Source: a phage
Direction: 5' to 3' (one strand)
NCBI GenBank assembly: GCA_025726505.1
Contig: GCA_025726505.1_4340.1
DNA: 42,918 nucleotides
How positions within the stretch are numbered: position 1 is the first letter of the stretch; every line of letters starts with the position of its first letter. Positions 1-42,918 of the stretch are shown here, in pieces. The position numbers and the translations under genes were made by a program. A model generated the notes under the pieces. That model did no database searches. It was not told where the DNA came from and saw only the letters and a program-made list of their open reading frames with translations.

Positions 1-32
1 AAAAAAAAAATCCCGGCTGGGTCAGGGCCGGG
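1..32 (-). terminator. Rho-independent terminator ending the leftward early/lysis operon
   Basis: Stem CCCGGC (12-17) / GCCGGG (27-32) followed on the minus strand by a 10-nt U-run (A10 at 1-10 on plus strand), 67 nt after the endolysin stop. Confidence 0.6.
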
Positions 33-98
33 GTGGAACTGGAGAGCAGAGGGATGGAGCAGGAGGTGATTTAAGTATCGTCTGATTACTCTCAGGTG

Positions 99-587
99 TC
101 AACCTTTCACCGCGCGGCCAATAGCCTCTGCCTCCTGCCACGGTTTACCGTCGAACAGCGCCAGTCGCCCGGCGGTACGACGGCGCAGGCCAAGTAATGG
201 TTTGCCGTTCTGATTGATGAACAACGCCAGTTTAGCCCGCAGCGTCGCGATGTCGCCTGAGCGCAGTGCCTTCCCGGTCCCGGTAGTAGCCGCAATCGCA
301 CCAGCACCGGCGTTATACACCAGGTCGCACACAGCGTCGAACTGCGCCTGTGTCAGGGAGTGGTGTGCTGCCGCGTCAACCGCAGCTACGGCCTTAGCCA
401 TATCACGATTCAGTAACAGGAGGCCTTGTCCCGGGGTGATGGTCTTGCCTGGCGTTACGTCTGGCCCATAATGACCGTACCCAATAGTCAGGTACTTCTC
501 ATTTGGCGTAGCACGATACGCAGTTCCGCGGAACCCCTCAAATGCTGCGGTGAAATGCAACCCATCATCTGAAATGTTTCGAGACAC
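99..587 (-). CDS. Endolysin, GH24 (T4/P22-type) lysozyme
   Basis: Translation carries the phage lysozyme core AAFEGFRGTAYRATPNEKYLTIGYGHYG and aligns by eye with P22 gp19; ORF track 99-638 trimmed to in-frame GTG at 587 preceded by GGAGGA (595-600). Confidence 0.85.
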   Translation of the reverse strand: MSRNISDDGLHFTAAFEGFRGTAYRATPNEKYLTIGYGHYGPDVTPGKTITPGQGLLLLNRDMAKAVAAVDAAAHHSLTQAQFDAVCDLVYNAGAGAIAATTGTGKALRSGDIATLRAKLALFINQNGKPLLGLRRRTAGRLALFDGKPWQEAEAIGRAVKG

Positions 588-837
588 GCTTATGTCCTCC
601 GTATGACAGCCACGCCTGACGAATCTGGCGCAGCGCAACTAATGTGATTAACGTCTCAGGCAACGTTGGCGACATGCTGCCTTGTAACAGGTGGATACAT
701 CCGGCGGCGCATACGATAGCGGTCAGGATATAGAGCACCCGACCGAATAGCCCATCGTCCACGCTGGGATGGTACACATTAAACAGCGATGTGCCCCCGA
801 TTGCCAGCATACCGCCGAACCAGAATAACTCATTCAT
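565..837 (-). CDS. Holin-like / antiholin-like membrane protein (2 predicted TM helices)
   Basis: 90-aa product with hydrophobic segments LFWFGGMLAIGGTSLF and VLYILTAIVCAAGCIHLL; ATG at 837 preceded by GAGGAGG; overlaps upstream holin stop and endolysin start. Confidence 0.55.
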   Translation of the reverse strand: MNELFWFGGMLAIGGTSLFNVYHPSVDDGLFGRVLYILTAIVCAAGCIHLLQGSMSPTLPETLITLVALRQIRQAWLSYGGHKRVSKHFR

Positions 838-1138
838 CTGTGCCTCCTCGACGTGCGATGTATTCTCCGGCAACGATACTGGAGAGACGGGAATAGATGG
901 GCATCCAGAGAACGGCGATGATAAAGCCCAGGCCTGCTATTTCACGGTCGCCCGTGATGCCAAACCATTGAGCCGCGAGAGGTGCGCCAAACACGGCGCA
1001 GGTGAAGCCAGTAGCAATAAAGCACAAGCCGTCGATAGGGCCAGAAATAACGGACTTATGTTGTCGTAGCCCGATGACCCCTCCGGCGAATGCGGCAGCG
1101 AGAAGCCACCCCGTCACTGTTTCAGTAAATTTATCCAA
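830..1138 (-). CDS. Holin (3 predicted TM helices)
   Basis: 102-aa product with three hydrophobic segments and charged C-terminus (ARRGGTDE); TTG start with GGAGG 7 nt upstream; sits directly upstream of second membrane protein and endolysin. Confidence 0.6.
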   Translation of the reverse strand: MDKFTETVTGWLLAAAFAGGVIGLRQHKSVISGPIDGLCFIATGFTCAVFGAPLAAQWFGITGDREIAGLGFIIAVLWMPIYSRLSSIVAGEYIARRGGTDE

Positions 1139-1197
1139 GATGAATCCTCCAGGTGCGTATTAAGTATGCAGTAACTGGAGGATAGCACGGTTAGGAA

Positions 1198-1638
1198 TTA
1201 TCCTAATAGTTGTTTGGTAATAATATTGCCGCCGGTGTTGGTGTCGAACTTCGATGCAACGACTACGCCACCATGTGCTGTACTACCTAAATACATAGCA
1301 GCCAGCGCATAAGGCGCGCCGGAACCTACAGCGGCAAAGCCGTCTGCAACCGCAATAACCGAACTAAGGGCACAATCCCATGATTTATAAAATGCGACTT
1401 TATACACCTTTTCTGCGTCTTTCATGTACACCAGGGCTTCGAAATCGAAGTCATAATGTCTGGGCTGTAGGATATACGGGCAGTCTATAAGCATAGTGCC
1501 AACTCCGGCGTCACCCGCTACCCCAATAGCAACAAATTCGTTCTCGTATATCTTTGTGTCTGTGTTGTAGTAGTTACTTCCGCACACAACACGGGTGTCG
1601 CAGGCCATTGTCTTTCCATCAAATGCAATAGTAGTCAT
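1198..1638 (-). CDS. HslV/proteasome-beta-like N-terminal-nucleophile hydrolase (putative protease)
   Basis: 146-aa product begins MTTIAFDG (Thr right after Met) and contains AVGSGAPYALAA, matching the HslV pattern MTTIVSV...IGSGGPYAQAA recalled from E. coli; ATG 1638 with GGAG RBS; ATGA overlap with upstream gene. Confidence 0.55.
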   Translation of the reverse strand: MTTIAFDGKTMACDTRVVCGSNYYNTDTKIYENEFVAIGVAGDAGVGTMLIDCPYILQPRHYDFDFEALVYMKDAEKVYKVAFYKSWDCALSSVIAVADGFAAVGSGAPYALAAMYLGSTAHGGVVVASKFDTNTGGNIITKQLLG

Positions 1639-1973
1639 TTATGTCTCCAGATGTATTGTCGTCTCTGTGGTTTAGTCGGGATATCTTCATATCCCAGCGA
1701 TTTCCAGTAATTAAATAGTCGATTAGCGATAGCTGCACGTTCCTGTGTTTTGAACTCACCGAGGTTCACGGCCTTCCCGTTCTGGAATCCACAGGCGCGG
1801 ACCGCTTTGCGTCTGGCCTGAATCTCGGGGTACAGTGCATTACGGCGTCGCTTATGAATGCGGGTCTTCGCTCTCGGTGACAGCGGCGCAAGGCCGCTTC
1901 GTTTCAGGATGTCAGTTGCGAGGCTTATATTCCGAGAATCTCGCGGGCCATTTCTTCTGTAACTTTCGAACAA
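1635..1973 (-). CDS. Hypothetical Arg/Lys-rich protein (possible nucleic-acid binding)
   Basis: 112-aa basic ORF; only in-frame start is TTG at 1973, 49 nt inside the upstream gene; stop overlaps the HslV-like start. Confidence 0.4.
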   Translation of the reverse strand: MFESYRRNGPRDSRNISLATDILKRSGLAPLSPRAKTRIHKRRRNALYPEIQARRKAVRACGFQNGKAVNLGEFKTQERAAIANRLFNYWKSLGYEDIPTKPQRRQYIWRHK

Positions 1974-2122
1974 GGTTCGTACATTACCTGTTCAGCGAAT
2001 TCTCGTAACTTTGCTTCGAGTTTCAAATAAGCGTCGTATTCCACATAATCTCCGTATGCATACTCAACCATCTCGGGCTCCGGCAGACCCCACGCGTTTA
2101 CCTCGTATCTCTGTACCGTCAC
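1925..2122 (-). CDS. Hypothetical small protein, paralog B of a tandem pair
   Basis: Probable GTG start at 2122 with GGGAGGGG RBS (track ORF extends to 2164); shares VQRY...Y(V/L)KLEA(K/E)L core with the adjacent gene. Confidence 0.5.
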   Translation of the reverse strand: MTVQRYEVNAWGLPEPEMVEYAYGDYVEYDAYLKLEAKLREFAEQVMYEPCSKVTEEMAREILGI

Positions 2123-2295
2123 TCCACCCCTCCCACATGTGTAACTGACCCACAGTTCGCGCACTCGACGTAATCCGGGAACTGGTCTTTGTATTTCTGT
2201 AACTCAGCTTCTAGCTTCACGTAGTCTTCGTATTTAACGTATCCACCGTCAGCGTCCGCTACACAAAACCCGTTATTAGAATATCTCTGTACCAT
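2119..2295 (-). CDS. Hypothetical small protein, paralog A of a tandem pair
   Basis: Probable ATG start at 2295 (track ORF extends to 2301); MVQRY...YVKLEAELQKY plus C-terminal CANCG motif. Confidence 0.5.
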   Translation of the reverse strand: MVQRYSNNGFCVADADGGYVKYEDYVKLEAELQKYKDQFPDYVECANCGSVTHVGGVE

Positions 2296-2297
2296 AA

Positions 2298-2501
2298 TCA
2301 CTTCTCATGTTTACCAAGTCGCTTAGGTGAGCAGATAGCGCGTACCTCTGAATCTATGGGCTTGTCACCCTGGAACAGGAAGTGCGCGTTCTCTGCGGCG
2401 CGTGCCGCTGACTGGCACGCCTCCATCGAGTAAAACGTTTCTGCTGCCGCTAGTTGCATCTGGCCTGTGTACAGTACCCAGATAAAGAGGATGCTGGTCA
2501 T
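2298..2501 (-). CDS. Hypothetical small protein with hydrophobic N-terminus (signal peptide or membrane anchor)
   Basis: 67-aa product from ATG 2501 (ATGA overlap with upstream stop); N-terminus MTSILFIWVLYTGQMQLAAA. Confidence 0.5.
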   Translation of the reverse strand: MTSILFIWVLYTGQMQLAAAETFYSMEACQSAARAAENAHFLFQGDKPIDSEVRAICSPKRLGKHEK

Positions 2502-3034
2502 TCGTAGTGAACCTCTTTTTCTTCTCCGCAAAGCCGGCACTTATTAGTCTCTACCCCGGCGGAATACTGCACTACCCTCCAATCGTGTTTGCATTCCTGA
2601 GTATCGTTTTTCGGTTTATATGCCTTGTCGTCCCACTCACGTTTACCACATTTAGAGCAAAGCTCACTACCAGGAACGTTGTTCGGATTGCCTTCGCTGA
2701 GAAACAACCCAGGCATAATAATCCAAGAGTGCTCGCATTCCTGAACGTCTTCCTTACGGCAACCGGATTGCTCGGGTCCGTGTTCGCCTACTACGTAGCT
2801 CTTCCATTTAGGCAGTGGGCCGCCGTGGTTGGTTACACGGTCGAAGTCCTCATTCATTAGTTTTATTGTTTCCTGCAACTCAGCCACCAGCGCCGAAGCA
2901 TCACGTAACTGGTTCTTGAGTGACAACACCTCATGGGCCAGGTCTTCGCACTGTTGCTTGTAGGGGTTGTTCGTTAGCTGCTGCCGTAGTTGGTTAAGCA
3001 GGAACTCGATTACTGCGTCGTTGTTACTGTTCAT
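2498..3034 (-). CDS. Coiled-coil protein with two tandem zinc-ribbon-like repeats
   Basis: 178-aa product; N-terminal heptad-like region (LLNQLRQQL, LKNQLRDASALVAELQETIKL); internal repeat QECEHSW...CSKCG and QECKHDW...CRLCG. Confidence 0.7.
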   Translation of the reverse strand: MNSNNDAVIEFLLNQLRQQLTNNPYKQQCEDLAHEVLSLKNQLRDASALVAELQETIKLMNEDFDRVTNHGGPLPKWKSYVVGEHGPEQSGCRKEDVQECEHSWIIMPGLFLSEGNPNNVPGSELCSKCGKREWDDKAYKPKNDTQECKHDWRVVQYSAGVETNKCRLCGEEKEVHYE

Positions 3035-3149
3035 CTTCTACCTCCCCGAAGAACGCGCACGCAGTATCTGCATCGCAAATAATTGGTCTGTCTGTTGTCA
3101 CATATGCCGATTGGCTCTCACCCAAAGTCATTTCGCTGTAATTAATCAT
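3024..3149 (-). CDS. Candidate 41-aa leader micro-ORF
   Basis: ATG 3149 preceded by GAGGAGAGAG; stop overlaps the start of the 2498-3034 gene; below the ORF-track size cutoff. Confidence 0.3.
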   Translation of the reverse strand: MINYSEMTLGESQSAYVTTDRPIICDADTACAFFGEVEDEQ

Positions 3150-3180
3150 CTTCTCTCTCTCCTCTCGCTTCGATAACTGA

Positions 3181-3209
3181 ATAGTATTCTATTATATCTG
3201 TGTGTGCAA
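3181..3209 (-). promoter_or_regulatory. Promoter-like element copy A (TTGCAC-N17-TACTAT with internal AATAG-N4-CTATT)
   Basis: Minus strand reads TTGCAC (3209-3204), 17-nt spacer, TACTAT (3186-3181); near-identical to copies at 4359-4387, 25820-25848 and 35100-35128. Confidence 0.5.
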
Positions 3210-3402
3210 GTAAATTTTATTGGTGTTTAGTGTCGCTAATTAACGACAGTTTCGTTGTTGCGATTTCCGCAAGAATCAGCGCCACTGTTGCGTTTCGTGA
3301 AAGTGTCGCCTTTTGACGACACTAAGCTAAAGTTGTACGCTGCTGTGTAGCAGCGTAAGTCACTCAGTCAATTAGTAACCTTTTGACCTGTTACACCACC
3401 TG

Positions 3403-3591
3403 TTATACCGGCGAGGGCGGCTCTGGTAACGGCATCCAGTGAGTAATATCACCGTGATATAAACTCTTTGCGGGACCCCAGTAGCCATCTGAATTAACCC
3501 GCATAACCTCACAGCCGACAAAACCATCAGTTACAAGAACGTATTCGTAAGGCTCCGGCATCCGCTCACTACACTTAATCCACTCGCTCAT
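3403..3591 (-). CDS. DUF551-like phage protein
   Basis: 62-aa product ends ...GDITHWMPLPEPPSPV, the characteristic DUF551 motif as recalled. Confidence 0.75.
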   Translation of the reverse strand: MSEWIKCSERMPEPYEYVLVTDGFVGCEVMRVNSDGYWGPAKSLYHGDITHWMPLPEPPSPV

Positions 3592-3594
3592 AAA

Positions 3595-3738
3595 TCACCC
3601 CTTATTCATCGCATACTGCACACCAGCTTTCCACGCCCGCCACGCGAGACGCGTCTTAACGTTCAGGTACTCTTTCTTAGAACCCTTGTTAACTGGCAGA
3701 CCCTCGACGATGGCCCACCGTTCAAATGCTTCTCTCAT
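3595..3738 (-). CDS. Candidate 47-aa hypothetical protein
   Basis: ATG 3738 preceded by GAGGA; stop overlaps the start of 3403-3591; below the ORF-track cutoff. Confidence 0.4.
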   Translation of the reverse strand: MREAFERWAIVEGLPVNKGSKKEYLNVKTRLAWRAWKAGVQYAMNKG

Positions 3739-3741
3739 AAC

Positions 3742-3942
3742 TTAGTCCTCAATAGTCACATATTCACGTCTACGCACGTACAGTTCTTCCCCGCAATGCT
3801 CAACTGTACACCCGTAATCGTTATAAGTTATAACCTCGAACTCATCGCCTACTAATACCCCAAAATATCTCAGTGGATGGTCGCAATATCCCGGCGGAAG
3901 AACATAATCAACATCAGTTATACGAATTCTCATTAACGGCAA
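3742..3942 (-). CDS. Hypothetical protein (Cys/His-containing)
   Basis: 66-aa ORF in operon register; CDH...C-x4-HC arrangement. Confidence 0.5.
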   Translation of the reverse strand: MPLMRIRITDVDYVLPPGYCDHPLRYFGVLVGDEFEVITYNDYGCTVEHCGEELYVRRREYVTIED

Positions 3943-4136
3943 CCTCCCTCAGAGTCGTCGGCACTGGCATCATGATTCGATGCCGTTCGTAAGGAGTGCA
4001 GGAGTTTAACCAGCATCTCCGGTGAGGATGTTGAAATTTCTTCACCATCAAGTGTGACAATCGCATATCGTTTAATTGTAAAATTAACTTCTATTAATCT
4101 ATGGTGTTTCAGTTCTTCAAATAATTCTTCCATCAC
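3933..4136 (-). CDS. Hypothetical acidic protein
   Basis: 67-aa ORF overlapping neighbours by 10 and 4 nt. Confidence 0.5.
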   Translation of the reverse strand: MMEELFEELKHHRLIEVNFTIKRYAIVTLDGEEISTSSPEMLVKLLHSLRTASNHDASADDSEGGCR

Positions 4137-4324
4137 TTCGCCCCTTTGAATTTAAAATTGTTGCCGATTAATTCCAGGTTATCGCGAAAGGCGAACCCGT
4201 TTTTCTTTCTCACCAGACCCCATACGTCGACAAGATTATCCTCGTCATACTTATTCTCGTCCTGCAACACTAATACGTATTGTCCGCCGCGTTTTGTTCT
4301 AGCCAACTGACCCTTCTTAAACAT
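4133..4324 (-). CDS. Hypothetical protein, first gene of leftward early operon segment
   Basis: 63-aa ORF, ATG 4324, GAGG-containing leader directly downstream of promoter copy B. Confidence 0.55.
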   Translation of the reverse strand: MFKKGQLARTKRGGQYVLVLQDENKYDEDNLVDVWGLVRKKNGFAFRDNLELIGNNFKFKGAK

Positions 4325-4358
4325 AACCCTCGCTCCTCTGTCTCGTTCCGATAAGTGA

Positions 4359-4387
4359 ATAGTATCCTATTATGTTGGGGTGTGCAA
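4359..4387 (-). promoter_or_regulatory. Promoter-like element copy B (TTGCAC-N17-TACTAT)
   Basis: Minus strand TTGCAC (4387-4382), 17-nt spacer, TACTAT (4364-4359); leader TTATCGGAACGAGA..GAGG resembles the leader after copy A. Confidence 0.5.
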
Positions 4388-4634
4388 GAGAATAGTTACG
4401 TTGCCGTTGTGATTCTTCTGAGAAGGTTGTGCCTTTATTCTTATTACTTGGTAACTAAAGGGCAGGCCTTAAGCCTGCCCAATAATCGTTACATTTTTAC
4501 GGTTGCGAATCTACGGCACTTTAAGAAAATCAGATACTTAAGAGATATGCTGCCGATGAGAATAGAGCTTGCCCAGGGCAACCGGAGATACTAAGGAAGG
4601 AAAGTTACAATAATTCGAATGTTCAGTAAACTTT

Positions 4635-4678
4635 CGCTTAACACTTTGCTTGCGCTGCGCGCAGCTGCGTTTTAAGCG
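4635..4678. repeat. Nested inverted repeat in divergent control region
   Basis: CGCTTAA (4635-4641) pairs with TTAAGCG (4672-4678), enclosing perfect 12-bp palindrome GCTGCGCGCAGC (4654-4665). Confidence 0.6.
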
Positions 4679-4767
4679 GTTTTACAAGGTGAACAGGAAT
4701 CAAAGTAACTAAGATATAGAAGCACCTTAAACGAAGATTTTCATAATGTCAATAGGTGCGATTATGT

Positions 4768-4796
4768 TTGATTTCCCATTATTCTCAATGTATACT
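4768..4796 (+). promoter_or_regulatory. Sigma70-like early rightward promoter
   Basis: TTGATT (4768-4773), 17-nt spacer, TATACT (4791-4796), about 30 nt upstream of the first rightward ORF. Confidence 0.45.
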
Positions 4797-4828
4797 CTGT
4801 TTCGTTAACTGATGATGAGGGTTTGAGA

Positions 4829-4999
4829 ATGACACAGAATGAGGTAGCTGAGCGTATTGGGGTTACTCGCCGCACGCTTAATAACTGGTTAAAGAGTGGG
4901 AAGTTCCCGGATTGTTGTATCCGTATTATGGGTCGCCGGCAGCCTGGTACGTTCGACCCAGAGAAAGTGGAAGCGTGGATTAAGGAGAACGTTAAATGA
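4829..4999 (+). CDS. Small HTH DNA-binding protein (AlpA/excisionase-type fold)
   Basis: 56-aa ORF QNEVAERIGVTRRTLNNWLKSGKFP...FDPEKVEAWI; GAGG RBS; ATGA overlap with next gene; preferred over track ORF 4896-5084 in another frame. Confidence 0.55.
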   Translation: MTQNEVAERIGVTRRTLNNWLKSGKFPDCCIRIMGRRQPGTFDPEKVEAWIKENVK

Positions 5000-5229
5000 C
5001 CGAGTTCCAGTCACGAGTATTTACGGCGGTCGTTTCGTTAACCCGCAAAAAAGGGTCGTGCAGCGTTATGGACTTGCGCCGTAGTTATTTTAGGTACTAT
5101 AGTTCAGCCATTATTGAAGGGTCGTTGAAAGTGCTGGTTAAATCCGGTGTCGTGAAAAACGTTGGCGGGAAATATAGCGCCGTTGCAGAAGTTCGCGGAA
5201 TGACCGCTACTTTAGAAGACCTGGAATAA
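4996..5229 (+). CDS. Hypothetical protein with C-terminal EDLE tail
   Basis: 77-aa ORF coupled to upstream HTH gene; ends ...TATLEDLE. Confidence 0.6.
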   Translation: MTEFQSRVFTAVVSLTRKKGSCSVMDLRRSYFRYYSSAIIEGSLKVLVKSGVVKNVGGKYSAVAEVRGMTATLEDLE

Positions 5230-5288
5230 AAGAAAGCCCCGACGCGGTGAACGCCGAGGCCAAATTACTCGCTGAAGGAGCATACAAT

Positions 5289-7529
5289 ATGTCCGATGTA
5301 ATTTTATCCTACTCGTGGTCCCGTCGCAACGCGCGGGCAGAGAAAAAGGATATAAACGTCAGTACCACACACACGGCAACACTGGACGACCTGAAAGAGT
5401 TAATCCAGCCGCTCGATGCCGTTCGTCGCGGAATTGACCCGAAGACCGCGCCTGGCTATATCACCGCCGCGTGCGATTCTACGCACAGCACCGTAAAAGA
5501 CCCGGAAACCGGTGACTTTAAACAAGCGCGTAAAGGCTTTTTCTATCGCTGTGATGCGTCTGTAAGCAAATCGTCGCTGGCGTATCTGGACTTCGACAGC
5601 GCAACACCGGAAGAGTATCAGGAAGCGGTGCGCCTGGTTAAGCGCAGCCGCCGGGCGATGTGCCTCTACACCACGGCATCACATACCGAAGAGTCACCGC
5701 GCTTTCGCGTCGTTATGCCACTGGCCTGCCCGGTTGAAGGCGGCGACATCATCCGTGTTCGTCATGGATTGCTCGAGCACTTCTTCAACGGCATGGGCGC
5801 CGACCGCAGCGGGTTCACTCTGTCACAGCCAATGTACCTGCCGCCGGTAGGCTCTACCGTTATCTGGTCTCGCCGCAACGACCTGATTGACCCGGATGAA
5901 TTACTGGAAGGCATCCCCGCCGTTGACGTTAGCAGCGCATCGGATTACCAGATACCGGAAGAGCTGCGCACTGCGTTTACTGATGCGTTTGAGGCACTGG
6001 CGTTCGAGTACGGCGGTGTTATGACGCCCCGCGGACTGAAAATGTCAGCTACGCCGGAACACGCAGAAAACTACAGCGACCCGACGCCACGCCCGGACGA
6101 CTTCCTGTTGTGCTTCCCACGCGAAGGATATGAAGCGCCGAACGTAACCATGATTCACGACACCGACATTACGGCAACCGAAGGCATGTCACCGAAAGAG
6201 GTGTGGAAGTATGCGTGCGATGCGACTGGTCTGCCGTTCAGTGAAGTCGCTGAGGCAATCGGATGGGGCGCGCGTGAATCTGTTTCGTGTAGCCTGGACG
6301 ACCTGGAAGACGATGAGGACTCAGAGGAGGACGAGCTACCGGAACCGGTAAAGGCTGATTTCGTCGTTGAAGGGTACATGCCGTCGGATTGTATATGGGA
6401 TATTGTCGGGGAATCTGGCACGTACAAATCATTCTATACGCTGGGGATGATGTACCTGAGCGCCGCCGGGTACCGGTTTGCGGGGGCAGACACCCAGCGA
6501 TGCTACCACTTCTATATCGACGGCGAGGGTGGCGCAGCCACACGTACACGTATTGACGCGCTCGCGGCTAAATACGGCGTGGAAGGTAAAGATTATGTAC
6601 ATGTCGTCGATATGGGTGAAGTCGGCAAACTTAAAAGCCTGATTAAGCTAATGCGCGAAACTGCTGGCGGCGAGCCAATCGGCATGGTTGCATTCGACAC
6701 CCTTAACCAGACGCTGGCCCTGACGATTGATAAGTTCGACGAGAACAGTTCATCAACAGCAATCGGTATGGGTAAAGTCATCGCCATCCTGAAAGAAGTG
6801 CGTGACGCGACTAAGGCCGCGGTGGGCGTCGTCCACCATACACCGAAGGGTGGAAAGAAAGCCCGTGGTAGTGGCGCGCTGTATGCGGGTGTTGACGTGG
6901 AACTGACAATCGAACGCGCGACCGACCGCCAGATAAACGTATACCACTCGAAATTCAAGCACGGACCTCAACAGAAGACGGTTGGCATGGTGCTGGAGTC
7001 AGTACAGTTCCGTGAAGCCCCACCGCCGAAAGAATACCGTGCTGTTGAGTTCCTCGGTAGCACGGAGGAATACGGCACAATCGTAAACCTCGACCTGCCA
7101 GAACCACATAAGGCACTTGTGTTGATGCCGTGGGGCTTCGAGCCGTTCAAAACTGACGAGGAGAAAGAGCGCGAAGAAGGGCTGACAAAGGAAGGTAAAG
7201 AAAACGTAAAGAATGCTGTGAAACGTGGGAAGGATGAAGGGCGTAAGGAATCAATACTCGCCGCGCTGGAAGACCTGCAACAGTCAGACGACACCGGACG
7301 AGGGTTTACACAACGGCAGATAGTGGCTAATTCTGGCGACCACGCCATCACCAACCATCATCTCGAGAAGATGCTGAAAGACGGCGAGTTGATGTTAGGG
7401 TGCGATGTTAACGGTGAAGTTATGCCTGGCACATACCGGATACCTGAAAAGATGGGCGACAGATTAAGGCCGAAGACAATATACGAACCGAATGAAATGC
7501 TGGTGGTGACAGAGGAGGATTTGGAATAG
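5289..7529 (+). CDS. Bifunctional primase-helicase (AEP/PrimPol-like N-terminus + P-loop NTPase C-terminus)
   Basis: N-terminal DxD (LAYLDFDSA) and SxH (TASHTEESPRF) primase-like motifs; acidic linker DDLEDDEDSEEDE; Walker A-like VGESGTYKS and Walker B-like MVAFDTL; start moved to ATG 5289 with GAAGGAG RBS (track GTG 5247). Confidence 0.8.
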   Translation: MSDVILSYSWSRRNARAEKKDINVSTTHTATLDDLKELIQPLDAVRRGIDPKTAPGYITAACDSTHSTVKDPETGDFKQARKGFFYRCDASVSKSSLAYLDFDSATPEEYQEAVRLVKRSRRAMCLYTTASHTEESPRFRVVMPLACPVEGGDIIRVRHGLLEHFFNGMGADRSGFTLSQPMYLPPVGSTVIWSRRNDLIDPDELLEGIPAVDVSSASDYQIPEELRTAFTDAFEALAFEYGGVMTPRGLKMSATPEHAENYSDPTPRPDDFLLCFPREGYEAPNVTMIHDTDITATEGMSPKEVWKYACDATGLPFSEVAEAIGWGARESVSCSLDDLEDDEDSEEDELPEPVKADFVVEGYMPSDCIWDIVGESGTYKSFYTLGMMYLSAAGYRFAGADTQRCYHFYIDGEGGAATRTRIDALAAKYGVEGKDYVHVVDMGEVGKLKSLIKLMRETAGGEPIGMVAFDTLNQTLALTIDKFDENSSSTAIGMGKVIAILKEVRDATKAAVGVVHHTPKGGKKARGSGALYAGVDVELTIERATDRQINVYHSKFKHGPQQKTVGMVLESVQFREAPPPKEYRAVEFLGSTEEYGTIVNLDLPEPHKALVLMPWGFEPFKTDEEKEREEGLTKEGKENVKNAVKRGKDEGRKESILAALEDLQQSDDTGRGFTQRQIVANSGDHAITNHHLEKMLKDGELMLGCDVNGEVMPGTYRIPEKMGDRLRPKTIYEPNEMLVVTEEDLE

Positions 7530-7539
7530 GTAGAAAGAA

Positions 7540-7556
7540 AGGGGCGTTAAGCCCCT
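7540..7556. terminator. Hairpin between convergent primase and XRE genes
   Basis: AGGGGC (7540-7545), loop GTTAA, GCCCCT (7551-7556); overlaps the 3' end of the minus-strand XRE gene. Confidence 0.45.
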
Positions 7557-7762
7557 TCACCGAACGCCAGCCACTTGGCGTCTACTTGTAGCACTCCCGC
7601 CAGTTTAAACAGCGTCGCCGGGCGGACGTCCTGAGTTACACCGAGTGCTAGCTGGTTAATTGCGCCCTGGGAAACGCCAGCCATGACCGCCAGACGGCGC
7701 TGGGAGATGCCGAGTTCTTTACGGCGTTGTTCTACGCGAATGCCTAGTTCAGATGGTTGCAT
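7547..7762 (-). CDS. XRE-family (Cro/cI-type) HTH transcriptional regulator
   Basis: 71-aa product with canonical HTH LGISQRRLAVMAGVSQGAINQL; divergent from the rightward operon. Confidence 0.8.
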   Translation of the reverse strand: MQPSELGIRVEQRRKELGISQRRLAVMAGVSQGAINQLALGVTQDVRPATLFKLAGVLQVDAKWLAFGEGA

Positions 7763-7790
7763 GTTAATTACTCCTTAGTTAGTCAATATG

Positions 7791-7809
7791 TGAATAGTAC
7801 CATATTAAT
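7791..7809. promoter_or_regulatory. Operator-like motif copy (TGAATAGTACCATATTAAT)
   Basis: Imperfect copy of the AATAG-N4-CTATT core, 29 nt upstream of the XRE gene start. Confidence 0.4.
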
Positions 7810-7826
7810 TATTTTAGAAAAGCCCA

Positions 7827-7856
7827 TTGACAACATGAATAGTTAGCTATTATAGT
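7827..7856 (+). promoter_or_regulatory. Sigma70-like promoter with overlapping palindromic operator
   Basis: TTGACA (7827-7832), 18-nt spacer, TATAGT (7851-7856); spacer contains AATAGTTAGCTATT (7838-7851); 32 nt upstream of ATG 7888. Confidence 0.55.
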
Positions 7857-7887
7857 TAGCCCATACCAAACGAGAGGAGAGAAACAA

Positions 7888-8388
7888 ATGTTAGAGAAAT
7901 TCTTAGTATTACTGGAACGTTTCGTAGTTGCGCATGAACTTATTGCTGCGAATAGTGCGAAAGAACCGGTGATTGGCTCACCAGAACATTTTGCTGAGTT
8001 TTGTAAGCTGCAAGGTGTAAGTGTAAAAGAGGCTTTAACTAAACCTTCAAAAGAAATCCCGGTCGAAGGGGAAGACATCGTCGACACTAAACCGGCAGAA
8101 GAAGAGAAGCCGAAACGCAAGCCGCGTAAAGCTAAAGTAGAGGAACCAACGCCAGAGCCGGAAGAAGAGAAAGAAGAGGTCGATTACCAGTCTCTTCGGG
8201 ACCAGATTCAGGCTATCGACGATGCAATTATCGAAGGTCCGAGCGATGCCGCGTACGATGATTCTGATGAACTTCTGGAAGAGTTCACCGGTAAGAAAAG
8301 GAAGATTGCTGCGATTAAAGACGAAGACCTGGCTGAATACCTGGAACGCCTGACGGCAATCAAGAACAAGTATTTCGAAGAAGAATAA
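7888..8388 (+). CDS. Hypothetical highly acidic protein with Lys-rich insert
   Basis: 166-aa ORF, GAGAGGAGAG RBS; Glu/Asp-rich (EEPTPEPEEEKEE, ends KYFEEE) with KPKRKPRKAK patch. Confidence 0.7.
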   Translation: MLEKFLVLLERFVVAHELIAANSAKEPVIGSPEHFAEFCKLQGVSVKEALTKPSKEIPVEGEDIVDTKPAEEEKPKRKPRKAKVEEPTPEPEEEKEEVDYQSLRDQIQAIDDAIIEGPSDAAYDDSDELLEEFTGKKRKIAAIKDEDLAEYLERLTAIKNKYFEEE

Positions 8389-8395
8389 CTATAAC

Positions 8396-8411
8396 GCGGC
8401 CTTCGGGCCGC
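8396..8411 (+). other. Intercistronic tetraloop hairpin
   Basis: GCGGCC-TTCG-GGCCGC directly followed by AACTGAGGGTCTGAATT-ATG of the next cistron; no long U-run. Confidence 0.5.
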
Positions 8412-8431
8412 TTTAACTGAGGGTCTGAATT

Positions 8432-8635
8432 ATGGCTATTTTAGCTAAGAAAAGTGGTCTTATGATTTCAGGGCGAGTTATAGAAGAAACAGATAGCTTT
8501 GTATGCTTCCACGCGACAGATAACAAACGCCCTACGTATGTACAAAAGTCGGATAAAACACAAAAAGTTTTCGACGGTGATTTTTCTATGGATGACGTTT
8601 TCGCGTGGATTAATTCTGTGAGGGTAAAGAAATGA
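8432..8635 (+). CDS. Hypothetical protein
   Basis: 67-aa ORF, GAGGG RBS, ATGA overlap with next ORF. Confidence 0.55.
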   Translation: MAILAKKSGLMISGRVIEETDSFVCFHATDNKRPTYVQKSDKTQKVFDGDFSMDDVFAWINSVRVKK

Positions 8636-8904
8636 TTTACCAACTCTACCGCGCCGTAGACAGGCGGGATAACACGGAGGCGCTATGGCTGTTGCGTGCG
8701 CCGTCCGGTGCGCACCAGATGGAAGAGATGGCGTACTTAGGCAAAGTACCGCGGCCCAAAGATATTGGCCGTCACGTGTCGCAGATTAAGCGCACGACTT
8801 TCGCCAAGCCTGACTTTTATGTCTTCGAGTCGATGTATGGGTGGGCTATGCATTGCCATCACCAGACACGACATTTAATTGACCAGTGGGAGAGCAGGGT
8901 ATGA
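8632..8904 (+). CDS. Hypothetical protein
   Basis: 90-aa ORF coupled to flanking cistrons. Confidence 0.5.
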   Translation: MIYQLYRAVDRRDNTEALWLLRAPSGAHQMEEMAYLGKVPRPKDIGRHVSQIKRTTFAKPDFYVFESMYGWAMHCHHQTRHLIDQWESRV

Positions 8905-10166
8905 TTTTAAAGGAACGCGGCGGCAATAATGATGTACACGCCTTACTGTCACCGTCAGGCGCTAAAAAGTGGCTGACGTGCAGTGCATCGCTGGCCTGTG
9001 AAAAAGATATTCCTAACACGTCAGGTAAATCCGCCGTTACAGGAACAGCATGCCACACTATAGCAGAGGTCCACCTAAACCAGTACATCAAAGGCACAGC
9101 GTTGCCGTTAGAGCGTGAAGTCGGCGCTTATGTGCTGGATGAGGGTAAAGGCCAGATTAAGGCACTAATCAGCCCGATGAAAGGCGCTGTACTGATTACC
9201 GCTGACATGGTTGAGCAGGTGCGCAAGTACACCGACTACTGCAAAGCGATTATCGACGTGGCGACTTACGCCAAGCTGGAAATGCGCGTCAATCTTACTC
9301 AGATTCTACACCCCGGGTACAAAGTACCGGCTGAGGGTGAAGAAGACGATTTAGAGACGTTTGGGACCGCGGACCTTGTTGCCGTTCAGGAACTGGCAAA
9401 CACCGACGAGCACATGCTCATTATTGGGGACCTTAAAACAGGACGGCATCGTGTCGAAGCGAAAGAAAACAAGCAGCTTATGCTTTATGCTCTCGGTGTT
9501 TATCGCAGACTCAAGAGACGCTATAACATCACCATGGTTCGTCTGGTCATCTTCCAGCCGTACGCTGGTGGTGCGTCGGAGTGGGACATCTCGGTTGAAG
9601 GTCTGGAGCTGTTCGCTAAGTTTGCACAGAAACGTGCACTGCTAGCACTAGACGCCTATTCCCGTGGTAAAAAGAACCTGAAATCGTCTGACTTCAGGCC
9701 GTCGGTAGATGGATGCCAGTGGTGTCGGTTCTCTGAACAATGTGCCGCGCGTACAAAGACGGTTAATTCTGTACTGGCGGAAGAACTGGAAGACGACTTT
9801 GTGCTGGAACTGACGCCGGAGCAACTCGTAACTGAGTATGAGAAGTTGCCGTTGTTGCGCCAGCACATCGACAAGGTTGAGAAAGCTATGGCTGCCGCGT
9901 TGCATTCCGGTAAGAAAGTGCCTGGGTACAAGCTGGTTGAGGGTAAGAGGGGCAACCGTGCGTGGAAAGACACCGATGCGGTATTTGAGAAGTACGGTAC
10001 TATGCTGCAAAAGGTAGTTCTCATGACGCCAACAGAAGCTGTTAAGGTAATACCGGAAGAAGAACTGAAAGACTTTATTACCCGTAAGCCTGGCACGCCA
10101 TGCGTCGCAACGGCAGACGACAAACGGCCTGAGTGGAATAAGGTTAGTGAAGAAGATTTAGAATAA
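8901..10166 (+). CDS. Cas4/RecB-family PD-(D/E)xK exonuclease with Fe-S cysteines
   Basis: N-terminal Cys (KWLTCSASLAC), nuclease motifs GTADLV...IGDLKTG and QLMLYALGVY, C-terminal CQWCRFSEQC; ends SEEDLE; start at ATG 8901 (track 8886 is GTG). Confidence 0.75.
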   Translation: MILKERGGNNDVHALLSPSGAKKWLTCSASLACEKDIPNTSGKSAVTGTACHTIAEVHLNQYIKGTALPLEREVGAYVLDEGKGQIKALISPMKGAVLITADMVEQVRKYTDYCKAIIDVATYAKLEMRVNLTQILHPGYKVPAEGEEDDLETFGTADLVAVQELANTDEHMLIIGDLKTGRHRVEAKENKQLMLYALGVYRRLKRRYNITMVRLVIFQPYAGGASEWDISVEGLELFAKFAQKRALLALDAYSRGKKNLKSSDFRPSVDGCQWCRFSEQCAARTKTVNSVLAEELEDDFVLELTPEQLVTEYEKLPLLRQHIDKVEKAMAAALHSGKKVPGYKLVEGKRGNRAWKDTDAVFEKYGTMLQKVVLMTPTEAVKVIPEEELKDFITRKPGTPCVATADDKRPEWNKVSEEDLE

Positions 10167-10170
10167 AGTG

Positions 10171-10199
10171 TTGACACCTGAATAGTTAACTATTATAGT
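10171..10199 (+). promoter_or_regulatory. Sigma70-like promoter with perfect palindromic operator
   Basis: TTGACA (10171-10176), 17-nt spacer, TATAGT (10194-10199); spacer contains perfect 14-bp palindrome AATAGTTAACTATT (10181-10194). Confidence 0.6.
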
Positions 10200-10257
10200 T
10201 CTAATCACTGGCCGGGCAGCTCCCGGAGTAAACGAAACTTAAAAGCGAGAAATCACG

Positions 10258-10887
10258 ATGGGTATTAAACTGAATCTGCGTAAAGTAAACACTGCTTGGG
10301 TTAACGTATTCGAACGCGAAAAAGACCGTGAAAACGATGATGGCTCAATCACTAAAGGTCAGTACAGCGCTACTATTATCCTGCCGTCCGACCACGCGCA
10401 AATCGACGCGCTCTACGACACCGTTTACGCGGTAGTCGAAGAAGCGTTAGGCGCCGCCGCTGCCGAGAAATGGATGAAGTCCAACTACGGCGAAGGTAAG
10501 CACATGGATAAATGTGCGATTAAAGACATTGCCGAGCGCGACAATCCGTTCGAAGACTTCCCGGAAGGCTTCTACTTCAAAGCGAAGGCGCAGAAACAGC
10601 CACTGATTGTAACCTCTAAAAAAGGTGAGACTCAGGTAGAGCAGGACTTCAACGTAGACGGCGAACAGATTGAAGGTGAACAGGTTTACAGCGGATGTGT
10701 AGCCAATGTAAGCGTCGAAATCTGGTTCAGCCAGAAATACAAAGTCCTCGGCGTTAACCTGCTGGCGATTAAATACGTCGGTGAAGGTAAAGCGTTCGGT
10801 GGTTCTAAAGCCGCCGCAAGCGTCAATGACCTGGAGGACGACGAAGAAGATGAAGTGCCACGCCGCGAACGTCGTCGCCGTGGTTAA
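10258..10887 (+). CDS. ssDNA-binding / annealing protein, T7 gp2.5-like (tentative)
   Basis: 209-aa product; by-eye resemblance to gp2.5 (NPFEDFPEGFYFKAKA vs MPFFDNGDGTTTFKFK; LLAIKYVGEG); acidic tail NDLEDDEEDE then RRERRRRG. Confidence 0.5.
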   Translation: MGIKLNLRKVNTAWVNVFEREKDRENDDGSITKGQYSATIILPSDHAQIDALYDTVYAVVEEALGAAAAEKWMKSNYGEGKHMDKCAIKDIAERDNPFEDFPEGFYFKAKAQKQPLIVTSKKGETQVEQDFNVDGEQIEGEQVYSGCVANVSVEIWFSQKYKVLGVNLLAIKYVGEGKAFGGSKAAASVNDLEDDEEDEVPRRERRRRG

Positions 10888-10906
10888 TATCTGAATCTGT
10901 TTAATT

Positions 10907-10930
10907 AAGGCCCTTTATTGGGCCTTTTTA
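10907..10930 (+). terminator. Rho-independent terminator/attenuator before the DNA polymerase gene
   Basis: AAGGCCC (10907-10913), loop TTTATT, GGGCCTT (10920-10926) followed by TTTA. Confidence 0.55.
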
Positions 10931-10945
10931 CTAAGGGTCAAAATA

Positions 10946-13219
10946 ATGAGTTATCTGTTCTTAGACTTTGAAACCTTCTCCGAAGCCGATTTGAAGAAAG
11001 TCGGCTCCTATGCTTACGCCGAACACCCGACTACCGAAGTGCTCATCTGCACCTATGCTTTTGATGACGAGCCTGTTCAGGTATGGGACTGCACTGACGG
11101 CAGCGACATGCCGGGAGATTTACACCGCGCGTTACGCCGTCTGGTGAAGCCAAACAGTCGCATTAAGATGGTGTGGCACAACGGCTCAATGTTCGATAGG
11201 CTCATCATGAAGCACTGCTGGGGCTTTGAAATCCCCGTAAGCAACACCATTGATACTATGATTTGGGCGTTTCGTCACGCGCTGCCGGGGTCTCTTGATG
11301 CGTTGTGCGAAGTGTTGGGTGTATCTGCGGACAATGCGAAAGACAAACGCGGCAAGGCGCTGATTCAGCGTTTCTCTAAACCGACGCCGAAGAACTACAA
11401 AATCCGCCGTTACACCGCAGAAACACACCCGGACGAGTGGGCGCTGTTCATCAAGTACGCCGTGAGTGACATCACTGCGATGCGTGAAGTCTTTCATAAG
11501 CTACCGCGGTGGGGTAACTCCGAGTTCGAAGACCGTGTACTGGAACTGGACCAGTTAATCAATGACCGGGGCTTTTTTGTTGATACGGCTCTTGCTGAGG
11601 CGGCGGTAGCGGCAGTGGAACGCCACAAGCAAGAGCTAAAAAACGAGGCCCGCGCAAAATTCGGGGGGAAACTAACGGGCAAAGATTTCCTGCCAATCCT
11701 TCGGGAACTGGCACCGGCTTACGATATCTATAATGCGCAGAAAGCAACGCTAGAGGGTTTGCTAGAGGATGACGACCTGCCTGATGATGCACGTACAATC
11801 ATTGAGATGCGCCTCGGCGCGGCCTCCACGGCGTCAACAAAATATAAGCCGCTCCTGCTAGGACGGTCCAAAGACGGACGACGCCGTGGTTGCATCCAGT
11901 ATGGCGGCGCGAAGCGCACTTTACGATTCGCGGGTAAAGGGTTTCAGCCGCAGAACCTGTCGCGCGGGTACTACCACGACGACCCGACTAACGAGGAAAA
12001 GAAACTTGTACGTCAGCCGTGGGAGTCCGACGAAGACTGGAACCGCAGGCTTAACCCGTTATCATTCGGCATCAATTTGCTTTTAAAGGGTCGGGCGCAT
12101 CGCCGCTTCGATGTATCTAAACTGACGGCCTCGACAGTCCGCAGTTGCATCATCCCAGAAAAAGGCAATAAGTTGCTCGTTGCTGACTACTCGAACGTGG
12201 AAGGGCGCGGGTTGGCCTGGACGGCGGGGGAGACGTCCGCTCTTGAGACGTTCCGCGCGGGGATTGATATCTATTGCGCCACTGCGGGCAAGATGTTTGG
12301 TATGGATCCTATTGAGCTTAAAGCCATCCGTAAGGACCTACGTCAGGTCGGGAAATGTTGCGAACTCGGCCTCGGCTACGAGGGCGGCGTAGGAGCTTTC
12401 ATGACTATGGCTAAAACTTACGGGCTGGACCTCTTTAAAATGACGGAGACAATGCGAGGTACGTTCCCTGACCATATATGGGCCGCCACTGCCCGAGGAT
12501 ACGAATGGGCGCGGATTCAGGAGGCTAAGCGGCCCCCAAAACCCGGTAAAAAAGATGAACGGGCCTCTTATGTGCTGCCTAAAGAAGTGTGGCGCACCTG
12601 CGATGCTATCAAGCGCATGTGGCGCGAGGCCCATCCGGAAACAGTTAAATTCTGGAAGGACCTTAAGGATTCGGTAATTGCCGCAATCAGAAACCCAGGA
12701 CGAGAGTTTTGGGCGGGGGCCAGAGTCCGCCTTAACGGCGACAGAGCTATTCGCATCTGGCGTACTAAAGAGAAAGACAGACAGGGTAACTTTGTGCCGG
12801 GTTGGTGGTTGTGCGTGGAACTGCCGTCTGGGCGCATCATGTCCTACCCTGGTATAGGCTTAAGCGTCACTAAAGAGACTGACGAGGATGGGCGCGTAAC
12901 AACTAACGTTCGCATTAAGTACCAGGGCGAAAATCGGACCACCCGCCAGTGGACAACTTTGTACACCCACGGCGGAAAATTGTGTGAAAACATCATCCAG
13001 GCGTTGTGCCGTGACTTACTAGTTAACGGACTCCTGACGGTCGAGGCAGCGGGCTACCCGATTGTGCTCCACGTACACGACGAATGTGTGGCTGAAACGC
13101 CAGATACGCCGGAGTACACGGTTAAAGAGATGGGCGACCTGCTATGCGCATTACCTGAATGGGCTGAAGGGTTCCCGTTAACATGGGCTGGGGAAGAGGT
13201 GTACCGCTATGCTAAGTAA
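10946..13219 (+). CDS. Family A DNA polymerase with 3'-5' exonuclease domain
   Basis: Exo motif LFLDFETFS at N-terminus; polymerase motif A LLVADYSNVEGR, motif B RKDLRQVGKCCELGLGYEGG, motif C VLHVHDECV. Confidence 0.9.
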   Translation: MSYLFLDFETFSEADLKKVGSYAYAEHPTTEVLICTYAFDDEPVQVWDCTDGSDMPGDLHRALRRLVKPNSRIKMVWHNGSMFDRLIMKHCWGFEIPVSNTIDTMIWAFRHALPGSLDALCEVLGVSADNAKDKRGKALIQRFSKPTPKNYKIRRYTAETHPDEWALFIKYAVSDITAMREVFHKLPRWGNSEFEDRVLELDQLINDRGFFVDTALAEAAVAAVERHKQELKNEARAKFGGKLTGKDFLPILRELAPAYDIYNAQKATLEGLLEDDDLPDDARTIIEMRLGAASTASTKYKPLLLGRSKDGRRRGCIQYGGAKRTLRFAGKGFQPQNLSRGYYHDDPTNEEKKLVRQPWESDEDWNRRLNPLSFGINLLLKGRAHRRFDVSKLTASTVRSCIIPEKGNKLLVADYSNVEGRGLAWTAGETSALETFRAGIDIYCATAGKMFGMDPIELKAIRKDLRQVGKCCELGLGYEGGVGAFMTMAKTYGLDLFKMTETMRGTFPDHIWAATARGYEWARIQEAKRPPKPGKKDERASYVLPKEVWRTCDAIKRMWREAHPETVKFWKDLKDSVIAAIRNPGREFWAGARVRLNGDRAIRIWRTKEKDRQGNFVPGWWLCVELPSGRIMSYPGIGLSVTKETDEDGRVTTNVRIKYQGENRTTRQWTTLYTHGGKLCENIIQALCRDLLVNGLLTVEAAGYPIVLHVHDECVAETPDTPEYTVKEMGDLLCALPEWAEGFPLTWAGEEVYRYAK

Positions 13220-13340
13220 ACTTATTATCGCGGTACTGGCGGGATTCGCCGCCGGTGTCCACTGCCACGAGGGTCAATACAGCATGATGGCCGCCGTACT
13301 GGGCATGTTCATCGCAATTTATCTGTGGGTGCTGGAATGA
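13209..13340 (+). CDS. Candidate 43-aa membrane micro-protein
   Basis: ATG overlaps polymerase 3' end; hydrophobic product; stop overlaps next ATG; below track cutoff. Confidence 0.3.
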   Translation: MLSKLIIAVLAGFAAGVHCHEGQYSMMAAVLGMFIAIYLWVLE

Positions 13341-13426
13341 AAATTTACTGGTTCTATGAAGAAGACTGTCGAATCTGTCCGCGCTGTGGGATTGAGCATA
13401 CGAAACGGGAGGAGTGCGTATTATGA
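13337..13426 (+). CDS. Candidate 29-aa zinc-ribbon micro-protein
   Basis: MKIYWFYEEDCRICPRCGIEHTKREECVL; ATGA-coupled at both ends. Confidence 0.3.
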   Translation: MKIYWFYEEDCRICPRCGIEHTKREECVL

Positions 13427-13575
13427 CAATGCTTGTATTTTGGACGATAGTAACCATGCTCGCACTTCTACTCGGTGCGGGAATAGCCGCGATGTTCTGC
13501 TATGGCCTGTTCTTTAATTTTGTCGGTGTTGCCGTTCTGGGCGGGGCATTTATAACTTGGGTTCTGCGCTCATGA
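13423..13575 (+). CDS. Candidate 50-aa membrane micro-protein
   Basis: Two hydrophobic segments; ATGA-coupled to the VRR-NUC gene. Confidence 0.3.
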   Translation: MTMLVFWTIVTMLALLLGAGIAAMFCYGLFFNFVGVAVLGGAFITWVLRS

Positions 13576-13886
13576 CCCCGGAAGGAAAAATACAGAAATA
13601 CGCAAAAGAGCGATTCGAGGCCATCGGGGGCCTCGTCCGTAAACTGTCTTATGAGGGGCGCTCCGGCGCTCCCGACCTGCTGGTAATTCTCCCGGGCGGC
13701 ATCGTCTGGTTCGTCGAGGTGAAGAAAGACGAAAGCACGAAGCCTGACCCACACCAGTTACGAGAGCATGAGCGGATGCGTAAACGTGGCGCAAATGTTT
13801 TTGTCGTTGGTTCGATAAAACAGATTGACACCCTAATAGCAGACTATTATAGTAAGCACATACCCCAACAATATAAGGAATTATAA
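13572..13886 (+). CDS. VRR-NUC domain nuclease
   Basis: PD-(D/E)xK core GAPDLLVILPGGIVWFVEVKK...REHERMRKRGANVFVV; start at ATG 13572 (track start 13557). Confidence 0.75.
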   Translation: MTPEGKIQKYAKERFEAIGGLVRKLSYEGRSGAPDLLVILPGGIVWFVEVKKDESTKPDPHQLREHERMRKRGANVFVVGSIKQIDTLIADYYSKHIPQQYKEL

Positions 13887-13887
13887 A

Positions 13888-14142
13888 ATGGCTATCGAAC
13901 TTCAACTGTCAGTAAACACCATGATTATTGGTTCAATCGATTCATCTGTTCGTATCGGTAAATACACAGGGGCGTCAGTTAATTACTCATGGTCTATGAA
14001 GGTTTCGGAAGTAAACCGTATCCTGGGCTTCGGGTCAGTTGGTCACAAGGTGCTTGCGGAAGACGTCGCTAAAGGGCTGTCCGTAGACTTCACAACGGCC
14101 AGAGAACTTATTAAGCAAGTTCAAGGCGAATTATCTAACTAA
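13888..14142 (+). CDS. Hypothetical protein
   Basis: 84-aa ORF with AAGGAATT RBS. Confidence 0.55.
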   Translation: MAIELQLSVNTMIIGSIDSSVRIGKYTGASVNYSWSMKVSEVNRILGFGSVGHKVLAEDVAKGLSVDFTTARELIKQVQGELSN

Positions 14143-14146
14143 TACA

Positions 14147-14160
14147 GGCCCTTCGGGGCC
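14147..14160 (+). other. Intercistronic tetraloop hairpin
   Basis: GGCCC-TTCG-GGGCC followed by TTAACTATAAGGAATTGATAG-ATG. Confidence 0.5.
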
Positions 14161-14181
14161 TTAACTATAAGGAATTGATAG

Positions 14182-14373
14182 ATGAAATACGAATATGACC
14201 GTAAACCAGCACGTGACATCGTACCTGGCGACATGATTTTCAACGTTAAGACCCGCCAGCCTGTTGCCGTTGATACGATGTTCGTCGAGTCAAACGGTAA
14301 ACTGGTTATCGAAGATGTAACAGGCAATGTTACAGCGTTCGGGCGTAAAGAGTTAGTTCTGGTGGCAAAATGA
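14182..14373 (+). CDS. Hypothetical protein
   Basis: 63-aa ORF, AAGGAATT RBS, ATGA overlap with helicase gene. Confidence 0.55.
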   Translation: MKYEYDRKPARDIVPGDMIFNVKTRQPVAVDTMFVESNGKLVIEDVTGNVTAFGRKELVLVAK

Positions 14374-15794
14374 GTAAGTTTCAAAGGCGCGAATATCAGA
14401 AGCTCATGACTTCGTTCATGCTACAGCATCCGCGCTGTAATATCTGGTGCGGCATGGGAGGGGGCAAAACCTCCTCAACTATGTGGGTGCTTAATTGCCT
14501 GTTTCGCAACGGGCAGCTTACAGAAGATGACCGCGTGTTAATCCTCGCCCCGTTACGTGTTGCGTCCGGTACGTGGCCCGCTGAACAAGAGAAATGGCAA
14601 TTCCCTTGTCTGCGTGTCGTAGATGCAACTGGTTCGGAGAAGCGCCGCATCGCAGCGCTGGAGTCAGATGCTAACGTGGTGTGCACTAACTACGAAGTTA
14701 TCGAGTGGCTAATTGACTACTACGGCAAAGACGACTGGCCTTTTACGGTTATCGTTGCCGATGAAAGCACGAAGCTTAAATCGTTCCGCAGCCGTTCGGG
14801 TGGTAGCAAGCGGGCAAAGGCGCTCAGCAAGGTTGCGTTCGGAAAGGTTAAGCGTTTCATCAACCTGACAGGCACACCGTCACCAAACGGCCTCAAAGAC
14901 TTGTGGGGTCAGAACTGGTTTATCGACGCTGGCGAGCGCCTGGGGTCATCGTACACGGCATTCACCGACCGCTGGTTTAACTCGGTACAGAAAGGAAAAT
15001 CGGCGATGGCGCGTGAGTATCACGCACGACCAGGTGCGGATAATGAGATTCATCAGAAGATGAAAGACATCAGCCTGACCATAGACCCTGCCGAGTGGTT
15101 TGGTTGTGAAGCGCCTGTTATCGTACCGGTGGAAATAGACCTGCCGAAGAAAGCGCGTCAGGCGTACATAGATATGGAGGAGAAGTTATTCGCAGAACTG
15201 GAGAGCGGGGAAGTTGAAGCGGCTAACGCTGCGGCGAAGACCTCAAAGTGCTTGCAGATTGCATCTGGTGCTGTATATGTGTCGGGGCCAGACGGTGAAG
15301 CAACGAAAGACTGGGAGAAAGTGCACGACACGAAACTGGATGCGCTGGAGTCGATTGTTGAGGAGTTACAGGGTGCGCCGTTACTGGTGGCCTATCAGTT
15401 CAAGCACGAACTGGAGCGCATCCTTAAGCGTTTCCCACAGGCGCAGGCGTTTGCCAAAGGTGCTAAGGGCAATAAGCAGATGGAAGCGTGGAACCGTGGT
15501 GAAATCGAGATTTTATGCGTGCACCCTGCGTCAGCCGGTCATGGTTTGAATTTACAGGACGGCGGGCATCATCTGGCGTTCATCTCACAAGACTGGAACC
15601 TTGAACACTATTTGCAGGTTGTCGAGCGCATAGGCCCTGTTCGCCAGAAGCAGGCGGGGCACGAGCGCCCGGTGTTCCTCTATCACATCGTCGCTAAAGA
15701 CACACTGGATGAGGTTGTTGCCGCGCGTACGGACGAGAAGAAATCGGTACAGGAAGAGTTGCTTAATTACATGAAGAGACGAGGTAAGAAATGA
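14370..15794 (+). CDS. Superfamily 2 (DEAD/SNF2-like) DNA helicase
   Basis: Motif I WCGMGGGKTS, motif II VIVADESTKL, C-terminal HPASAGHGLNLQDG. Confidence 0.85.
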   Translation: MSKFQRREYQKLMTSFMLQHPRCNIWCGMGGGKTSSTMWVLNCLFRNGQLTEDDRVLILAPLRVASGTWPAEQEKWQFPCLRVVDATGSEKRRIAALESDANVVCTNYEVIEWLIDYYGKDDWPFTVIVADESTKLKSFRSRSGGSKRAKALSKVAFGKVKRFINLTGTPSPNGLKDLWGQNWFIDAGERLGSSYTAFTDRWFNSVQKGKSAMAREYHARPGADNEIHQKMKDISLTIDPAEWFGCEAPVIVPVEIDLPKKARQAYIDMEEKLFAELESGEVEAANAAAKTSKCLQIASGAVYVSGPDGEATKDWEKVHDTKLDALESIVEELQGAPLLVAYQFKHELERILKRFPQAQAFAKGAKGNKQMEAWNRGEIEILCVHPASAGHGLNLQDGGHHLAFISQDWNLEHYLQVVERIGPVRQKQAGHERPVFLYHIVAKDTLDEVVAARTDEKKSVQEELLNYMKRRGKK

Positions 15795-15928
15795 ACATCA
15801 TAGCCCCGATTCCGGCATTGCAAAAACGTATCAAGGAACTTGAAGAAGAGGTTCTACGGCTACGACAGCAGAGAGACGCCGCTAATGCGCAACCGGCGTT
15901 TGTACTGGAGAAGTTAGCAGAAGAGTAG
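15791..15928 (+). CDS. Candidate 45-aa coiled-coil micro-protein
   Basis: ATGA overlap with helicase stop; LQKRIKELEEEVLRLRQQRD. Confidence 0.35.
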   Translation: MNIIAPIPALQKRIKELEEEVLRLRQQRDAANAQPAFVLEKLAEE

Positions 15929-15933
15929 AGAAA

Positions 15934-15951
15934 AGGCCCCGAAAGGGGCCT
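15934..15951. terminator. Bidirectional terminator at strand switch
   Basis: AGGCCCC-GAAA-GGGGCCT; U-rich flank on both strands; sits between rightward operon end and tailspike stop (15957). Confidence 0.7.
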
Positions 15952-15956
15952 TAGTT

Positions 15957-17786
15957 TTACATAACAACCGCAGCAGATATGTACCCAGAATCTTGATACG
16001 CCCCGGAAAGGTCGAAAACTTCAATGTTAAAAGAACCTGCGGACGTACTTACTACATTAATTACTAATTTCCCTCCGCCTGTGGTATTACCAACGCTGCA
16101 TGAAACAGCGTACGCGGAAGAGGGTAAAGCATTAGATAGGTTGATGGTATATTTACCGGTCCCGGTTTTAGATACGGTTGCTCCGTCTGCATACACTAAC
16201 GACCCTGAAATTCCGTTAAATTGAATCATTGCCCGTGTACATGCACTCGACCTTTTTGCGACGGTAGTCCCGATAAATGCGTATTCTTGGGCCTTGTTAA
16301 TATAAATCTTATTAACAGAAGTGTCAGGTACTTGTAAGACGTTGTCTATAACAACATTACAGTGTTTCGCGCCTGATACGGTAGAGCATCTATCTATCTC
16401 ATAATTGTCGATATTAATCGCCCTTACAAAACCTACACCCCCAAACGCGGACCAGTTTTGTTTAACAAGAACACCGGAAACACCGGACAAGAAAATAAGA
16501 TCGCCTGTCGTATCTTTACTAAACGTGTTGTTAGTTATCGAAACCGCGGAAGAACGCGGAGAGAGAACATCATCGGTAACATATACCCTTGCTAAAGCGG
16601 AAGCTGTATTCTCTTCGAAATAGTTACCATCTACCAGTAACTGCTGAGCACCCCCGGCGACGACACCTACGTCATAGCCAGTGTTTGCTTCGAATAGAGA
16701 ATCTCTAACTATGAAATTTCGTACACTACTTGCGGAACCTGAGTCTCCGATAAGAACACCGTTAACACCATCAAAGAAAGTGCAATTATCAACTTTAACT
16801 ACGTTGATATCTACCTTTGACGTTTTTATGCCGTTTGTGCATTTAGAGAAATAGCACGAAGTTAGCTCAGCTACCCCGGAAAAATAGTCTGGGGTGTCGT
16901 AATGTAAATAAACACCGTACCGAGCGTTTCTGACAACGCAATCTTGAAGTTTTAGGTACCAAGCCCCGCCGAAATCAAAACCATCAGACGATGAGTCCTG
17001 AATATCCAAGAAAAGTCCAGAAATCTTAGCTCCTATCGCACCACCTTGAACCCGAATGGCAGGTGATGCTGACCCGGTAAACTTAATTACTGAACCTGTT
17101 GTTTGGTCGTTAACGTGCCCAAAATTATTACCAGCGATACATAGACTATCAGTAGCCGTTATCGCTAAAGTAGAACTTATAAGATAGACACCATCTGGTA
17201 TGTATAAACTCTTTTTAGAATCTATTGCTGCCTGAAATGCGGAGGTGTCATCGGCTACGCCGTCGCCCACGGCCCCGAAATCTTTAACGGATACTAAATC
17301 TTGGTTCTTACCGTGCTGGGTCCGCCCTACTGCGCCCACTAAAGGGGACTTAACCGCTACTAAAGCATCACCTAAATTGACACTAGAGCTATCACCCAGT
17401 TCATCCCTTAAATTAGGGTCAGTTTGCGGCGTCCAGTCCGCGTTGCCTACTGGGTTAAAACTTGCTGGAACCGTAACAGGCAGAACACCGGCGTACGAGT
17501 ACCATGTTTTGCCAACCGGGTCGTAGACAACTTTGTCGCGGTCATTAACAGTTAACGTACCGCCGGTAGAGAAGTCCCACGACACAGGAGAAAACCCAGC
17601 GTCACGTAACACCGCCGGGAGCGTCTTCTGTGTCTGTCCTGTAACCTGGTTTGTTGCGTAATCAATATCAGCGCCACCTGCGACACCACCAGATTTACCG
17701 GTGATAACTTCAGCTTCAAAAATTTGGTGTTTCTTGGCGGTTTGTAAATCCGCCAGGCTTAAAACGTCACCGCATCCGCTTGACAT
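15957..17786 (-). CDS. Tailspike / tail fibre (receptor-binding) protein, possibly beta-helical
   Basis: 609-aa last gene of the late operon; Gly/Asn/Ser/Thr-rich central and C-terminal region; beta-helix and depolymerase role are inferred from composition only. Confidence 0.5.
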   Translation of the reverse strand: MSSGCGDVLSLADLQTAKKHQIFEAEVITGKSGGVAGGADIDYATNQVTGQTQKTLPAVLRDAGFSPVSWDFSTGGTLTVNDRDKVVYDPVGKTWYSYAGVLPVTVPASFNPVGNADWTPQTDPNLRDELGDSSSVNLGDALVAVKSPLVGAVGRTQHGKNQDLVSVKDFGAVGDGVADDTSAFQAAIDSKKSLYIPDGVYLISSTLAITATDSLCIAGNNFGHVNDQTTGSVIKFTGSASPAIRVQGGAIGAKISGLFLDIQDSSSDGFDFGGAWYLKLQDCVVRNARYGVYLHYDTPDYFSGVAELTSCYFSKCTNGIKTSKVDINVVKVDNCTFFDGVNGVLIGDSGSASSVRNFIVRDSLFEANTGYDVGVVAGGAQQLLVDGNYFEENTASALARVYVTDDVLSPRSSAVSITNNTFSKDTTGDLIFLSGVSGVLVKQNWSAFGGVGFVRAINIDNYEIDRCSTVSGAKHCNVVIDNVLQVPDTSVNKIYINKAQEYAFIGTTVAKRSSACTRAMIQFNGISGSLVYADGATVSKTGTGKYTINLSNALPSSAYAVSCSVGNTTGGGKLVINVVSTSAGSFNIEVFDLSGAYQDSGYISAAVVM

Positions 17787-17798
17787 ATAGAGTCCTCT

Positions 17799-20357
17799 TT
17801 AATTAAAACCATTGCTGGATCCGTCGGAGAAACCGCTGCCGTATGGCGCGACGCCGTCGTATTTATAGAATCCGTCATCATAGTTGTAGCCCGTAATCTT
17901 GACCGTGCGGTCGTCGCCGGGGTCGATTGAAGAAACAACTATCTTCTGAGCATTATGCCTTGCTTCGTTGCCGAATGAAAACTCAGTTTTTAGCGCACTA
18001 TTCCCCGTGTAGATTGCCTCCTCCGGTGCGGAGAGCATAATCACTTCGCGGTCGTGGCTTCCTTTGATAACAGAGATACTCTGCACAGAGCCGTCGCGCT
18101 TCTTGAGGATAATGGAGTGGTCGTCGCCCGGGGTAAACGTAACCGGCTGAGATAGTGTAAGTGTAAGCCCGTTAACGGCAACAACATAACCATCCTGCGG
18201 GGCGATGCGGGAGCCCTTAACCACGCTGATTACACCGCCGGGTGTAGCGAGAGCGCCTTCTTCTGTAGCTTCGAACTCTACGACAACTTTACTTAACGCG
18301 TTGCGCTGGTAGCGACGCCATGCCAGCCAATATGCCTGTTGGTAGTTGCGCACGCCCTTCGATTCGTATTCCTCGGTGTTTGCACCGAGTTCTTCCGGGA
18401 TATAAATTGTCTCCTGTACGTTAGTATACGGGTCGATGTACGAGAACGACAGGCTATCGTAGGTTGTCGAATCGTTGAACGTGCGGGTCCATTTCTCCGT
18501 ACCCGTCGTCTTACTGCGGTGGGTGAACACCATTTCAGGCCCCGCGACAGGACGGTCGAATCGCAGCATAATATCCGCACCTTTACGGTACGCGGTACAG
18601 AACACGGCTTCCGCTATGGTCTGAACGATGTCCTGCATGGTTGTGTCATAGTCGTCGAACGTGTAGCAGAATTGCCCTGCTAATTCACTTCCGAAATAGG
18701 ACTCAATTTCTTCCTGCACAGCAAGTAACTTGTCCATGTTTGCCGTTGTCAGTTCCAGATTGCCTACTGCGGGGTCGCGCGCCAGTCGAATTAGAGATTG
18801 TACGGCTTGCGTGTTCGGTGTCATTACTGTATCGAATACCCCATTGCCGAGGTATTTGTAGCACATCTCGGTCGCAATCATGCGCAGTTCAGGGTTATCG
18901 ATACTGGCGGCCCGCGGCGTCTGTTTACGTGCGCAATGTACGGTAGTTCTGTTGCCGTAGTGCGGGGTGGTGTCTAGTGATTGCCCGTACAGGTTGATGA
19001 AGGTTATCTCGTCACTTACTGTACCGTCGTAGTCCTTATCGAAATTCGTTATACGGCGCATACGGGCGCGGAAACGAGACGCGGTCGGCAATTGCCCGTA
19101 GATAGACGTACCGACGTAATCCGTGCTATTACCAGTAATTGTAGCCCGTACCGTGTAAATGCCGCTCAAAGGGTTACGCTGAGAGTCAATCATCTGGTAC
19201 TGGAGTTCTACAGTTACGCTGGTGCGGTTGTAGCCGCCGTCGTATTTGTAGAGGCCATTTTGCCCCGCAACGTTAACTAGCACCCGGTCAACTTCTCCGC
19301 GCACCATGTAGTACCAGTCCGAAAGCGATGGTTCATAAGTGTCTTTGGGCCCGATAAACGTGATTGATTGCTCGGTCAGGTTGTAGGTGGTGCTTCCGAG
19401 GTTAGGCCATTGGTTAGTGCCACCTGTAGCTATTCTCACCTCAAAATCGTCCACGTAAAGCACTTCAAACTCCCCATCTAAAACGGCAACGTCCTTAACC
19501 CAAAATTCAGTTAAGACCGCAATGTCTCCGACATTAAGAAATTCGGTAAAGGCGGAATCCCCGGAGCTGTCATATATGTAGCCTATTTTAGTAGACGAGT
19601 CGTAACGAACTCTCCCGTCAGCGCTCGGGTTAGCTCCGATGTCGTTGGGTGCTTTCAGTATAATACCGTCAACATCGTCGTTGGAGTATGTCACATATAG
19701 TTTCTGGTCAATGACGTCGCCGATTTGTAGTTGTGGTGAAGCGGTGTTGTTCGGCGAAGTATACGGCGCATACACGGCAACAGAGGAACCTGTGATATCG
19801 CTTATCAGGGTGTCACCCTCTGTCACGCCATCAGCATCAATATGCAGATGCCCGCGCCCTGCGTCATAGTACGAATACTCCAGCAAAGCCCCCGTAGAAT
19901 TGAATGCCTTGTACGTCTGCATCAGGTCATTAGGGATTGTCTGTACAGTCCCGCAGATATCATAAGAGCGCTCGTAAGGCCGCGGTTTGTTGGAGCGGTC
20001 TGTGAGGCTGTTATTTGGTGATGTTGTCTGGTTGTTAGTCGCCGTGTAGTTGGCGTTGGCTGCGGTGTTTAGCCCAAACAACTTAGCGATAGGCTTGAGG
20101 ATAAAACCAAACACCTTACTAACTGCGCCAAGCGCCCCACTACCAGCGCCCTCAATAATGTGGTACACGGCGTCTTCGTCTTTAAGCGCATCGAAGTCGT
20201 CAGTGACATCAGTATCGTCGCCAATCTCACCGAGGTAGACGCGCACCGGCACGCCGTCCGGGACACGGTTAACGACAAACTCCATCGGCATCCCGACGTG
20301 TTTTGTACGGTCGAAAGCGCCATCAGCGTTTCGCGTGTAGTGCAGGATTATCGCCAA
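17799..20357 (-). CDS. Tail tip / central fibre protein (lambda J-like by position)
   Basis: 852-aa ORF after K-like and L-like genes; TTG start with GGAG RBS. Confidence 0.5.
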   Translation of the reverse strand: MAIILHYTRNADGAFDRTKHVGMPMEFVVNRVPDGVPVRVYLGEIGDDTDVTDDFDALKDEDAVYHIIEGAGSGALGAVSKVFGFILKPIAKLFGLNTAANANYTATNNQTTSPNNSLTDRSNKPRPYERSYDICGTVQTIPNDLMQTYKAFNSTGALLEYSYYDAGRGHLHIDADGVTEGDTLISDITGSSVAVYAPYTSPNNTASPQLQIGDVIDQKLYVTYSNDDVDGIILKAPNDIGANPSADGRVRYDSSTKIGYIYDSSGDSAFTEFLNVGDIAVLTEFWVKDVAVLDGEFEVLYVDDFEVRIATGGTNQWPNLGSTTYNLTEQSITFIGPKDTYEPSLSDWYYMVRGEVDRVLVNVAGQNGLYKYDGGYNRTSVTVELQYQMIDSQRNPLSGIYTVRATITGNSTDYVGTSIYGQLPTASRFRARMRRITNFDKDYDGTVSDEITFINLYGQSLDTTPHYGNRTTVHCARKQTPRAASIDNPELRMIATEMCYKYLGNGVFDTVMTPNTQAVQSLIRLARDPAVGNLELTTANMDKLLAVQEEIESYFGSELAGQFCYTFDDYDTTMQDIVQTIAEAVFCTAYRKGADIMLRFDRPVAGPEMVFTHRSKTTGTEKWTRTFNDSTTYDSLSFSYIDPYTNVQETIYIPEELGANTEEYESKGVRNYQQAYWLAWRRYQRNALSKVVVEFEATEEGALATPGGVISVVKGSRIAPQDGYVVAVNGLTLTLSQPVTFTPGDDHSIILKKRDGSVQSISVIKGSHDREVIMLSAPEEAIYTGNSALKTEFSFGNEARHNAQKIVVSSIDPGDDRTVKITGYNYDDGFYKYDGVAPYGSGFSDGSSNGFN

Positions 20358-20713
20358 AATTCAATCTCCGTGTACGTGTCTCTGAGGTCCGCCAGCCTGT
20401 CAAGCCGTACCTGACGGGACGCAAGCTCGCAATGGCTAACCATCCCGTCGAAGTAAACTCCTGCGTGCCACACGATACGACCGCCACGGCGATACCCCAT
20501 CAACACCGCGCAGAAGTTTTCAGGCTTATCAATTTTTGTAAGCCCCTTCGTGTCACGGTGGCCTTCGTCAAACGCTTCGTTAATCGCCGTTGGGCTTGTG
20601 ACGTCGAACGCCGGGGTCTCTAACCCGGCATCGGCCCGTACGATGCGCACGTGATGCCAGCAATTGCGTTTGCGAAAATCGTAAGGTATACCCGTATAGT
20701 CATTAATATTCAT
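20348..20713 (-). CDS. Tail assembly protein, lambda K-like (NlpC/P60-type Cys-His motifs)
   Basis: 121-aa product with NCWHHVR...WHAGVY...SHCE; ATGA overlap with upstream gene. Confidence 0.55.
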   Translation of the reverse strand: MNINDYTGIPYDFRKRNCWHHVRIVRADAGLETPAFDVTSPTAINEAFDEGHRDTKGLTKIDKPENFCAVLMGYRRGGRIVWHAGVYFDGMVSHCELASRQVRLDRLADLRDTYTEIEFWR

Positions 20714-21225
20714 GTGGTCAACAGGCCGCGTAATAACGGTATCTCTTTAGGTGTCATCAGTATACCAGTGCTTCGTTGGTTCAGCATAGGTGTACCGACA
20801 TCCGCAGAGAACTCGCCTTTCTCCTGGTTTATAGCCTGCAACTCGTACACGACCGGGCCGTCAGCCGGGTAAGACAGGTCGGTACTGACGTAACGGCGGA
20901 AGACGAACTTCGGCAACTCGGTATTGCTCATTGGGATTTTATCCATCTCATCATCAAGTTGATTGAGGATATCCGGTAAAGTAAACGTGGTCGTCTGGTC
21001 CATATCACTGTTGTTAGCGGCCCCCGACGCCTCCATCGGGGTAGGTTCGAATGTGATAGTTTCGCCTGTCTCCAGTGTTGCCGTAAGTTCCTGTAACCCG
21101 CGCACAAGATAGTACGTCTTTGACAGCAACGGGTGGCTGATTTGCAACGTTATGTAGTCCATCTCGCCGTCGGGATTTGATGCCAACTTACGGCGATAGG
21201 CAGCTTCTACTGATTCCTGACTCAT
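20710..21225 (-). CDS. Minor tail protein (lambda L-like by position)
   Basis: 171-aa ORF between M-like and K-like genes; call is positional. Confidence 0.45.
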   Translation of the reverse strand: MSQESVEAAYRRKLASNPDGEMDYITLQISHPLLSKTYYLVRGLQELTATLETGETITFEPTPMEASGAANNSDMDQTTTFTLPDILNQLDDEMDKIPMSNTELPKFVFRRYVSTDLSYPADGPVVYELQAINQEKGEFSADVGTPMLNQRSTGILMTPKEIPLLRGLLTT

Positions 21226-21228
21226 AAG

Positions 21229-22629
21229 TTAGCCGTCCACATTAAAATCAATACGAGTGATATATTTACTACCCCACGCAGAATCGGCCTGAGGGATAGT
21301 CGCGTAATCATCTACAGCCTGAACGTTTATCACGGAGCCGTCGGAATAGGTGATGTCGATACTTGTCGCGCCGTTCATTACTACTTTTGCCGATGCCGCT
21401 GGGCGTGTTACAGGAGACGCCGACGTAATTATTGGTGATGTTGTATTTTGGTTTACCTCTACAGTAGCCGCGGATAATTTAATCCCTGAAACGCCATCCC
21501 CCGTAAATGACCCGGTAACTCCGTCTGAATATATCCATGCGTCCATCCGTATTCTCATTGTTTTATCTTCTGTTGCGGTGATTGTCTCCGATATTCGTAA
21601 CCACCCTCCGCCTACGTCGGTTACATCTGTACCGCCTGGGCCGGAATAAATGCTACCATCCCGCAAATCAACAACTGCTGAGCCTAATACTGTAGGAAGT
21701 TCTCGCACGTATATCCGTATGAAATTGTATCCGTTTGCCTTTGCGAAGAAACTAAAAGTCACCTTGTCGCCAACACCAACGCTAACATCTACAGTCTGGT
21801 TTATTAGGTGGTTACCTCTTGCGTCGGTAGCAGTTACGTCGTACGTGTCAGCGGCTGTTAAAACACCTGTTTCAGATACTGATACACTCACCAAACCTTT
21901 GTTCCAGTTTGAAGAAGAGAAATTGCTTGAATATAGGAATCTGTTAGTTACTGACACCTCTGGCGGCACACGCCCGACCGCAACACCATCAATGAACGTA
22001 AGAGGCCATTCATTGGCGGCGGACCGCACAAGATTGCCATTTCGGTTGATGTAGTAAACCTGTGGCCCGTCGTACACAATACGGCTATCAAGCGTGGATG
22101 ACAGCATGTTAATTGGCGGGTATCCTGCAGGCCCTTCATTGCTCCAGATGCGCGGGAACGTCGTATCGTAGTTCGCGTATATTTTCAGGAAACTACCCAG
22201 ACAATCCCCGTAACAACCATACAAATCTGGCAGATTGTTAATCAGGCACTGGTTCTCAAGGTCCTGGAACGGTGATTTCTCGGCGGTTGCCGTGAAAGTA
22301 ATAGTCCAGTTAATGCCGTCTTCGGTGGACTCGGCGATGGTGGACGTGATTGTTACCTGATAATCTTCAATACCCATGCCGAAGTCGTGCGCCATCCAGA
22401 AACTTGACGCACCGCCGTCTACTTTTTCAAGGAACGATAGAAACGCCTGCCGCCCCATTGCGGATGTAATCAGGGTTACGCTCACCGGAAACACGTCGTA
22501 ATACGTGTCGCGGCCCTGACGTACGCCGCCGCCAGCTAAATCTACACTCCAGACGTTGTTACGTCTGGTCATTGAGTAGCCTTTCGACACCACCGGCTTA
22601 AGGCTACGTGGAAAGTATAAGTCAGTCAT
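21229..22629 (-). CDS. Minor tail / distal tail protein
   Basis: 466-aa ORF directly after tape measure gene; 1-nt stop/start overlap. Confidence 0.5.
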   Translation of the reverse strand: MTDLYFPRSLKPVVSKGYSMTRRNNVWSVDLAGGGVRQGRDTYYDVFPVSVTLITSAMGRQAFLSFLEKVDGGASSFWMAHDFGMGIEDYQVTITSTIAESTEDGINWTITFTATAEKSPFQDLENQCLINNLPDLYGCYGDCLGSFLKIYANYDTTFPRIWSNEGPAGYPPINMLSSTLDSRIVYDGPQVYYINRNGNLVRSAANEWPLTFIDGVAVGRVPPEVSVTNRFLYSSNFSSSNWNKGLVSVSVSETGVLTAADTYDVTATDARGNHLINQTVDVSVGVGDKVTFSFFAKANGYNFIRIYVRELPTVLGSAVVDLRDGSIYSGPGGTDVTDVGGGWLRISETITATEDKTMRIRMDAWIYSDGVTGSFTGDGVSGIKLSAATVEVNQNTTSPIITSASPVTRPAASAKVVMNGATSIDITYSDGSVINVQAVDDYATIPQADSAWGSKYITRIDFNVDG

Positions 22630-24941
22630 TATTTGAACCCCGGCGCGTTTCTTGTGGCCTTGCGGGCCTTGCTAATCTTACTGTTACTGTTCTGCAAAGA
22701 TGCAGCCACCTGCTCCTCGATGATGATACGCAAACGGCCTTCATCATCCTGCTCGGTGGATACGTTGCCAATCTGACTCGATGTATTATTTACAATGGTA
22801 ACGTTAGATGGGCCGGAAGAAGACCCGTTTTGCCCCATAATTTCTTTCATCTGCTGTGCGGTGCGTACACGTGACGCACCAGCGGGCATGATAACTTCTG
22901 GTTTACCACGTTCAGCGATGGTGGAAGCCTGCCCGGCTGATAACTGTCCGCCCTGTTCACGTGCGGACCTGATAGCGGAAATCTGCGCCATACCCGCCCC
23001 AACGGCAGCGGCGGCAGCTACAGGAGCCAGGAACGGACCAACTACAGGGATAGCCGCTGTGGACTTGTACGCCTCGATAGCCGCGGTGTACGTGGCGATA
23101 GTGGCCTGTACGATAGCGAATGCCTTATACGCGCCAGAAGCCTCGCCCAAAGCCGAACCGATGTTTGAAGCCATGTTACCGAAGGCGGTTGCCGTTGCGT
23201 CGGCACGCTTCGTAGCATACTGCTCATTGATGGCGTTAAGCGCCGCCTGGTACTGCTTCTCACTAATAAGCCCCTGCTCACGGTACTTATCCGCTACCTC
23301 CAGTTTCTGCTGTTCCTGGATGTCGAGAAGCTCAAGCTCAGTAGCGTTCTGACCCATAATCTGTGCCATGAAGTCCTCGCCTTTCTGCTGCTTTTCCTGC
23401 TGCTCTTTTCTTTTCTTATCCAGTTCTTCCTGTCTGGCCTGCTCGGCTGTGAGCATAATTTGAGTTTTGGCGTTTTCATACTGCTGCTGGCTTATCGTTC
23501 CGGCGCGGTTGAACTCCTCCAGTTTCGCCAGTTTCTGTTCTTCCGCAGCGGTAATGCGCGAAATCTCATCTCCGGTTGTGCGGTCGACAGTAGCCAGGAA
23601 ATCTTCCGCCGCTTTTTTCTGTCGTTCAGCCGCCGTTTCTTCGCGTTTGGCTTGTGCCGCCAGCCGTTTCTCGTTCGATTTGGCCTCGCGGTCGGCCTTC
23701 GCTTTTTCGGTAGCGTCGATGCGAGCGATGTCTTGTTGTGCTTCCGTGTCACGCGCAGCATTATACGCGGCGATCTGTTCTTTGGTGACAGCTTCACGTT
23801 TAGCGAACGCCTGCTTATCCAGTTCAGCTTGCGCACGGATACGCTCGCGGTCACTTAAGATAGCGATTTGCTGGTTTTTGACGATAGCTTCGTTCTGTTC
23901 CTGGAATCTCTGCGTTGTTGAGTTGACGTTACGACCAAGATTCTTTTGGGCCTCCGCCGCCGCGTTTGCGGACTTCTCCGCGTTCTCCAGTGCCGTGGCG
24001 TTCTTGTTGGCATTGTCGGTCAGGCGGATAAGTTCCGGGTTCAACTGTTTTGTATTACCGAGCCAGTCGGTAAACACATCGGCGATGCGACGGGCATTCT
24101 CGGCGGTTGGCTCTTTGTTAAACGCACTCTGCGCCGCTATCATTTCCAGCGCCTGGTCACGGTTAACCCCAAACTTACTGCTAAGCTCTGCGATATTCTG
24201 CGCCAGCATGTTGACGCCTACGATGTTACCCTCGTAAGTGCCACCGAGTTTTTCTAACGTGTCGCCTACATCCGCACCTTTAGAGACCAATGCATCGTAC
24301 TGGCTGATAGCTGATGCTGTGGATGCCTTCCATGTCTCCCATGATTCTGCGTCCTCACGAACAGCTTTAGCTGTTTGCTGTGCGATAAGGTCCGCGTTAG
24401 CCTTAGCCAGCGCAAGCTGAGTCTCCGCCGCTTCTCTGCTGATTTGGGTAAGCTGGATAAGGCCGTCTGTCAGTTCGAGAGAGCCGGACGCCGTTTGCTG
24501 GAAAGTATCTTTTAGCTGTTTCTGTGCGGCTTCGAGGTCTTTTGAACTGCCTTCTGCTTCGGTTAACGATTTATACAGGACACCACCGATTGCTGACGCA
24601 AGAGCAATTACGGCCCCAAGCACCGCGCCACCAGGGCCGAAAGCACCCGCAAGCTGAGAGCCTTGTTGCCCGATTGCTACGAATGCAGACGTGCCGGACT
24701 GCAACTGGACGACCATGTCCTGCACCTGGAAGCCTACCTGCCCGGCGGCGTTACGGAATTTAGCGAAACCGTCAGAAGCCGCTTTAGACGTAGCGGAGTT
24801 TACTTTATTAACATCCGGCGTTAGTTTGTTTACGGATGTGTCCGCACGGTCTGCGGATGCCGCCATAGCGTCAAGCTGTTTAGCGGCTACATCAGCGCCT
24901 TCTGTTTTTACTCTGGCAATTAGGGAAGCCGTATCAGCCAT
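22629..24941 (-). CDS. Tail tape measure protein
   Basis: 770-aa Ala/Gln/Glu/Lys-rich coiled-coil protein with Gly/Ala hydrophobic segment (AFGPGGAVLGAVIALASAIGG); start ATG 24941 with GAGGG RBS. Confidence 0.85.
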   Translation of the reverse strand: MADTASLIARVKTEGADVAAKQLDAMAASADRADTSVNKLTPDVNKVNSATSKAASDGFAKFRNAAGQVGFQVQDMVVQLQSGTSAFVAIGQQGSQLAGAFGPGGAVLGAVIALASAIGGVLYKSLTEAEGSSKDLEAAQKQLKDTFQQTASGSLELTDGLIQLTQISREAAETQLALAKANADLIAQQTAKAVREDAESWETWKASTASAISQYDALVSKGADVGDTLEKLGGTYEGNIVGVNMLAQNIAELSSKFGVNRDQALEMIAAQSAFNKEPTAENARRIADVFTDWLGNTKQLNPELIRLTDNANKNATALENAEKSANAAAEAQKNLGRNVNSTTQRFQEQNEAIVKNQQIAILSDRERIRAQAELDKQAFAKREAVTKEQIAAYNAARDTEAQQDIARIDATEKAKADREAKSNEKRLAAQAKREETAAERQKKAAEDFLATVDRTTGDEISRITAAEEQKLAKLEEFNRAGTISQQQYENAKTQIMLTAEQARQEELDKKRKEQQEKQQKGEDFMAQIMGQNATELELLDIQEQQKLEVADKYREQGLISEKQYQAALNAINEQYATKRADATATAFGNMASNIGSALGEASGAYKAFAIVQATIATYTAAIEAYKSTAAIPVVGPFLAPVAAAAAVGAGMAQISAIRSAREQGGQLSAGQASTIAERGKPEVIMPAGASRVRTAQQMKEIMGQNGSSSGPSNVTIVNNTSSQIGNVSTEQDDEGRLRIIIEEQVAASLQNSNSKISKARKATRNAPGFK

Positions 24942-25314
24942 CTTCTCTGCCCTCAAATATTCCGTCTAAGCCCATGATAACCTCGGCTTCGAACAAACTT
25001 ATGCCGTAACCGGCGACATCACGAAACGCTACCAAATCTTGCCATTTGAGCGCATCGCGCGGGATTATAACGATAGTATCATCTGTTTCGCGCTGTAGGA
25101 ATTTAATGGCACGGTATTTCTCGAACACGTCGATAAGAGAAACGGGGCATTCCGGCCCCGTCGCTTCTTTCATCTGCGGTTCTTTAATCACGCCCATTGC
25201 AATCAAAGCCGCCTGGTGGCCCGCCGCGATGTCGTCGAATTGCTTACGTTTGTGGCGGTCGACAAAGCACCATTGCGCAAATTCATACAGCGCTTTTACT
25301 TTTCCGAGAGTTTC
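24934..25314 (-). CDS. Tail assembly chaperone T-frame extension (probable G-T fusion by -1 frameshift)
   Basis: Frame -1 relative to chaperone G is open from 25314 to 24934; G and T frames overlap 19 nt containing GGAAAAG (25305-25299). Confidence 0.45.
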   Translation of the reverse strand, partial: ETLGKVKALYEFAQWCFVDRHKRKQFDDIAAGHQAALIAMGVIKEPQMKEATGPECPVSLIDVFEKYRAIKFLQRETDDTIVIIPRDALKWQDLVAFRDVAGYGISLFEAEVIMGLDGIFEGREDG

Positions 25315-25712
25315 TCACGGCTATCGGTGTGATGCTTAACTACGGCCTCTGCCAACCCACTGTACTGGTCGAACAGGTTAGCAAGCGCCTCTTTGCTGAA
25401 TGGTTCGTCGAATGACCAACCGGTGACGATTTCCACGGCAAGCTGCTTGTTCAGGTCCATCACCCGCCAGCCCTTCTCATCATTATAGCGCGCCCAGTTA
25501 TTCAGCGCCTCGCACTCTTTATCTAATGGCGCAAGTTCTTCCGTAAGGCGTCGAATTGCCGTTGTGTAGGCACGGCCCGCACGAACACCAGCGTCACAAT
25601 CGGGGCCGATGACCTGCAACCATTCACCGGAATCTTTACCACTGGGCAGAAGGATAGGCATTTTAGTACCGGCGGCGTGGCGGTCGGCAAAATAGAAATC
25701 AGAAAGTTTCAT
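25296..25712 (-). CDS. Tail assembly chaperone (lambda G-like)
   Basis: 138-aa ORF immediately upstream of tape measure gene; slippery heptamer at its 3' end. Confidence 0.6.
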   Translation of the reverse strand: MKLSDFYFADRHAAGTKMPILLPSGKDSGEWLQVIGPDCDAGVRAGRAYTTAIRRLTEELAPLDKECEALNNWARYNDEKGWRVMDLNKQLAVEIVTGWSFDEPFSKEALANLFDQYSGLAEAVVKHHTDSREKLSEK

Positions 25713-25819
25713 TCTTTAGTCCTTTGGTTAAGAGGTTACTGGTTATGGTTAATGCGCCAGGCGGGAACCACCCGCTTTTCGTGTGCGACACTAGGCGCAA
25801 ACTTATTCTAGCACACTAC

Positions 25820-25848
25820 TTGCACACCCCAATATAATAGGGTACTAT
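25820..25848 (+). promoter_or_regulatory. Promoter-like element copy E (TTGCAC-N17-TACTAT)
   Basis: TTGCAC (25820-25825), spacer ACCCCAATATAATAGGG, TACTAT (25843-25848); 28 nt upstream of ATG 25877. Confidence 0.55.
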
Positions 25849-25876
25849 TCACATGTAACTTACTGAGGAAATAATT

Positions 25877-26203
25877 ATGCGTAAATTAGTACTAGCTCTG
25901 GGTTTTATGTCTTTTGCTACTTTTGGGTCTCCGTGCGAACAGGTATTTAGTGAATCTGTTCTTATGACTTCTGGTGTGCTCGAGAAAGCCGACCCTACTA
26001 TTGTAAAGGCGTTCAAGGACTCTACAGTTCGCGAGTGTGAGGCCGCCGTGGAGGTTGGTAAATCGGGCCTACCCCCGCAGGCCGTAACCTACACAGTGAT
26101 ACGTTCGGTAGAGAAAAACGGAGATGCTTTCTATAGCCTACTGACAGCCACCCGTCTGCAAATGGTAATGACAGGGTGGGCGATAGGCGCAGAAAGTAAA
26201 TAG
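25877..26203 (+). CDS. Small secreted/periplasmic protein (signal peptide)
   Basis: 108-aa product with N-terminus MRKLVLALGFMSFATFGSPC; two Cys; GAGGAA RBS. Confidence 0.6.
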   Translation: MRKLVLALGFMSFATFGSPCEQVFSESVLMTSGVLEKADPTIVKAFKDSTVRECEAAVEVGKSGLPPQAVTYTVIRSVEKNGDAFYSLLTATRLQMVMTGWAIGAESK

Positions 26204-26268
26204 TCGCCTTTATTTAAAGGAATGCACTGTGGTTAAATAGGACAAATCCTAAACACGAGGAAGTAAGC

Positions 26269-27399
26269 ATGGCCCAGAAGAAAATAACCGACGAACAGTT
26301 ACAGGAAGAATTGAACGCCGGGATGAAGATTATTGATATCGCCCGTAAATACGGCATCTCAGACCGCGTTATTCGTATCCGTAAAGCGAAGCTGGCTAAG
26401 AAAGGTGTAGGCCACGGGCGCGACGTTAGTCACCTTGTGCCGGACGGCTACAAGATTAAAGGCACGTCGTCCCTGGTGGACGAGTTCGGCAACACTAAGT
26501 TGCAATGGGTTAAGACTGACACCGATGCTGAACGTCAGGTCGAGTTGATGAAAGCCGTAATTGAAGGCATGAAGTCAGAGATTACACCTGTTGCGCCGGT
26601 TAAAGCCGTTCGCACCAAACGCGACGACAAGCTGCTCAACCTTTACACCGTGTCAGATTTCCATCTCGGTATGCTGGCATGGGCCGACGAGAGCGGCGAC
26701 GACTGGGATATGAAGATTGCGGAAGGCCTGTTCTCTCGATGGTTCGACGCGGCGTTTCAGAAAGCGCCGGACGCGGGAACAGGTGTTATTAACCTGCTAG
26801 GTGACCTTGCGCACTTCGATAGTCTGGTTGCCGTTACACCCGCAAGCGGTCACGCCCTTGACGCCGACACCCGTTATCAGAAACTTGTCCGTTACATGAT
26901 TCGTATGGTCCGCCGTGTCGTTGATATGGCGTTGGTTAAGCATAAAAATGTTCGCTTGCTTATCGTGCAAGGGAATCACGACGAATCGGGTATGATTTGG
27001 TTGGCTGAGATGTTCAGTACGCTGTACGACAATGAGCCGCGCGTGTTCGTCGATACGTCGCCGGATGTTTACAAGATGGTGCAACACGGCAAAACTACGC
27101 TGTTCTTCCATCACGGGCATAAAGCACGATTCGACGCTATCGAGCCTGTGATGATTGCCAAGTTCCGCAAAGCGTTCGGCGAGAGCGTCTATAGTTACGC
27201 ACATGTAGGACACCTTCACCACCAGAAGATTGTTGAAAGCCGTAATATGGTTGTCGAACAACATCGCACCCTGGCGGCTAAAGACGCCTACGCCTCCCGA
27301 GGCGGCTGGATGTCAGGTCGTAGTGCAAATGTAATTACTTATAGCGCCGAATACGGCGAGGTCGCACGTTTAACTATTTCACCGGAGATGCTGGGATGA
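26269..27399 (+). CDS. HTH-domain fused to calcineurin-like metallophosphoesterase
   Basis: N-terminal HTH (IIDIARKYGISDRVIRIRKAK) then phosphoesterase motifs SDFHLG, GDLAHFD, QGNHDE, FFHHGH, HVGHLHH; GAGGAAG RBS. Confidence 0.75.
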   Translation: MAQKKITDEQLQEELNAGMKIIDIARKYGISDRVIRIRKAKLAKKGVGHGRDVSHLVPDGYKIKGTSSLVDEFGNTKLQWVKTDTDAERQVELMKAVIEGMKSEITPVAPVKAVRTKRDDKLLNLYTVSDFHLGMLAWADESGDDWDMKIAEGLFSRWFDAAFQKAPDAGTGVINLLGDLAHFDSLVAVTPASGHALDADTRYQKLVRYMIRMVRRVVDMALVKHKNVRLLIVQGNHDESGMIWLAEMFSTLYDNEPRVFVDTSPDVYKMVQHGKTTLFFHHGHKARFDAIEPVMIAKFRKAFGESVYSYAHVGHLHHQKIVESRNMVVEQHRTLAAKDAYASRGGWMSGRSANVITYSAEYGEVARLTISPEMLG

Positions 27400-27629
27400 T
27401 TAAAGCCTTGTGGATTTTCGTCATAATGCCGATTGTTATTTTACTGGTTTTATCTATCGCGGTGATAGGCATGGCGACGGTCTTAACCTTTATCTCTATG
27501 GATTTGTCCGTGTTCTCTGGCCTGTACGAAGCTGTTACTGCGATAGCGCCGACCGCGATGCGTCTTTTATATGTAGGTGCTGTTGCTATTTCGGCAGTTA
27601 TCGTTCTGATTGATGAGAGCTATTTATGA
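27396..27629 (+). CDS. Small polytopic membrane protein
   Basis: 77-aa product, almost entirely hydrophobic; ATGA-coupled on both sides. Confidence 0.6.
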   Translation: MIKALWIFVIMPIVILLVLSIAVIGMATVLTFISMDLSVFSGLYEAVTAIAPTAMRLLYVGAVAISAVIVLIDESYL

Positions 27630-27856
27630 CTTCAAAATACGACCGAACTATGACAAACACCCACGGCAGTACAATGACTGTTGATGTCTACGATGTGCTC
27701 CGCGCTTTCGACATCCGCGACCCGGCGTTACAGCACGCATTGAAAAAGCTGTTGTGTATGGGGCTACGCGGACACAAAGACACAGGTACAGACTTAGACG
27801 AGGCAATAGAAAGTCTGGAGAAGTTACGGGAATACCGGAGTAATATTGATGAGTGA
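27626..27856 (+). CDS. Hypothetical protein
   Basis: 76-aa ORF, ATGA overlap with membrane protein gene. Confidence 0.5.
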   Translation: MTSKYDRTMTNTHGSTMTVDVYDVLRAFDIRDPALQHALKKLLCMGLRGHKDTGTDLDEAIESLEKLREYRSNIDE

Positions 27857-28025
27857 GACCGTAATGAAAACAATATACGTAATCCGTGTATATGACGAAG
27901 AATGGGATGAGTGGGTTGACATCTACGCCGTTGGGAGTAAGGAAGAAGCGTCAAAAGAAATGACGGAAAGAAGTGACCGAGGTCAGTTAACTAACTTCTA
28001 TGAAATGCCATTCAAAAGTGAATAA
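27849..28025 (+). CDS. Candidate 58-aa hypothetical protein
   Basis: ATG 27849 overlaps upstream stop; ends 6 nt before the bidirectional terminator. Confidence 0.35.
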   Translation: MSETVMKTIYVIRVYDEEWDEWVDIYAVGSKEEASKEMTERSDRGQLTNFYEMPFKSE

Positions 28026-28031
28026 GAAAAA

Positions 28032-28047
28032 GGCCCCGAGAGGGGCC
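28032..28047. terminator. Bidirectional terminator at strand switch
   Basis: GGCCCC-GAGA-GGGGCC, nearly identical to the 15934-15951 hairpin; between island end and tail tube stop (28054). Confidence 0.7.
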
Positions 28048-28053
28048 TTAGTT

Positions 28054-29220
28054 TTATGCGTAACTAATACGTTGAATTACGATAGACGACTGGTACTGGT
28101 TGCCGGTAGCCTGACCTTCAATGGACTGAGTGATTGATTCCGGGCCAGATATTTCTGGCGTAACAGCCGTAAGCTCTGCGCGTTTCAGGCTGAAAGACAT
28201 AGCCCCGTTTACCCCCGCCAGAATAGAGTTAATCTCTACCTGCTGCTCGTTGATAAACTTCTGAATCATCGCCATGTCATACAGCTTACCGGAGATAGAG
28301 AACGTGTTAGCTGCGCGGCTACGTTCCACAAACGCTACGTTAGTGTTACCAAGTTCGAACTGTGCGGACGCGCTGTTATCGTTGGTGATGGTCAGACTGT
28401 CGCAACGCAACGGCGTAGAGCCATCAAACACAGAAACGTCAACCGAGGAGAATGGCTCATCACCAAACGTGACAGAGGAGAAGTTGGAACCAGACGGTGG
28501 CGTAGTAAGAATCTCCTGGCTACGTCCGATGAATGGGAAGCTGCCGGTCACCATAGCGTTAACTGCCTGCTCAATAGTGAAACCAGAAACTTCCACGCCT
28601 TTGGTTAACGTGTACGCGTTAGTACCGCCGCACTGGCCTTTGTACCAGGTAAGGATAGAGAACGTCTTACACGCGTTACCGGTTTCCAGCGTGTCGCCGG
28701 TTTTAGCCTTACTAGTTTTTGTCTCGGTGGTCAGGGTGTGTTGGATGCCCGCACCAGTAACAACCGTAGCCGTTACTGCAGTAACAATAAATGGTTTTGC
28801 GTTATCGCCTGTTAAATCGGTAAATGCAATCAGGTCGCCTACCCCAACTCCGTCAGTGATAAAACTGCCGGTAGCGCGTGTGAACGTCTTGCCCGCCGGT
28901 GCGACCGTAATCGACAGACTGGACAGGGAAACACCGGATTGCCACGTAGAGCCTAAAGCACCAGCCAGCCAGTCATCCTGGCTTTTCGAGCTAAGCTCGA
29001 TCGCGTATTCACCGCTAACCTGTTTGTTACCGGTGCGGATGGATGTAGTTTCACGGCTGCCGTCCAGTTCGTTGGATGTCAGCGTGTCGCGGGTGATAGC
29101 AGGGACACCGCCAGTGTTACGCAACGGTGACCAGACCGGGTTAGTCGGTGTTACGCCCGGGGTGACTTCCGCCACATAGAATTGCGCGGTATTCGCGCCC
29201 TTAAAAGGAGTTGTAGCCAT
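28054..29220 (-). CDS. Major tail (tube) protein
   Basis: 388-aa Thr/Ser/Gly-rich protein between neck genes and tail chaperone; ATG 29220 with AAGAGG RBS (track GTG 29226). Confidence 0.6.
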   Translation of the reverse strand: MATTPFKGANTAQFYVAEVTPGVTPTNPVWSPLRNTGGVPAITRDTLTSNELDGSRETTSIRTGNKQVSGEYAIELSSKSQDDWLAGALGSTWQSGVSLSSLSITVAPAGKTFTRATGSFITDGVGVGDLIAFTDLTGDNAKPFIVTAVTATVVTGAGIQHTLTTETKTSKAKTGDTLETGNACKTFSILTWYKGQCGGTNAYTLTKGVEVSGFTIEQAVNAMVTGSFPFIGRSQEILTTPPSGSNFSSVTFGDEPFSSVDVSVFDGSTPLRCDSLTITNDNSASAQFELGNTNVAFVERSRAANTFSISGKLYDMAMIQKFINEQQVEINSILAGVNGAMSFSLKRAELTAVTPEISGPESITQSIEGQATGNQYQSSIVIQRISYA

Positions 29221-29222
29221 AT

Positions 29223-29639
29223 TCACAGCCTCTTGGTGAATGCAATAAAGTTAATTGACAATGGTCGTTTGGCCCATCCGTTTTCTACAATCAGCGGCCC
29301 CAGGCTAACCGATTGAACCTCGGCGCAGATGTCGTTACGCGAAAATGACTTACCTGCTTTAAACGCCGTGTTAAGTAAGTCTGCCATTTTATTGATTGGC
29401 GCGCTACCTTTCACCGATGCGTAGTTAATGTCGACCTGATAAACACCTGAGCGTTGTTCCGTGAAGAACAAATCCGCCTGCTCGGTATCTGCCAGCAACA
29501 TGTAACTTGCCAGATACGGCGTATCGGTTGACGTCGGCGCGTCGATGTTTTCAAGCGCAACCTTGATGCTGTTTGCAGCCCCGAATGCTACCAGCGGCAC
29601 ATCGAACGCTTTTGTTAAGTCCTCAAAGTAGCCCATCAT
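29223..29639 (-). CDS. Tail terminator / neck protein (positional)
   Basis: 138-aa ORF directly upstream of tail tube gene. Confidence 0.45.
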   Translation of the reverse strand: MMGYFEDLTKAFDVPLVAFGAANSIKVALENIDAPTSTDTPYLASYMLLADTEQADLFFTEQRSGVYQVDINYASVKGSAPINKMADLLNTAFKAGKSFSRNDICAEVQSVSLGPLIVENGWAKRPLSINFIAFTKRL

Positions 29640-30031
29640 TTCACCTTGTTGGCTTCTTCGTTAATGAGTTGCTGGAAGCGGGACACGTTAGTCCTGACAA
29701 CCCCGGCGGGGGCCTGTTGCGACCAACCATACTCAAGCCGTTGGGCATACGGCAGGTTATTTGTCAGCGTGAACTCGTGCCAGTCTGCGGCTTTCAGCAC
29801 GAAACCTGTAGCGTTTCCGATTGCTATGTTTCCTGATTTATCCGTAGCATCTGTAACCCCGAAAGCAGGAGTGCCGCCAGATACCATCCAGTTCATACGA
29901 AAGCGGCCTGTATCTACCGGACTCGCCTTTATGATAGCGGAAAACAGCTTGATAGACACCTGACGCATCACCTTCTCGGGATTCTTCTTCGCCTTTTCCA
30001 CGAACTTAGAGACATCAAGCGCGAAACTCAT
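29636..30031 (-). CDS. Tail completion protein, HK97 gp10-like
   Basis: 131-aa product with NNLPYAQRLEYGWS, resembling the gp10-family motif as recalled. Confidence 0.55.
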   Translation of the reverse strand: MSFALDVSKFVEKAKKNPEKVMRQVSIKLFSAIIKASPVDTGRFRMNWMVSGGTPAFGVTDATDKSGNIAIGNATGFVLKAADWHEFTLTNNLPYAQRLEYGWSQQAPAGVVRTNVSRFQQLINEEANKVK

Positions 30032-30387
30032 TTTCTCACCTGAATAAAATACGCCACGACATCATCGTTAACCATCTTCTTCTCGATAGCTACGACAGAC
30101 CATTGCTCGCCGCCGAATTGTACCTTGTCCTCTAGCTTCGGAACGACGCTGTAATCGGCTTTAACAATCATGTCGCCAGCCTGAATCGTCGTACCGTTTA
30201 CCAGCCCCGCATTAACCGGAACCGGAACGGCCTTCAACGGCAACACTTCATCCGCAGACCAGACGTATTCGCCTAGAACTTCATCCCATACTTTCGAGCC
30301 AGCGCGAATCAGAGATACCGTGCTGCCGAATTTGGTCAGCAGTCGTGTACCAACGCCCTGCATACGTTTACTAAAGGCGGTGCTCAT
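30028..30387 (-). CDS. Head-tail joining / head closure protein (positional)
   Basis: 119-aa ORF in the neck gene block. Confidence 0.45.
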   Translation of the reverse strand: MSTAFSKRMQGVGTRLLTKFGSTVSLIRAGSKVWDEVLGEYVWSADEVLPLKAVPVPVNAGLVNGTTIQAGDMIVKADYSVVPKLEDKVQFGGEQWSVVAIEKKMVNDDVVAYFIQVRK

Positions 30388-31001
30388 TACGCGGCCTCCA
30401 GTCTAGAAATAACCAGTAGCGCGGATGGTGCTGTGCCCCATGCAGTTACGGTAGCCGCTTGTGGGTATACGCCGCCGAAGTTACTCCCGGCGCTATCCCG
30501 CATAATCTGAACGGCGAACGTCTGGCCTGCGGTCGGGTTAATAACGACGCGGGATTCAATCGGAATTGTGGTGTCGGCACTTACCAGTTTTGTAGCAGCA
30601 GGAGAGCCATACTGAGCACCGTTGAGAAGAATACGCGATAGCAGGATAGACGTGCCGCTTGCCCCAGTGCGCCCGGCCTGTAACTTGATGCGAACGGCGT
30701 AGTTACCTGCGGTGTTGAACGTAACCAGCCCTGCGGCATTAATCATTACCGGGTCAGATGCGCTTCCCTGAGCAGAGCCGAAAGTTAACTGCAATGCTGT
30801 ATCTACTGCGGTAGGCGCTTGTGTTACGGTAGACGCCGCACGGAGAACTTCGACCTCTTTAACGCCAGGAGTGGCGTAAATAGGGGAGTCTGCCATCTGT
30901 GTTAGTACCGTGCGTAACTTCGCTGGAGTGATAAGCCCGGTTGTGTTGTCGGGCAGCTCTGAACCGATAAGGGTAAACATCTCTGTTTTAGTTTTCGCCA
31001 T
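30387..31001 (-). CDS. Structural protein of unknown role
   Basis: 204-aa Ala/Thr/Gly-rich ORF in head-neck block. Confidence 0.45.
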   Translation of the reverse strand: MAKTKTEMFTLIGSELPDNTTGLITPAKLRTVLTQMADSPIYATPGVKEVEVLRAASTVTQAPTAVDTALQLTFGSAQGSASDPVMINAAGLVTFNTAGNYAVRIKLQAGRTGASGTSILLSRILLNGAQYGSPAATKLVSADTTIPIESRVVINPTAGQTFAVQIMRDSAGSNFGGVYPQAATVTAWGTAPSALLVISRLEAA

Positions 31002-31003
31002 TT

Positions 31004-31516
31004 TTAGCCCCGGTACACGTTAAATGAGAAGCCATTGTTAAGACCACCACACAGTAACGGGCGTAAGGCATCGTCCGCGGCGGTAATTGCGGTCGTAGCG
31101 CCACTACTGCCGTTGTTGAAGTAGGTGACGGTTACTGTGCCCTCTACGCGCTCTGTCTGTACAGCGCGCCCATCTGAGTTAGCTCGTACCTCAGTACCCG
31201 TGCCATACGTAACGGCGGCGATTACCTGCGCAAGAATCACCTGCTTCGGGATGACATTGTTCTCTACAGGGAAGCCATTCAACGTTACGCCGGCGCGTGG
31301 GTAAGCGAGAGACTGTTCGGCGGATACGCGGCGGCCGCACATCTGCGGTTCTGCAAGCCCGACATAAGTAGCACCGTTGCGCAAGGCTACTTCCGCAGCG
31401 GTATCGTCTTCTGGCAGCTCAAGGCCATAATTAGCCGCTAACGCGCGGGCGTCCGCTAGTGAGATGTACGAATCAGCATTCGGGATGATTGCCCCCGTTT
31501 CCACGATTAGCGGCAT
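31004..31516 (-). CDS. Head-tail connector/adaptor protein (gp6-like N-terminus)
   Basis: 170-aa product; N-terminal ISLADARALAANYGLELPEDDTAAEVAL resembles head-tail connector proteins. Confidence 0.5.
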   Translation of the reverse strand: MPLIVETGAIIPNADSYISLADARALAANYGLELPEDDTAAEVALRNGATYVGLAEPQMCGRRVSAEQSLAYPRAGVTLNGFPVENNVIPKQVILAQVIAAVTYGTGTEVRANSDGRAVQTERVEGTVTVTYFNNGSSGATTAITAADDALRPLLCGGLNNGFSFNVYRG

Positions 31517-31519
31517 AAA

Positions 31520-31699
31520 TTATTCCTCTGACTTACGGCGACGACGCTTAGTACCACCGCCGTTGTTGTGCGCTTCTTCGTTGTCCGGTTGGGTGGCAAC
31601 CAGTTCATCAGCTTCTACAACACCGCGAACAGGCATCACCTGACCATCAACAACGTCAACGTGGGTGTACTTTTCACGGATTACATAATTATCTGCCAT
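31520..31699 (-). CDS. Candidate 59-aa hypothetical protein
   Basis: MADNYVIREKYTHVDVVDGQVMPVRGV...KRRRRKSEE; one residue below track cutoff. Confidence 0.4.
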   Translation of the reverse strand: MADNYVIREKYTHVDVVDGQVMPVRGVVEADELVATQPDNEEAHNNGGGTKRRRRKSEE

Positions 31700-31735
31700 G
31701 ACCTTTCCTTATTACGGCCCCGAAGGGCCGTTGTA

Positions 31736-32077
31736 TTAAGACACAGTTGCTACAGTGCTGCTGGAGATAATATTACCATACACATCGTGAACAACCACTT
31801 TATACGTACCAGAATCGGTGGTAGCGAGCGAAGTTTTCTCGTAGGTGGAGGCGTTGGCACCAGGGATAGCGTTGTTATTCTTATACCACTGGTAAGAGTA
31901 CGGCTCGAGTCCACCAACTACAACTACGGTAAGAGTCATCGTCTGCCCAGTAGACTTGGTAGTGGTAGCGTCAAGCGCAGTAGAGAAAGACGCAGGGGCG
32001 ATATTCGCCATATTGATTTTAGCGCCTACGGTATCGGCGGACACACCGGTAACACGACGTTTAATTACATCAACCAT
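31736..32077 (-). CDS. Ig-like domain protein (probable capsid decoration)
   Basis: 113-aa product with Ig-like signature LEPYSYQWYKNNNAI...DSGTYKVVVHD. Confidence 0.6.
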   Translation of the reverse strand: MVDVIKRRVTGVSADTVGAKINMANIAPASFSTALDATTTKSTGQTMTLTVVVVGGLEPYSYQWYKNNNAIPGANASTYEKTSLATTDSGTYKVVVHDVYGNIISSSTVATVS

Positions 32078-32089
32078 TTTTAAGCTCCT

Positions 32090-32389
32090 TTAGCTTACGG
32101 TTCCTGCGTTTTTAAGCGCAGTCAACAGATTTGCTACGGTAGTGCGCAGCGCGGTTACATCAGTTCGAAGTTTGTTGTACTCCGCTACAAGAGCATCGAA
32201 CTCGGTCTTAGTCGGGGCATCAGCAGACTGCGCTCCTTCACCAGCAGTAATGGCCGCGGGGGCGGCTACAGTAGCTGACTTTTTAACCCCGCCAACTACG
32301 CTGGTAGTAGCCGGCGTTACTGGGATGTCAAAGTCGCCGAAGTCGACATTCTGGAGACTACGCGGTAAGCCTTTTCCGGTCTTAGCCAT
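32090..32389 (-). CDS. Hypothetical structural protein
   Basis: 99-aa ORF immediately downstream of major capsid gene; Ala/Thr-rich. Confidence 0.45.
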   Translation of the reverse strand: MAKTGKGLPRSLQNVDFGDFDIPVTPATTSVVGGVKKSATVAAPAAITAGEGAQSADAPTKTEFDALVAEYNKLRTDVTALRTTVANLLTALKNAGTVS

Positions 32390-32448
32390 AATTTACCTCT
32401 TAGTAAATGAAAAGAGGGACCGAAGTCCCTCCCGATTATAGCTTAACC

Positions 32449-33498
32449 TTAAGCACCGACACCAGTTACCAGGAAGGCAATAGGTACATGCTTACGGTCA
32501 ACAACGCGGTTCCAGTTGGAGGCGTTTGCCAGGTCCTGCCAGGAAGCAGAGCGTGCTACGGTTTCAGTACCGTTACCGGTGATTACCGCACTGGTGAAGC
32601 TGTAGCCCAGTGGGTGCAGCAACCAGGTCTTACGGGTCCACAGGGTTTCAACACCGCCGCCGTTACCGCGAGACGCTTCACGCTCGTATTCCAGAGGGTT
32701 GGACGGGTTGCCCTCGCCGTAACCGATAGCACCGTTGCCGAAGATGATGGAGATGAACTTACGGCTAGAGCCAGTGCCGACTACGGTCATGCTGTCGTCA
32801 ACAATCACGCGGTAGCCCTGGTAGGTGGCAAACATGGTGTTGTTGTCGGCATCACGGATGAAGTCGATGAGCTGTTGCTTACGCGCCTGTGCATACACAA
32901 AGCTGTGCATCGCGATTGCACCCAGCACTTCACCGCTGTTACCCATCAACGCATCACCCATGGTCTGGGTAGCATCAATGAACGCACCGGAATCGAATCC
33001 CAGAGTTGCAGACACGTCGATAACCATGTCGTTCTGCTCGTGGTAGGCATCGGTAGCCGTTACGTTGTCGTTGTACAGACCGAGGGCGGTAGCAATCAGA
33101 CGGCGCTGAGCCTGACGCTGCCAGAAGTTATCCAGACGAGAGGCAACAGATTGCAGCGGGTTCTGGCTGGTCAGTTCAACAGTCAGGTCAGCTTGTCCGA
33201 AACCTTCGTTCAGATAAGCGACGCGCGCCATCATCTCACCGGTTTGTACGTTGCGCGGAGTGGCGATGTCCTGGTATACATCGTTCGAGTAGTTCGGCTC
33301 GATAGAAGTATCAATCGCTTTCCAGAAAGGAATATTAGCGATGCTGGACGGGCCACGAGCAATATCTGCTGCGTACGGGGTAGGGGTCAGGATGCCGGAC
33401 TGGAAGAACGCGGTTTTCTCTACCGGGTCCTCAGTCATATAAGACAGAAGGACGGGTACGTTGCCAGTTACGATATCGCCGATAGTGGTAATTGCCAT
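32449..33498 (-). CDS. Major capsid protein
   Basis: 349-aa ORF directly downstream of scaffold gene; GAGGA RBS; size and position typical of HK97-fold capsid proteins. Confidence 0.75.
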   Translation of the reverse strand: MAITTIGDIVTGNVPVLLSYMTEDPVEKTAFFQSGILTPTPYAADIARGPSSIANIPFWKAIDTSIEPNYSNDVYQDIATPRNVQTGEMMARVAYLNEGFGQADLTVELTSQNPLQSVASRLDNFWQRQAQRRLIATALGLYNDNVTATDAYHEQNDMVIDVSATLGFDSGAFIDATQTMGDALMGNSGEVLGAIAMHSFVYAQARKQQLIDFIRDADNNTMFATYQGYRVIVDDSMTVVGTGSSRKFISIIFGNGAIGYGEGNPSNPLEYEREASRGNGGGVETLWTRKTWLLHPLGYSFTSAVITGNGTETVARSASWQDLANASNWNRVVDRKHVPIAFLVTGVGA

Positions 33499-33500
33499 TA

Positions 33501-34202
33501 TTATTTCCTCAGGGCTTTAAGTTGCCGTTCAAATTCGGCAGGGTTCGATTTGTACAGAGCTAAACGCTCCGCTTCGTTCATATCTTTAAACGCTGGTGCG
33601 GCCCCGCCGCCTTTGCCGCCGGAAGCCCCGCCGCCGGAAGCTGCATTTGCTTTAATCAAATGCGAAAACGCTTTGTGTTCACGCAGGTATTTGCGGAACT
33701 GTTCCGGGTCAGTCGTGATTACGTTGCCATCTGCGCCGACAAACTTAGTAACCACATCATCACCTTCAAACTCAGTCTTAACGAACGGCGCAAGAATGTC
33801 TACTGCTTCGGGGGTGATGAAGTCACCCGCGAAAGAGCCTAACACCGCTTTACGTTCGCTGCCGAGGATGCGCTCTGCCATTTTGGAGATGCGACCATCT
33901 TTCTCGGCTAACACCGGGTCATACTGGCTACGAATCGTCTTTTCGAACTCGTCCATCTTACCAGCGGCTTTCAAAGCCTCCTGGTGTGCACGCTGCCGCT
34001 CTTCTTCAGCCTCTTTTGCTTTACGAGCAGCTTCTTTCTTCTCGTTCAGCAATGCTTCCTGGTTAGCCTTAAGCCCCGCAACTTCTTTCTCAATCAGCGC
34101 TTGAACTTCTTCGGCTGTGTACATTTTAGGAGCGTCACCGCCACCTGATTTATCTTCTGCTCCAGCTTCTTCCTGGAACGGATAACGTAAAAAACGATTC
34201 AT
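33501..34202 (-). CDS. Scaffolding protein
   Basis: Charged coiled-coil product (LKANQEALLNEKKEAARKAKEAEEERQRAHQEALKAAGK) upstream of capsid gene; start placed at ATG 34202 (track TTG 34256). Confidence 0.6.
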   Translation of the reverse strand: MNRFLRYPFQEEAGAEDKSGGGDAPKMYTAEEVQALIEKEVAGLKANQEALLNEKKEAARKAKEAEEERQRAHQEALKAAGKMDEFEKTIRSQYDPVLAEKDGRISKMAERILGSERKAVLGSFAGDFITPEAVDILAPFVKTEFEGDDVVTKFVGADGNVITTDPEQFRKYLREHKAFSHLIKANAASGGGASGGKGGGAAPAFKDMNEAERLALYKSNPAEFERQLKALRK

Positions 34203-34284
34203 AGTCAGTATGTCCCCTGGACGTTGGAACCCGGGCCACCCGGATTTACATGTCAAGAATAAATTATTCCAACATGCAAGGCAA

Positions 34285-34548
34285 CTATTCCAGAATATTC
34301 CTCACGTAATCCTGCAACATGAATACTTTCAGTCTCAGTTGCCGTACGCATTCGGCGTTCTGAACGTCGATAGCTAAATCCTCGTCAGCGTCGCTACTTG
34401 GCGCCGCCAGCTTGCACGGCGGCTGCATCGTCATCGTATCCGGGGATGGAATTGGCGTTTGTGACGGCACGGGACTTGAGCAGGACGCGAGCATCGTCGA
34501 AAGTGCACACGCTGCGGTCAGGCGTTTTAATGTACTTAACGACTTCAC
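34285..34548 (-). CDS. o-spanin (Rz1-like outer-membrane lipoprotein)
   Basis: Signal peptide with lipobox LASC, Pro-rich mature region (SSPVPSQTPIPSPD...QPPC); overlaps the i-spanin gene out of frame. Confidence 0.55.
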   Translation of the reverse strand: MKSLSTLKRLTAACALSTMLASCSSPVPSQTPIPSPDTMTMQPPCKLAAPSSDADEDLAIDVQNAECVRQLRLKVFMLQDYVRNILE

Positions 34549-34780
34549 GGGTAATTACCTCAGATTTCGTCTTGCCTTCGTTGTCAGCGGCTGCGGCCTT
34601 CGATTCATCCTGCTGCTGCCGTTGTGTTTTCTTCGCTAACTCAGCCTGTGCTTTCTGCTGTTGCTGCGAAACGAGATTCGCCCGGCCCTCATTCCAGCCA
34701 CTGCGGTACTGGTAGATGCCGTGTGCGTAAGCCAGGATGATGAAACATGCTCCCGCTACGACAGTTGCTTTAAGATTCAT
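34394..34780 (-). CDS. i-spanin (Rz-like)
   Basis: 128-aa product with N-terminal TM anchor (VVAGACFIILAYAHGIY) then charged helical region (QQQKAQAELAKKTQRQQQDE). Confidence 0.55.
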   Translation of the reverse strand: MNLKATVVAGACFIILAYAHGIYQYRSGWNEGRANLVSQQQQKAQAELAKKTQRQQQDESKAAAADNEGKTKSEVITREVVKYIKTPDRSVCTFDDARVLLKSRAVTNANSIPGYDDDAAAVQAGGAK

Positions 34781-34804
34781 GTTTCTCCTTTCTCGATAAG
34801 TAAA

Positions 34805-34824
34805 GCCCCGCCATAAAGCGGGGC
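34805..34824 (-). other. GC-rich hairpin upstream of spanin genes
   Basis: GCCCCGC-CATAAA-GCGGGGC, 25 nt upstream of the i-spanin start on the minus strand. Confidence 0.45.
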
Positions 34825-35031
34825 GCTAGTCCTTATCATTTAAACATAAAAACGGCGTAATCTCAGTAAACCAGCTACTTTTTACACAAGCAATAGAGTA
34901 TGGCCCTTCCGAACGCGTCAGCGTAACTACACTCAGGACTTACGTCCCGCTCCGTTACCTGCCCGCGCCGCGGTCGCTTGTTCATACTTCACAAGCTCAG
35001 GTGGAGCTTAGCACATTTTCAGTGAAAAGTC

Positions 35032-35047
35032 AACTATTCGAATAGTT
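35032..35047. promoter_or_regulatory. Perfect 16-bp palindrome AACTATTCGAATAGTT
   Basis: Self-complementary; abuts a minus-strand TTGACT -35-like hexamer; related half-site array at 34262-34299. Confidence 0.55.
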
Positions 35048-35099
35048 TATTCCAACATTTACAATTGAGCGGAATAACTGGAATACGTAGACAAATAGT

Positions 35100-35128
35100 T
35101 TGCAGACACCAATATAATAGGGTACTAT
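35100..35128 (+). promoter_or_regulatory. Promoter-like element copy F (TTGCAG-N17-TACTAT)
   Basis: TTGCAG (35100-35105), spacer ACACCAATATAATAGGG, TACTAT (35123-35128); 27 nt upstream of ATG 35156. Confidence 0.55.
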
Positions 35129-35155
35129 TCAGTTAACTTAAACAGGAGATGAAAA

Positions 35156-35971
35156 ATGAAACATGTAATCAGTTTTTCAGGCGGCAGAACATCAGCGTAC
35201 ACAACCCTTGAAGTGCTTAAACTTCACCCGGATGCTGAGGTTATTTATATGGATACCGGGGCGGAGCACCCAAAGACCTACGAGTTCATCCGTAATTTTG
35301 CTAAGCACTTTAATATTACGGTGACGTGCCTGCGGGTTGTTCCTAACCCAGAAATGCGTAAGGCCAGTACCTATGAAGTCCTTAGCGTAGATGAAATAGG
35401 TCCTGACCTGGAGCCGTGGCGCAGAATGCTGCGCAAGTACGGTCACCCATACGTCGGCGGCGCGTTCTGCACAGACCGGATGAAGACGGTGCCGTTCACC
35501 AAATACTGCGACGAGAAATACGGCAAAGGAAATTATGAGCGCTGGTTGGGAATTCGCTGTGACGAGCCAAAACGACTTGGCAACCGTGGACCGGGATTCC
35601 ATTACCTTGCAGACATTAGCGACTTCGAAAAGCAAGACATACTCGAGTGGTGGTCGCAACAATCATTCGACCTTGGCATTGAAGAACACTTAGGTAACTG
35701 CGTATTTTGCATCAAGAAGAGTTTACAGAAGGTTGCACTAGCGGCGAAAGACGAGCCACAACTCGCAGCGGAGTTCTGGCAGATGATTCAGGACGAAGAT
35801 AAAAAGGACGACAAGGTAATGTACCGTTCGAACCGGAGCCTTGGCGAGGTCATCGCTTTGTTTGGCAGTGAAGACCGCGCAGAACTTGCGGTCCGTATGC
35901 GCTCAATGCGGCAGTACGACACAGGGTCATGTAGTGAAAGTTGTGAGGCATTTTCTTCCGAAGAATACTAA
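35156..35971 (+). CDS. PAPS reductase-family PP-loop enzyme
   Basis: N-terminal PP-loop HVISFSGGRTSAY; C-terminal Cys motifs GNCVFC and GSCSESC; single opposite-strand gene inside the head module. Confidence 0.75.
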   Translation: MKHVISFSGGRTSAYTTLEVLKLHPDAEVIYMDTGAEHPKTYEFIRNFAKHFNITVTCLRVVPNPEMRKASTYEVLSVDEIGPDLEPWRRMLRKYGHPYVGGAFCTDRMKTVPFTKYCDEKYGKGNYERWLGIRCDEPKRLGNRGPGFHYLADISDFEKQDILEWWSQQSFDLGIEEHLGNCVFCIKKSLQKVALAAKDEPQLAAEFWQMIQDEDKKDDKVMYRSNRSLGEVIALFGSEDRAELAVRMRSMRQYDTGSCSESCEAFSSEEY

Positions 35972-35994
35972 ACTTCGTTAAAGAAATAAAACTA

Positions 35995-36013
35995 AGGCCC
36001 CATAACGGGGCCT
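35995..36013. terminator. Bidirectional terminator after the PAPS-reductase-like gene
   Basis: AGGCCCC-ATAAC-GGGGCCT followed by TTTTATCATT. Confidence 0.7.
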
Positions 36014-36017
36014 TTTA

Positions 36018-36479
36018 TCATTCTGGCTTAGTAACCTTCGCCGCTTTACTTACCGCCTCTACGCCATCGGCATCGGTAACTTTCACGAAGTAATCACCCA
36101 CCGCGTTGACCGTCAGAGACAAAGCCTCTTCCGGCGCGTTAACCACTTCCTTTCCGTCTTTAAACCAGGTAAGAGAGTACGGTGCTTTGCCCGCCTTAAC
36201 CTCGACAGTGATAGTTGCGCTGCCGTCCGCCAGTTCAGTGTCTTTCGGTTGCACAGAGAAATACACATCGCCAGCGTCCGCCAGATACGGAATCTCGTAA
36301 AGCATGCCCGCCGCAGGTAGCGCAATACCGGTTTTATCCGCAAACGGCATATCGTCTACCGGTGTGCCTAGTACACTTTCGTCCCCAACAGACACCACGT
36401 TCTCACCGGAGCCAGACACGCGAGCAAACTGGACTACGCGACGCGACGGTACATCAGTTACTTTGAAAAAGCCCATCAT
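36018..36479 (-). CDS. Ig-like domain protein (second decoration-type protein)
   Basis: 153-aa product with KAPYSLTWFKDGKEV...GDYFVKVTD, paralogous to the Ig-like motif at 31736-32077. Confidence 0.55.
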   Translation of the reverse strand: MMGFFKVTDVPSRRVVQFARVSGSGENVVSVGDESVLGTPVDDMPFADKTGIALPAAGMLYEIPYLADAGDVYFSVQPKDTELADGSATITVEVKAGKAPYSLTWFKDGKEVVNAPEEALSLTVNAVGDYFVKVTDADGVEAVSKAAKVTKPE

Positions 36480-37555
36480 TATTCCCCTTTCAGATAATCA
36501 GCAACACGTTTATCGAGTTCCGCCATCTCTTTAATAGTCAGCGGACGCCCGAAACCATCTACAGATATTACGCGAAACTCCTCCGGCGATATACCGCTGT
36601 TACGGAAAATCTTACCGCGAACAGGGCCGAGCGCCTGGTCCTGAAACCATGCCGGTTGTTGTTTCAGGAACTCGTAATAGGTGGTGTCGGCGCTTACCTG
36701 AGTGCCGCCGTCTGCGCCCTTAGCCGCGCGTTTTGCGCCTTTATCGAGGAAGTCGAACTCTGAACTGATTACCGGGGCCGTGCACGACCGACAATTCGGA
36801 TGGGCTGGGGGCGTCGGACCTTTACCGATTTCCCACGTCATTCCGTCCCTGGCTCTGCAAATCGTACTGGTACGGCTGTCCAGCGTTGACACCCACTCGT
36901 ACTTCTCGATGATGTCGTCGTTCTGACGGTACGTCTCGTTACGGGCTTCATTGGATACGTGAGACAGCGCGGTGCGGATTACCGTAGCGACGTTGCGCTC
37001 AGAGATGTCCGCCAGCCCGCCAGCGCCCACAACATTCTTAACAATCTGCCGTGTTGTCTGGCCCTGTACGAAACCCATCTTAACGCCAGTTACCAGGCGC
37101 GCGACTTCTGTTTCACCCCAGCCAGTCATCAGCTTAGTGAAATCAACAGGCTTGTCGCTTAACGATAAGGGTTGAAACTCGGCAGCGGCCCACACCTGCT
37201 CGGCGGTAGGTGTAACAAATTCCGCGTTAACGTTAGTCGTCAGTGTCTTCACGTTCCACTCGGCCTCATACGCCGCCAGTTCCTTTAGGTCTTCTGTCAG
37301 CTTCGTTTGCCAGTCGCCAGTTAGCCCGGTAAGCGCTTCTTCCAGGTTGCGTAACAGTTTATTAAGACGCGCGGTGCTTCGCCCGTCGTCACCGAATAAC
37401 AGCACCTGCCGTTTGATTTCATCCCGCATTTCCTGAATGAACGGTGCGAGGTCTTTCACTTCGCCGGATGCGGCGCGTTGTAGCCATATCTGGTGGCTGA
37501 TTAGGGATGTAAGTAAGCTCATAGATAAACCCTGTGGCGCTAAAGTTAATAGCAT
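36479..37555 (-). CDS. Head morphogenesis protein (SPP1 gp7 / Mu F-like)
   Basis: Family motif WEIGKGPTPPAHPNCRSCTAPV; follows portal gene; alternative ATG at 37522. Confidence 0.75.
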   Translation of the reverse strand: MLLTLAPQGLSMSLLTSLISHQIWLQRAASGEVKDLAPFIQEMRDEIKRQVLLFGDDGRSTARLNKLLRNLEEALTGLTGDWQTKLTEDLKELAAYEAEWNVKTLTTNVNAEFVTPTAEQVWAAAEFQPLSLSDKPVDFTKLMTGWGETEVARLVTGVKMGFVQGQTTRQIVKNVVGAGGLADISERNVATVIRTALSHVSNEARNETYRQNDDIIEKYEWVSTLDSRTSTICRARDGMTWEIGKGPTPPAHPNCRSCTAPVISSEFDFLDKGAKRAAKGADGGTQVSADTTYYEFLKQQPAWFQDQALGPVRGKIFRNSGISPEEFRVISVDGFGRPLTIKEMAELDKRVADYLKGE

Positions 37556-37565
37556 ACTATAAGAA

Positions 37566-37581
37566 AGCCCCTTTCGGGGCT
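37566..37581 (-). other. Intra-operon hairpin between portal and head morphogenesis genes
   Basis: AGCCCC-TTTC-GGGGCT. Confidence 0.45.
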
Positions 37582-37591
37582 ATATGTGAAC

Positions 37592-39073
37592 TTACTGCTG
37601 AGTGGTGTCCTGTTGTTGCGCAGACTGCGGAATCTCCCCCTGTACCCGGGTAACCGCGCCTAACGGCAGCGGCGCATCCTCGATAGCGTTCTGAATATCC
37701 TCGTCGGTCCAGTCCGTTACGCCCGCCTTGCGCAGCGCGGCATAGTAAGCGGTAGCAGGTAACAGTCCGGCGTTAATATCCGCCATCCACTGCGCGCGGT
37801 CCTGAGCGGTCATTGGTTGCAGGAAGAATTCCATGTTTAGCTTAAACTCAATCTCCGTGCCTTCACGCAGGCCCATCATAGCGGCTACCCAGCGCAACGC
37901 TTCGGTATATGCCATGCTTACGTTACGCGCGATAGTAGCCATTACGGACGTGTCGGCGCCGCGTTGCAGGCGGGCGGATTCGGCGGTGATTTGCTGCGTC
38001 GGGGTGATAAGCTGCGCACCAATCTGGATTGCCTGATTCTCTTTGTCCAGCATGTTCTGTTTAGCCAGGTTATTCTCCCCCGCCTGGACCAGAAACGCGT
38101 TGCCGCCGTAGCCGATGTTATGGCCTGAACGCGACCCCATGCGCACACCGTGTGGGTTTGCTTCTGCCCACTGTTCCATGCTCATGTTCTCACCCGGAGC
38201 AATGAACAGAGTGGGCTGGCCGACAACGAAGCTGGATTCCTCGTTGTCCGCGCTGTTGCGGAAATGTCCGATATTAAGCTCAGCTAATGGCAGCAAAGGC
38301 GCATCGTCGATGGTCGCATCGTTGTTGCTTGCCCCAATGAACGTGAACGGGATTTTGCCGCGTAACTGTTCGCCAAGTTCCGGGAATATTTCGATTACTT
38401 CACCATTAGCCCCACCTTCGGCATCGAAGCGGTAAATGCGCTGGCGGTAGCGCCCGTCAATCAAATCGAGAACGCGATACTGCTCACCGAACTTGGTTTC
38501 GAACTCTGCGCCCGGTTCCGAGTACTCCCACACCTCACGCAACACGACCATCGTCACGCGGTTAACTGAACCAACGCGAGTCAGTCGCCAGTTGATGATG
38601 TTCTCTGCGGTGTAAAATGCGATGACCGGGTTTAATAATCCCGCATTCTGTTCTGCCGCCGTTGCCGCAGCAGTCTCCGGGGCATCAACCAGCAACCCGC
38701 CACGGCCCACCGAGTCAATCTCCATTAACGTATCCTGCGCGTGCTGCCACAGCCCGACACCGGAGCCGTCCGCATTGCGCAACAGGTACTCAAGCTCAGG
38801 GGGGATAATTTGCTCAGGATCTTTACGCATAACGCTACCGACCATCCCGGCCAGCGTTCTCTTGGTGAAGTTGTAGCAGATAGCGCCGTTCTCGTATTCT
38901 TCCTGGCGCTGGGCCGCGTAGGTCGGGTCAGGCTCATTCTTCCCGACGTTGCGAAGATAGCGGATAAGGTCGCCTTCCAGTGCGTGGCGCACCTTCTGCC
39001 ATTTATCGAAGTGATGCAGCCATTCCCAGTGTTTAGTTTTAACACCCTGATTCTGACCGTTCATAGTTAACAT
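37592..39073 (-). CDS. Portal protein
   Basis: 493-aa ORF directly downstream of terminase large subunit; AAGAGGA RBS. Confidence 0.8.
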   Translation of the reverse strand: MLTMNGQNQGVKTKHWEWLHHFDKWQKVRHALEGDLIRYLRNVGKNEPDPTYAAQRQEEYENGAICYNFTKRTLAGMVGSVMRKDPEQIIPPELEYLLRNADGSGVGLWQHAQDTLMEIDSVGRGGLLVDAPETAAATAAEQNAGLLNPVIAFYTAENIINWRLTRVGSVNRVTMVVLREVWEYSEPGAEFETKFGEQYRVLDLIDGRYRQRIYRFDAEGGANGEVIEIFPELGEQLRGKIPFTFIGASNNDATIDDAPLLPLAELNIGHFRNSADNEESSFVVGQPTLFIAPGENMSMEQWAEANPHGVRMGSRSGHNIGYGGNAFLVQAGENNLAKQNMLDKENQAIQIGAQLITPTQQITAESARLQRGADTSVMATIARNVSMAYTEALRWVAAMMGLREGTEIEFKLNMEFFLQPMTAQDRAQWMADINAGLLPATAYYAALRKAGVTDWTDEDIQNAIEDAPLPLGAVTRVQGEIPQSAQQQDTTQQ

Positions 39074-39085
39074 TGAATAATCCTC

Positions 39086-40321
39086 TTAAAGTGCGAAACG
39101 AACTGGGGTATTGATAACAGGGCGGACAACAGGGAACAACCTATGCATACAATAACCTAAACTGTCGTTCCAGTCGTCAATAGCCGGGTGGGTTTTAAAC
39201 TTCTCCGGTTCACCGTTATCGTTATACCCCTGCGTCTCCAGTGACTGCGTTAATTTAGGGCATTTTGAAGTGTTAACCTTCAAACGGCTATGTGACAAAA
39301 GAGCGTTAACCGCGTTTATTCGGTCTTTAACGAATGGGTTCTTACTTGGAGCGTTAACACGCAAGCCAGCCTTTTCTATGATACCTATGTCGGATAATGA
39401 TGCATTAGTGTGACCTGAGCGGCCTGATGCGTCGGGGTAAACCGTAACCGTATGGCCCGGATACCGTATCCTGACATTATTGACGAAGTCGTCGGTATTA
39501 TGGCTGACAAACTCATCAACAACCGTCGGGTTGCCGTCTTCGATAACGCTCACGGTGGCGCAACAGCCACCGATGTTAAAGTCCAACCCTATGTGCAGAG
39601 CGTCTCCGTTCTGCAAGGTGCGAGTGGAGTCATGGGTGCTTCGTTTGAAATAGTGATACACCTTATTGGCCGTCAAACTGACAAATTCACCGTTGATATA
39701 CATATCGGCCAAAGCCGCGTCGTAGTTCCTGCGTATCTGTTCGACGTAGCCATCAGGTAAATAGGGGTTAGACAACGTAGACGCCTTAATCAGTTCCGTA
39801 GAACTGTCAGCGTTAGTAACCCAATAGTCATACACAAATCCAGAGAATCCCTGGTCAGGTGTGGTCACAGCAGCAATGCTGTTACCCCCTCTGCAAGGCT
39901 GTCGGGTACGCTCTGAAATTTTACGCCACACCAGAGACGCCTGTTCTTTAGTAAGAACGTCAAGTTCATCGGCTACAGAATGGGCTACTTCAAAAGCGAT
40001 TAGACGGTTCGGGTTGTCGTATGACCTGAAAAACATAGTGCCGTACCCCTTAACATGGATACTGTATTCTGATTTGTTGAGGTCATACTTAAGCCCCATC
40101 ATGTTCAGGTCATCAACCACACCAGGGATGGCGCGCAGCTTCAACAGGTCATACGTAGGCATGGTGTACAGGGTGTTTATCCCGCGCTCGCGCAACATGA
40201 GATACAGGAGACGCATAGTGGCCGCGCGGGACTTGCCCGCCCCCAGTCCCGCGACAATAGCTGGATGTGTCTTTGTACTGAACACAAAGTCCTGTTGTGG
40301 TTCGGTTAATGGGATATCCAT
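39086..40321 (-). CDS. Terminase large subunit
   Basis: N-terminal Walker A VAGLGAGKS; 411 aa; followed by portal gene. Confidence 0.85.
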   Translation of the reverse strand: MDIPLTEPQQDFVFSTKTHPAIVAGLGAGKSRAATMRLLYLMLRERGINTLYTMPTYDLLKLRAIPGVVDDLNMMGLKYDLNKSEYSIHVKGYGTMFFRSYDNPNRLIAFEVAHSVADELDVLTKEQASLVWRKISERTRQPCRGGNSIAAVTTPDQGFSGFVYDYWVTNADSSTELIKASTLSNPYLPDGYVEQIRRNYDAALADMYINGEFVSLTANKVYHYFKRSTHDSTRTLQNGDALHIGLDFNIGGCCATVSVIEDGNPTVVDEFVSHNTDDFVNNVRIRYPGHTVTVYPDASGRSGHTNASLSDIGIIEKAGLRVNAPSKNPFVKDRINAVNALLSHSRLKVNTSKCPKLTQSLETQGYNDNGEPEKFKTHPAIDDWNDSLGYCMHRLFPVVRPVINTPVRFAL

Positions 40322-40833
40322 TACTCAACCCCCGGTTTAACAGCCTTAACGAATCGAATCTCAATAGGTTCTGAACCCTCGCCCGTTGATTCTTCTTTCT
40401 TATTCAACCCCAACTTAGCAGCAGCAAACGTAGCCGAGATACCAGCTGCGCCTGTCTCAGTGAAATACGCCTCTTCCAGCGCCTGAGCGGTTTCATAGGC
40501 TTCTGCAAATGCGGGAATCTCGCGCAGCCACAGTTTAATAATCGGGATAGTGACGCCAATGTGCAAGGCGAAGCGGGCCAGTGACGGTGGTTTATCCTGA
40601 ATCAGCGGGCGTTCGTCACCCTTGGACGTAGGCACAAGTTCCCACGACGTGCGGTCGAAGAACTCGATTAACGCGTCGCAGTAGTCCGGGTCCCACAACG
40701 CGGCGGAATTACGGGATGATTGATAAAGGCTCTGTTTACCGCGCGGTCGTTTACGGCGACGGTTTGCGCTAACAGCTTCTTCATGTGCAGCTTGCACCAC
40801 CTCTGGTGATGGCTGCTTGAGTTTCAGCTTCAT
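40321..40833 (-). CDS. Terminase small subunit (positional)
   Basis: 170-aa ORF with basic N-terminal region (ANRRRKRPRGK) directly upstream of TerL; start placed at ATG 40833 with AGGGG RBS (track GTG 40872). Confidence 0.55.
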   Translation of the reverse strand: MKLKLKQPSPEVVQAAHEEAVSANRRRKRPRGKQSLYQSSRNSAALWDPDYCDALIEFFDRTSWELVPTSKGDERPLIQDKPPSLARFALHIGVTIPIIKLWLREIPAFAEAYETAQALEEAYFTETGAAGISATFAAAKLGLNKKEESTGEGSEPIEIRFVKAVKPGVE

Positions 40834-40932
40834 AGAATCCCCTTGCATATGCGTCTGACCATCAGAGCGCACCAGACGCGCCCTACGCGTCTAAAGGGAT
40901 TATATAAGGGGATTGGGCGGGATGTACAGAAA

Positions 40933-40950
40933 AGCCCTCCGTAGAGGGCT
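40933..40950 (-). terminator. Terminator between early-left genes and the late operon
   Basis: AGCCCTC-CGTA-GAGGGCT followed on the minus strand by TTTTCTG. Confidence 0.55.
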
Positions 40951-41052
40951 TGTATCAGTTGTATAGGCCGTGTCGTGGTGCTCTTTTACCATCGCCGCCG
41001 TAATGGTCGTTAGCTACGGCGATAGTCCAGGCGTTAGGGATGATTAGCAGTC

Positions 41053-41235
41053 TCATTTGAAAAACCACAACAGGATGCCTGCCACTCCTGATACACCCAT
41101 GCCTAAAAACATAGGCCACCACAGATGGCGAGGAAGACTGTTAAACAAAGTCGGTTGTTTTATCAGCACAACGAGAAAGGCCAGCCAAAACACCAGGTCG
41201 CCCGCGGCATCAAGTGCCTTCAAAAACTCAATCAT
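41053..41235 (-). CDS. Small membrane protein
   Basis: 60-aa product with two hydrophobic segments. Confidence 0.5.
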   Translation of the reverse strand: MIEFLKALDAAGDLVFWLAFLVVLIKQPTLFNSLPRHLWWPMFLGMGVSGVAGILLWFFK

Positions 41236-41492
41236 TCCCCACTCTCCTCTTTTGCAATGCGTTGTTCAGTTTTAGTGATACCCCGGCGCGTGAATAACAC
41301 CGGGCTTGTCTTAACGTGCGTCATCAGACGGTTGTTATAAATTACGTGGCGCTCGCAATCAAGGTCTTTGCTGTACTTCGCAATCGTCATTTCGTTGATG
41401 CCGGTTTGTCGACATGTCTCGGCCATCGTGCCGTATTCTTTAATCAGGTTCGGAATGCTGGTAATCATCCTAAGAAATTCCTCGTTGTCCAC
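41232..41492 (-). CDS. Small HTH-containing protein (possible regulator)
   Basis: 86-aa product with HTH-like MAETCRQTGINEMTIAKYSKD. Confidence 0.45.
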   Translation of the reverse strand: MDNEEFLRMITSIPNLIKEYGTMAETCRQTGINEMTIAKYSKDLDCERHVIYNNRLMTHVKTSPVLFTRRGITKTEQRIAKEESGE

Positions 41493-41624
41493 ATCGCATT
41501 CGGATATTTGTTATCACGGTCCTGCACAACGGCAATCATGTTACCGCGCTGCACGAGGCAGAAATGCCGTTGTTGCTCGCCGTTGTAACGACGCCAGATT
41601 GCTTCTTCTATTGCTGCGTCGATG

Positions 41625-41906
41625 TCACTGAGCATACCCAATACCCCACATAACCAACATCCCGACCGCTACGCCAATTGACACACCAACAGCGACGCCA
41701 ATTAACATTGATACCTTTGCGTCTTTTCGTGCTTGCTGGCTACGTGAAATTTTGTCCCCCTCTAACATGTTGCGTACGCGAACTAAGTGTTCAACTTCCA
41801 GTTTCGCGGCGGTCAGCTCCTGAGTTGCTTTTGAGTATTTACCGTTCATCTTATCCAGCGCCCTCTTTAGGTCTTTGTTCTTCTTGAGTTGCTCAATCTG
41901 CTCCAT
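41625..41906 (-). CDS. Coiled-coil protein with C-terminal TM anchor
   Basis: 93-aa product; charged helical N-terminus, C-terminal VSMLIGVAVGVSIGVAVGMLVMWGIGY. Confidence 0.5.
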   Translation of the reverse strand: MEQIEQLKKNKDLKRALDKMNGKYSKATQELTAAKLEVEHLVRVRNMLEGDKISRSQQARKDAKVSMLIGVAVGVSIGVAVGMLVMWGIGYAQ

Positions 41907-41908
41907 AA

Positions 41909-42100
41909 CTACCCCACTATCTCATCACCTAGCCACGCCGTTTCTCGTATATCGTCGACCACACAAGCGGCGTGCTCCCGGCTAATTGCAAAAATGTAGA
42001 AGCTGAACTTCTTCCCGTCGGCGTCGATGTGGTTAACCGAGTATGGTTTCCACAGGACGCCATCAATGACTACTGGTTCAGGCGCTTTCATACCCATCAC
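41909..42100 (-). CDS. Hypothetical protein
   Basis: 63-aa ORF in early-left operon. Confidence 0.45.
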   Translation of the reverse strand: MMGMKAPEPVVIDGVLWKPYSVNHIDADGKKFSFYIFAISREHAACVVDDIRETAWLGDEIVG

Positions 42101-42275
42101 CAGGGGCTTTGTTCAGATTAAAGCGGTTAATCAGTTCACGGCGCGTCTCGTAAAGCGACTCTACCATTTGCTCAGCTACGGCAATTTTAGTATTCAGGAC
42201 GTACATAACGCGCCCGATGTCTACACCGCCGTTAACAGCCTCTACCATCATCTTTTCGTAGTCGCGGTCAGTCAT
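42078..42275 (-). CDS. Hypothetical protein
   Basis: 65-aa ORF in early-left operon. Confidence 0.45.
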   Translation of the reverse strand: MTDRDYEKMMVEAVNGGVDIGRVMYVLNTKIAVAEQMVESLYETRRELINRFNLNKAPGDGYESA

Positions 42276-42429
42276 TTTTACGCTCTCCCCACATGCGATT
42301 GAGATACTTGTTCTTGTCCGGCCCCGGGAAACTGTTACGTTTCATCAGTTCCTCGCGTGTCGGGAACGGGGTGTGACTAACTTTACGGCCTACTCGTAAT
42401 GGCTGGCTGATTGGTGTTTGTTCGCTCAT
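42268..42429 (-). CDS. Candidate 53-aa hypothetical protein
   Basis: ATG 42429 overlaps upstream stop; below track cutoff. Confidence 0.3.
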   Translation of the reverse strand: MSEQTPISQPLRVGRKVSHTPFPTREELMKRNSFPGPDKNKYLNRMWGERKND

Positions 42430-42614
42430 TCAACAATCTCCCATTTAACACCGTGTGCGTCTTTTCCACTGTCAACAAGACCAATCACCTCTTCCCCTCC
42501 GTCTCCGACCAGAACTACAAGTCTGGAGCCGGGTATGAATGCATCGCACGTATAAACCTTACCTTCGGTAACATACCCGCATGACTTGTCTACTTCGACC
42601 GCTTTAACTTTCAT
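42426..42614 (-). CDS. Hypothetical protein
   Basis: 62-aa ORF; GGAGAG RBS. Confidence 0.5.
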   Translation of the reverse strand: MKVKAVEVDKSCGYVTEGKVYTCDAFIPGSRLVVLVGDGGEEVIGLVDSGKDAHGVKWEIVE

Positions 42615-42760
42615 TTCTTCTCTCCTGCATAAGCTGCTTTCAGTGCCTGCATCGCGGCAGCCCAGAACGCGTCGGCCGGGATATTACCGCTCAGGTTACC
42701 AACGGCGATGCGTGCCATCAGTTGCGCGTCTTCGAATGCATCGATATCTGTGATTTTCAT
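42611..42760 (-). CDS. Candidate 49-aa hypothetical protein
   Basis: ATG 42760 with AAGGAG RBS; ATGA overlap with next gene. Confidence 0.35.
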
Positions 42761-42867
42761 TTCCCAAACACTCCTTTAGTTTTCAGATTATGGCGGTAGA
42801 ACTGCATCACATGTTCGTTATGGAAGTTACTCATCTTCTCTACTCCGTTCTCGCTGTCGATGGAGTA

Positions 42868-42896
42868 AATATAATTGGTGTAAGAGTAATAGTCAA
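42868..42896 (-). promoter_or_regulatory. Sigma70-like early leftward promoter
   Basis: Minus strand TTGACT (42896-42891), 17-nt spacer, TATATT (42873-42868); upstream of a chain of small minus-strand ORFs. Confidence 0.5.
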
Positions 42897-42918
42897 CTAG
42901 TCATTGCAGAAAATAGAT

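Follow-up and report, generated by a model that had tools for sequence, protein, structure and literature searches.

In HslV and the proteasome the H1/H2 layer faces the ATPase (HslU in the case of HslV) or the alpha ring; H3/H4 of HslV form the ring-ring face, and Lys28 of HslV is a contact for the HslU C-terminus. The related BPH reportedly assembles as double heptameric rings. A phage relative, PPH, was described by Fuchs, Alva and Lupas in 2021 (PMC8665760) as a protein of ~140 residues without H2 and without S12/H5, which occurs in Caudovirales and was grouped with BPH and HslV. The literature searched assigns no function to phage-encoded proteasome homologues and holds no experimental work on any PPH or phage HslV-like protein; what it offers on them is the bioinformatic analysis of 2021 plus routine genome notes, and the JSS1 paper is about a T7-like phage and host hslV.

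We analyzed a phage genome of 42,918 nt (GCA_025726505.1, contig GCA_025726505.1_4340.1), the whole of which is referred to here as the window. It is a Kagunavirus-like (Guernseyvirinae) coliphage genome with ~89-91% nucleotide identity to UTEC10, BUCT825, Bas73 and others. Its minus strand harbors, at 1198-1638, a gene for a 146-aa homolog of the N-terminal-threonine hydrolases of the proteasome/HslV superfamily, which, judged from sequence profiles and a predicted structure, is a small enzyme homolog of this superfamily and not an HslV orthologue. The gene belongs to the already described PPH family and is not of a new kind. The novelty implied by a first-pass annotation of this DNA, made from the letters alone, does not stand, as the family is published (PMC8665760) and many records of related phages already list the gene as "peptidase HslV family", "protease" or "ATP-dependent protease". 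We consider it likely that PPH is a stand-alone, ATPase-independent N-terminal-threonine peptidase encoded by an accessory gene, forming no module with the neighboring basic protein and unneeded for lysis or assembly, a reading in which catalysis, oligomeric state, HslU independence and any target are all things we infer. Four alternatives are weighed below in our order of likelihood, namely an HslU-bound mimic of HslV, a non-protease, a lysis or morphogenesis protease and a dead remnant.

Family profiles and a predicted structure point to a PPH-type fold

The ORF product reads MTTIAFDGKTMACDTR...AAVGSGAPYALAAM...FDTNTGGNIITKQLLG, with MTTIAFDG at its start and FDTNTGG...LLG in its C-terminal part. 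Direct reading of the sequence bore out the features from which the first-pass annotation had started, i.e. a 146-aa ORF beginning MTTIAFDG, a threonine right after the initiator methionine, as in E. coli HslV, and a GSGAPYA segment. Against PHROG the protein matched phrog_1040 ("peptidase HslV family") with an E-value of 8.6e-33. On its own it scored below the cut-off of Pfam Proteasome PF00227 (E 0.13, 12.3 bits; cut-off 22.4) and only weakly against single PDB sequences, which leaves family profiles and the predicted structure as the basis of the fold assignment. PF00227 is matched individually by 51 of 85 diverse family members (best 1.4e-10), and a profile of these 85 homologues retrieved HslV (1.3e-12), proteasome beta5 (4.5e-11) and BPH (1e-9) from the PDB. 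In the profile alignment, the T. maritima HslV chain segment AAIGSGGPYALAA stands against AAVGSGAPYALAA in PPH.

AlphaFold (AF2) modeling with the 85 diverse homologues added yielded a pLDDT of 94.4 and a pTM of 0.89, compared with a pLDDT of 37 when the alignment held just 37 close relatives. Foldseek ranked BPH (5ovs, 1.9e-8), HslV and beta subunits at the top for this model, which displays the Ntn beta-sandwich with an N-terminal nucleophile that defines membership in the proteasome/T1 superfamily. Between S6 and S7 the model holds a five-residue H1 (46-50) followed by an ordered loop (51-65) and no H2, and the chain ends after S11 (139-143), without an S12/H5 extension. The proteasome/HslV-like Ntn hydrolase fold proposed initially is thus confirmed by the phrog_1040 match, the family profile searched against the PDB and the model, and structure prediction, one of the checks put forward with that proposal, recovered the fold. 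The protein also has a complete Thr1/Asp17/Lys33/Gly47/Ser129/Asp166/Ser169-type site.

An exhaustive profile search, counted in 50%-identity clusters, returned 303 clusters at E ≤1e-10 and 4,387 at E ≤0.001, the latter number probably taking in HslV-like relatives too. Among the matches listed, nearly all family members are 135-160 aa long and aligned from residue 1, and an MTT start is present in 116 of the 149 family representatives retrieved. Together with the phrog_1040 E-value of 8.6e-33 and a pairwise dN/dS of 0.13-0.21 among four Kagunavirus PPH copies, this start places the match to the proteasome/HslV type far beyond chance. The Guernseyvirinae PPH clade forms a single 50%-identity cluster, with the next full-length match found at E 2e-17 and ~30-37% identity. 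Searches of viral proteomes identified the proteasome-like fold in 44 BFVD clusters at E ≤1e-3. Phage-encoded proteasome homologues are widespread.

The protein shares with the published family (PMC8665760; representative WP_042125023.1) a length of ~140 residues (146 here), occurrence in tailed phages of Proteobacteria, absence of a propeptide, the Thr1/Asp17/Lys33/Gly47 core, the lack of H2 and S12/H5 and greatest proximity to BPH and HslV, the assignment being made by these defining features. As for occurrence, the window is Kagunavirus-like, and the contigs with distant homologues are phage-like or the homologues are part of prophages. The Guernseyvirinae clade differs from other PPH in being well separated and in having its H1 cut to five residues plus an ordered loop. 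Unlike PPH, BPH (PDB 5ovs, 5ovu) comprises ~185-200 aa with full H1/H2 helices. Compared with HslV (ClpQ), PPH is ~30 residues shorter, lacks H2 and an adjacent hslU and is a dispensable phage gene, and in contrast to 20S proteasome beta subunits (PF00227, MEROPS T1) it has neither a propeptide nor an alpha-ring partner.

The ATPase-facing layer is nearly absent from the model

With H1 reduced to five residues and H2 missing, the H1/H2 layer is almost gone from the model, which weakens the docking to a host HslU that had been contemplated initially. That PPH replaces HslV on host HslU (ClpY), and that the resulting hybrid ATP-dependent protease gives host proteolysis a new direction, is an unlikely explanation: most of the HslU-facing layer is lacking, the protein falls below the cut-offs of the HslV equivalog models TIGR03692 (13.2 bits; cut-off 157.75) and NF003964 (12.9 bits; cut-off 137), the column of HslV Lys28 is occupied by Tyr24 and varies across the family, and BPH, the best structural match, is not known to have an ATPase partner. 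Loss of H2 and of almost all of H1, the ATPase-facing layer, instead leads us to expect a self-contained, ATPase-independent peptidase, and the retained beta-sandwich core and H3/H4 face suggest a ring-forming protein like HslV and BPH. It counts against a self-contained enzyme that the face of the sandwich devoid of H1/H2 may need a partner, which could be a host or a phage protein.

The statement that no HslU-like ATPase is encoded nearby could be upheld for the ten window ORFs scanned, long ORFs matching structural genes lying outside the scan, and for the annotation of the related Bas73 genome; neither contains a Clp/HslU-type ATPase. The sole AAA-type match in the ten ORFs was AAA_25, in the replicative helicase-primase.

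Predicted active-site residues are conserved

All codons of the predicted active site are read from the minus strand. Thr2 (ACT, 1633-1635) directly follows Met1 and is the predicted N-terminal nucleophile (Thr1) once Met1 is removed. Asp14 (1597-1599) and Lys29 (1552-1554) correspond to Asp17 and Lys33 of the proteasome/HslV type; the profile alignment places them opposite D17 and K33 of T. maritima HslV. Gly39 (1522-1524), part of a GVAG motif that stands against GFAG in HslV, is the counterpart of the oxyanion-hole Gly47 (HslV Gly45); Gly39 and Gly42 align with the GFAG glycines of T. maritima HslV, including the oxyanion-hole position. The GSGAPYA segment (residues 105-111; 1306-1326) compares with GSGGPYA of HslV, its Ser106 corresponding to proteasome Ser129 and HslV Ser124. 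Toward the C-terminus, D132-T-N-T135-G136 (within FDTNTGG; 1231-1245) resembles the proteasome Asp166/Ser169/Gly170 motif, an equivalence of D132, T135 and G136 that is read from the motif, not from superposition.

The catalytic positions T2, D14, K29, G39, S106, D132 and T135 are all present, and invariant in an alignment of 37 close relatives (A1). K29, G105 and G107 never vary across 85 diverse family members (A2), at least 90% of which conserve T2, D14, S106, D132 and G136, with D14 nearly invariant. The conserved catalytic positions and the low dN/dS show purifying selection, consistent with the presumed catalysis. We envisage that host methionine aminopeptidase would take off Met1, leaving Thr2 as the N-terminal nucleophile, that Asp14 and Lys29 would complete the triad with Gly39 as the oxyanion hole, and that Ser106, Asp132 and Thr135 would stabilize the site as in proteasome beta subunits. 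PPH would then probably form a homo-oligomeric ring acting on peptides, on unfolded proteins or on one particular target.

Residues conserved in this way could also belong to a ligase or a non-peptide amidase, a point that counts against the peptidase reading. We hold it improbable that the Thr1 site serves ligation or transpeptidation, as in connectase, or the hydrolysis of a non-protein amide.

PPH alleles among Kagunaviruses, at 74-88% amino acid identity (dS 0.5-1.0), have diverged far more than the adjacent basic protein (92-97%). Differences between PPH alleles cluster at residues 45-60 (H1/loop) and 115-125 (H3-H4 loop).

PPH is an accessory gene and its basic neighbor is an incidental one

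PPH is the last gene of a leftward array of small genes, and two holin genes (830-1138 and 565-873) and the endolysin gene (99-638) follow directly downstream on the same minus strand. At its 5' end, the start codon (ATG, 1636-1638) overlaps with the stop codon (TGA, 1635-1637) of an upstream gene for a basic protein, and the ATGA junction (1635-1638, minus strand) described in the first-pass annotation, as read from the sequence, is real; the same 4-nt overlap of the two genes is found in Bas73, NTEC3 and CR01. The upstream ORF is Arg/Lys-rich as described, but its length of 112 aa results from extending the ORF mechanically to TTG 1973; as a conserved gene (phrog_9632; 1635-1928, minus strand) it encodes 97 aa (MSLATDILK...). 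The basic protein matches phrog_9632 with E 7.3e-55 over residues 17-112 of the mechanical ORF and is 94% identical to a 97-aa Bas73 CDS. Its usual ATG start is ATA in the window (1926-1928), at a position where Met is present in 11 of 11 relatives aligned. ATAA (1925-1928, minus strand) has likewise taken the place of an ATGA junction with the upstream ORF 1925-2164, and the only in-frame alternative start, TTG 1973, has a badly placed Shine-Dalgarno sequence. The basic gene may be poorly translated in this genome, or the ATA may be a sequencing error.

Functional coupling of PPH to the basic protein, as implied initially, is not supported by their distribution. By tblastn, 494 phage records contain the basic gene and only 322 contain PPH, and among Kagunavirus-type records ~111 harbor the basic protein (≥80% identity) compared with 33 that harbor PPH. 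In the three PPH-less Kagunaviruses inspected (BUCT789, Bas74 and JSSK01), the basic gene is kept and lies next to the holin gene; in Bas74 and JSSK01 the order is basic gene, a 75-nt gap and holin. In blastn comparison of BUCT789 with the window, homology stops at 1208 and restarts at 1637, in line with a clean loss of the PPH ORF: the missing segment (1209-1636, minus strand) covers approximately the whole ORF and spares its last 11 nt. Since the basic gene is commoner than PPH, which is absent at the same junction in the three relatives inspected, we regard the pairing as incidental. A 34%-identical orthologue of the basic protein precedes PPH in Jerseyvirus SE2 as well. Because PPH has this position in both Jerseyvirus and Kagunavirus and a 3' remnant of it persists in BUCT789, the simplest reading would be that their ancestor was PPH-positive and that the gene was lost later.

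The PPH-less relatives inspected, all of them plaque-forming isolates, have this holin-holin-endolysin cassette too. PPH is an accessory, dispensable gene in this phage group, missing from the majority of close relatives. Bas73 is the only BASEL phage among the PPH-positive records, and Bas74 was confirmed to be without PPH. According to the BASEL paper, Bas70-76 "behave very similarly" against the immunity systems tested, and a PPH phenotype is not evident in this comparison. A link between PPH and the sensitivity of BASEL Kagunaviruses to K-12 cryptic prophages was considered and rejected, as only Bas73 of Bas70-73 is listed as PPH-positive; the BASEL paper ascribes this phenotype to O-antigen glycosylation and tailspikes. 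PADLOC returned no defense-system match for PPH or the basic protein.

The SE2 orthologue of the basic protein (gp19; L003, 4624-4995) gave a below-threshold match to Pfam AP2 (E 0.16) over a K.(V/I)NLGEF...RA..A..L segment. An AP2-type DNA-binding identity receives no support from the Kagunavirus protein or from the family profile, and the latter has no PDB match.

Distant PPH genes lack a recurring partner

Ten distant PPH genes on long contigs were inspected for their genomic context. They are located beside a polyvalent Acb1/ART giant protein, among small ORFs, after NinG, in a connector/tail region, between small terminase and portal genes, between portal and capsid genes, or in a NeuB-type sugar cluster. 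No recurring partner gene was found across the ten loci, the flanks differing in every case; two similarly sized downstream ORFs, examined as a candidate shared partner, proved mutually unrelated. The 4-nt start/stop overlap is a generic feature: in six of the ten loci PPH directly adjoins the end of some unrelated gene (Phage_stabilise, a 72-aa uncharacterised ORF, an acetyltransferase, small terminase, portal and a DnaT-like gene). An AAA ATPase is encoded within two genes of PPH in one of the ten.

Location bears on the idea that PPH is a lysis or morphogenesis protease that processes a holin, an antiholin, a spanin or a head protein. In Kagunavirus as well as Jerseyvirus, PPH lies directly 5' of the holin genes, and six of the ten distant genes are in or beside packaging or structural modules, one of them between portal and capsid. 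By a rough estimate, however, six of ten is near what chance would give when stretches of 8-10 kb are taken from ~40-kb genomes, each locus has different flanking genes, and the three PPH-less relatives retain their lysis cassette and were isolated as plaque-forming phages, so that we judge such a role very unlikely. Least probable is a catalytically dead remnant or decoy kept as selfish cargo, to which the frequent loss of PPH and its low allelic identity (74-88%, versus 92-97% for the basic protein) would lend themselves, but which is at odds with catalytic positions conserved in diverse members and a dN/dS of 0.13-0.21.

Several of the distant loci display individual features. In L016 (2355-6849), PPH comes right after a T7-type portal gene, ahead of a putative scaffold gene and a capsid gene; the slot between portal and capsid is the usual place of a prohead protease. 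In L012 (1-5385), PPH lies between an acetyltransferase and a NeuB-like synthase gene with 4-nt overlaps on both sides, in a cluster that resembles nonulosonic-acid biosynthesis (CTP transferase, epimerase, methyltransferase). A 62-kb metagenomic contig (L013) encodes, at 5353-6606 and two genes 3' of PPH, a BCS1-type AAA ATPase (BCS1_N, AAA, AAA_lid_BCS1).

Possible targets of the proposed stand-alone peptidase

Going beyond a stand-alone peptidase as such, a more specific and doubtful proposal is that PPH acts as a minimal, unfoldase-independent "phage proteasome" that cuts one host protein, e.g. an immunity or stress factor, or that it is packaged and injected with the DNA, a variant drawn from how often distant phages have PPH next to packaging and structural genes. 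If a specific host target exists, an arms race with it would account for the patchy presence of PPH and its unusually diverged alleles within one genus. A protease this small and without an ATPase would be an unusual route to remodeling host proteins and a compact scaffold for Ntn catalysis. Close public coliphages with and without PPH, such as Bas73 and Bas74 of the BASEL collection, constitute a natural experiment, making the function directly testable.

Putative regulatory elements around the small-gene array

The co-directional array in which PPH and the lysis genes lie begins at a divergent promoter-like region near 4760-4790, which comprises a leftward element at 4788-4761 (minus strand) and a rightward one at 4768-4796 (plus strand) within the interval 4460-4800. 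Between 4460 and the endolysin gene, a terminator-like site was not predicted on the minus strand, and in relatives the same strand runs on into terminase and structural genes. The "early operon" to which the gene had been assigned is thus unproven, given a single co-directional array with the lysis cassette, no predicted terminator and a strand that runs on. The text of the K1B4 Kagunavirus transcriptome paper, whose time classes are coarse, does not mention the PPH gene. Just 3' of the leftward promoter-like element and ahead of the small-gene array lies a strong terminator-like hairpin (4480-4460, minus strand), which may act as an attenuator.

Downstream of PPH, a 9-bp stem (…UCCUCCAG / CUGGAGGA…; 1144-1183, minus strand) pairs the GGAGGA Shine-Dalgarno sequence of the first holin gene (start 1138). 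Its RNA minimum free energy is -18.4 kcal/mol (z -3.7), with none of 200 shuffles as stable, and its sequence is conserved in the PPH-less BUCT789. This stem over the Shine-Dalgarno sequence may control holin translation.

Follow-up and report, generated by a model that had tools for sequence, protein, structure and literature searches.

Mosaic phage genes, among them those for tail-fibre and receptor-binding proteins and those of the lambdoid nin/ea "moron" regions, exchange conserved modules at short conserved junctions, and both their presence and their copy number vary among close relatives. EaE-type genes are found among runs of small non-essential genes in enterobacterial phages, the P22-like and lambdoid ones included; we know of no function for EaE, and a literature search for one returned nothing useful. 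Members of the Lar_restr_allev family carry a four-ligand zinc ribbon made of two Cys pairs. A further point of reference is the Rad50 zinc hook, in which a lone CxxC ends a coiled-coil helix and two chains together place four Cys on one Zn.

The two adjacent phage genes considered here, A and B, represent ordinary accessory-gene biology and are a routine case of paralogous mosaic genes. They differ from the mosaic tail-fibre and nin/ea genes in that the A/B family shuffles its modules within apparently cytoplasmic proteins of 58–120 aa and between two adjacent paralogous slots. PHROG profiles match A to phrog_29624 and B, over its tail, to phrog_37174, both of "unknown function", and this split hides a head that is common to the two as well as the interchangeability of heads and tails. 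Some EaE-type proteins open with the same MVxRY...GDYVSYEDYAALEA head and continue into a coiled coil, and full-length relatives with an EaE-like C-terminus are found in phages Vi II-E1 (an ORF) and vB_EcoS_swi2 ("Eae protein"). However, neither A nor B contains the C-terminal domain of EaE (TPATDAFLAEVRAQGV... motif); the two have the head alone in common with some EaE-type proteins and fall outside that type. Since EaE has no function known to us, the link provides context rather than mechanism. Lar proteins (PF14354) and phrog_3592 are, like A and B, small accessory proteins of phages and prophages, and the phrog_3592 profile contains the head and coil region, but the likeness of Lar to the A tail is weak and centred on the CxxC, with sub-threshold scores, and the four-ligand ribbon is lacking in A and B. 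Rad50 has no sequence or fold relationship to A, and a zinc-bridged dimer of A would be a proposal by analogy.

Genes A and B are ancient tandem paralogues

The window, by which we mean the whole stretch of DNA analysed (42.9 kb), is close to a full genome of Kagunavirus type. The 1-kb stretch around A and B matches 253 GenBank phage records, and those matching best, at 84–92% identity, belong to Escherichia phages such as Schulenburg, fEg-Eco19 and Snoke, members of the genus Kagunavirus in the Guernseyvirinae; the phage carrying A and B is a virulent, Kagunavirus-type siphophage of E. coli. The two genes lie in a leftward string that runs into lysis genes (Table 1), and the start of B overlaps the stop of A in the sequence GTGA.

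Table 1. Features of the leftward gene string around A and B, ordered from upstream to downstream (window positions)
Feature	Position	Strand	Remarks
Small ORFs	4324–3403	minus	Upstream of the intergenic gap
Intergenic gap	about 3149–3403 (~250 nt)		Between small ORFs upstream of A/B
Small ORF	3024–3149	minus	
phrog_6094 gene	2498–3034	minus	Coiled-coil/zinc-ribbon protein, 178 aa; upstream of A
phrog_3766 gene	2298–2540	minus	~67–80-aa protein, hydrophobic N-terminus; between the phrog_6094 gene and A
Gene A	2119–2295	minus	58 aa; ATG at 2295, TGA 2121–2119; pI 4.55, acidic; tail type A
A hypervariable head loop	2245–2280	minus	Residues 6–17, SNNGFCVADADG; 1 of 28 family loop clusters
A conserved core	2209–2247	minus	Residues 17–29, GGYVKYEDYVKLE; last head strand and helix start
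A tail	2122–2208	minus	Residues 30–58, AELQKYKDQFPDYVECANCGSVTHVGGVE, nearly invariant; CxxC at 2152–2163
Shine-Dalgarno of B	2134–2127	minus	GGGAGGGG; inside the 3′ end of the A tail
Gene B	1925–2122	minus	65 aa; GTG 2122–2120, TAA 1927–1925; pI 4.29, acidic; tail type B
B head loop	2051–2104	minus	Residues 7–24, EVNAWGLPEPEMVEYAYG; elsewhere on A-type and other tails
B conserved core	2015–2053	minus	Residues 24–36, GDYVEYDAYLKLE
B tail	1928–2014	minus	Residues 37–65, AKLREFAEQVMYEPCSKVTEEMAREILGI; predicted helical hairpin
phrog_9632 gene	1635–1973	minus	97–112-aa protein; downstream of B
HslV-like (HslV-family) peptidase gene	1198–1638	minus	phrog_1040, E=9e-33; directly upstream of the holin genes
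Two holin-like genes and endolysin	99–1138	minus	Downstream of the peptidase gene

The genes surrounding the pair offer several observations of their own. The HslV-like peptidase gene is present here and in some relatives and is absent from the equivalent position in Schulenburg. The phrog_3766 protein is conserved and likely starts at M14 (~2501), giving ~67 aa; its hydrophobic N-terminus ends in ...LAAA/ETF, it has two conserved Cys, and read by eye it looks secreted. Its gene is kept in most related loci with listed gene content (L014 and L027 have fragments only), whereas A and B come and go. Further upstream, the small ORF at 3403–3591 (minus) encodes a W...THWMPLPEPP pattern, typical of DUF551-type phage proteins, and occurs in many length variants among relatives.

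A and B had been singled out as adjacent minus-strand ORFs that share a core, and this is confirmed both by the motif present in each product (MVQRY...YVKYEDYVKLEAEL in A and TVQRY...YVEYDAYLKLEAKL in B) and by BLASTP, which aligns the two over nearly their full length at 34% identity (E=5e-9). It had been proposed that alignment against shuffled controls could overturn the claim; the Smith-Waterman score is 76, compared with 22.9±4.4 and a maximum of 51 in 20,000 double shuffles (z ~12), none of which reaches the observed value. Among the 508 ORFs in the window that are 40 aa or longer, A and B are each other's sole strong match, with next best scores of 38–44, and an N-domain profile run over the window finds no third copy. 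The CxxC, noted in one copy only, is indeed confined to A (C45 and C48), while B has a single Cys, C51, which aligns with C48 of A.

It could be argued that two acidic, helix-rich peptides resemble one another by chance or composition, particularly as both proteins are short and similarity at the DNA level is almost absent: beyond 12 consecutive identical nt (GGTACAGAGATA) at their start, A and B have little in common and align poorly. Against this stand the shuffles, the lack of any other window ORF with a comparable score, the match of both proteins to one N-domain profile (E=1e-16 and 3e-14) and the occurrence in relatives of identical heads on either tail, which together exclude chance similarity to the point that we give it practically no weight. 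The almost complete divergence of the DNA indicates instead that the duplication is old, and A and B are true, ancient, protein-coding tandem paralogues.

In relatives, B begins at an ATG one codon later (…GGVMVQRY); here that codon reads ACG, so the GTG one codon upstream must start B. The Shine-Dalgarno sequence of A (2296–2310, minus) reads CATGAGAAG, compared with CAGGAGAAG in nearly all relatives, and the start signals of both genes (2296–2310 and 2117–2124, minus) are weaker than in nearly all of them. Public gene calls include the exact 65-aa, GTG-start B as well as the 58-aa A, and a search of 5.8 billion proteins at 90% identity yields relatives in 374 clusters for A and 33 for B; among the matches listed, most come from ~44 kb contigs and none carries a Pfam domain. 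Orthologues are annotated as "hypothetical protein" in ~100 Guernseyvirinae genomes. The G-to-T change ahead of A and the conversion of ATG to ACG in B might be taken as signs that both genes are decaying remnants in this phage, translated poorly or not at all. Such decay is very improbable, however, given that both frames are intact, that the GTG of B lies 6 nt past GGAGG, that the exact sequence of A is found on 20 contigs and the exact product of B on 2, and that selection is purifying across the family.

The last point comes from pN/pS over the IMG/VR loci: the A tail gives 0.10, the B tail gives 0.22, and full-length B with the same type of head as in the window gives 0.09; pS lies at ~0.23–0.27 (0.23 for the A tail). 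Within classes of head loop, pN/pS is 0.00–0.21 in five of the six classes (0.21 for the B head loop within its class) and 0.68 in the remaining class, which has three sequences. Selection acting inside the allele classes is purifying and not diversifying, and the six head-loop classes give no sign of point-mutational positive selection on the heads; being conserved within class, the loops are not free-drifting linkers. The original prediction had invoked diversifying selection, which finds no support in the sense of an excess of amino-acid substitution. Head diversity is better described as a set of discrete, old, individually constrained alleles reshuffled by recombination, a pattern that is compatible with a role in host interaction and is no proof of one.

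Modular architecture and copy number

The architecture of the family was derived from 106 A-type proteins, 44 mixed proteins and the genes of 38 IMG/VR loci anchored on the downstream gene, and it comprises three parts. The head occupies ~25–45 aa at the extreme N-terminus and runs from MVQRY through a hypervariable loop to G-x-[YW]-V-x-Y; the loop itself is ~10–22 residues long and unalignable between classes. The second part is an amphipathic helix starting at E-D-Y-x-x-L-E, with an optional coiled-coil extension of ~25–32 residues, an insert that is present in a quarter of A-type proteins and comes in at least three unrelated types. The third part, the tail, is of A type (AELQKYKDQFPDYVECANCGSVTHVEGVE, with an almost invariant CxxC...H), of B type (AKLREFAEQVMYEPCSKVTEEMAREILGI) or of one of at least four further types. 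Across the alignment of 106 A-type relatives, variation is confined to the head-loop stretch; Y22, D24 and Y25 of the core and C45 and C48 of the tail are invariant, and H53 is found in at least 90% of the sequences.

Heads and tails combine freely enough that 28 head clusters (loops clustered at 55% identity) are crossed with at least six tail types. The window's B head (EVNAWGLPEPEM…), for example, is joined to tail B in 20 cases, to tail A in 4 and to tail A plus insert in 7, and it occurs on type 3 and type 5 tails as well, while the head LLQGGLIGPHD… is found with five tail categories. One locus, L025, holds an A-B fusion composed of a head, an insert, the A helix and the B tail. Modules of the upstream phrog_6094 gene are also drawn in: tail A is fused to a C-x-H…CxxC zinc ribbon resembling the phrog_6094 repeats in P0008, P0047, P0155, L035 and L038, and the N-terminal coiled coil of phrog_6094 is joined to tail B (P0153) or to tail A (P0179, L011). 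These fusions to A- and B-type tails define a mosaic zone of ~1.1 kb (1925–3034). In the window, the phrog_6094 protein consists of an N-terminal coiled coil followed by two C-x-H...CxxC repeats (QECEHSW...CSKCGKRE and QECKHDW...CRLCGEEK), and among its relatives the ribbons differ widely in number and sequence, as does the coil in length.

A survey of copy number in related genomes had been suggested along with the prediction, and copy number does vary: among the 38 anchored loci, 8 have no copy, 18 have one and 12 have two, with the A-then-B order common to a subset of related phages only. Seven of the eight zero-copy loci are clean, with flanking genes that abut, and the eighth (L011) retains a tail only, fused to the upstream gene. 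Because relatives carry zero, one or two copies, the locus is dispensable. Where two copies are present, slot 1 always ends in …HVEGVE, a stretch whose DNA includes the ribosome-binding site for the slot-2 gene, and the heads of the two slots always differ. In one related locus (L027, 2658–3004) the gene in slot 1 encodes a truncated head (MRVRYSDLMALEAELQKYK...), and slot 2 is taken by an unrelated 88-aa Cys-rich ORF ending in a B-like helix (...AESLARKILEGVK). The proposal of local duplication and divergence is thus right as far as paralogy through duplication is concerned, as the BLASTP and shuffle results attest, but it is too simple for a duplication that is old, for slots that swap head and tail modules, and for a locus that may hold zero, one or two copies or an A-B fusion.

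Short conserved DNA patches are found at both gene starts (ATGGTACAGAGATA), at the YEDYAKLEAE core (TACGAAGACTACGCGAAACTCGAAGC) and at the A/B junction, and the DNA of the core is moderately conserved between head classes. To judge from these patches, heads and tails are probably exchanged between slots and between phages through homologous recombination, with the A core as a likely junction between head and tail. A diversity-generating retroelement or a shufflon was considered as a source of head variation and rejected: the head alleles differ in length and come without a template copy, no gene for a reverse transcriptase or invertase stood out in passing, and variation within a class is ordinary and mostly synonymous.

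The MVxRY head family

A and B are members of an unnamed N-domain family, here called the "MVxRY head", which is defined by an N-terminal R and Y, then G-x-[YW]-V-x-Y-x-D-Y-x-x-L, and then a helix. In a head alignment of 84 sequences (A4), R5 and G24 are invariant, and Y6, V27, Y29, D31, Y32 and L35 are each conserved in at least 90%; against the A4 profile A scores E=3.3e-14 and B E=1.4e-16, both being themselves among its 84 sequences. An exhaustive search of 1.84 billion representative proteins with a profile built from the mixed alignment yielded 263 hits at E<=1e-3. Kagunavirus proteins aside, the majority of the 150 that are listed cover no more than profile positions 1 to ~44, that is, the head and the first helical turns, and among the matches listed the match nearly always begins within the first few residues. 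The C-termini behind the head are diverse and include plain coils, EaE-like sequences (…TPATDAFLAEVRAQGV…), zinc ribbons and a "GWIEWGGGECPV…DIIAYRVV" domain (phrog_9174), among others. Since four of the proteins have two successive heads, tandem duplication is a recurring event in the family. Nearly all of the 122 distant hits examined (98%) are net negative, with a mean charge of -8, and distant members sit in runs of small unannotated genes beside ERF/exonuclease/DUF3799, methylase and HNH genes, a typical accessory, early-type context.

When the heads were compared with PHROGs, 33 of the 84 matched phrog_29624 and 8 matched phrog_3592, with further matches to phrog_22955, 23083 and 37174. 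Over its entire length, A aligns with phrog_29624 (E=2.4e-29, residues 1–58 on positions 1–60 of 60), and B matches phrog_37174 with E=0.0052 over residues 23–64 only, which is mostly tail. Pfam, NCBIfam and PADLOC-independent scans of A, B and the distant relatives gave nothing above threshold, and a cluster look-up of names for the distant relatives returned "hypothetical" only. The B orthologue in phage fBC-Eco01 is named DUF2480, yet B scores 12.9 bits (E=0.099, 28 residues) against a gathering cut-off of 25 bits for that family (PF10652); the polymorphic-toxin immunity families Imm41 and Imm70 of Pfam likewise fall short, with 12.3 bits for a cut-off of 26.9 and 14 bits for one of 26.7, respectively. 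An artificial head consensus searched by tblastn against GenBank phages found no match, probably through low-complexity filtering. A PDB profile search returned only a segment of a GH18 chitinase (6kst_A residues 305–342, E=0.011), which was judged to be a chance or convergent strand-strand-helix look-alike and probably not a homologue. On sequence grounds, then, the head is an undescribed domain, matching nothing in Pfam, NCBIfam or the PDB, and it is widespread, standing in front of ~260 diverse small acidic phage proteins.

Transcriptional setting and possible roles

The leftward string begins near a divergent promoter region at ~4760–4790. Between the leftward promoter-like site (4788–4761) and the first small gene, some 280 nt downstream of the former, lies a GC-rich, strong terminator-like hairpin (4460–4480, minus; GGGCAGGCTTAAGGCCTGCCC then TTTAG), which could be an attenuator or an early terminator. 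Two more hairpins occupy the gap upstream of A and B, one at 3339–3354 (minus, GCTGCT-ACAC-AGCAGC) and the other at 3303–3322 (minus, GTGTCGTC-AAAA-GGCGACAC, then TTTCAC), followed by a promoter-like site at 3214–3186 (minus; TTTACT, 17 nt, TAGAAT). These elements (3186–3354) could act as a terminator followed by a promoter and so divide the leftward string in two, and the annotation of Schulenburg places one terminator within the equivalent string and another after the endolysin. On the strength of the gap with its hairpins and promoter-like site, and of the Schulenburg terminators, A and B may form a unit of their own that continues into the lysis genes. The membership in an early operon that had been assumed for the pair is accordingly not established, A and B lying downstream of this gap in a string that runs into the holin/endolysin cassette.

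With such an arrangement it is natural to ask whether A and B control when or how the holin/endolysin cassette, located downstream of them and read from the same strand, acts. The order A, B, phrog_9632 gene, HslV-like peptidase, two holin-like genes and endolysin, with no strong terminator found between them, speaks in favour of this role, as do the promoter-like site and hairpins upstream. We nevertheless consider it quite unlikely, since 8 of the 38 related loci have no intact family copy, seven of these being clean with the flanking genes kept, distant members lie in early-type strings that are not near lysis genes, and neither A nor B has a membrane or signal segment evident to the eye. 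A role in restriction alleviation of the Lar/Ral type, in which the proteins would modulate a type I restriction-modification enzyme as does Lar of the Rac prophage, starts from the match of 8 of the 84 isolated N-domains to phrog_3592, named "Lar-like restriction alleviation protein" (best E=2e-6), from a weak match of the A tail to PF14354 (E=0.1, 13.3 bits), and from a somewhat better one in P0155, the relative that combines tail A with a zinc ribbon (E=0.009, 16.7 bits). Yet all of these Pfam scores are far under the 28.6-bit gathering cut-off, B has no hit at all, and neither A nor B matches phrog_3592 directly, whose name may stem from a ribbon fused in some members and not from the head. 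In place of a four-ligand ribbon, A has one CxxC and His53, and B has one Cys. It also counts against restriction alleviation that several BASEL Kagunavirus isolates carry A/B-type genes, while the BASEL Kagunavirus isolates are reported to be highly sensitive to restriction-modification systems (PMC11990801). Taken together, this makes a Lar-type role highly unlikely. A tie between A/B content and the block of BASEL Bas74-76 by K-12 cryptic prophages was likewise considered and dropped, the BASEL paper crediting O-antigen glycosylation and tailspike type.

The best overall explanation is that A and B are modular, dispensable paralogues whose proteins would serve as oligomeric adaptors or inhibitors, an account in which we place about as much trust as doubt. 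Its descriptive part, namely that these are real, modular, dispensable tandem paralogues, is very probably correct. Its functional part, a non-essential host-interaction adaptor engaged in accessory host takeover or counter-defence, is offered with low confidence; both the surroundings of the genes and their relation to the EaE-type "ea" genes are in keeping with it. The AlphaFold model of B (pLDDT 81) has strands at 6–10 and 17–20 and helices at 29–47 and 53–63, the two helices reaching pLDDT ~92, and the predicted structure of A shows a hairpin, a helix (22–38) and a hairpin at pLDDT 60, a value to be expected if folding requires a partner or a metal. The head is predicted to be a small beta-sheet.

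Several steps can be envisioned for such an adaptor. The helix, heptad-extended in many relatives, would act as an oligomerising stalk; the head loop would bind a variable target, a host (or phage) protein, and so set specificity; and the tail would supply a constant activity or partner. The lone CxxC of tail A could, on the analogy of the Rad50 hook, pair across two chains and bind zinc. In a bolder version, which we regard as speculative and rather improbable, the "MVxRY head" would form a conserved mini beta-sheet that crowns a coiled-coil stalk and presents a hypervariable loop for binding. The two Kagunavirus slots would combine heads, which set specificity, with tails, which bring an effector or partner function and of which one may be an intermolecular CxxC zinc clasp; recombining them would retarget small inhibitors against variable host defence proteins or host factors without dedicated diversification machinery.

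The head domain links several PHROGs and ~260 clusters at 50% identity, and giving it a name would bring order to the annotation of many small phage ORFs. Discrete, conserved head alleles carried on a nearly invariant tail amount to a clean natural experiment. As Kagunaviruses are small and have been proposed as a synthetic-biology chassis (PMC11990801), natural relatives with zero, one or two copies, together with head swaps, could quickly show whether A/B-type proteins target host defences.

Follow-up and report, generated by a model that had tools for sequence, protein, structure and literature searches.

The window, that is, the whole stretch of DNA analysed here (42.9 kb), is an essentially complete Kagunavirus genome of the subfamily Guernseyvirinae. 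Across most of its length it is 88-91% identical to E. coli siphophages such as Bas73, UTEC10 and NTEC3, and the phage it represents is a virulent E. coli Kagunavirus. Phages of the genera Kagunavirus and Jerseyvirus rank among those most frequently isolated with E. coli and Salmonella as targets, for use in therapy and in food safety. Published descriptions of Kagunavirus members (fBC-Eco01 and Golestan papers) call them lytic and detected no genes for lysogeny in them. The annotations of the relatives Bas73 and SETP3 contain no integrase, cI or RNA polymerase, and a domain search of the ten largest ORFs of the window returned no RNA polymerase domain. Since no RNA polymerase was found in these ORFs or in the two annotations, transcription of the window must rely on the host polymerase. 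Under a strand-consistent ORF model, 94.5% of the window is coding and 5.5% is non-coding.

A reading of the DNA from its letters alone (hereafter, the sequence-only reading) had described four near-identical 29-bp elements, TTGCAC-N17-TACTAT, as a promoter cassette heading accessory or early transcription units. All four are present and none was reproduced by shuffled sequence; a 32-nt consensus allowing up to three mismatches recovered B, C and D below, with 0 matches in 100 shuffles. The inverted repeat AATAG-N4-CTATT that was said to be embedded in the spacer is exact in 4/4 and is called the dyad in what follows. We class promoters by the position of the dyad: in type 1 a TTG lies 10-11 nt upstream of it, in type 2 the TTG lies 4-5 nt upstream, and in type 3 the dyad covers the -35. 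The four elements are of type 1:

3209..3181, minus strand: promoter A, TTGCAC-ACACAGATATAATAGAA-TACTAT, dyad 3180-3193 overlapping the -10
4387..4359, minus strand: promoter B, TTGCAC-ACCCCAACATAATAGGA-TACTAT, dyad 4358-4371
25820-25848, plus strand: promoter C, TTGCAC-ACCCCAATATAATAGGG-TACTAT, dyad 25836-25849
35100-35128, plus strand: promoter D, TTGCAG-ACACCAATATAATAGGG-TACTAT, dyad 35116-35129

The proposed orientation toward the downstream gene and the sigma70-type appearance both hold, with start codons 28-34 nt downstream on the same strand (A, ATG 3149; B, ATG 4324; C, 25877; D, 35156). Promoter A heads a small-gene operon that runs toward the lysis genes, and orthologous sites are found in Bas73, NTEC3 and the metagenomic relatives L058 and L059. 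Promoter B, preceded by a terminator-like hairpin (4480..4460), heads a leftward small-gene operon. Promoter C heads the island 25877-28025, in which a metallophosphoesterase-like match is weak and below threshold, and promoter D heads a PAPS-reductase-domain gene (35156-35971). On the minus strand of the C region, GTTACA-N17-TATATT (25859..25831) shares the dyad of C, so arranged that site C may be a bidirectional pair whose minus-strand side would serve the tail operon. The leader described as common to A and B is a real similarity, although the wording given for it was only approximate (A, TTATCGAAGCGAGAGGAGAG; B, TTATCGGAACGAGACAGAGG); gene 7888, too, has a related leader, AAACGAGAGGAGAG, upstream of it, and the similarity therefore looks like common ribosome-binding context and not like a peculiarity of A and B.

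The spacers of A-D share ..ATAATAG(A/G)(A/G/T). As sigma70 promoters the type 1 sites are of modest quality: TTGCAC matches consensus at 3/6 positions and TACTAT at 4/6, A2 and T6 being present, and the total of 7/12 lies under the threshold of our scan. Two other ways of reading these hexamers were rejected. A perfect TATAAT within the type 1 spacer might serve as an alternative -10, but no -35 lies 16-18 bp from it, related sequences conserve it less well than TACTAT, and copy B has CATAAT in its place. A sigma54 reading of TTGCA is put down to coincidence, as only C resembles TAGCAC-N5-TTGCA and it does so without the obligatory GG.

Although the four copies are real, the unit under selection is the 14-bp dyad and not the 29-bp TTGCAC-N17-TACTAT cassette. 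The dyad also occurs in an extended form, TGAATAG-N4-CTATTATA. The window holds seven exact dyads (at 3180, 4358, 7838, 10181, 13835, 25836 and 35116) and three one-mismatch or degenerate ones at promoter-like positions (7793, 35025 and 42888). The four copies are thus one sub-class only; the dyad is found at four more promoter-like sites (7793, 7838, 10181 and 13835) and, in degenerate form, at 35025 and 42888. These further sites are as follows:

7793..7822, minus strand: promoter of the XRE gene, -10 TACTAT at 7799..7794, -35 poor, ATG at 7762
7827..7856, plus strand: type 2 promoter, TTGACA-N18-TATAGT, exact dyad O2 (7838-7851) in the spacer
10171..10199, plus strand: type 2 promoter, TTGACA-N17-TATAGT, dyad 10181-10194
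13825..13853, plus strand: type 2 promoter, TTGACA-N17-TATAGT, dyad 13835-13848
42868..42896, minus strand: type 3 promoter-like site, TTGACT-N17-TATATT (10/12), degenerate dyad 42888-42901 over the -35
35005..35033, minus strand: tentative type 3 site, TTGACT-N17-TAAGCT, degenerate dyad 35025-35038 over the -35

The imperfect dyad of the XRE gene, O1, reads AATAGTACCATATT on the plus strand (7793-7806) and overlaps the -10 of that gene. Divergent from it, the promoter at 7827..7856 heads gene 7888 and the exonuclease module. The second type 2 promoter heads the genes for the ssDNA-binding protein and DNA polymerase; the third, which stands ahead of 13888 and the SNF2 helicase gene, falls in the final ~50 nt of the ORF before them. 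In positions 1-16000 the best three sigma70 matches are exactly the type 2 sites, each agreeing with consensus at 11/12 positions. The site at 42868..42896, whose dyad reads ACTAGTTGACTATT on the minus strand, lies just past the terminator that wraps to the window start, heads small genes and terminase, and is conserved in Kagunavirus and Jerseyvirus loci. In the tentative site at 35005..35033, which adjoins promoter D back to back and points toward the spanin and head genes, the -10 is weak, below what the sigma70 scan reports. With -35/-10-like hexamers, spacers of 17-18 bp and a gene-facing orientation, the dyad sites are predicted to be sigma70-type promoters.

Both the number and the placement of the dyads depart from chance. 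The 18-nt core ATAATAGNNTACTATTCA is found at 9 sites in the window against 0.22 expected, and in an unbiased count of gapped 5-N4-5 words the dyad and its one-base shift are among the top words genome-wide; the same count places the dyad among the top words in the Salmonella phage SETP3 and in L058 and L059. Random distribution within coding regions does not describe the motif: in a window that is almost entirely coding, 5/7 exact dyads are fully non-coding, and all 7 fall within 60 nt upstream of a start codon. Of the other two, one is coding only by virtue of a mechanical GTG ORF whose start coincides with the motif, and one falls in the final ~50 nt of a gene. Eight promoter sites are 28-58 nt upstream of a same-strand start codon. 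At every site the dyad lies within the core promoter, with operator centres near -12.5 (over the -10), -18.5 (in the spacer) or -33.5 (over the -35 TTGACT), and in type 2 promoters the orientation of the extended motif relative to the gene is opposite to that in type 1. Three -10-like hexamers overlap within the AT-rich right arm, TACTATTATAGT, and the register differs among sites. These hexamers explain how a single operator can form part of promoters in more than one register. The suggestion of a phage regulon is partly supported; the regulon would have at least 8 promoters instead of 4 and, as replication-gene promoters are included, would reach beyond accessory and early units. The dyad is absent from the predicted promoter of the helicase-primase operon (4768-4796), and dyad-linked control would for that reason not be genome-wide.

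The dyad is found at orthologous sites in Kagunavirus (Bas73, NTEC3) and Jerseyvirus (SETP3, SGPC). In Jerseyvirus the motif is more symmetric, TAATAG-N4-CTATTA, and in the SETP3 ortholog of C the register is a third one, TTGCAT-N17-TATTAT. A scan of IMG/VR for XRE homologs yielded 48 loci, all from Kagunavirus or Jerseyvirus. In the 47 loci analysed (36 Kagunavirus, 11 Jerseyvirus) the XRE gene and the dyad co-occur, each locus carrying 2-6 exact dyads in at most 20 kb; the remaining one, L054 of Jerseyvirus, has a frameshifted XRE and two exact dyads. At nearly all sites in these Kagunavirus and Jerseyvirus loci a TTG stands 4/5 or 10/11 nt upstream of the dyad on either strand, and the one-mismatch dyad O1 at the XRE promoter is consistently imperfect across the Kagunavirus loci.

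The -10 TACTAT is 87-100% conserved in 54 distinct related sequences, a set chosen by the motif itself. Such motif-selected conservation tables are partly circular and were replaced, for the key argument, by a synteny-anchored alignment of the 110 nt upstream of the N-terminus of the ssDNA-binding protein (49 loci, 44 distinct sequences, three genus-level groups). In this alignment TTGAC is invariant and the next four bases are variable, the spacer half-site AATAG is invariant or at least 90% conserved, matching the -35 and the -10, the central N4 is variable, and CTATTATAGT is invariant or nearly so. The region of about -25 to -21, where AATAG is conserved, is not read base by base by sigma70. 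Something besides sigma70 must therefore constrain the spacer half-site, and the view that the spacer is conserved beyond the needs of sigma70 is borne out by the 44 distinct sequences. Symmetry, a free centre and use in both orientations together would mark the motif as the operator of a dimeric helix-turn-helix protein. A directional polymerase element would not be found facing either way relative to the gene, as this motif is.

Outside these two genera the motif changes. In the Cornellvirus-like phages St162 and LL_sp9 the same promoters carry the variant ATTAG-N4-GTAtT, which in St162 is not a true palindrome; in Kagunavirus itself the flanks of the extended motif are consistently asymmetric (TG...AT). 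The dyad was not found in Dhillonvirus SM_S24 or in the Serratia phage Smarc4, although both share genes of the replication module (DNA polymerase family). SM_S24 has no XRE homolog; in Smarc4 the XRE protein is diverged and the repeats are different. Because the Salmonella phages SETP3 and St162 differ in motif, a phage-encoded factor is favoured over a host factor.

Four small proteins encoded in the window come into question as the reader of the dyad:

7547..7762, minus strand: XRE protein, 71 aa, candidate regulator (Pfam HTH_3, E=5e-12)
4829-4999: HTH_17/MerR-like protein, 56 aa, rival candidate binder
41232-41492: NinH/Fis-like protein, rival candidate binder
4996-5229: 77-aa protein, rival candidate binder

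The HTH proteins of the window are 56-86 aa long. The sequence-only reading had put forward the first three as possible binders of a regulatory site in the spacer. A binding site is supported by the conserved spacer half-site and the symmetry of the dyad, with XRE remaining a candidate for its binder; among the named proteins XRE is the best candidate, being 434-Cro-like and flanked by dyads, and the HTH_17 and NinH-like proteins are weaker ones. The best PDB match of XRE is Cro of phage 434 (71 aa), over residues 6-68, at E=7e-12 with a profile and 4e-7 with the sequence alone; C.AhdI is a weaker match. The glutamine of XRE aligned to Gln28 of 434 Cro, in the recognition-helix region, is conserved. 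All Guernseyvirinae genomes and loci examined contain the XRE gene, about 560 phage records encode a homolog of its protein, and some GenBank records name it 'transcriptional regulator Cro' or 'repressor'. Its divergent region with gene 7888 contains two dyads, the imperfect one at 7793 and the exact one at 7838, and XRE is the only one of the candidate genes to be flanked by dyads. By analogy, this would be the classic layout of an autoregulated Cro-like gene. The two dyads are 43-45 bp apart in Kagunavirus and farther apart in Jerseyvirus (55 bp) and St162 (63 bp); helical phasing of the pair was considered and rejected, there being no consistent phase over these distances.

Between Kagunavirus and Jerseyvirus, XRE is about 51% identical, the HTH_17 protein 84-100% and the NinH-like protein 60-64%. 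XRE of St162 and LL_sp9 is 39% identical, and the NinH-like protein, which is present in all Guernseyvirinae examined, is 66-69% identical there despite the changed motif. No HTH_17 homolog was found in 26 kb of St162, the syntenic region included, or in 38 kb of LL_sp9. The comparison with St162 and LL_sp9 modestly favours XRE over the HTH_17 and NinH-like proteins, and the most likely binder of the dyad is the 71-aa XRE protein. The co-variation of XRE with the motif covers three clades only, and changes in the recognition helix map uncleanly onto the base changes. A word-indexed protein search for distant XRE homologs returned only relatives at least 75% identical, and Smarc4 was weakly informative.

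We propose that the dyad sites constitute a set of host-sigma70 promoters, at least 8 and perhaps 10, each carrying one dyad operator at which a dimer of XRE would repress transcription; we put the probability of this reading at about 0.5. On infection the promoters would fire with the host polymerase alone, the near-consensus type 2 promoters unaided. As XRE accumulates, it would occupy the operators as a dimer and occlude the polymerase, so that early, replication and accessory transcription would be turned down, and it would limit its own synthesis through the weaker, imperfect O1 at its own promoter. A symmetric site would work in either orientation relative to transcription, and its right arm would supply the -10 hexamer in whichever register is used. 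Repression is inferred because the operator centres at -12.5, -18.5 and -33.5 are positions of occlusion and not of activation. MerR-type promoters have 19-20 bp spacers; since those of the dyad sites are 17-18 bp, a MerR-like twist mechanism does not apply.

Some observations fit less comfortably. The TG...AT asymmetry of the flanks and the non-palindromic variant of St162 would be unexpected for a simple symmetric homodimer. The dyad of site C sits in the only obvious promoter of the tail operon, which is awkward, as pure early shut-off does not explain it. A more far-reaching version of the proposal would make of this orphan 434-Cro-like protein the master temporal switch of a strictly virulent subfamily, acting through one dyad in three registers and both orientations at ~10 promoters, back-to-back pairs included. 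The graded quality of the operators (perfect, one mismatch, degenerate) would then order the shut-off or sparing of early, replication, accessory and structural units, and the TG...AT asymmetry would encode directionality of a kind that lambdoid operators do not show. We regard this version as conceivable but doubtful.

Other explanations must be weighed against repression by XRE. The dyad might be the operator of another protein, whether HTH_17, the NinH/Fis-like protein, the 77-aa protein (4996-5229) or a host factor, which we consider unlikely though worth serious attention. HTH_17/Xis-type proteins typically bind oriented sites, and binding of this kind by the HTH_17 protein would fit both the TG...AT asymmetry and the non-palindromic St162 variant; moreover, its high identity between Kagunavirus and Jerseyvirus parallels that of the dyad core. 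However, a related motif is kept at the same promoters in St162 and LL_sp9, where the searched 26 kb and 38 kb hold no HTH_17 homolog. The NinH-like protein has in its favour its presence in all Guernseyvirinae examined, but it changes little where the motif differs, and none of these genes is flanked by dyads as XRE is. We know of no E. coli regulator with the consensus AATAG-N4-CTATT, and to our knowledge none of the ArgR, LexA, CRP and Fur boxes matches it; the host-factor version is in any case unlikely given the different motifs of the Salmonella phages SETP3 and St162. It is more improbable that there is no dedicated regulator at all, the promoter cassette having spread by duplication or recombination and the dyad being a by-product of an AT-rich -10 symmetry that allows transcription in either or both directions. 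The three overlapping -10-like hexamers of the right arm, whose register varies by site, and the reverse-strand GTTACA-N17-TATATT that shares the dyad at C speak for such an origin, and near-identical flanks, for example TTGCACACCCCAAT and the leader TTATCG..CGAGA, suggest copying. Yet the left half-site of the type 2 promoters, which lies in the spacer, is as conserved as the -35 over three clades while the N4 drifts, the reverse-strand -35 is absent or weak at A, B and D and poorly conserved at C, and the half-sites have changed in a genus-specific manner at all St162 and LL_sp9 sites, which implies a common reader.

Positive control is very improbable. The motif would in that case be the loading site of an activator, or of a Q/AlpA-type antiterminator, between the -35 and the -10. 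The sub-consensus hexamers of A-D could need help and several units end in terminators, but the type 2 promoters, at 11/12 consensus positions, need no activator, the operator centres are those of occlusion and not of class I or class II activation, and the spacers are shorter than those of MerR-type promoters. The binding elements of Q and AlpA do lie between the -35 and the -10 (PMC9371919), and the position of the dyad fits a loading site of this type; however, AlpA is larger than the small HTH proteins of the window, forming a ring at the RNA exit channel with DNA-contacting residues numbered 128-142 (PMC9371919), and the only HTH_17 protein of the window, at 56 aa, is no large Q-like protein. 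Finally, the repeats might be promoters of a phage-encoded RNA polymerase, as the fBC-Eco01 paper labels them. PHIRE, with which that paper lists seven, was built to find recurrent ~20-nt motifs upstream of genes. This reading is scarcely credible: -35 and -10 hexamers are present at 17-18 bp, the motif is palindromic and used in both orientations, and the absence of a polymerase gene from the ten largest ORFs and from the annotated relatives Bas73 and SETP3 refutes it for practical purposes.

Repression by XRE can be set beside several known systems. 434 Cro is, like XRE, a 71-aa single-domain HTH_3 protein, and it is the best solved-structure match; it binds 14-bp dyad operators, ACAA-N6-TTGT, that lie in core promoters, and the dyad of the window is likewise 14 bp but has a different half-site. 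For the lambdoid Cro genes as for XRE, the divergent promoter region at the gene contains at least two operators, one being of lower quality, and the expected role is the same, namely turning down early transcription in lytic growth. Lambdoid operators, however, are clustered in triplets at OL and OR, whereas those of the window are single and dispersed over 8-10 promoters; unlike lambdoid operators, they also occur in three registers and both orientations. The comparison with a lambdoid immunity region failed on this single, dispersed arrangement and on the absence of cI and integrase from the annotations of Bas73 and SETP3. By analogy, then, the dyad and XRE would form an orphan Cro-like system, resembling the Cro half of the lambdoid switch and not a lambdoid immunity region.

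Promoters of the T7/SP6 type also present a conserved element of 20-30 nt repeated upstream of transcription units, but T7-type promoters need a phage single-subunit RNA polymerase, are directional and lack -35/-10 hexamers, in all of which the sites of the window differ. A closer parallel is offered by C proteins and their C-boxes (C.AhdI), in which a small HTH_3 dimer binds dyads over the core promoter and regulates its own gene, the XRE side of this likeness being predicted. C proteins act at the one or two promoters of their own operon as concentration-dependent activators and repressors, in a genomic context unlike that of the window. Bidirectional promoters can arise from -10 symmetry. 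An AT-rich symmetric -10 of this kind could fire on both strands, and site C has hexamers on both; in the dyad of the window, by contrast, the symmetry reaches into the spacer and is conserved without use as a -10, and the reverse -35 is mostly missing.

The motif itself is not new, having been published for the sister phage fBC-Eco01 and annotated as promoters in SETP3. The fBC-Eco01 paper gives the consensus tgAATAGTa-ccTATTat-T for seven sites, PP1-PP7, found with PHIRE and labelled 'Phage RNAP promoter'; they include the orthologs of A-D and of O1 of XRE (PP5). Our tentative type 3 head promoter is predicted there as a host promoter, HP1. Seven PHIRE promoters are likewise reported in the Golestan paper, and the SETP3 RefSeq record carries BPROM promoter features at the orthologs of B, C, D and 10181. 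The fBC-Eco01 and SETP3 sources thus show the same motif at orthologous positions, but without the dyad, the orientations, the registers or the link to a Cro-like gene. In the searchable literature we found no description of the dyad as a conserved unit, of its two orientations and three registers, of its presence in the strongest host-type promoters or of the Cro-like link, and no study of the regulator under MB78, Jerseyvirinae promoters or Jerseyvirus Cro; nor did that literature yield 5'-end mapping for any of the Guernseyvirinae. One paper reports RNA-seq of a Kagunavirus, K1B4 (PMC12645636), and its gene classes are not mappable onto the genome of the window.

To date, we have found no study of the timing of Kagunavirus or Jerseyvirus gene expression, which a compact set of promoters and operators together with one small repressor would explain, if true. 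Since the repeat has already been published for a sister phage, the outcome would be a tidy regulatory circuit and not a surprise. It would nevertheless set right the literature, where these sites are credited to a phage RNA polymerase that does not exist, and would supply graded, orthogonal promoter and repressor parts for the engineering of Kagunaviruses and Jerseyviruses. For the biology of the family, the circuit would provide an example, interesting though not unexpected, of a lytic phage in which just the Cro side of the lambdoid switch has been retained.

The two ends of the window (1-40 and 42860-42918) derive from a cut within one control region. The leftward lysis transcript is closed at 1-35 by a poly-A/T terminator hairpin, which on a circular or permuted map is followed directly by a promoter of the form TTGACT-N17-TATATT (42896..42868).

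A stretch of 435 bp (4388-4822) separates divergent promoter B from the HTH_17 gene. The following features are found within it:

4460-4480, strong hairpin
4788..4761, minus strand, predicted promoter
4768-4796, plus strand, predicted promoter

Isolated AATAG half-sites of the putative operator are also present. The only open reading frame in the window's copy is a 79-aa ORF with a GTG start, whereas a 106-aa ORF is annotated in the Kagunavirus Bas73. This stretch may encode a small RNA, act as an origin or be what is left of a decayed gene.

Bas73 also carries an intact copy of the XRE/Cro-like candidate regulator gene (34027-34239), with 92% identity to that of the window. The gene is unannotated in the Bas73 record (PQ850603.1), which instead lists an ORF of 31 aa on the other strand. 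In Dhillonvirus SM_S24, five tandem repeats of ~54 bp (AGATTAAATTTTGCGCGCATTGG...) adjoin the helicase gene at 4926-5145; they are iteron-like and may mark a replication origin, and they bear no relation to the AATAG-N4-CTATT dyad. In the Cornellvirus-like phage St162, the intergenic stretch that separates gp13, the primase/helicase gene, from gp14 (13078-13370) is rich in repeated CTCCCCC/GGGGGA blocks.

A hairpin, GGCCGGGCAG(C/T)TCCCGG, lies in the 5' leader (10200-10257) of the gene for the ssDNA-binding protein. Among 44 distinct sequences drawn from three genus-level groups it shows little or no variation, a degree of conservation equal to that of the promoter itself. This hairpin may act in the RNA as a translational or autoregulatory element, of a kind known for other phage ssDNA-binding proteins. 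The DNA polymerase gene (10946-13219) is mosaic, sharing 92.5% identity with Salmonella phage SGP007 and only ~75% with most Kagunaviruses, which match the window at ~90% elsewhere. On the plus strand (32407-34104), an ORF of 565 stop-free codons lies opposite the scaffold and major head genes, in antisense orientation. Since relatives have only ~306-313 stop-free codons at this location, the ORF is probably not a gene but a chance product of codon usage.

Near-identical hairpins of the form AAGGCCCC-loop-GGGGCCTT, accompanied by T-runs, lie at three block boundaries:

28030-28049, 3' of plus-strand island C, terminator score on both strands
35994-36014, 3' of plus-strand island D, terminator score on both strands
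15933-15952, 3' of the replication block, terminator score on the plus strand only

These hairpins insulate the replication block, and the units headed by promoters C and D (islands C and D), from the structural operons, which run in the opposite orientation. Each downstream structural segment therefore needs a promoter of its own.

Follow-up and report, generated by a model that had tools for sequence, protein, structure and literature searches.

The DNA of a K1G-like coliphage, analysed here as one stretch of 42,918 bp (the window), carries a short acidic motif, [ST]-x-acidic-D-L-acidic, in five copies, three C-terminal and two internal, on four proteins. We infer that this is a docking motif and that all of its copies bind one phage-encoded receptor, a reading to which comparative sequence evidence and analogy with T7 give slightly better than even confidence, with the family-A DNA polymerase ranked as the most likely receptor and the groove of the SSB (single-stranded DNA-binding protein) second. 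The genes and motif copies concerned are as follows, the C-terminal copies being given as translated.

4996–5229, + strand: 77-aa accessory protein (PHROG 5169; no Pfam family), ending ...TATLEDLE
5215–5226, + strand: EDLE at the C-terminus of the 77-aa protein
5289–7529, + strand: primase-helicase with an AAA_25 helicase core (PHROG 3228) and two motif copies
6291–6335 (aa 335–349 from ATG 5289), + strand: internal motif copy SLDDLEDDEDSEEDE, in the linker joining the primase domain to the helicase domain
7512–7526, + strand: EEDLE at the C-terminus of the primase-helicase (...VVTEEDLE, then stop)
8901–10166, + strand: DUF2800 / PD-(D/E)XK (Cas4/RecB-type) exonuclease, ending ...VSEEDLE
10149–10163, + strand: EEDLE at the C-terminus of the exonuclease
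10258–10887, + strand: T7 gp2.5-type ssDNA-binding/annealing protein, the SSB (PF10991, Enc34_ssDNA-bd, formerly DUF2815)
10825–10854, + strand: acidic SSB tail motif ASVNDLEDDEEDE, opening a predicted disordered tail
10858–10884, + strand: basic end block PRRERRRRG, the last nine residues of the SSB
10946–13219, + strand: family-A DNA polymerase, proposed as the receptor by inference alone

Six-frame translation of the window contained exactly three EDLE tetrapeptides, and a stop codon adjoins every one of them. A sequence-only reading of the window had described EDLE ends on the 77-aa protein, the primase-helicase and the exonuclease, an acidic stretch in the primase-helicase linker, and an NDLEDDEEDE segment before an Arg-rich tail in an SSB-like protein; all three C-termini match that description, and both internal stretches are present at the coordinates listed above. 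When a random internal tetrapeptide was drawn from each of the 69 ORFs in 200,000 simulation runs, one tetrapeptide was common to at least three ORFs at a frequency of 1.5e-5. The codons of the three EDLE tails are unlike each other (GAAGACCTGGAA, GAGGATTTGGAA and GAAGATTTAGAA), indicating that the shared end is not a DNA repeat and that selection acts at the protein level, and synonymous codon variants occur among relatives that retain the tail peptide. The tail could in principle be a product of chance, or of a DNA-level gene-end feature (a repeat, the ribosome-binding site of the next gene or a terminator) that translates as EDLE, and the GAGGA inside one tail does look like a Shine-Dalgarno sequence. 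However, the simulated frequency and the differing codons effectively refute such an origin, the contexts after the stop codons also differ (an 18-nt gap; a terminator hairpin with a convergent gene; a promoter-like site), and the peptide is retained in homologues at 45–59% identity, which together leave this explanation a negligible probability.

The motif-bearing proteins are non-homologous, with no common domain detectable between them (hhalign probabilities ≤3.5%). The exonuclease, whose start is likely ATG 8901 (alternative 8886), matched DUF2800 with 222 bits and PDDEXK_1 with 33.7 bits in Pfam; its nuclease motif (G-T-A-D ... D-L-K) and cysteines are conserved, with C27, C275, C281, D158, D177 and K179 as invariant columns and C272 nearly invariant, and its fold matches were the nuclease domains of AdnA, AddB, Dna2, MGME1, Cas4 and RecE. 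Its tail (residues 411–420) was modelled by AlphaFold2 with a mean pLDDT of 84 and a one-turn helix at 417–420, a fairly high value which suggests that the tail may partly pack against its own protein. The SSB matched PF10991 with 60.1 bits (cut-off 26, E 2.9e-16) and PHROG 112 'Gp2.5-like' with an E value of 4.9e-41. Its AlphaFold2 core had a pLDDT mostly above 85, and Foldseek searches with the model returned 5ODL (1.9e-9), 4KLK, 4JG2 and 1JE5 (1.1e-5), each with a probability of 1.00, in addition to a match to 5ODJ; the modelled fold is thus a modified OB fold like those of Enc34 ORF6 and T7 gp2.5. Residues 181–209, which include the acidic NDLEDDEEDE, had a pLDDT below 50 and are predicted to be disordered.

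The primase-helicase, whose ORF opens at GTG 5247, likely starts at ATG 5289. Its C-terminal EEDLE forms a conservation island after a linker variable in both length and sequence, and its internal linker copy is kept as C-x-x-acidic-D-L-x-acidic in 8/8 aligned primase-helicases, among them those of Dhillonvirus and three unclassified lineages. The gene of the 77-aa protein lies directly upstream of the primase-helicase gene, its start overlapping the stop of an HTH_17 protein gene (4823–4999). Homologues of the 77-aa protein were found in 373 phage records, all Guernseyvirinae, and the EDLE end was present in 27 of 30 full-length homologues; the divergent K1G ORF41 has a different linker and still ends ...SRDLE. 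Many Kagunavirus genomes carry an unrelated 96-aa protein without the tail in its place, which indicates that the 77-aa protein is dispensable. The polymerase is a distant family-A member in which no evidence of a thioredoxin-binding domain was found, and it is the sole large replisome enzyme without a tail in every lineage examined.

Conservation of the tail in homologues was the check that the sequence-only reading had proposed, and the tail proved not to be absent from close homologues: besides the 77-aa homologues above, 119/120 exonuclease homologues end in EEDLE. The motif is retained in homologues down to ~45% identity, and D-L falls within the last five residues in 18 of the 19 nearest 50%-identity cluster representatives. 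Moreover, the tail varies in step between different proteins of one genome across lineages. Three orthologues in the Jerseyvirus SETP3 end PEDLE, EGDLE and DDDLE, the Dhillonvirus exonuclease and primase-helicase end ...TDEDLGNE and ...TDDDLKD, respectively, and in more distant modules the exonuclease and SSB share another tail, DDFDD...DLI. There the distant exonucleases carry the same DDF[DE]D[ILV] motif as the distant DUF2815 SSBs, with which the SSB motif of the window aligns, together with a second terminal motif. When the exonuclease and SSB encoded at one locus were compared, their first hydrophobic residues were F/F at 33 and L/L at 15 scoreable loci, with F/L or L/F at none. Within the 33 F/F loci, the penultimate residues were L/L at 23, F/F at 5 (EFI with EFV, for example), L/F or F/L at none and other pairs at 5 (V/L at two; S/A, F/E and L/P at one each). 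These counts overstate the statistical weight because the co-variation reflects few independent events, probably one F-to-L switch, one or two terminal-motif switches and, separately, the Casjensviridae version. The rule also has an exception: in one lineage (L049 and L056, for example) the exonuclease ends ...EAFKEEN and the DUF2815 SSB ends ...INPITGLPM.

The Casjensviridae tail is an independent, third version. A [DE][DE]-E-V end is shared in Enc34 by the primase, ORF3, exonuclease, SSB, TerS and ORF17, and in the Chi-like phage SPN19 a [DE]3-V end was found on 8 of 77 ORFs; across 19,107 aa the pattern has 11 occurrences, of which 8 are C-terminal (binomial P ~2e-16). The carriers in Chi-like phages also include the small terminase and a protein of the head region. 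The exonuclease–SSB–polymerase module occurs in Guernseyvirinae, Dhillonvirus, Casjensviridae, APSE-like prophages and Staphylococcus Triavirus, among others.

An in-step change of tails is the pattern expected for ligands of one co-evolving receptor. The proposal that a common EDLE tail points to one shared partner thus gains support, at the level of sequence comparison, from both the conservation and the in-step change across lineages. If the motif is a docking peptide, its copies, two of them on the primase-helicase and one each on the DUF2800 exonuclease, the gp2.5-type SSB and the small accessory protein, all in flexible ends or linkers, would compete for binding to one phage-encoded receptor, and helicase, SSB, recombination exonuclease and accessory protein would be recruited to and exchanged at one site of the replication/recombination machinery. 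By the T7 analogy this receptor would most likely be the family-A DNA polymerase. The untailed polymerase, the predicted disorder of the SSB tail and the conserved motif between unconserved flanks were counted for docking; the possible docking of the exonuclease tail on its own protein, which the model allows, speaks against docking in trans. The tails of the small terminase and the head-region protein in Chi-like phages are not obviously explained by a polymerase receptor. The exception lineage, the dispensability of the 77-aa protein, the missing terminal aromatic residue and the polymerase's only distant membership of family A also weigh against the reading.

The comparison with T7, which the sequence-only reading had drawn, is apt: the SSB has the T7 gp2.5/Enc34 fold, and T7 gp2.5 (...EDGDF) and gp4 (...NDTDF) both end in D-x-D-F. 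In T7 the acidic tails of both gp4 and gp2.5 contact basic patches of the gp5 polymerase; that of gp4 docks on the front basic patch and faces competition from gp2.5 (PMC12339929; bioRxiv 10.64898/2026.05.20.726333). As in T7, a primase-helicase and a gp2.5-fold SSB carry a common short acidic peptide on flexible ends, and an untailed family-A polymerase is encoded alongside. Unlike in T7, in which the aromatic residue is essential, the motif is acidic-D-L-E with a penultimate Leu and no terminal Phe (in distant relatives F is present, either within the first motif or at the penultimate position); its carriers also include an exonuclease of the RecB/Cas4 type and a small accessory protein, whereas the T7 gp6 exonuclease has no such tail; and the primase-helicase has two copies, while the SSB copy is internal and followed by an Arg-rich end. 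The bacterial SSB C-terminal tip (E. coli ...DDDIPF) is an interaction hub, and the tails here would resemble it as acidic, disordered tails whose key hydrophobic residue serves protein–protein contacts in DNA metabolism, although EDLE lies outside the bacterial I-P-F consensus. In bacteria one tail meets many receptors; here the arrangement is inverted, with many proteins carrying one tail, which implies one receptor.

The same docking peptide could instead be read by the ssDNA-binding groove of the gp2.5-type SSB, an alternative that we consider unlikely, though the best placed of the rivals. The exonuclease, primase-helicase and 77-aa protein would then copy the SSB's own tail, hold the SSB by its groove and pass it to the ssDNA that they create, which would displace the tail, by analogy with exonuclease–annealase loading by lambda Exo with Red-beta. 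The SSB resembles Enc34 ORF6 and other DUF2815 SSBs in its PF10991 match and its model matches; its tail is predicted to be disordered and opens with an acidic stretch, but it ends in the basic block, unlike the acidic termini of Enc34 and T7. In Enc34 ORF6 crystals the tail fills the groove of a neighbouring molecule, as acidic tails also do in crystals of two other DUF2815 proteins and T7 gp2.5 (PMC5686142). The SSB tail here itself begins with the motif, the exonuclease tail in distant lineages is nearly a copy of that of the adjacent SSB, and the exonuclease and annealase genes adjoin as in two-component recombinases. Lambda likewise places a PD-(D/E)XK exonuclease, with 5′–3′ polarity, beside a single-strand annealing protein, and Red-beta, which is bound by lambda Exo, also reads the SSB C-terminal peptide (PMC6393309); 6M9K was among the fold matches. 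That contact, however, is made through the folded Red-beta C-terminal domain rather than an exonuclease tail, and no sequence relationship was found between the lambda system and the window proteins. Against the groove as receptor, AlphaFold2 left the SSB's own tail undocked, with low pLDDT, and the groove binding known so far, being mostly electrostatic, gives no obvious reason for a strictly conserved D-L or terminal V.

Tails acting in cis, as an acidic mimic of DNA or an autoinhibitory element at the carrier's own DNA-binding surface, or as a solubility tag, would need no shared partner, common chemistry accounting for their likeness. Every carrier is a DNA-binding protein, deletion of the Enc34 SSB tail unmasks dsDNA binding (PMC5686142), and the exonuclease tail, modelled with fairly high confidence, could well be packed against the C-terminal domain of its own protein; however, a cis role gives no reason why unrelated proteins of the same genome should keep D-L-E, D-L-I/E-F-I or D-E-V while genomes differ, and recent gene conversion from tail to tail is made less likely by their differing codons. 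We therefore regard this account as improbable. Still less credible is a host receptor, namely a member of the SSB-C-terminus interactome, the beta clamp, or a protease adaptor reading the tail as a degron. The E. coli SSB C-terminus is D-F-D-D-D-I-P-F, and the distant version DDFDDI resembles this acidic end; one DUF2815 protein (L083) even ends ...EDEDFPF. In the window, however, no protein has an [IL]-P-F terminus of the SSB-tip type (D-D-D-[IL]-P-F), the ...DFPF end being confined to that one distant protein. The beta clamp motif Q-L-x-L-F and the ssrA tag served as the definitions for comparison: T-E-E-D-L-E, S-E-E-D-L-E and T-L-E-D-L-E contain no Q and no terminal aromatic or hydrophobic residue, do not match a Q-L-[SD]-L-F type clamp motif, and are unlike the ssrA tag. 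Phages of the same Enterobacterales hosts carry different versions (EDLE, DDL.., DDEV, DLI); a conserved host receptor would not lead one to expect such variety, which points to a phage-encoded, co-evolving one.

The docking reading can be extended to a lineage-specific 'tail code', which we offer tentatively, at rather less than even confidence: one C-terminal peptide would be carried by as many as eight unrelated proteins, which act in replication, in recombination and, for Chi-like phages, also in packaging, and a single phage-encoded hub would read it, in the version EDLE here and DDL.., DDFDD...DLI or EFI, and DDDEV elsewhere. With hub and tails co-evolving, every phage would possess an interaction network of its own that does not depend on the host. 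The published Enc34 ORF6 work (PMC5686142) makes no mention of the D-E-V end of ORF6 on the primase, exonuclease, ORF3 or TerS. Should the tails all dock on a single hub, they would define the protein-interaction wiring of a very common, biochemically unstudied replication/recombination module and would widen the T7 principle, which covers two proteins, to between four and eight, an exonuclease included. Eight-residue peptides and point mutants would then give a cheap, specific handle on the hub and on the exchange of helicase, SSB and exonuclease. The tails may also be relevant to defence systems by which phage SSBs are sensed, and their different versions would be possible compatibility barriers when mosaic phages swap replication modules.

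The window is the genome, ~43 kb long, of a siphophage of K1G/Kagunavirus type (Guernseyvirinae). Its region 4800-10900 shares ~90% identity with Escherichia phages BUCT825, EM1, and K1G, the Jersey-like Salmonella phages being more distant kin. The replication genes are arranged in the rightward operon listed here.

Genes of the rightward replication operon
4823-4999, HTH_17 protein
4996-5229 (+), 77-aa protein, PHROG 5169, no Pfam family
5289-7529, primase-helicase with an AAA_25 core
7888-8388 (+), acidic 166-aa protein upstream of the exonuclease, PHROG 3127, no Pfam family
between the 166-aa protein and the exonuclease, 90-aa protein
8901-10166, DUF2800/PD-(D/E)XK exonuclease
10258-10887, T7 gp2.5-type SSB and annealing protein, PF10991 'Enc34_ssDNA-bd' (formerly DUF2815)
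10946-13219, family-A polymerase
after the polymerase, VRR-NUC protein (13557-13886) and SNF2 helicase (14370-15794)

Directly 3′ of the exonuclease stop and ahead of the gp2.5-like gene lies a near-consensus sigma-70-like promoter (10168-10200, +; TTGACA, 17-nt spacer, TATAGT), and a promoter is annotated at the equivalent place in the record of the Jerseyvirus SETP3. Between the primase-helicase stop and the end of the convergent, Cro-like HTH gene on the minus strand (7547-7762), a GC-rich hairpin at 7533-7560, aaaggggcgttaagcccctt, resembles a bidirectional terminator. The polymerase has 1,031-1,032 aa in SETP3 and the related contigs L006 and L013 versus 757 aa in the window, and the SNF2 helicase has 821 aa in SETP3, 580 aa in L013, and 474 aa in the window; together with an intein annotated in the helicase of the SETP3 record, these lengths indicate insertions in the replication genes of some relatives.

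Three proteins of this operon end in EDLE, as the sequence-only reading had claimed, namely the 77-aa protein (...TATLEDLE), the primase-helicase (...VVTEEDLE), and the exonuclease (...VSEEDLE), and the two internal acidic stretches that it had pointed out, in the primase-helicase linker (6291-6335) and in the gp2.5-like protein (10825-10854), are likewise present. Translation of the entire window in six frames yields just three occurrences of EDLE, each with a stop codon directly after it. When one random internal tetrapeptide was drawn from each of 69 ORFs in 200,000 rounds, a tetrapeptide common to at least three ORFs arose at a frequency of 1.5e-5. The DNA encoding the tails is unlike among the three genes (GAAGACCTGGAA, GAGGATTTGGAA, and GAAGATTTAGAA), relatives show more synonymous variants in the tail codons with the peptide kept, and the sequences 3′ of the three stop codons are mutually unrelated. 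The differing codons and the synonymous variants show that the constraint acts on the protein rather than on some feature of the DNA or RNA. Because codons and downstream contexts differ, the gene ends were ruled out as a repeat in the DNA, as a ribosome-binding site, and as a terminator; a tail arising by chance or as a DNA-level feature is extremely unlikely. A window-specific insertion in an exonuclease loop (aa 147-152; 9339-9356, +) carries ...AEGEEDDLET, a further acidic-D-L-E copy, just ahead of the catalytic F-G-T-A-D, at a position where the K1G and SETP3 exonucleases have just ...GYEGVET.

Close homologues were found to retain the tail, contrary to the absence that the sequence-only reading had named as a refutation: EEDLE ends 119 of 120 close exonuclease homologues, and for the 77-aa protein EDLE ends 27 of 30 full-length homologues. 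The divergent K1G version of this small protein has an extra 19-residue linker and retains the DLE end. The three SETP3 orthologues end in PEDLE, EGDLE, and DDDLE, and in the Dhillonvirus SSL-2009a (46% identity) the exonuclease ends in ...TDEDLGNE and the primase-helicase in ...TDDDLKD. As the first exonuclease homologue search returned relatives of >90% identity only, diversity was obtained from 50%-identity representatives and a viral contig scan. D-L was located within the last five residues in 18/19 of the nearest 50%-identity exonuclease cluster representatives, and an acidic-[FL]-polar motif was present in the last 25 residues of 70 of 146 exonuclease representatives, versus 5.5% of internal control windows.

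Alignments defined the motif unit as [ST]-x-acidic-D-L-acidic, with a total of five copies in four proteins of the window. The copy in the gp2.5-like SSB, ASVNDLEDD, stands directly after the last OB-fold strand and aligns column for column with DDF[DE]D[ILV] of distant DUF2815 proteins. The primase-helicase keeps its linker copy as C-x-x-acidic-D-L in 8/8 aligned sequences, including those of Dhillonvirus and three unclassified lineages, and its C-terminal copy forms a conserved island after a linker variable in length and sequence, a pattern typical of short linear motifs. Profile-profile comparison, for which the primase-helicase and the exonuclease were each represented by their last 125 aa and set against the 77-aa family and the SSB, detected no common homologous C-terminal domain (best hhalign probability 3.5% among the four carriers); the 77-aa protein and the primase-helicase C-terminus gave a weak alignment (E 0.012) that may or may not reflect kinship.

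When the window was compared with the related contigs L002, L005, L007, L012, and L013, either of two genes was seen to lie between HTH_17 and the primase-helicase: the one for the DLE-tailed 77-aa protein or one for an unrelated, untailed 96-aa protein (MKGVIFH...). The tailed small protein is therefore an exchangeable accessory. In all lineages with the leucine version, acidic blocks and basic, 'P-R-K/R-rich' ones alternate in the part of the SSB tail that follows the motif, with one block in the window (DDEEDEVPRRERRRRG, 10858-10884, +) and about four in tandem in the Dhillonvirus SSL-2009a; SSBs with other tail versions have an acidic-hydrophobic tip at the end instead. A conserved end of another, acidic-aromatic kind is present on the 166-aa protein, reading ...KNKYFEEE in the window, ...TYFELED in Dhillonvirus, and ...KYYEVEE or ...KYYDIEE in other lineages; the same-position proteins Chi gp70 and Enc34 ORF3 end in the common D-[DE]-V tail, and homology of the 166-aa protein to Chi gp70 was not significant by BLASTP. 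The C-terminus of the SNF2 helicase (14370-15794, +) is basic and conserved (...LNYMKRRGKK; ...AMKKRG.. across lineages), opposite in charge to the common tails.

The tails of neighbouring genes were compared in 80 viral contigs around exonuclease homologues. In prophage-type Proteobacteria modules, including APSE, the exonuclease ends in ...NDFDDVSDDALAADLI and the adjoining SSB in ...DDFDDISEGADASDLV, so that one two-part tail is common to two unrelated folds. Exonucleases with EFI were paired with SSBs with EFV, and those with ESLI with SSBs with ESLI; in Staphylococcus Triavirus, exonuclease (...EDDFDKL) and SSB (...EDDFDELDTDDEDFL) again match. The hydrophobic residue of the first motif was F/F in exonuclease and SSB in 33 loci, L/L in 15, and discordant in none, these loci being phylogenetically non-independent. 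The penultimate residue was L/L in 23 loci, F/F in 5, and L/F or F/L in none, with other residues in 5 of the 33 loci that are F/F in the first motif. These counts probably reflect just a few switches. One lineage (contigs L049 and L056) is a counter-example, with ...EAFKEEN on the exonuclease versus ...INPITGLPM on an SSB confirmed as DUF2815. The polymerase lacks the tail in every lineage examined.

The tail of Casjensviridae is an independent version and offers stronger support than the locus counts. In Enc34, [DE][DE]-E-V ends the primase, ORF3, the exonuclease, the crystallised SSB ORF6, TerS, and ORF17. In the Chi-like Salmonella phage SPN19, 8/77 ORFs end in [DE]3-V (the primase, gp70, exonuclease, SSB, TerS, gp12 (DUF7609), an RdgC-like protein, and gp56 (DUF7443)), and 8 of the 11 occurrences of this motif in 19,107 residues are C-terminal (binomial P about 2e-16). 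In Chi-like phages (contigs L086 and L089 (SPN19, Chivirus); L085 (Enc34)), the V-ending acidic tail extends far outside the replisome, as on the small terminase (...DEVDDDEV) and the RdgC-like protein (...EDDDEV). The tailed DUF7443 protein adjoins the major head gene, and the SNF2 helicase end, ...WDDEE(D), is nearly the same as the V-ending tail.

An AlphaFold2 model of the SSB, built from a 58-sequence alignment, has a confident OB core matching Enc34 ORF6, a further two DUF2815 structures, and T7 gp2.5; its tail (181-209), examined for docking of its own motif in the OB groove, is disordered with pLDDT below 50, a result silent on any binding site. The AlphaFold2 model of the exonuclease (mean pLDDT 90) matches the RecB-family nuclease domains of AdnA, AddB, Dna2, MGME1, Cas4, and RecE, and its last ten residues (mean pLDDT 84) form a one-turn helix over EEDL, so this tail may be docked on its own protein.

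The principle of a common acidic tail is already known from T7, the closest precedent, in which gp2.5 (...EDGDF) and gp4 (...NDTDF) have it in common; basic patches of the gp5 polymerase bind the acidic tail, and the gp2.5 and gp4 tails compete (PMC12339929; bioRxiv 10.64898/2026.05.20.726333). The discussion in the Enc34 structure paper is limited to the SSB's own tail (PMC5686142). In the searchable literature, outside which most subscription-journal papers lie, we found no prior account of common tails in DUF2800/DUF2815 phages, nor of the extension to a RecB/Cas4-type exonuclease and a small accessory protein, the spread in Chi-like phages to terminase and further proteins, an EDLE form built on leucine and lacking a terminal aromatic residue, or lineage-specific tail versions across this very widespread replication module, which about 1,500 phage records carry.

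The sequence-only reading had proposed that the EDLE proteins dock on one common partner. That the tail would serve as a common docking peptide for one phage receptor is moderately probable, the case for docking being drawn entirely from comparative sequence evidence. The main alternative, which we regard as doubtful, is that the receptor is the SSB groove and that tail mimicry serves SSB loading; in the Enc34 ORF6 and T7 gp2.5 crystals the tail also occupies a neighbour's DNA-binding groove (PMC5686142). A purely cis-acting, generic acidic tail is improbable, as it gives no account of unrelated proteins in one genome keeping the same specific residues. Still less likely is a host protein as receptor, because tail versions differ among phages of the same Enterobacterales hosts, which argues for a receptor that is phage-encoded and co-evolving. 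Tailed modules without a polymerase were sought to exclude this enzyme as the receptor; the loci with no detected polymerase were truncated or carried, where the polymerase would lie, a protein of 589-621 aa, and so speak neither for nor against it. In T7, suppressors of gp2.5 deprived of its terminal Phe were mapped to gene 5. For a common docking peptide, the most likely receptor would be the polymerase, since it is the sole large replisome enzyme that is never tailed and T7 provides a precedent.

Follow-up and report, generated by a model that had tools for sequence, protein, structure and literature searches.

In the window, that is, the whole stretch of 42,918 nucleotides analyzed here, the leftward gene of a small XRE-type regulator and the rightward gene of an acidic protein of unassigned function diverge from a shared control region. 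The features of this locus are the following:

7533-7558, minus strand: intrinsic terminator of XRE (RNA fold of -14.8 kcal/mol, z=-3.2, followed by UUUCUUUCU)
7547-7762, minus strand: XRE gene, encoding a 71-aa Cro/C1-type HTH protein, the proposed repressor
7793-7806: imperfect candidate operator AATAGTACCATATT, with one mismatch in the right arm, over the -10 element (TACTAT, minus strand, 7794-7799) of XRE's own weak promoter
7827-7856, plus strand: promoter of the acidic-protein operon, TTGACA (7827-7832)-N18-TATAGT (7851-7856)
7838-7851: candidate operator AATAGTTAGCTATT, in the spacer of the acidic-protein promoter
7888-8388, plus strand: acidic-protein gene (166 aa)

The other neighbor of XRE is the primase-helicase gene, which converges with it; the XRE stop codon (TAA) is located in the loop of the terminator, between the two genes. 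Given this terminator of its own, XRE forms a one-gene unit.

The phage belongs to the genus Kagunavirus (Guernseyvirinae) and is a virulent coliphage, a siphovirus about 90% identical to Escherichia phage SZH-1. The annotated relatives are reported as lytic, and neither an integrase nor a cI gene, nor any lysogeny module, is annotated in SZH-1, Jersey, PVP-SE2, and K1G. The genome is laid out as follows:

leftward: block of small genes and lysis genes
4823-4999, plus strand: gene of a 58-aa HTH_17 protein (Pfam HTH_17, E=2e-7), the first in the primase-helicase operon and a rival candidate for binding the palindrome described below
rightward: replication block, from the HTH_17 and primase-helicase genes through to the helicase gene, with the leftward XRE gene as its sole interruption
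leftward: structural blocks, which contain two rightward islands
25877-27856, plus strand: island 1, a 108-aa gene and, after it, a gene with an SZH-1 ortholog annotated as phosphatase
35156-35971, plus strand: island 2, a PAPS-reductase-like gene

Between the leftward block and the HTH_17 gene, a 450-bp segment (4372-4822) contains no convincing gene; it includes what looks like a bidirectional terminator (4460-4480) and, on each strand, matches resembling consensus promoters, several in all, and could harbor a replication origin or a small RNA. An Rfam search returned no match anywhere in the window. In the only Kagunavirus transcriptome, that of vB_Eco_K1B4 (PMC12645636), only four phage genes are classed as early, one of them a helix-turn-helix gene (008), and a 'specific DNA binding' gene (004) that adjoins an AAA-domain gene is classed as middle. 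This RNA-seq study is coarse, with ambiguous gene numbering, and allows no unambiguous mapping of these genes to XRE or to its putative targets.

The XRE protein matches the Pfam family HTH_3 well above the family cut-off (E=5.1e-12; 46.1 bits against a cut-off of 23; residues 11-65), and its best sequence match in the PDB is phage 434 Cro, likewise a single-domain protein of 71 aa, with which it aligns end to end (E=4.4e-7; residues 6-68 of XRE on 4-64). A single-sequence AF2 model (pLDDT 83.5) contains helices at residues 5-17, 21-28, 32-39, and 48-57, and a Foldseek comparison of this model with the PDB yielded HipB, 434 Cro (40% identity), the 434 repressor, SinR, C.BclI, and P22 c2 as the top matches, with TM scores of 0.65-0.72. 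The model indicates a compact, all-helical fold of the Cro/cI type. HipB, 434 Cro, SinR, P22 c2, and the C proteins are dimers that bind palindromic sites. The only other small HTH protein that Pfam detects in the window is HTH_17.

A palindrome in the core promoters

The first-pass annotation, made from the letters alone, had pointed to two operator-like copies in the XRE control region and to a perfect palindrome ahead of the SSB-like/DNA polymerase segment. All the strings it quoted are found in place (TGAATAGTACCATATTAAT at 7791-7809, AATAGTTAGCTATT at 7838-7851, and AATAGTTAACTATT at 10181-10194), and both copies in the control region are present, but the XRE-proximal one is imperfect. 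The promoter spacer of 18 nt that it reported is right for 7827-7856; the promoter at 10171 is of the same design but has a spacer of 17 nt. The palindrome was also described as overlapping the -10 region in both promoters; in fact, in the TTGACA-type promoters it lies almost entirely in the spacer, and the last T is the only base that it has in common with the -10 hexamer. Finally, the sites that it named belong to a larger set that it under-counted, with a third promoter of the same design, four of a second design, and about 10 promoters in all. Apart from those of the XRE control region, the sites and their promoters are:

10171-10199, plus strand: promoter of the SSB-like/DNA polymerase segment, TTGACA (10171-10176)-N17-TATAGT (10194-10199)
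10181-10194: perfect palindrome AATAGTTAACTATT within this promoter
13825-13853, plus strand: third promoter of the same design, TTGACA-N17-TATAGT, with AATAGCAGACTATT (13835-13848)
3180-3209, minus strand: second-design promoter, TTGCAC (3204-3209)-N17-TACTAT (3181-3186), with palindrome AATAGTATTCTATT (3180-3193) over the -10; orthologous site in K1G
4358-4387, minus strand: second-design promoter, TTGCAC (4382-4387)-N17-TACTAT (4359-4364), with palindrome AATAGTATCCTATT (4358-4371); also in K1G, SP-101, and L129
25820-25849, plus strand: second-design promoter of the 108-aa/phosphatase island, TTGCAC-N17-TACTAT, with palindrome AATAGGGTACTATT (25836-25849)
35100-35129, plus strand: second-design promoter of the PAPS-reductase-like gene, TTGCAG-N17-TACTAT, with palindrome AATAGGGTACTATT (35116-35129)
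35025-35038: probable weaker site AAAAGTCAACTATT, one mismatch, covering the -35 (TTGACT) of a promoter read leftward; kept in K1G and SP-101
42888-42901: probable weaker site AATAGTCAACTAGT, one mismatch, over the -35 of the leftward promoter TTGACT-N17-TATATT (42868-42896)

The palindrome AATAG-N4-CTATT is far more frequent in the window than expected by chance. The 42.9 kb contain seven exact copies, whereas 100 first-order Markov simulations produced 0.02 on average and never more than 1; in these simulations, no palindrome of the 5-N4-5 form, whatever its sequence, occurred more than three times. When up to three mismatches are allowed, 26 matches are found where 5.05 would be expected. 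Every one of the seven exact copies is located inside a sigma-70-type promoter, immediately 5' of a gene start. Three further copies with one mismatch (7793, 35025, and 42888) are conserved in relatives; the last of these is retained in K1G, Jersey, PVP-SE2, and SP-101, and its promoter is annotated in Jersey and PVP-SE2.

Judged from the sequence, each of these ten sites falls on a core promoter element: the spacer at 7838, 10181, and 13835; the -10 and the start site at 3180, 4358, 25836, 35116, and 7793; and the -35 at 35025 and 42888. The target promoters combine near-consensus hexamers with optimal spacers of 17-18 bp, and those at 7827, 10171, and 13825 give the three highest-ranking matches to the sigma-70 consensus within the first 20 kb, each agreeing at 11 of 12 positions. 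In the second design, TTGCAC-N17-TACTAT, which holds four exact copies of the palindrome, two leftward and two rightward, the palindrome covers the -10. The two rightward islands, surrounded by the leftward structural region, are each preceded by a TTGCAC-type promoter with the palindrome.

The promoter and operator at 13825-13853 are embedded in the last 60 nt of an ORF (13557-13886), with the palindrome within the last 50 nt, so that conservation of the arms and protein coding constrain the same bases. The promoter is conserved in seven distinct Kagunavirus versions. The ORF itself has a sub-threshold Pfam match to VRR_NUC (E=0.0048; 17.4 bits against a cut-off of 23.8), and its SZH-1 ortholog is annotated VRR-NUC.

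The weak promoter of XRE bears its copy (7793-7806) directly on the TACTAT element, the arrangement expected of an autoregulated gene. This 14-mer is nearly invariant among the distinct Kagunavirus versions, and a generalized form of the site is found 42-52 nt 5' of the XRE start in every lineage examined. Hardly any -35 element is recognizable in the Kagunavirus XRE promoter (CTTTTC). The distance between the two operators of the XRE/acidic-protein region (loci L008-L088) is 44-45 bp in Kagunavirus (39 loci), 55 bp in Jerseyvirus (13 loci), and 64-65 bp in phages of the STM-ZS/AH01 type (6 loci), which corresponds to 4.2, 5.2, and 6.1-6.2 helical turns, that is, to the same helical phase. The conserved phase hints at cooperation between proteins bound on the same face of the DNA, although, with only three spacing classes, it is suggestive only.

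Two other elements were noticed near these promoters. Downstream of the 10171 promoter, the leader of the SSB-like gene (10212-10226) contains a conserved hairpin, CCGGG-CAGCU-CCCGG. The block that holds it (CACTGGCCGGGCAG...CCCGGAGTAAAC) is conserved like the promoter, even where the SSB-like protein is only about 45% identical over the N-terminal 70 aa; the loop is variable, two of the five pairs show compensatory changes (CCCGG/CCGGG, CUCGG/CCGAG), and no Rfam family matches. The hairpin may be an mRNA-stabilizing or autoregulatory element. Just 5' of the promoter of the HTH_17 operon, CAATAGGTGCGATTATG (4751-4766) resembles an imperfect Jerseyvirus operator, AATAGAGTACGATTATAG, but has a center of 3 bp against 4 bp, and is possibly a decayed or variant site.

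Conservation of the palindrome

Orthologous upstream regions were collected from 80 IMG/VR loci and several complete genomes and anchored on the starts of the downstream genes, not on the motif; for the distant lineages, a finder of strict consensus promoters recovered too few sites, and gene-start anchoring took its place. Of the acidic-gene promoter, 28 distinct versions from Kagunavirus and Jerseyvirus were compared: the left arm never changes, the right arm has a single variable base, and the central 4 bp vary. The arms are also kept in the 28 distinct versions of the SSB promoter, with conservation of 0.9-1.0 in the left arm and 0.6-0.8 in the center; the 4 nt that separate the -35 from the left arm are variable. 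The 45 distinct Kagunavirus sites carry 29 different centers. The element has the makeup of an operator of the 434 Cro type, namely, a twofold-symmetric site, about 14 bp long, whose outer bases are conserved and whose center is free.

The position of the palindrome relative to the promoter is not fixed. Depending on the promoter, it starts 4-5, 7, or 10 nt after the -35 hexamer, and in PVP-SE2 (L003) the same imperfect 14-mer is present in opposite orientations, as AATAGAGTACGATT at the acidic-gene promoter and as AATCGTACTCTATT at the SSB promoter (8436-8449 and 10846-10859). These three registers, together with the occurrence of both orientations in one genome, indicate that the palindrome is independent of promoter geometry. 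Furthermore, the left arm is located in the sigma-70 spacer, for which polymerase has no base preference, and the sites at 10181 and 13835 are flanked by rightward genes, so that neither polymerase contacts nor a divergent promoter explains the conservation. Such a pattern is the signature that a site for a twofold-symmetric protein is expected to leave. The dimeric Cro/cI-type operator arrangement that had been proposed on first inspection is thus upheld, at the sequence level, by the conserved arms, the free center, the independence of register, the overlap with core promoter elements, and the copy on the XRE promoter.

The AATAG palindrome ranks first among the 5-N4-5 palindromes in each of the Kagunavirus and Jerseyvirus genomes and loci examined, with 2-6 exact copies per stretch of at most 16 kb in 46 of 46 IMG/VR loci, and is absent from those IMG/VR loci in which the XRE homolog is less than 50% identical. 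A reverse scan of the viral collection with an operator plus -10 pattern returned multiple hits per contig in Guernseyvirinae exclusively; unrelated viral contigs gave single matches lacking a -35. Two other readings of the palindrome were discarded: as an RNA hairpin, it folds no better than shuffled sequences (-2.3 to -2.5 kcal/mol; z of -0.15 to -0.65), and as a restriction site, it would not be expected to vary with the phage lineage rather than with the host, as it does.

A different palindrome, TTACC-N7-GGTAA, was observed in a group of IMG/VR loci (L067-L073) with an XRE homolog that is 42-44% identical and has the helix TKQQTIQQ; there are four copies each in L067-L070 and L072 and five in L073, with L071 as the exception. 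These copies resemble the operators of another, unrelated group of phages, probably temperate ones, that encode a 434-Cro-like protein.

Candidate binding proteins

We infer that the palindrome is bound by XRE, as a dimer, with repression as the outcome. This assignment was offered by the first-pass annotation as the obvious one; it is favored by the 434-Cro-like HTH_3 domain and by the covariation of the operators with the XRE helix, but was made too quickly, because HTH_17 co-occurs perfectly with the exact AATAG motif. AATAG-N4-CTATT probably serves a dimeric repressor of the phage as its operator, and the 71-aa XRE protein (7547-7762) is the most likely such repressor.

The main competitor is the 58-aa HTH_17 protein (4823-4999), in which case the palindrome would be a genuine operator with a different binder. 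Every Kagunavirus and Jerseyvirus locus encodes HTH_17, no lineage without the exact AATAG motif does, and all 443 phage records that carry it are Kagunavirus or Jerseyvirus. Given that the protein and the exact motif share the same distribution, the presence of the motif in the 46 loci does not by itself single out XRE. Between Kagunavirus and Jerseyvirus, HTH_17 is 84-90% identical and its helix, VTRRTLNNWL, is the same in the window and in Jersey, as are the operator arms, whereas XRE is only about 51% identical and differs at 4 of 8 positions of the recognition helix. Moreover, the promoter of the HTH_17-primase operon (4768-4796) contains no canonical palindrome, as would be expected of an early regulator; this promoter may escape the control discussed here.

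The operators of relatives help to weigh the two proteins against each other. The recognition helix of XRE is VSQGAINQ in Kagunavirus, VSQSLITH in Jerseyvirus, MTQGGIGH in Pantoea phage AH01, and VTQSAISH in STM-ZS. AH01 has no exact AATAG palindrome and instead carries five exact copies of AATAC-N4-GTATT, at the orthologous promoters of both designs and at the XRE promoter; 13 of its 16 arms read AATAC, and in the ortholog of the 25820-25849 promoter both arms have changed (TTGCAC-N10-AATACAATAGTATT). STM-ZS has four sites of the form ATTAG/AATAC. The palindrome-in-promoter design persists with variant arms in AH01 and the STM-ZS group, in which no HTH_17 homolog was found (the best tblastn match has E=0.011, in a gene that Pfam does not assign to HTH_17). 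Flank position -1 also differs between the genera, unlike the HTH_17 helix: it is T in 32 of 32 half-sites that accompany the Jerseyvirus helix, and G, T, C, and A in 34, 44, 6, and 6, respectively, of 90 that accompany the Kagunavirus helix. In L129, XRE is 75% identical overall and yet retains both the Kagunavirus helix and sites of the TGAATAG type. The variant arms in phages without HTH_17, the flank that tracks the XRE helix, and the L129 case favor XRE over HTH_17, and the comparison supports a change of the operator variants in step with the XRE recognition helix. The STM-ZS sites count against this assignment, being asymmetric, which is unusual for a homodimer, as do the XRE-bearing lineages L074-L084, in which no palindrome is recognizable at the equivalent promoters. 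An XRE-like protein with 50% identity and no motif (L054) was set aside on account of its unrelated genomic context and different helix.

For HTH_17, no solved relative was found, and a repeat search for a separate target of this protein in 4330-4830 produced only weak two-copy matches. Small Xis/MerR-like HTH_17 proteins typically bind direct repeats, which also speaks against this protein as the binder of a palindrome. On balance, we consider HTH_17 an unlikely owner of these sites.

If XRE is the binder, it could still act mainly as an activator or a dual regulator, for example, by stimulating its own weak promoter from the neighboring operator in the manner of lambda cI at PRM. The near absence of a -35 from that promoter in Kagunavirus, the location of the neighboring operator, centered about 57 bp 5' of the predicted start, and the conserved helical phase between the two operators are all compatible with such a role. 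The target promoters, however, are near-consensus, with 17-18 bp spacers, and need no activator; the spacer and -10 placements are those of a repressor, and spacer-binding activators of the MerR type require spacers of 19-20 bp. Predominant activation by XRE therefore appears quite unlikely.

The symmetry might also reflect promoter architecture, with the arms serving the host polymerase as -10 parts of overlapping divergent promoters and no dedicated regulator involved. At divergent intergenic positions, some sites can indeed be read on both strands as -35/N17/-10 promoters that share the palindrome: that at 27267 of PVP-SE2 as TTGCAT-N17-TATTAT and TTGACG-N17-TATTAA, and that at 25836 of the window as TTGCAC-N17-TACTAT and GTTACA-N17-TATATT. 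The right arm is, in part, promoter-constrained, given that the -10-proximal half (...TATTATAGT) is conserved in all lineages, including those without the palindrome. However, the sites at 10181 and 13835 are flanked by plus-strand genes only, where a leftward promoter is unneeded, and yet the left arm in the spacer is conserved like the hexamers. The three registers relative to the -35 would be left unexplained as well, and the concerted change from G to C in both arms in AH01, along with the other variants in STM-ZS and Jerseyvirus, which have Salmonella hosts in common, could not arise from an unchanged sigma-70. These observations make a purely architectural origin very improbable.

Recognition by a host DNA-binding protein, to which the AT-richness of the palindrome and a superficial likeness to some enterobacterial operator half-sites (TGAAT...) might point, is extremely unlikely, considering that the variants follow the phage lineage, with Jerseyvirus (AATAG/AATAG) and STM-ZS (ATTAG/AATAC) both infecting Salmonella, and that the contigs with multiple hits in the reverse scan are all Guernseyvirinae.

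A Cro-like regulator in Guernseyvirinae

With XRE as the probable repressor, its mode of action can be outlined as follows. One XRE dimer would occupy each operator, with one recognition helix per arm and the central 4 bp free of contacts, as in the 434 operators, and, bound on a core promoter element, would exclude the host RNA polymerase. The target promoters would be active immediately upon infection and, because of their near-consensus hexamers and optimal spacing, would not need an activator. As XRE accumulates from its weak, self-limited, one-gene unit, the promoters of the replication genes, of the leftward block of small genes and lysis genes, and of the two rightward islands would be turned down; at higher XRE concentrations, the one-mismatch copy on its own -10 would mediate negative autoregulation.

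As such, a repressor of the Cro type that acts through palindromic operators in core promoters is of a classical kind. The 434 operators are 14-bp palindromes, and the sites described here resemble those of 434 OR and OL in length, in the conserved outer bases and free center, in the overlap with core promoter elements, and in the presence of a copy in the regulator's own control region. Unlike in 434, however, the half-site is AATAG rather than ACAA, and the phage lacks a partner cI repressor, an integrase, and an immunity region. The 434 operators are clustered in threes at two sites, whereas here single operators are distributed over about 10 promoters around a virulent genome, and the 434 Cro gene is the first in the early rightward operon, whereas XRE is monocistronic and divergent. 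The control region shares with the lambdoid cI/Cro PRM/PR region the back-to-back divergent promoters, each with an operator, the weaker operator at the regulator's own promoter, and the helical phasing; it differs in having only two operators and one regulator gene, in a lytic phage with no annotated lysogeny module, and the partner cI-type repressor and integrase of a lambdoid immunity region are missing. C proteins and regulators of the HipB/SinR type have the same fold as the XRE model, and the known ones bind palindromic promoter boxes as dimers, but XRE, with its own terminator, adjoins neither the restriction-modification genes that accompany a controller protein nor a co-transcribed toxin gene of the kind found in HipB/HigA toxin-antitoxin modules.

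What is new is the placement of this system in a virulent phage subfamily, its spread over about 10 promoters, and the concerted change of the operators with the repressor helix. A literature search found no paper with these 14-mers or with a description of this promoter set; in the annotations of Jersey and PVP-SE2, several of the promoters are predicted, but the common operator is not. As a bolder and more doubtful, although possible, extension, this virulent subfamily might run most of its transcription via one Cro-only circuit, in which a single 71-aa repressor would gate about 10 host-type promoters (its own, those of the replication genes, of the lysis and small-gene block, and of both accessory-gene islands, and a leftward pair on the structural side), with phased operators in the control region and at least three co-evolved specificities (AATAG, AATAC, and ATTAG/AATAC).

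Of the phages isolated for therapy and biocontrol of E. coli and Salmonella, the Guernseyvirinae (Kagunavirus and Jerseyvirus) are among the most frequent, and they are in use as small engineering chassis. Their gene regulation is essentially undescribed, and genome papers label XRE just as a 'repressor', sometimes with concern about a temperate lifestyle. The operator assignment would explain the presence of a Cro-like gene in a lytic phage and would supply a map of promoters and control sites on which engineering could draw. The operator variants of the different lineages would provide a natural system in which a repressor and its whole operator set change specificity together and, if the assignment is true, the at least three natural specificities would amount to ready-made orthogonal repressor/operator pairs.

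Follow-up and report, generated by a model that had tools for sequence, protein, structure and literature searches.

A chain of three small, ATGA-linked ORFs that separates the DNA polymerase gene from the VRR-NUC gene in a Kagunavirus-like phage

By direct reading of a 42,918-nt stretch of phage DNA (the window), we observe that the 352 nt between the stop codon of a DNA polymerase gene (TAA at 13217-13219) and the start of a VRR-NUC gene are occupied by three small open reading frames, o1, o2 and o3, and comparison with related loci makes it very probable that these are real, translated and modular genes. This reproduces the coordinates of the initial annotation, where three ORFs of 43, 29 and 50 codons were described as joined head to tail by ATGA in a gap of about 350 bp. 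The source phage is a virulent, Kagunavirus-like siphophage (Guernseyvirinae), and the three genes are not new: Escherichia phage SZH-1 (RefSeq QCF74_gp39, gp40 and gp41), BUCT789 and Bas76 carry the same genes, annotated as hypothetical proteins, and their products have been placed in PHROG families without a recorded function. In the annotated Guernseyvirinae copies the genes are 132, 90 and 153 nt long, with an order between polymerase and VRR-NUC and with overlaps identical to those of the window, and the window copies are 88-97% identical to them with no structural difference. Searches of the literature returned no paper on these genes or on their expression. Taken as a whole, our explanation, i.e., real modular micro-genes together with a route of coupled translation and roles for the peptides, is in our judgment likely. 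The region comprises the following features.

10946-13219, plus strand: polymerase gene, family A, 757 aa, from the ORF list; annotated as DNA polymerase I in relatives, with a homologue (L061) that has Pfam DNA_pol_A
13209-13340, plus strand: o1, 43 aa, MLSKLIIAVLAGFAAGVHCHEGQYSMMAAVLGMFIAIYLWVLE, phrog_10404; two short hydrophobic segments flanking an invariant polar loop
13337-13340, plus strand: ATGA junction of the o1 stop and o2 start, by direct reading
13337-13426, plus strand: o2, 29 aa, MKIYWFYEEDCRICPRCGIEHTKREECVL, acidic/basic and Cys-rich, phrog_38225
13423-13426, plus strand: ATGA junction of the o2 stop and o3 start, by direct reading
13423-13575, plus strand: o3, 50 aa, hydrophobic and almost uncharged, phrog_14925; accessory module
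13572-13575, plus strand: ATGA junction of the o3 stop and VRR-NUC start, by direct reading
13572-13886, plus strand: VRR-NUC / PD-(D/E)xK nuclease gene with a product of 104 aa and an ATG that overlaps the o3 stop; matches to phrog_93 and phrog_5702

With VRR-NUC as the last, the chain has four links, and o1 overlaps the polymerase gene by 11 nt in a different frame. A polymerase-o1 frameshift fusion was dropped as a candidate, since the o1 frame contains a stop 9 codons upstream of the o1 ATG. The VRR-NUC product matches the profiles of phrog_93 (endonuclease, 6.8e-33) and phrog_5702 (Holliday junction resolvase), and its Pfam VRR_NUC score is 17.4 bits, under the cut-off of 23.8. Overlaps of 4 nt account for 26 of the 68 same-strand gene pairs (38%) in SZH-1, and because ATGA joins this share of pairs the chain is not unusual; such coupling is the rule among these phages.

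All three frames are open across about 50 related loci, with no internal stop in any of the 38 (o1), 29 (o2) and 20 (o3) unique related nucleotide sequences, and the variable sites within them are concentrated at third codon positions. In-frame pN/pS is 0.225 for o1, 0.093 for o2 and 0.203 for o3, similar to the flanking genes (VRR-NUC, 0.19; polymerase C-terminus, 0.175), and is 0.98-2.7 in the two other forward frames across o1-o3; these values were pooled over non-independent pairs from a recombining group and are descriptive. The initial annotation had argued from the tight coupling that the frames are translated, and had proposed a comparison of synonymous and nonsynonymous change in related genomes; judged by this pattern of substitution, each frame shows purifying selection at the protein level, with ratios of about 1 or more off frame, and translation is supported both by these ratios and by the open frames. 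Protein length is nearly always exactly 43 aa for o1 (64 metagenomic clusters) and 50 aa for o3 (100 clusters), some of the rare length variants being in-frame indels, and the products match their PHROG profiles over positions 1-43 of 43 (o1, E 1.2e-29), 5-32 of 36 (o2, E 1.2e-20) and 1-50 of 50 (o3, E 4.1e-32). Frames broken by indels in close relatives would have told against these genes, but the frameshifted or fused forms of o1, o2 or o3 that do occur are rare, being found in a few metagenome clusters with mostly 1-3 member sequences, and fall short of refutation.

There is next to no probability left for the reading that these are fortuitous ORFs in non-coding DNA, or that the genuine gene is read in a different frame, i.e., a 53-aa ORF at 13356-13517 on the plus strand or an 81-aa ORF at 13212-13457 on the minus strand. 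Both of these frames are open in the window, and the plus-strand one is stop-free in 14 of 16 relatives; however, its start codon is lost in 8 of the 16 and it is shortened in other architectures, while internal stops interrupt the minus-strand ORF in 11 of the 16, and pN/pS in the alternative frames is 1.4-2.7. Chance is further opposed by dinucleotide-preserving shuffles of 13209-13575, just 3 of 5000 of which contained a chain of three or more ATGA-linked ATG-ORFs with a minimum length of 20 codons, and Rfam gave no RNA family match in the window.

A search of related genomes found o2 in about 445 of the 448 related records (at least 60% identity), with the ORF left unannotated in many Jerseyvirus records, o1 in 224 phage records and o3 in 121. 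Among 52 loci we identified 11 architectures, always cut at ORF boundaries and with the start/stop overlaps retained; for example, the o1/o2 junction ctggaATGA is retained in nearly all o1-bearing loci. In some relatives, other micro-ORFs or HNH endonuclease genes occupy the slot between polymerase and VRR-NUC. At the level of sequence, these comparisons show o1, o2 and o3 to be discrete modules that relatives have or lack as whole ORFs, with exact boundaries, and show the polymerase/VRR-NUC junction of Guernseyvirinae to behave as a plug-in slot open to both micro-genes and homing endonucleases. The three ORFs of 29-50 codons, dropped by length cut-offs and omitted from many GenBank records, o2 especially, are genes under selection, a result with little importance beyond annotation quality, and one that leaves current understanding unchallenged.

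We analyzed the regions immediately upstream of each start in the chain, and the flanks of the presumed transcription unit, and identified the following elements.

10171-10199, plus strand: promoter-like TTGACA-N17-TATAGT with an internal palindrome; consensus match only
13195-13201, plus strand: Shine-Dalgarno-like AGAGGTG for o1, 7 nt 5′ of the o1 start, within the last polymerase codons
13407-13416, plus strand: strong Shine-Dalgarno GGGAGGAGTG for o3, embedded in the o2 3′ end; anti-SD dG about -8.5
13825-13853, plus strand: next occurrence of this promoter-like element, within the VRR-NUC 3′ end; consensus match only

The promoter-like element at 10171 probably starts a unit ssb-pol-o1-o2-o3-VRR-NUC, and the next copy marks the likely end of the micro-gene transcription unit, with no convincing promoter or terminator found between 13219 and 13572; the micro-genes belong to the middle (replication/recombination) transcription unit. 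At o1, each of the three sequence variants of the context gives an anti-SD duplex with a dG between -6.6 and -7.1, the background having a mean of -1.9 and a 5th percentile of -6.1. Weak Shine-Dalgarno sequences (SDs) are found at the o2 start (about -3.6 to -3.7) and at the VRR-NUC start behind o3 (-3.1), and in relatives without o3 the junction alignment places the VRR-NUC start directly behind the strong SD in o2. A downstream start that lacks an efficient ribosome-binding site, as in a coupled pair, is present at o2 and VRR-NUC, and not at o1 or o3.

Based on these signals, o1 would be initiated from its own SD, buried in the last polymerase codons, and o2 would be reached by reinitiation through the ATGA overlap, because its SD is weak. 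Ribosomes would then load for o3 on the strong SD inside the last o2 codons, so that coupling is not needed for o3, and VRR-NUC, the SD of which is also weak, would be reached by reinitiation through the last ATGA. The starts of o2 and VRR-NUC would thus probably depend on ATGA reinitiation, and by this route the chain in this genome would also deliver ribosomes to the nuclease gene. We consider the route o1 to o2 to o3 to VRR-NUC to be moderately probable. Coupling by stop/start overlap (ATGA termination-reinitiation) occurs in bacterial and phage operons, a textbook example being trpB-trpA. The chain, with its putative coupling, resembles textbook pairs in its 4-nt ATGA overlap, its presumed single mRNA and the weak SDs at o2 and VRR-NUC, and differs from them in that o1 and o3 have good SDs of their own and in that such overlaps are commonplace in these phages.

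The same signals could be taken to mean that the ORFs are a translation relay and nothing else, passing ribosomes from polymerase to VRR-NUC and setting its expression, with peptides that are inert. The weak SDs and ATGA overlaps at the o2 and VRR-NUC starts would fit this, as would the start/stop overlap with its neighbours that every module in the slot keeps, and the dispensability of o1 and o3 in many relatives. A relay would, however, leave the amino acids unconstrained, yet the micro-genes vary freely at synonymous sites and have pN/pS values of 0.09-0.23, and invariant polar residues are retained (YCHEGQYG in o1; E8, E9, D10, R12, C14, K23, R24, E25 and C27 in o2). It is also unneeded in the o3-less relatives, where VRR-NUC starts behind a strong SD, and we regard it as very unlikely.

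Under our preferred reading, that o1, o2 and o3 are genes whose peptides have roles of their own, the roles that we propose are tentative. The initial annotation described two of the peptides as hydrophobic, and this holds for o3 (GRAVY 1.79) and o1 (GRAVY 1.36), which rank first and third among the 165 ATG-ORFs with lengths of 25-70 aa that the six frames of the window contain. The invariant loop Y-C-H-E-G-Q-Y-G of o1 lies between hydrophobic segments of about 14 and about 17 residues. The single charged residue of o3 is R49, residues 2-48 being uncharged, and its AlphaFold model is one continuous helix from residue 2 to 49 (pLDDT 92.6) with no hairpin; an uncharged, hydrophobic, helical segment of bilayer length, as expected of small membrane proteins, is present. 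Searches of o1, o2 and o3 against Pfam, NCBIfam and PDB sequences gave nothing significant. We infer that both o1 and o3 would be dispensable helical peptides embedded in the membrane.

By analogy, the two peptides would most probably work at the host inner membrane in an accessory capacity, e.g., by excluding competing phages or modulating a host membrane protein, and a function in replication is less likely. Small phage inner-membrane proteins made before lysis include T4 Imm and Sp and HK97 gp15, which act in superinfection exclusion; phi29 p16.7 is a small phage inner-membrane protein of membrane-associated replication. Like these proteins, o1 and o3 appear to be short, strongly hydrophobic and helical, are located with early/middle genes and vary in presence among close relatives; unlike them, they are smaller, with essentially no soluble part, and share no sequence similarity with them. 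The strong hydrophobicity and helical character of both peptides, and their Gly/Ala-rich helix faces (in o3, LLLGAGIAA and VGVAVLGGAF), could also be expected if o1, o3 or both were holin-, pinholin- or antiholin-like membrane proteins that time lysis, but this we hold to be highly improbable: both genes are in the replication operon between polymerase and VRR-NUC and do not adjoin an endolysin gene, the holin-like, lysozyme and spanin genes of SZH-1 are annotated elsewhere in its genome, the charged C-terminal tail is absent (o1 ends in WVLE and o3 in WVLRS), and the PHROG and Pfam searches matched no holin family at E up to 1.

The second peptide, o2, is of a different kind, with Cys residues at positions 11, 14, 17 and 27 and a single recognizable motif.

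13376-13390, plus strand: CPRCG knuckle motif of o2, residues 14-18, by direct reading

The CxxCxxC...C pattern on which the initial annotation based a "mini zinc ribbon" is present, as is the CPRCG knuckle, but the ribbon itself is not borne out, since a zinc ribbon has two knuckles (CxxC ... CxxC) and o2 has the sole knuckle C14-P-R-C17-G, with no second CxxC pair and with C11, H21 and C27 isolated. Among 27 unique variants, C14 and C27 are present in all 27, C17 in 26, H21 in 25 and C11 in 23, with C11 replaced in the other 4. The AlphaFold model of o2 is of low confidence (mean pLDDT 58.4) and has no strands. Its PDB matches are weak and non-significant (best E 0.21), and all of them fall on zinc knuckles or ribbons, e.g., COX5B (...CPRCG, E 0.33), Nop10 and S27ae. 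A phmmer search with the 33-aa GTG-extended o2 frame against 1.84 billion representatives returned only two same-family clusters and one spurious repeat protein, and thus revealed neither remote relatives nor informative fusion partners. On its residue pattern, o2 is probably a cytoplasmic Cys/His knuckle peptide (CPRCG with C11, H21 and C27) that binds a metal ion. Micro-proteins with a CPxCG zinc finger include Brz of Halobacterium salinarum (PMC2253796), and small zinc-finger proteins are described in Haloferax (PMC10117724). With these, and with the knuckles of COX5B, Nop10 and S27ae, o2 shares a tiny size, a C-P-x-C-G knuckle and four to five potential Cys/His ligands; it differs in having one knuckle where that group has two CxxC-type pairs, in showing no significant sequence similarity to them, and in being phage-encoded, with putative metal ligands, whereas the compared proteins are archaeal or eukaryotic.

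Because o2 is nearly universal in the subfamily, we infer that it may be the functionally important core of the slot. That o2 combines with o1, o3 or both and with VRR-NUC or polymerase into a module that anchors DNA processing to the inner membrane is, in our view, unlikely. The genes form one operon, in fixed order and adjoining polymerase and VRR-NUC, and rare natural fusions link o2 either with o3 or with the leading hydrophobic segment of o1 (P0161, P0164, P0077 and P0092); in addition, a distant locus (L053, VRR-NUC 46% identical) has a 69-aa hydrophobic ORF that is ATGA-coupled upstream of VRR-NUC. However, o1 and o3 are missing from at least half of the relatives that retain o2, polymerase and VRR-NUC, and two other distant loci (L052 and L059) have no such hydrophobic ORF. 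The fusion clusters hold 1-3 sequences each, and the one examined, the o2-o3 fusion P0077, is a one-base change, an extra G in a GAGGGG run in a single Logan contig, that is possibly an assembly error. A corresponding proposal is that o2 is an unrecognised core factor of Guernseyvirinae replication/recombination, perhaps acting with VRR-NUC or polymerase, and that o1, o3 and the 23/25-aa hydrophobic variants are alternative membrane anchors for it, so that the slot would encode a modular, membrane-tethered micro-protein complex; the fusions and the hydrophobic ORF of the distant locus hint at it, but it is decidedly unlikely. Guernseyvirinae-type phages have been widely suggested as therapeutics for E. 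coli and Salmonella, a setting in which o2, a nearly universal orphan, and the variable, putative membrane peptides would make sensible small targets in knockout and exclusion assays.

A similar chain of 25-65 aa ORFs, noted previously at 42078-42834, is also present in the window, and is located on the minus strand.

41909-42834, minus strand: coupled small ORFs of 25, 49, 62, 53, 65 and 63 aa, the first resembling T4 Stp, with PHROG matches

From 42834 to 42078, the ORFs of 25, 49, 62, 53 and 65 aa overlap by 4, 4, 4 and 8 nt, with the 63-aa ORF (42100-41909, minus strand) coming next, and their PHROG matches are to phrog_6763 (1.1e-19) and four other families. Just upstream of this chain, at 42896-42868, is a sigma-70-like TTGACT-17-TATATT, recognized by consensus match only.

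Between the DNA polymerase gene and the predicted VRR-NUC nuclease gene, direct reading shows the three ATGA-coupled micro-ORFs (o1, o2 and o3) described in the initial annotation, with ATGA overlaps at the o1/o2, o2/o3 and o3/VRR-NUC junctions:

10946-13219, polymerase ORF (direct reading)
13209-13340, o1, 43 aa, starting 11 nt before the polymerase stop in a different frame
13337-13426, o2, 29 aa, MKIYWFYEEDCRICPRCGIEHTKREECVL
13423-13575, o3, 50 aa, with a single charged residue
13572, start of the VRR-NUC nuclease gene

A chain of three such ORFs, each of at least 20 codons, is found in 3 of 5000 dinucleotide-preserving shuffles of 13209-13575. The two peptides claimed to be hydrophobic are o3 and o1, which rank first and third in hydrophobicity among the 165 small ATG-ORFs in the six frames of the window.

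We compared this region across 55 IMG/VR loci around VRR-NUC homologues and four GenBank loci. No internal stop is present in any of the unique nucleotide versions (38 for o1, 29 for o2 and 20 for o3), and their pooled pN/pS in frame is 0.225, 0.093 and 0.203, respectively, versus 0.98-2.7 for the same alignments in the other two forward frames. Third codon positions of the genes hold most of the variable sites, and the flanking genes give a pN/pS of 0.19 (VRR-NUC) and 0.175 (polymerase C-terminus). In a collection of 5.8 billion proteins, relatives of o3 (100 clusters) almost always have a length of exactly 50 aa and those of o1 (64 clusters) almost always 43 aa. Among the exceptions, most of which come from clusters with one to three members, are in-frame indels (+GFA, +AV, -14 aa) and frameshift fusions. 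These data show that o1-o3 are real genes under purifying selection; the frames are open with low pN/pS in all three when synonymous and nonsynonymous changes are compared among relatives, which supports the earlier claim that such tightly coupled frames are translated. Since the amino-acid sequence is constrained, the proposal that the micro-ORFs are a pure “ribosome relay” is contradicted.

Two other ORFs were rejected as genes: one of 81 aa on the minus strand is interrupted by stops in 11 of 16 relatives, and a 53-aa plus-strand ORF, which lacks purifying selection, has lost its start in 8 of 16. Rare fusions occur in metagenome assemblies, joining o2 to o3 (79 aa) or o1 to o2 (72-73 aa), as seen in locus L061 (1501-1740) and proteins P0077, P0092, P0161, P0164, P0165 and P0001. 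The one that we traced, in one Logan contig, results from the gain of one G in the GAGGGG run at the o2/o3 junction, and may be either an assembly artefact or a genuine variant.

Among 52 close loci, the slot between the polymerase (pol) and VRR-NUC (VRR) genes takes 11 architectures:

pol-o1-o2-o3-VRR, 17 loci
pol-o1-o2-VRR, 13 loci
pol-o1-o2-o4-o3-VRR (o4, an extra 64-aa ORF before o3), 5 loci
pol-o2-VRR, 5 loci
pol-o1-o2-o4-VRR (o4 replaces o3), 3 loci
pol-o2-o3-VRR, 2 loci
o3 position held by a 25-aa hydrophobic ORF, 2 loci
o3 position held by a 165-aa HNH endonuclease gene, 2 loci
o3 position held by a 23-aa hydrophobic ORF, 1 locus
HNH gene between polymerase and o1, two architectures, 1 locus each

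Start/stop overlaps form the module boundaries in all architectures, and o1-o3 are shown to be modular. The seven Jersey-type loci without o1 (pol-o2-VRR and pol-o2-o3-VRR) carry an in-frame deletion of o1, so that its first seven codons (MLSKLII) and Shine-Dalgarno sequence (SD) now start o2. Some relatives carry free-standing genes for HNH endonucleases of 231, 171 and 165 aa (L017, 453-1148; L042, 765-1280; L043 and L046, 1008-1505) between polymerase and o1 or at the o3 position, with start/stop overlaps with their neighbours, which makes the polymerase/VRR-NUC junction a hot spot for insertions. A further 63-64-aa module (MSNKPFSKKLAALVDMPEWEF...CAGCTHKG...), absent from the window, is present in the slot of 8 of the 52 loci (L008, 1161-1355; also L009, L019, L036, L038, L039, L045 and L047), with a weak, sub-threshold match to the Pfam A2L zinc ribbon (E 0.0047).

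In a 50,697-record phage collection, about 445 records carry o2 at ≥60% identity, 224 carry o1 and 121 carry o3, every one from Guernseyvirinae, and a DNA search with the region returned 448 records. These counts, together with an exhaustive phmmer search for o2 among 1.84 billion representatives that found two o2 clusters only, point to o2 as a subfamily-wide orphan and to o1 and o3 as accessory.

Pfam and NCBIfam searches with the three peptides gave no match. An invariant polar loop, YCHEGQYG, is flanked by two short hydrophobic stretches in o1, and o3 is Gly/Ala-rich, uncharged from residues 2 to 48, and modelled by AlphaFold as a confident helix (pLDDT 92.6), continuous and not a hairpin. 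The mini zinc ribbon proposed for o2 is a sequence pattern: its CPRCG motif is a classic zinc knuckle, and C14 and C27 (27/27 unique variants), C17 (26/27), H21 (25/27) and C11 (23/27) are conserved, but a second CxxC pair is absent. Residues E8, E9, D10, R12, I13, R16, G18, T22, K23, R24 and E25 are invariant. All PDB matches of o2 are non-significant, and include zinc knuckles/ribbons (COX5B, Nop10, S27ae, RanBP2 finger) and unrelated proteins; its AlphaFold model is uninformative.

We propose that o2 would be a small metal-binding cytoplasmic peptide of importance to all these phages, and o1 and o3 dispensable membrane peptides which, by analogy with other small early/middle phage membrane proteins, would most likely target host inner-membrane factors or exclude competitors. 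A role in lysis is unlikely, because of the location of the genes and because the related RefSeq phage SZH-1 has separate lysis genes. A minority possibility is that the peptides and VRR-NUC form a joint complex tethered to the membrane; the rare micro-ORF fusions and a VRR-NUC-coupled hydrophobic ORF in the distant locus L053 hint at this. This 69-aa ORF (1295-1504, GRAVY 1.36) has a stop overlapping the VRR-NUC start by ATGA and may be a counterpart of o3 by position; L053 is a high-GC distant phage contig, with a VRR-NUC 46% identical. The VRR-NUC of the window (13572-13886, +) scores 17.4 bits against Pfam VRR_NUC, below the 23.8 cut-off, and has a PD...EVK motif and strong matches to PHROG endonuclease and Holliday-junction-resolvase families.

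The micro-genes are shown to be arranged for coupled translation. Whichever of its three sequence variants the polymerase 3′ end has, an SD-like sequence precedes the o1 start (anti-SD duplex energy, dG, -6.6 to -7.1; background 5th percentile -6.1), and a strong SD, GGGAGGAGTG (dG about -8.5), formed by the last o2 codons, serves o3; in relatives without o3 it directly precedes the VRR-NUC start. The SDs of o2 (dG -3.7) and of VRR-NUC behind o3 (dG -3.1) are weak, and o2 and, in the window genome, VRR-NUC would depend on reinitiation after termination at the ATGA overlaps.

Neither a terminator nor a promoter above chance level was found inside 13219-13572. An extended promoter-like element, TTGACA-N16-18-TATAGT, occurs in three copies by consensus match, versus 0.04 expected by chance:

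7827-7856, +, copy 1
10171-10199, +, copy 2
13825-13853, +, copy 3, inside the 3′ end of VRR-NUC

Together these suggest that the micro-genes are probably on the transcript from 10171, with an ssb-like gene, the polymerase and VRR-NUC. All three copies have an AATAG...CTATT palindrome between both hexamers, and resemble phage promoters that are regulated through an operator.

The region shares 96.7% identity with Kagunavirus LM02P1 and 82-94% with about a hundred Escherichia phages, and also matches several hundred Salmonella Jerseyvirus records, which on sequence grounds places the window among the virulent siphophages of the Guernseyvirinae subfamily. In the related phages BUCT789, SZH-1 (gp39-41) and Bas76, all three ORFs are annotated as hypothetical proteins with identical lengths and overlaps (two of the three in LSPA1), and o1, o2 and o3 give full-length matches to PHROG families 10404, 38225 and 14925, families with no assigned function. 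These are thus genes of a known kind that had been annotated before, and the observation made in the window was correct.

In SZH-1, overlaps of exactly 4 nt join 26 of the 68 pairs of neighbouring genes on one strand, and 26 of its 81 genes have products of ≤65 aa; ATGA-coupled micro-gene chains are therefore normal in genomes of this type. The other chain reported in the window is real: its six ORFs lie on the minus strand (42834->41909), and five match PHROG families. The first, of 25 aa (42757-42834, -), matches phrog_6763, “activator of host PrrC lysyl-tRNA endonuclease” (T4 Stp family; E 1.1e-19), and a sigma-70-like site lies just upstream of this chain at 42896-42868 (consensus match).
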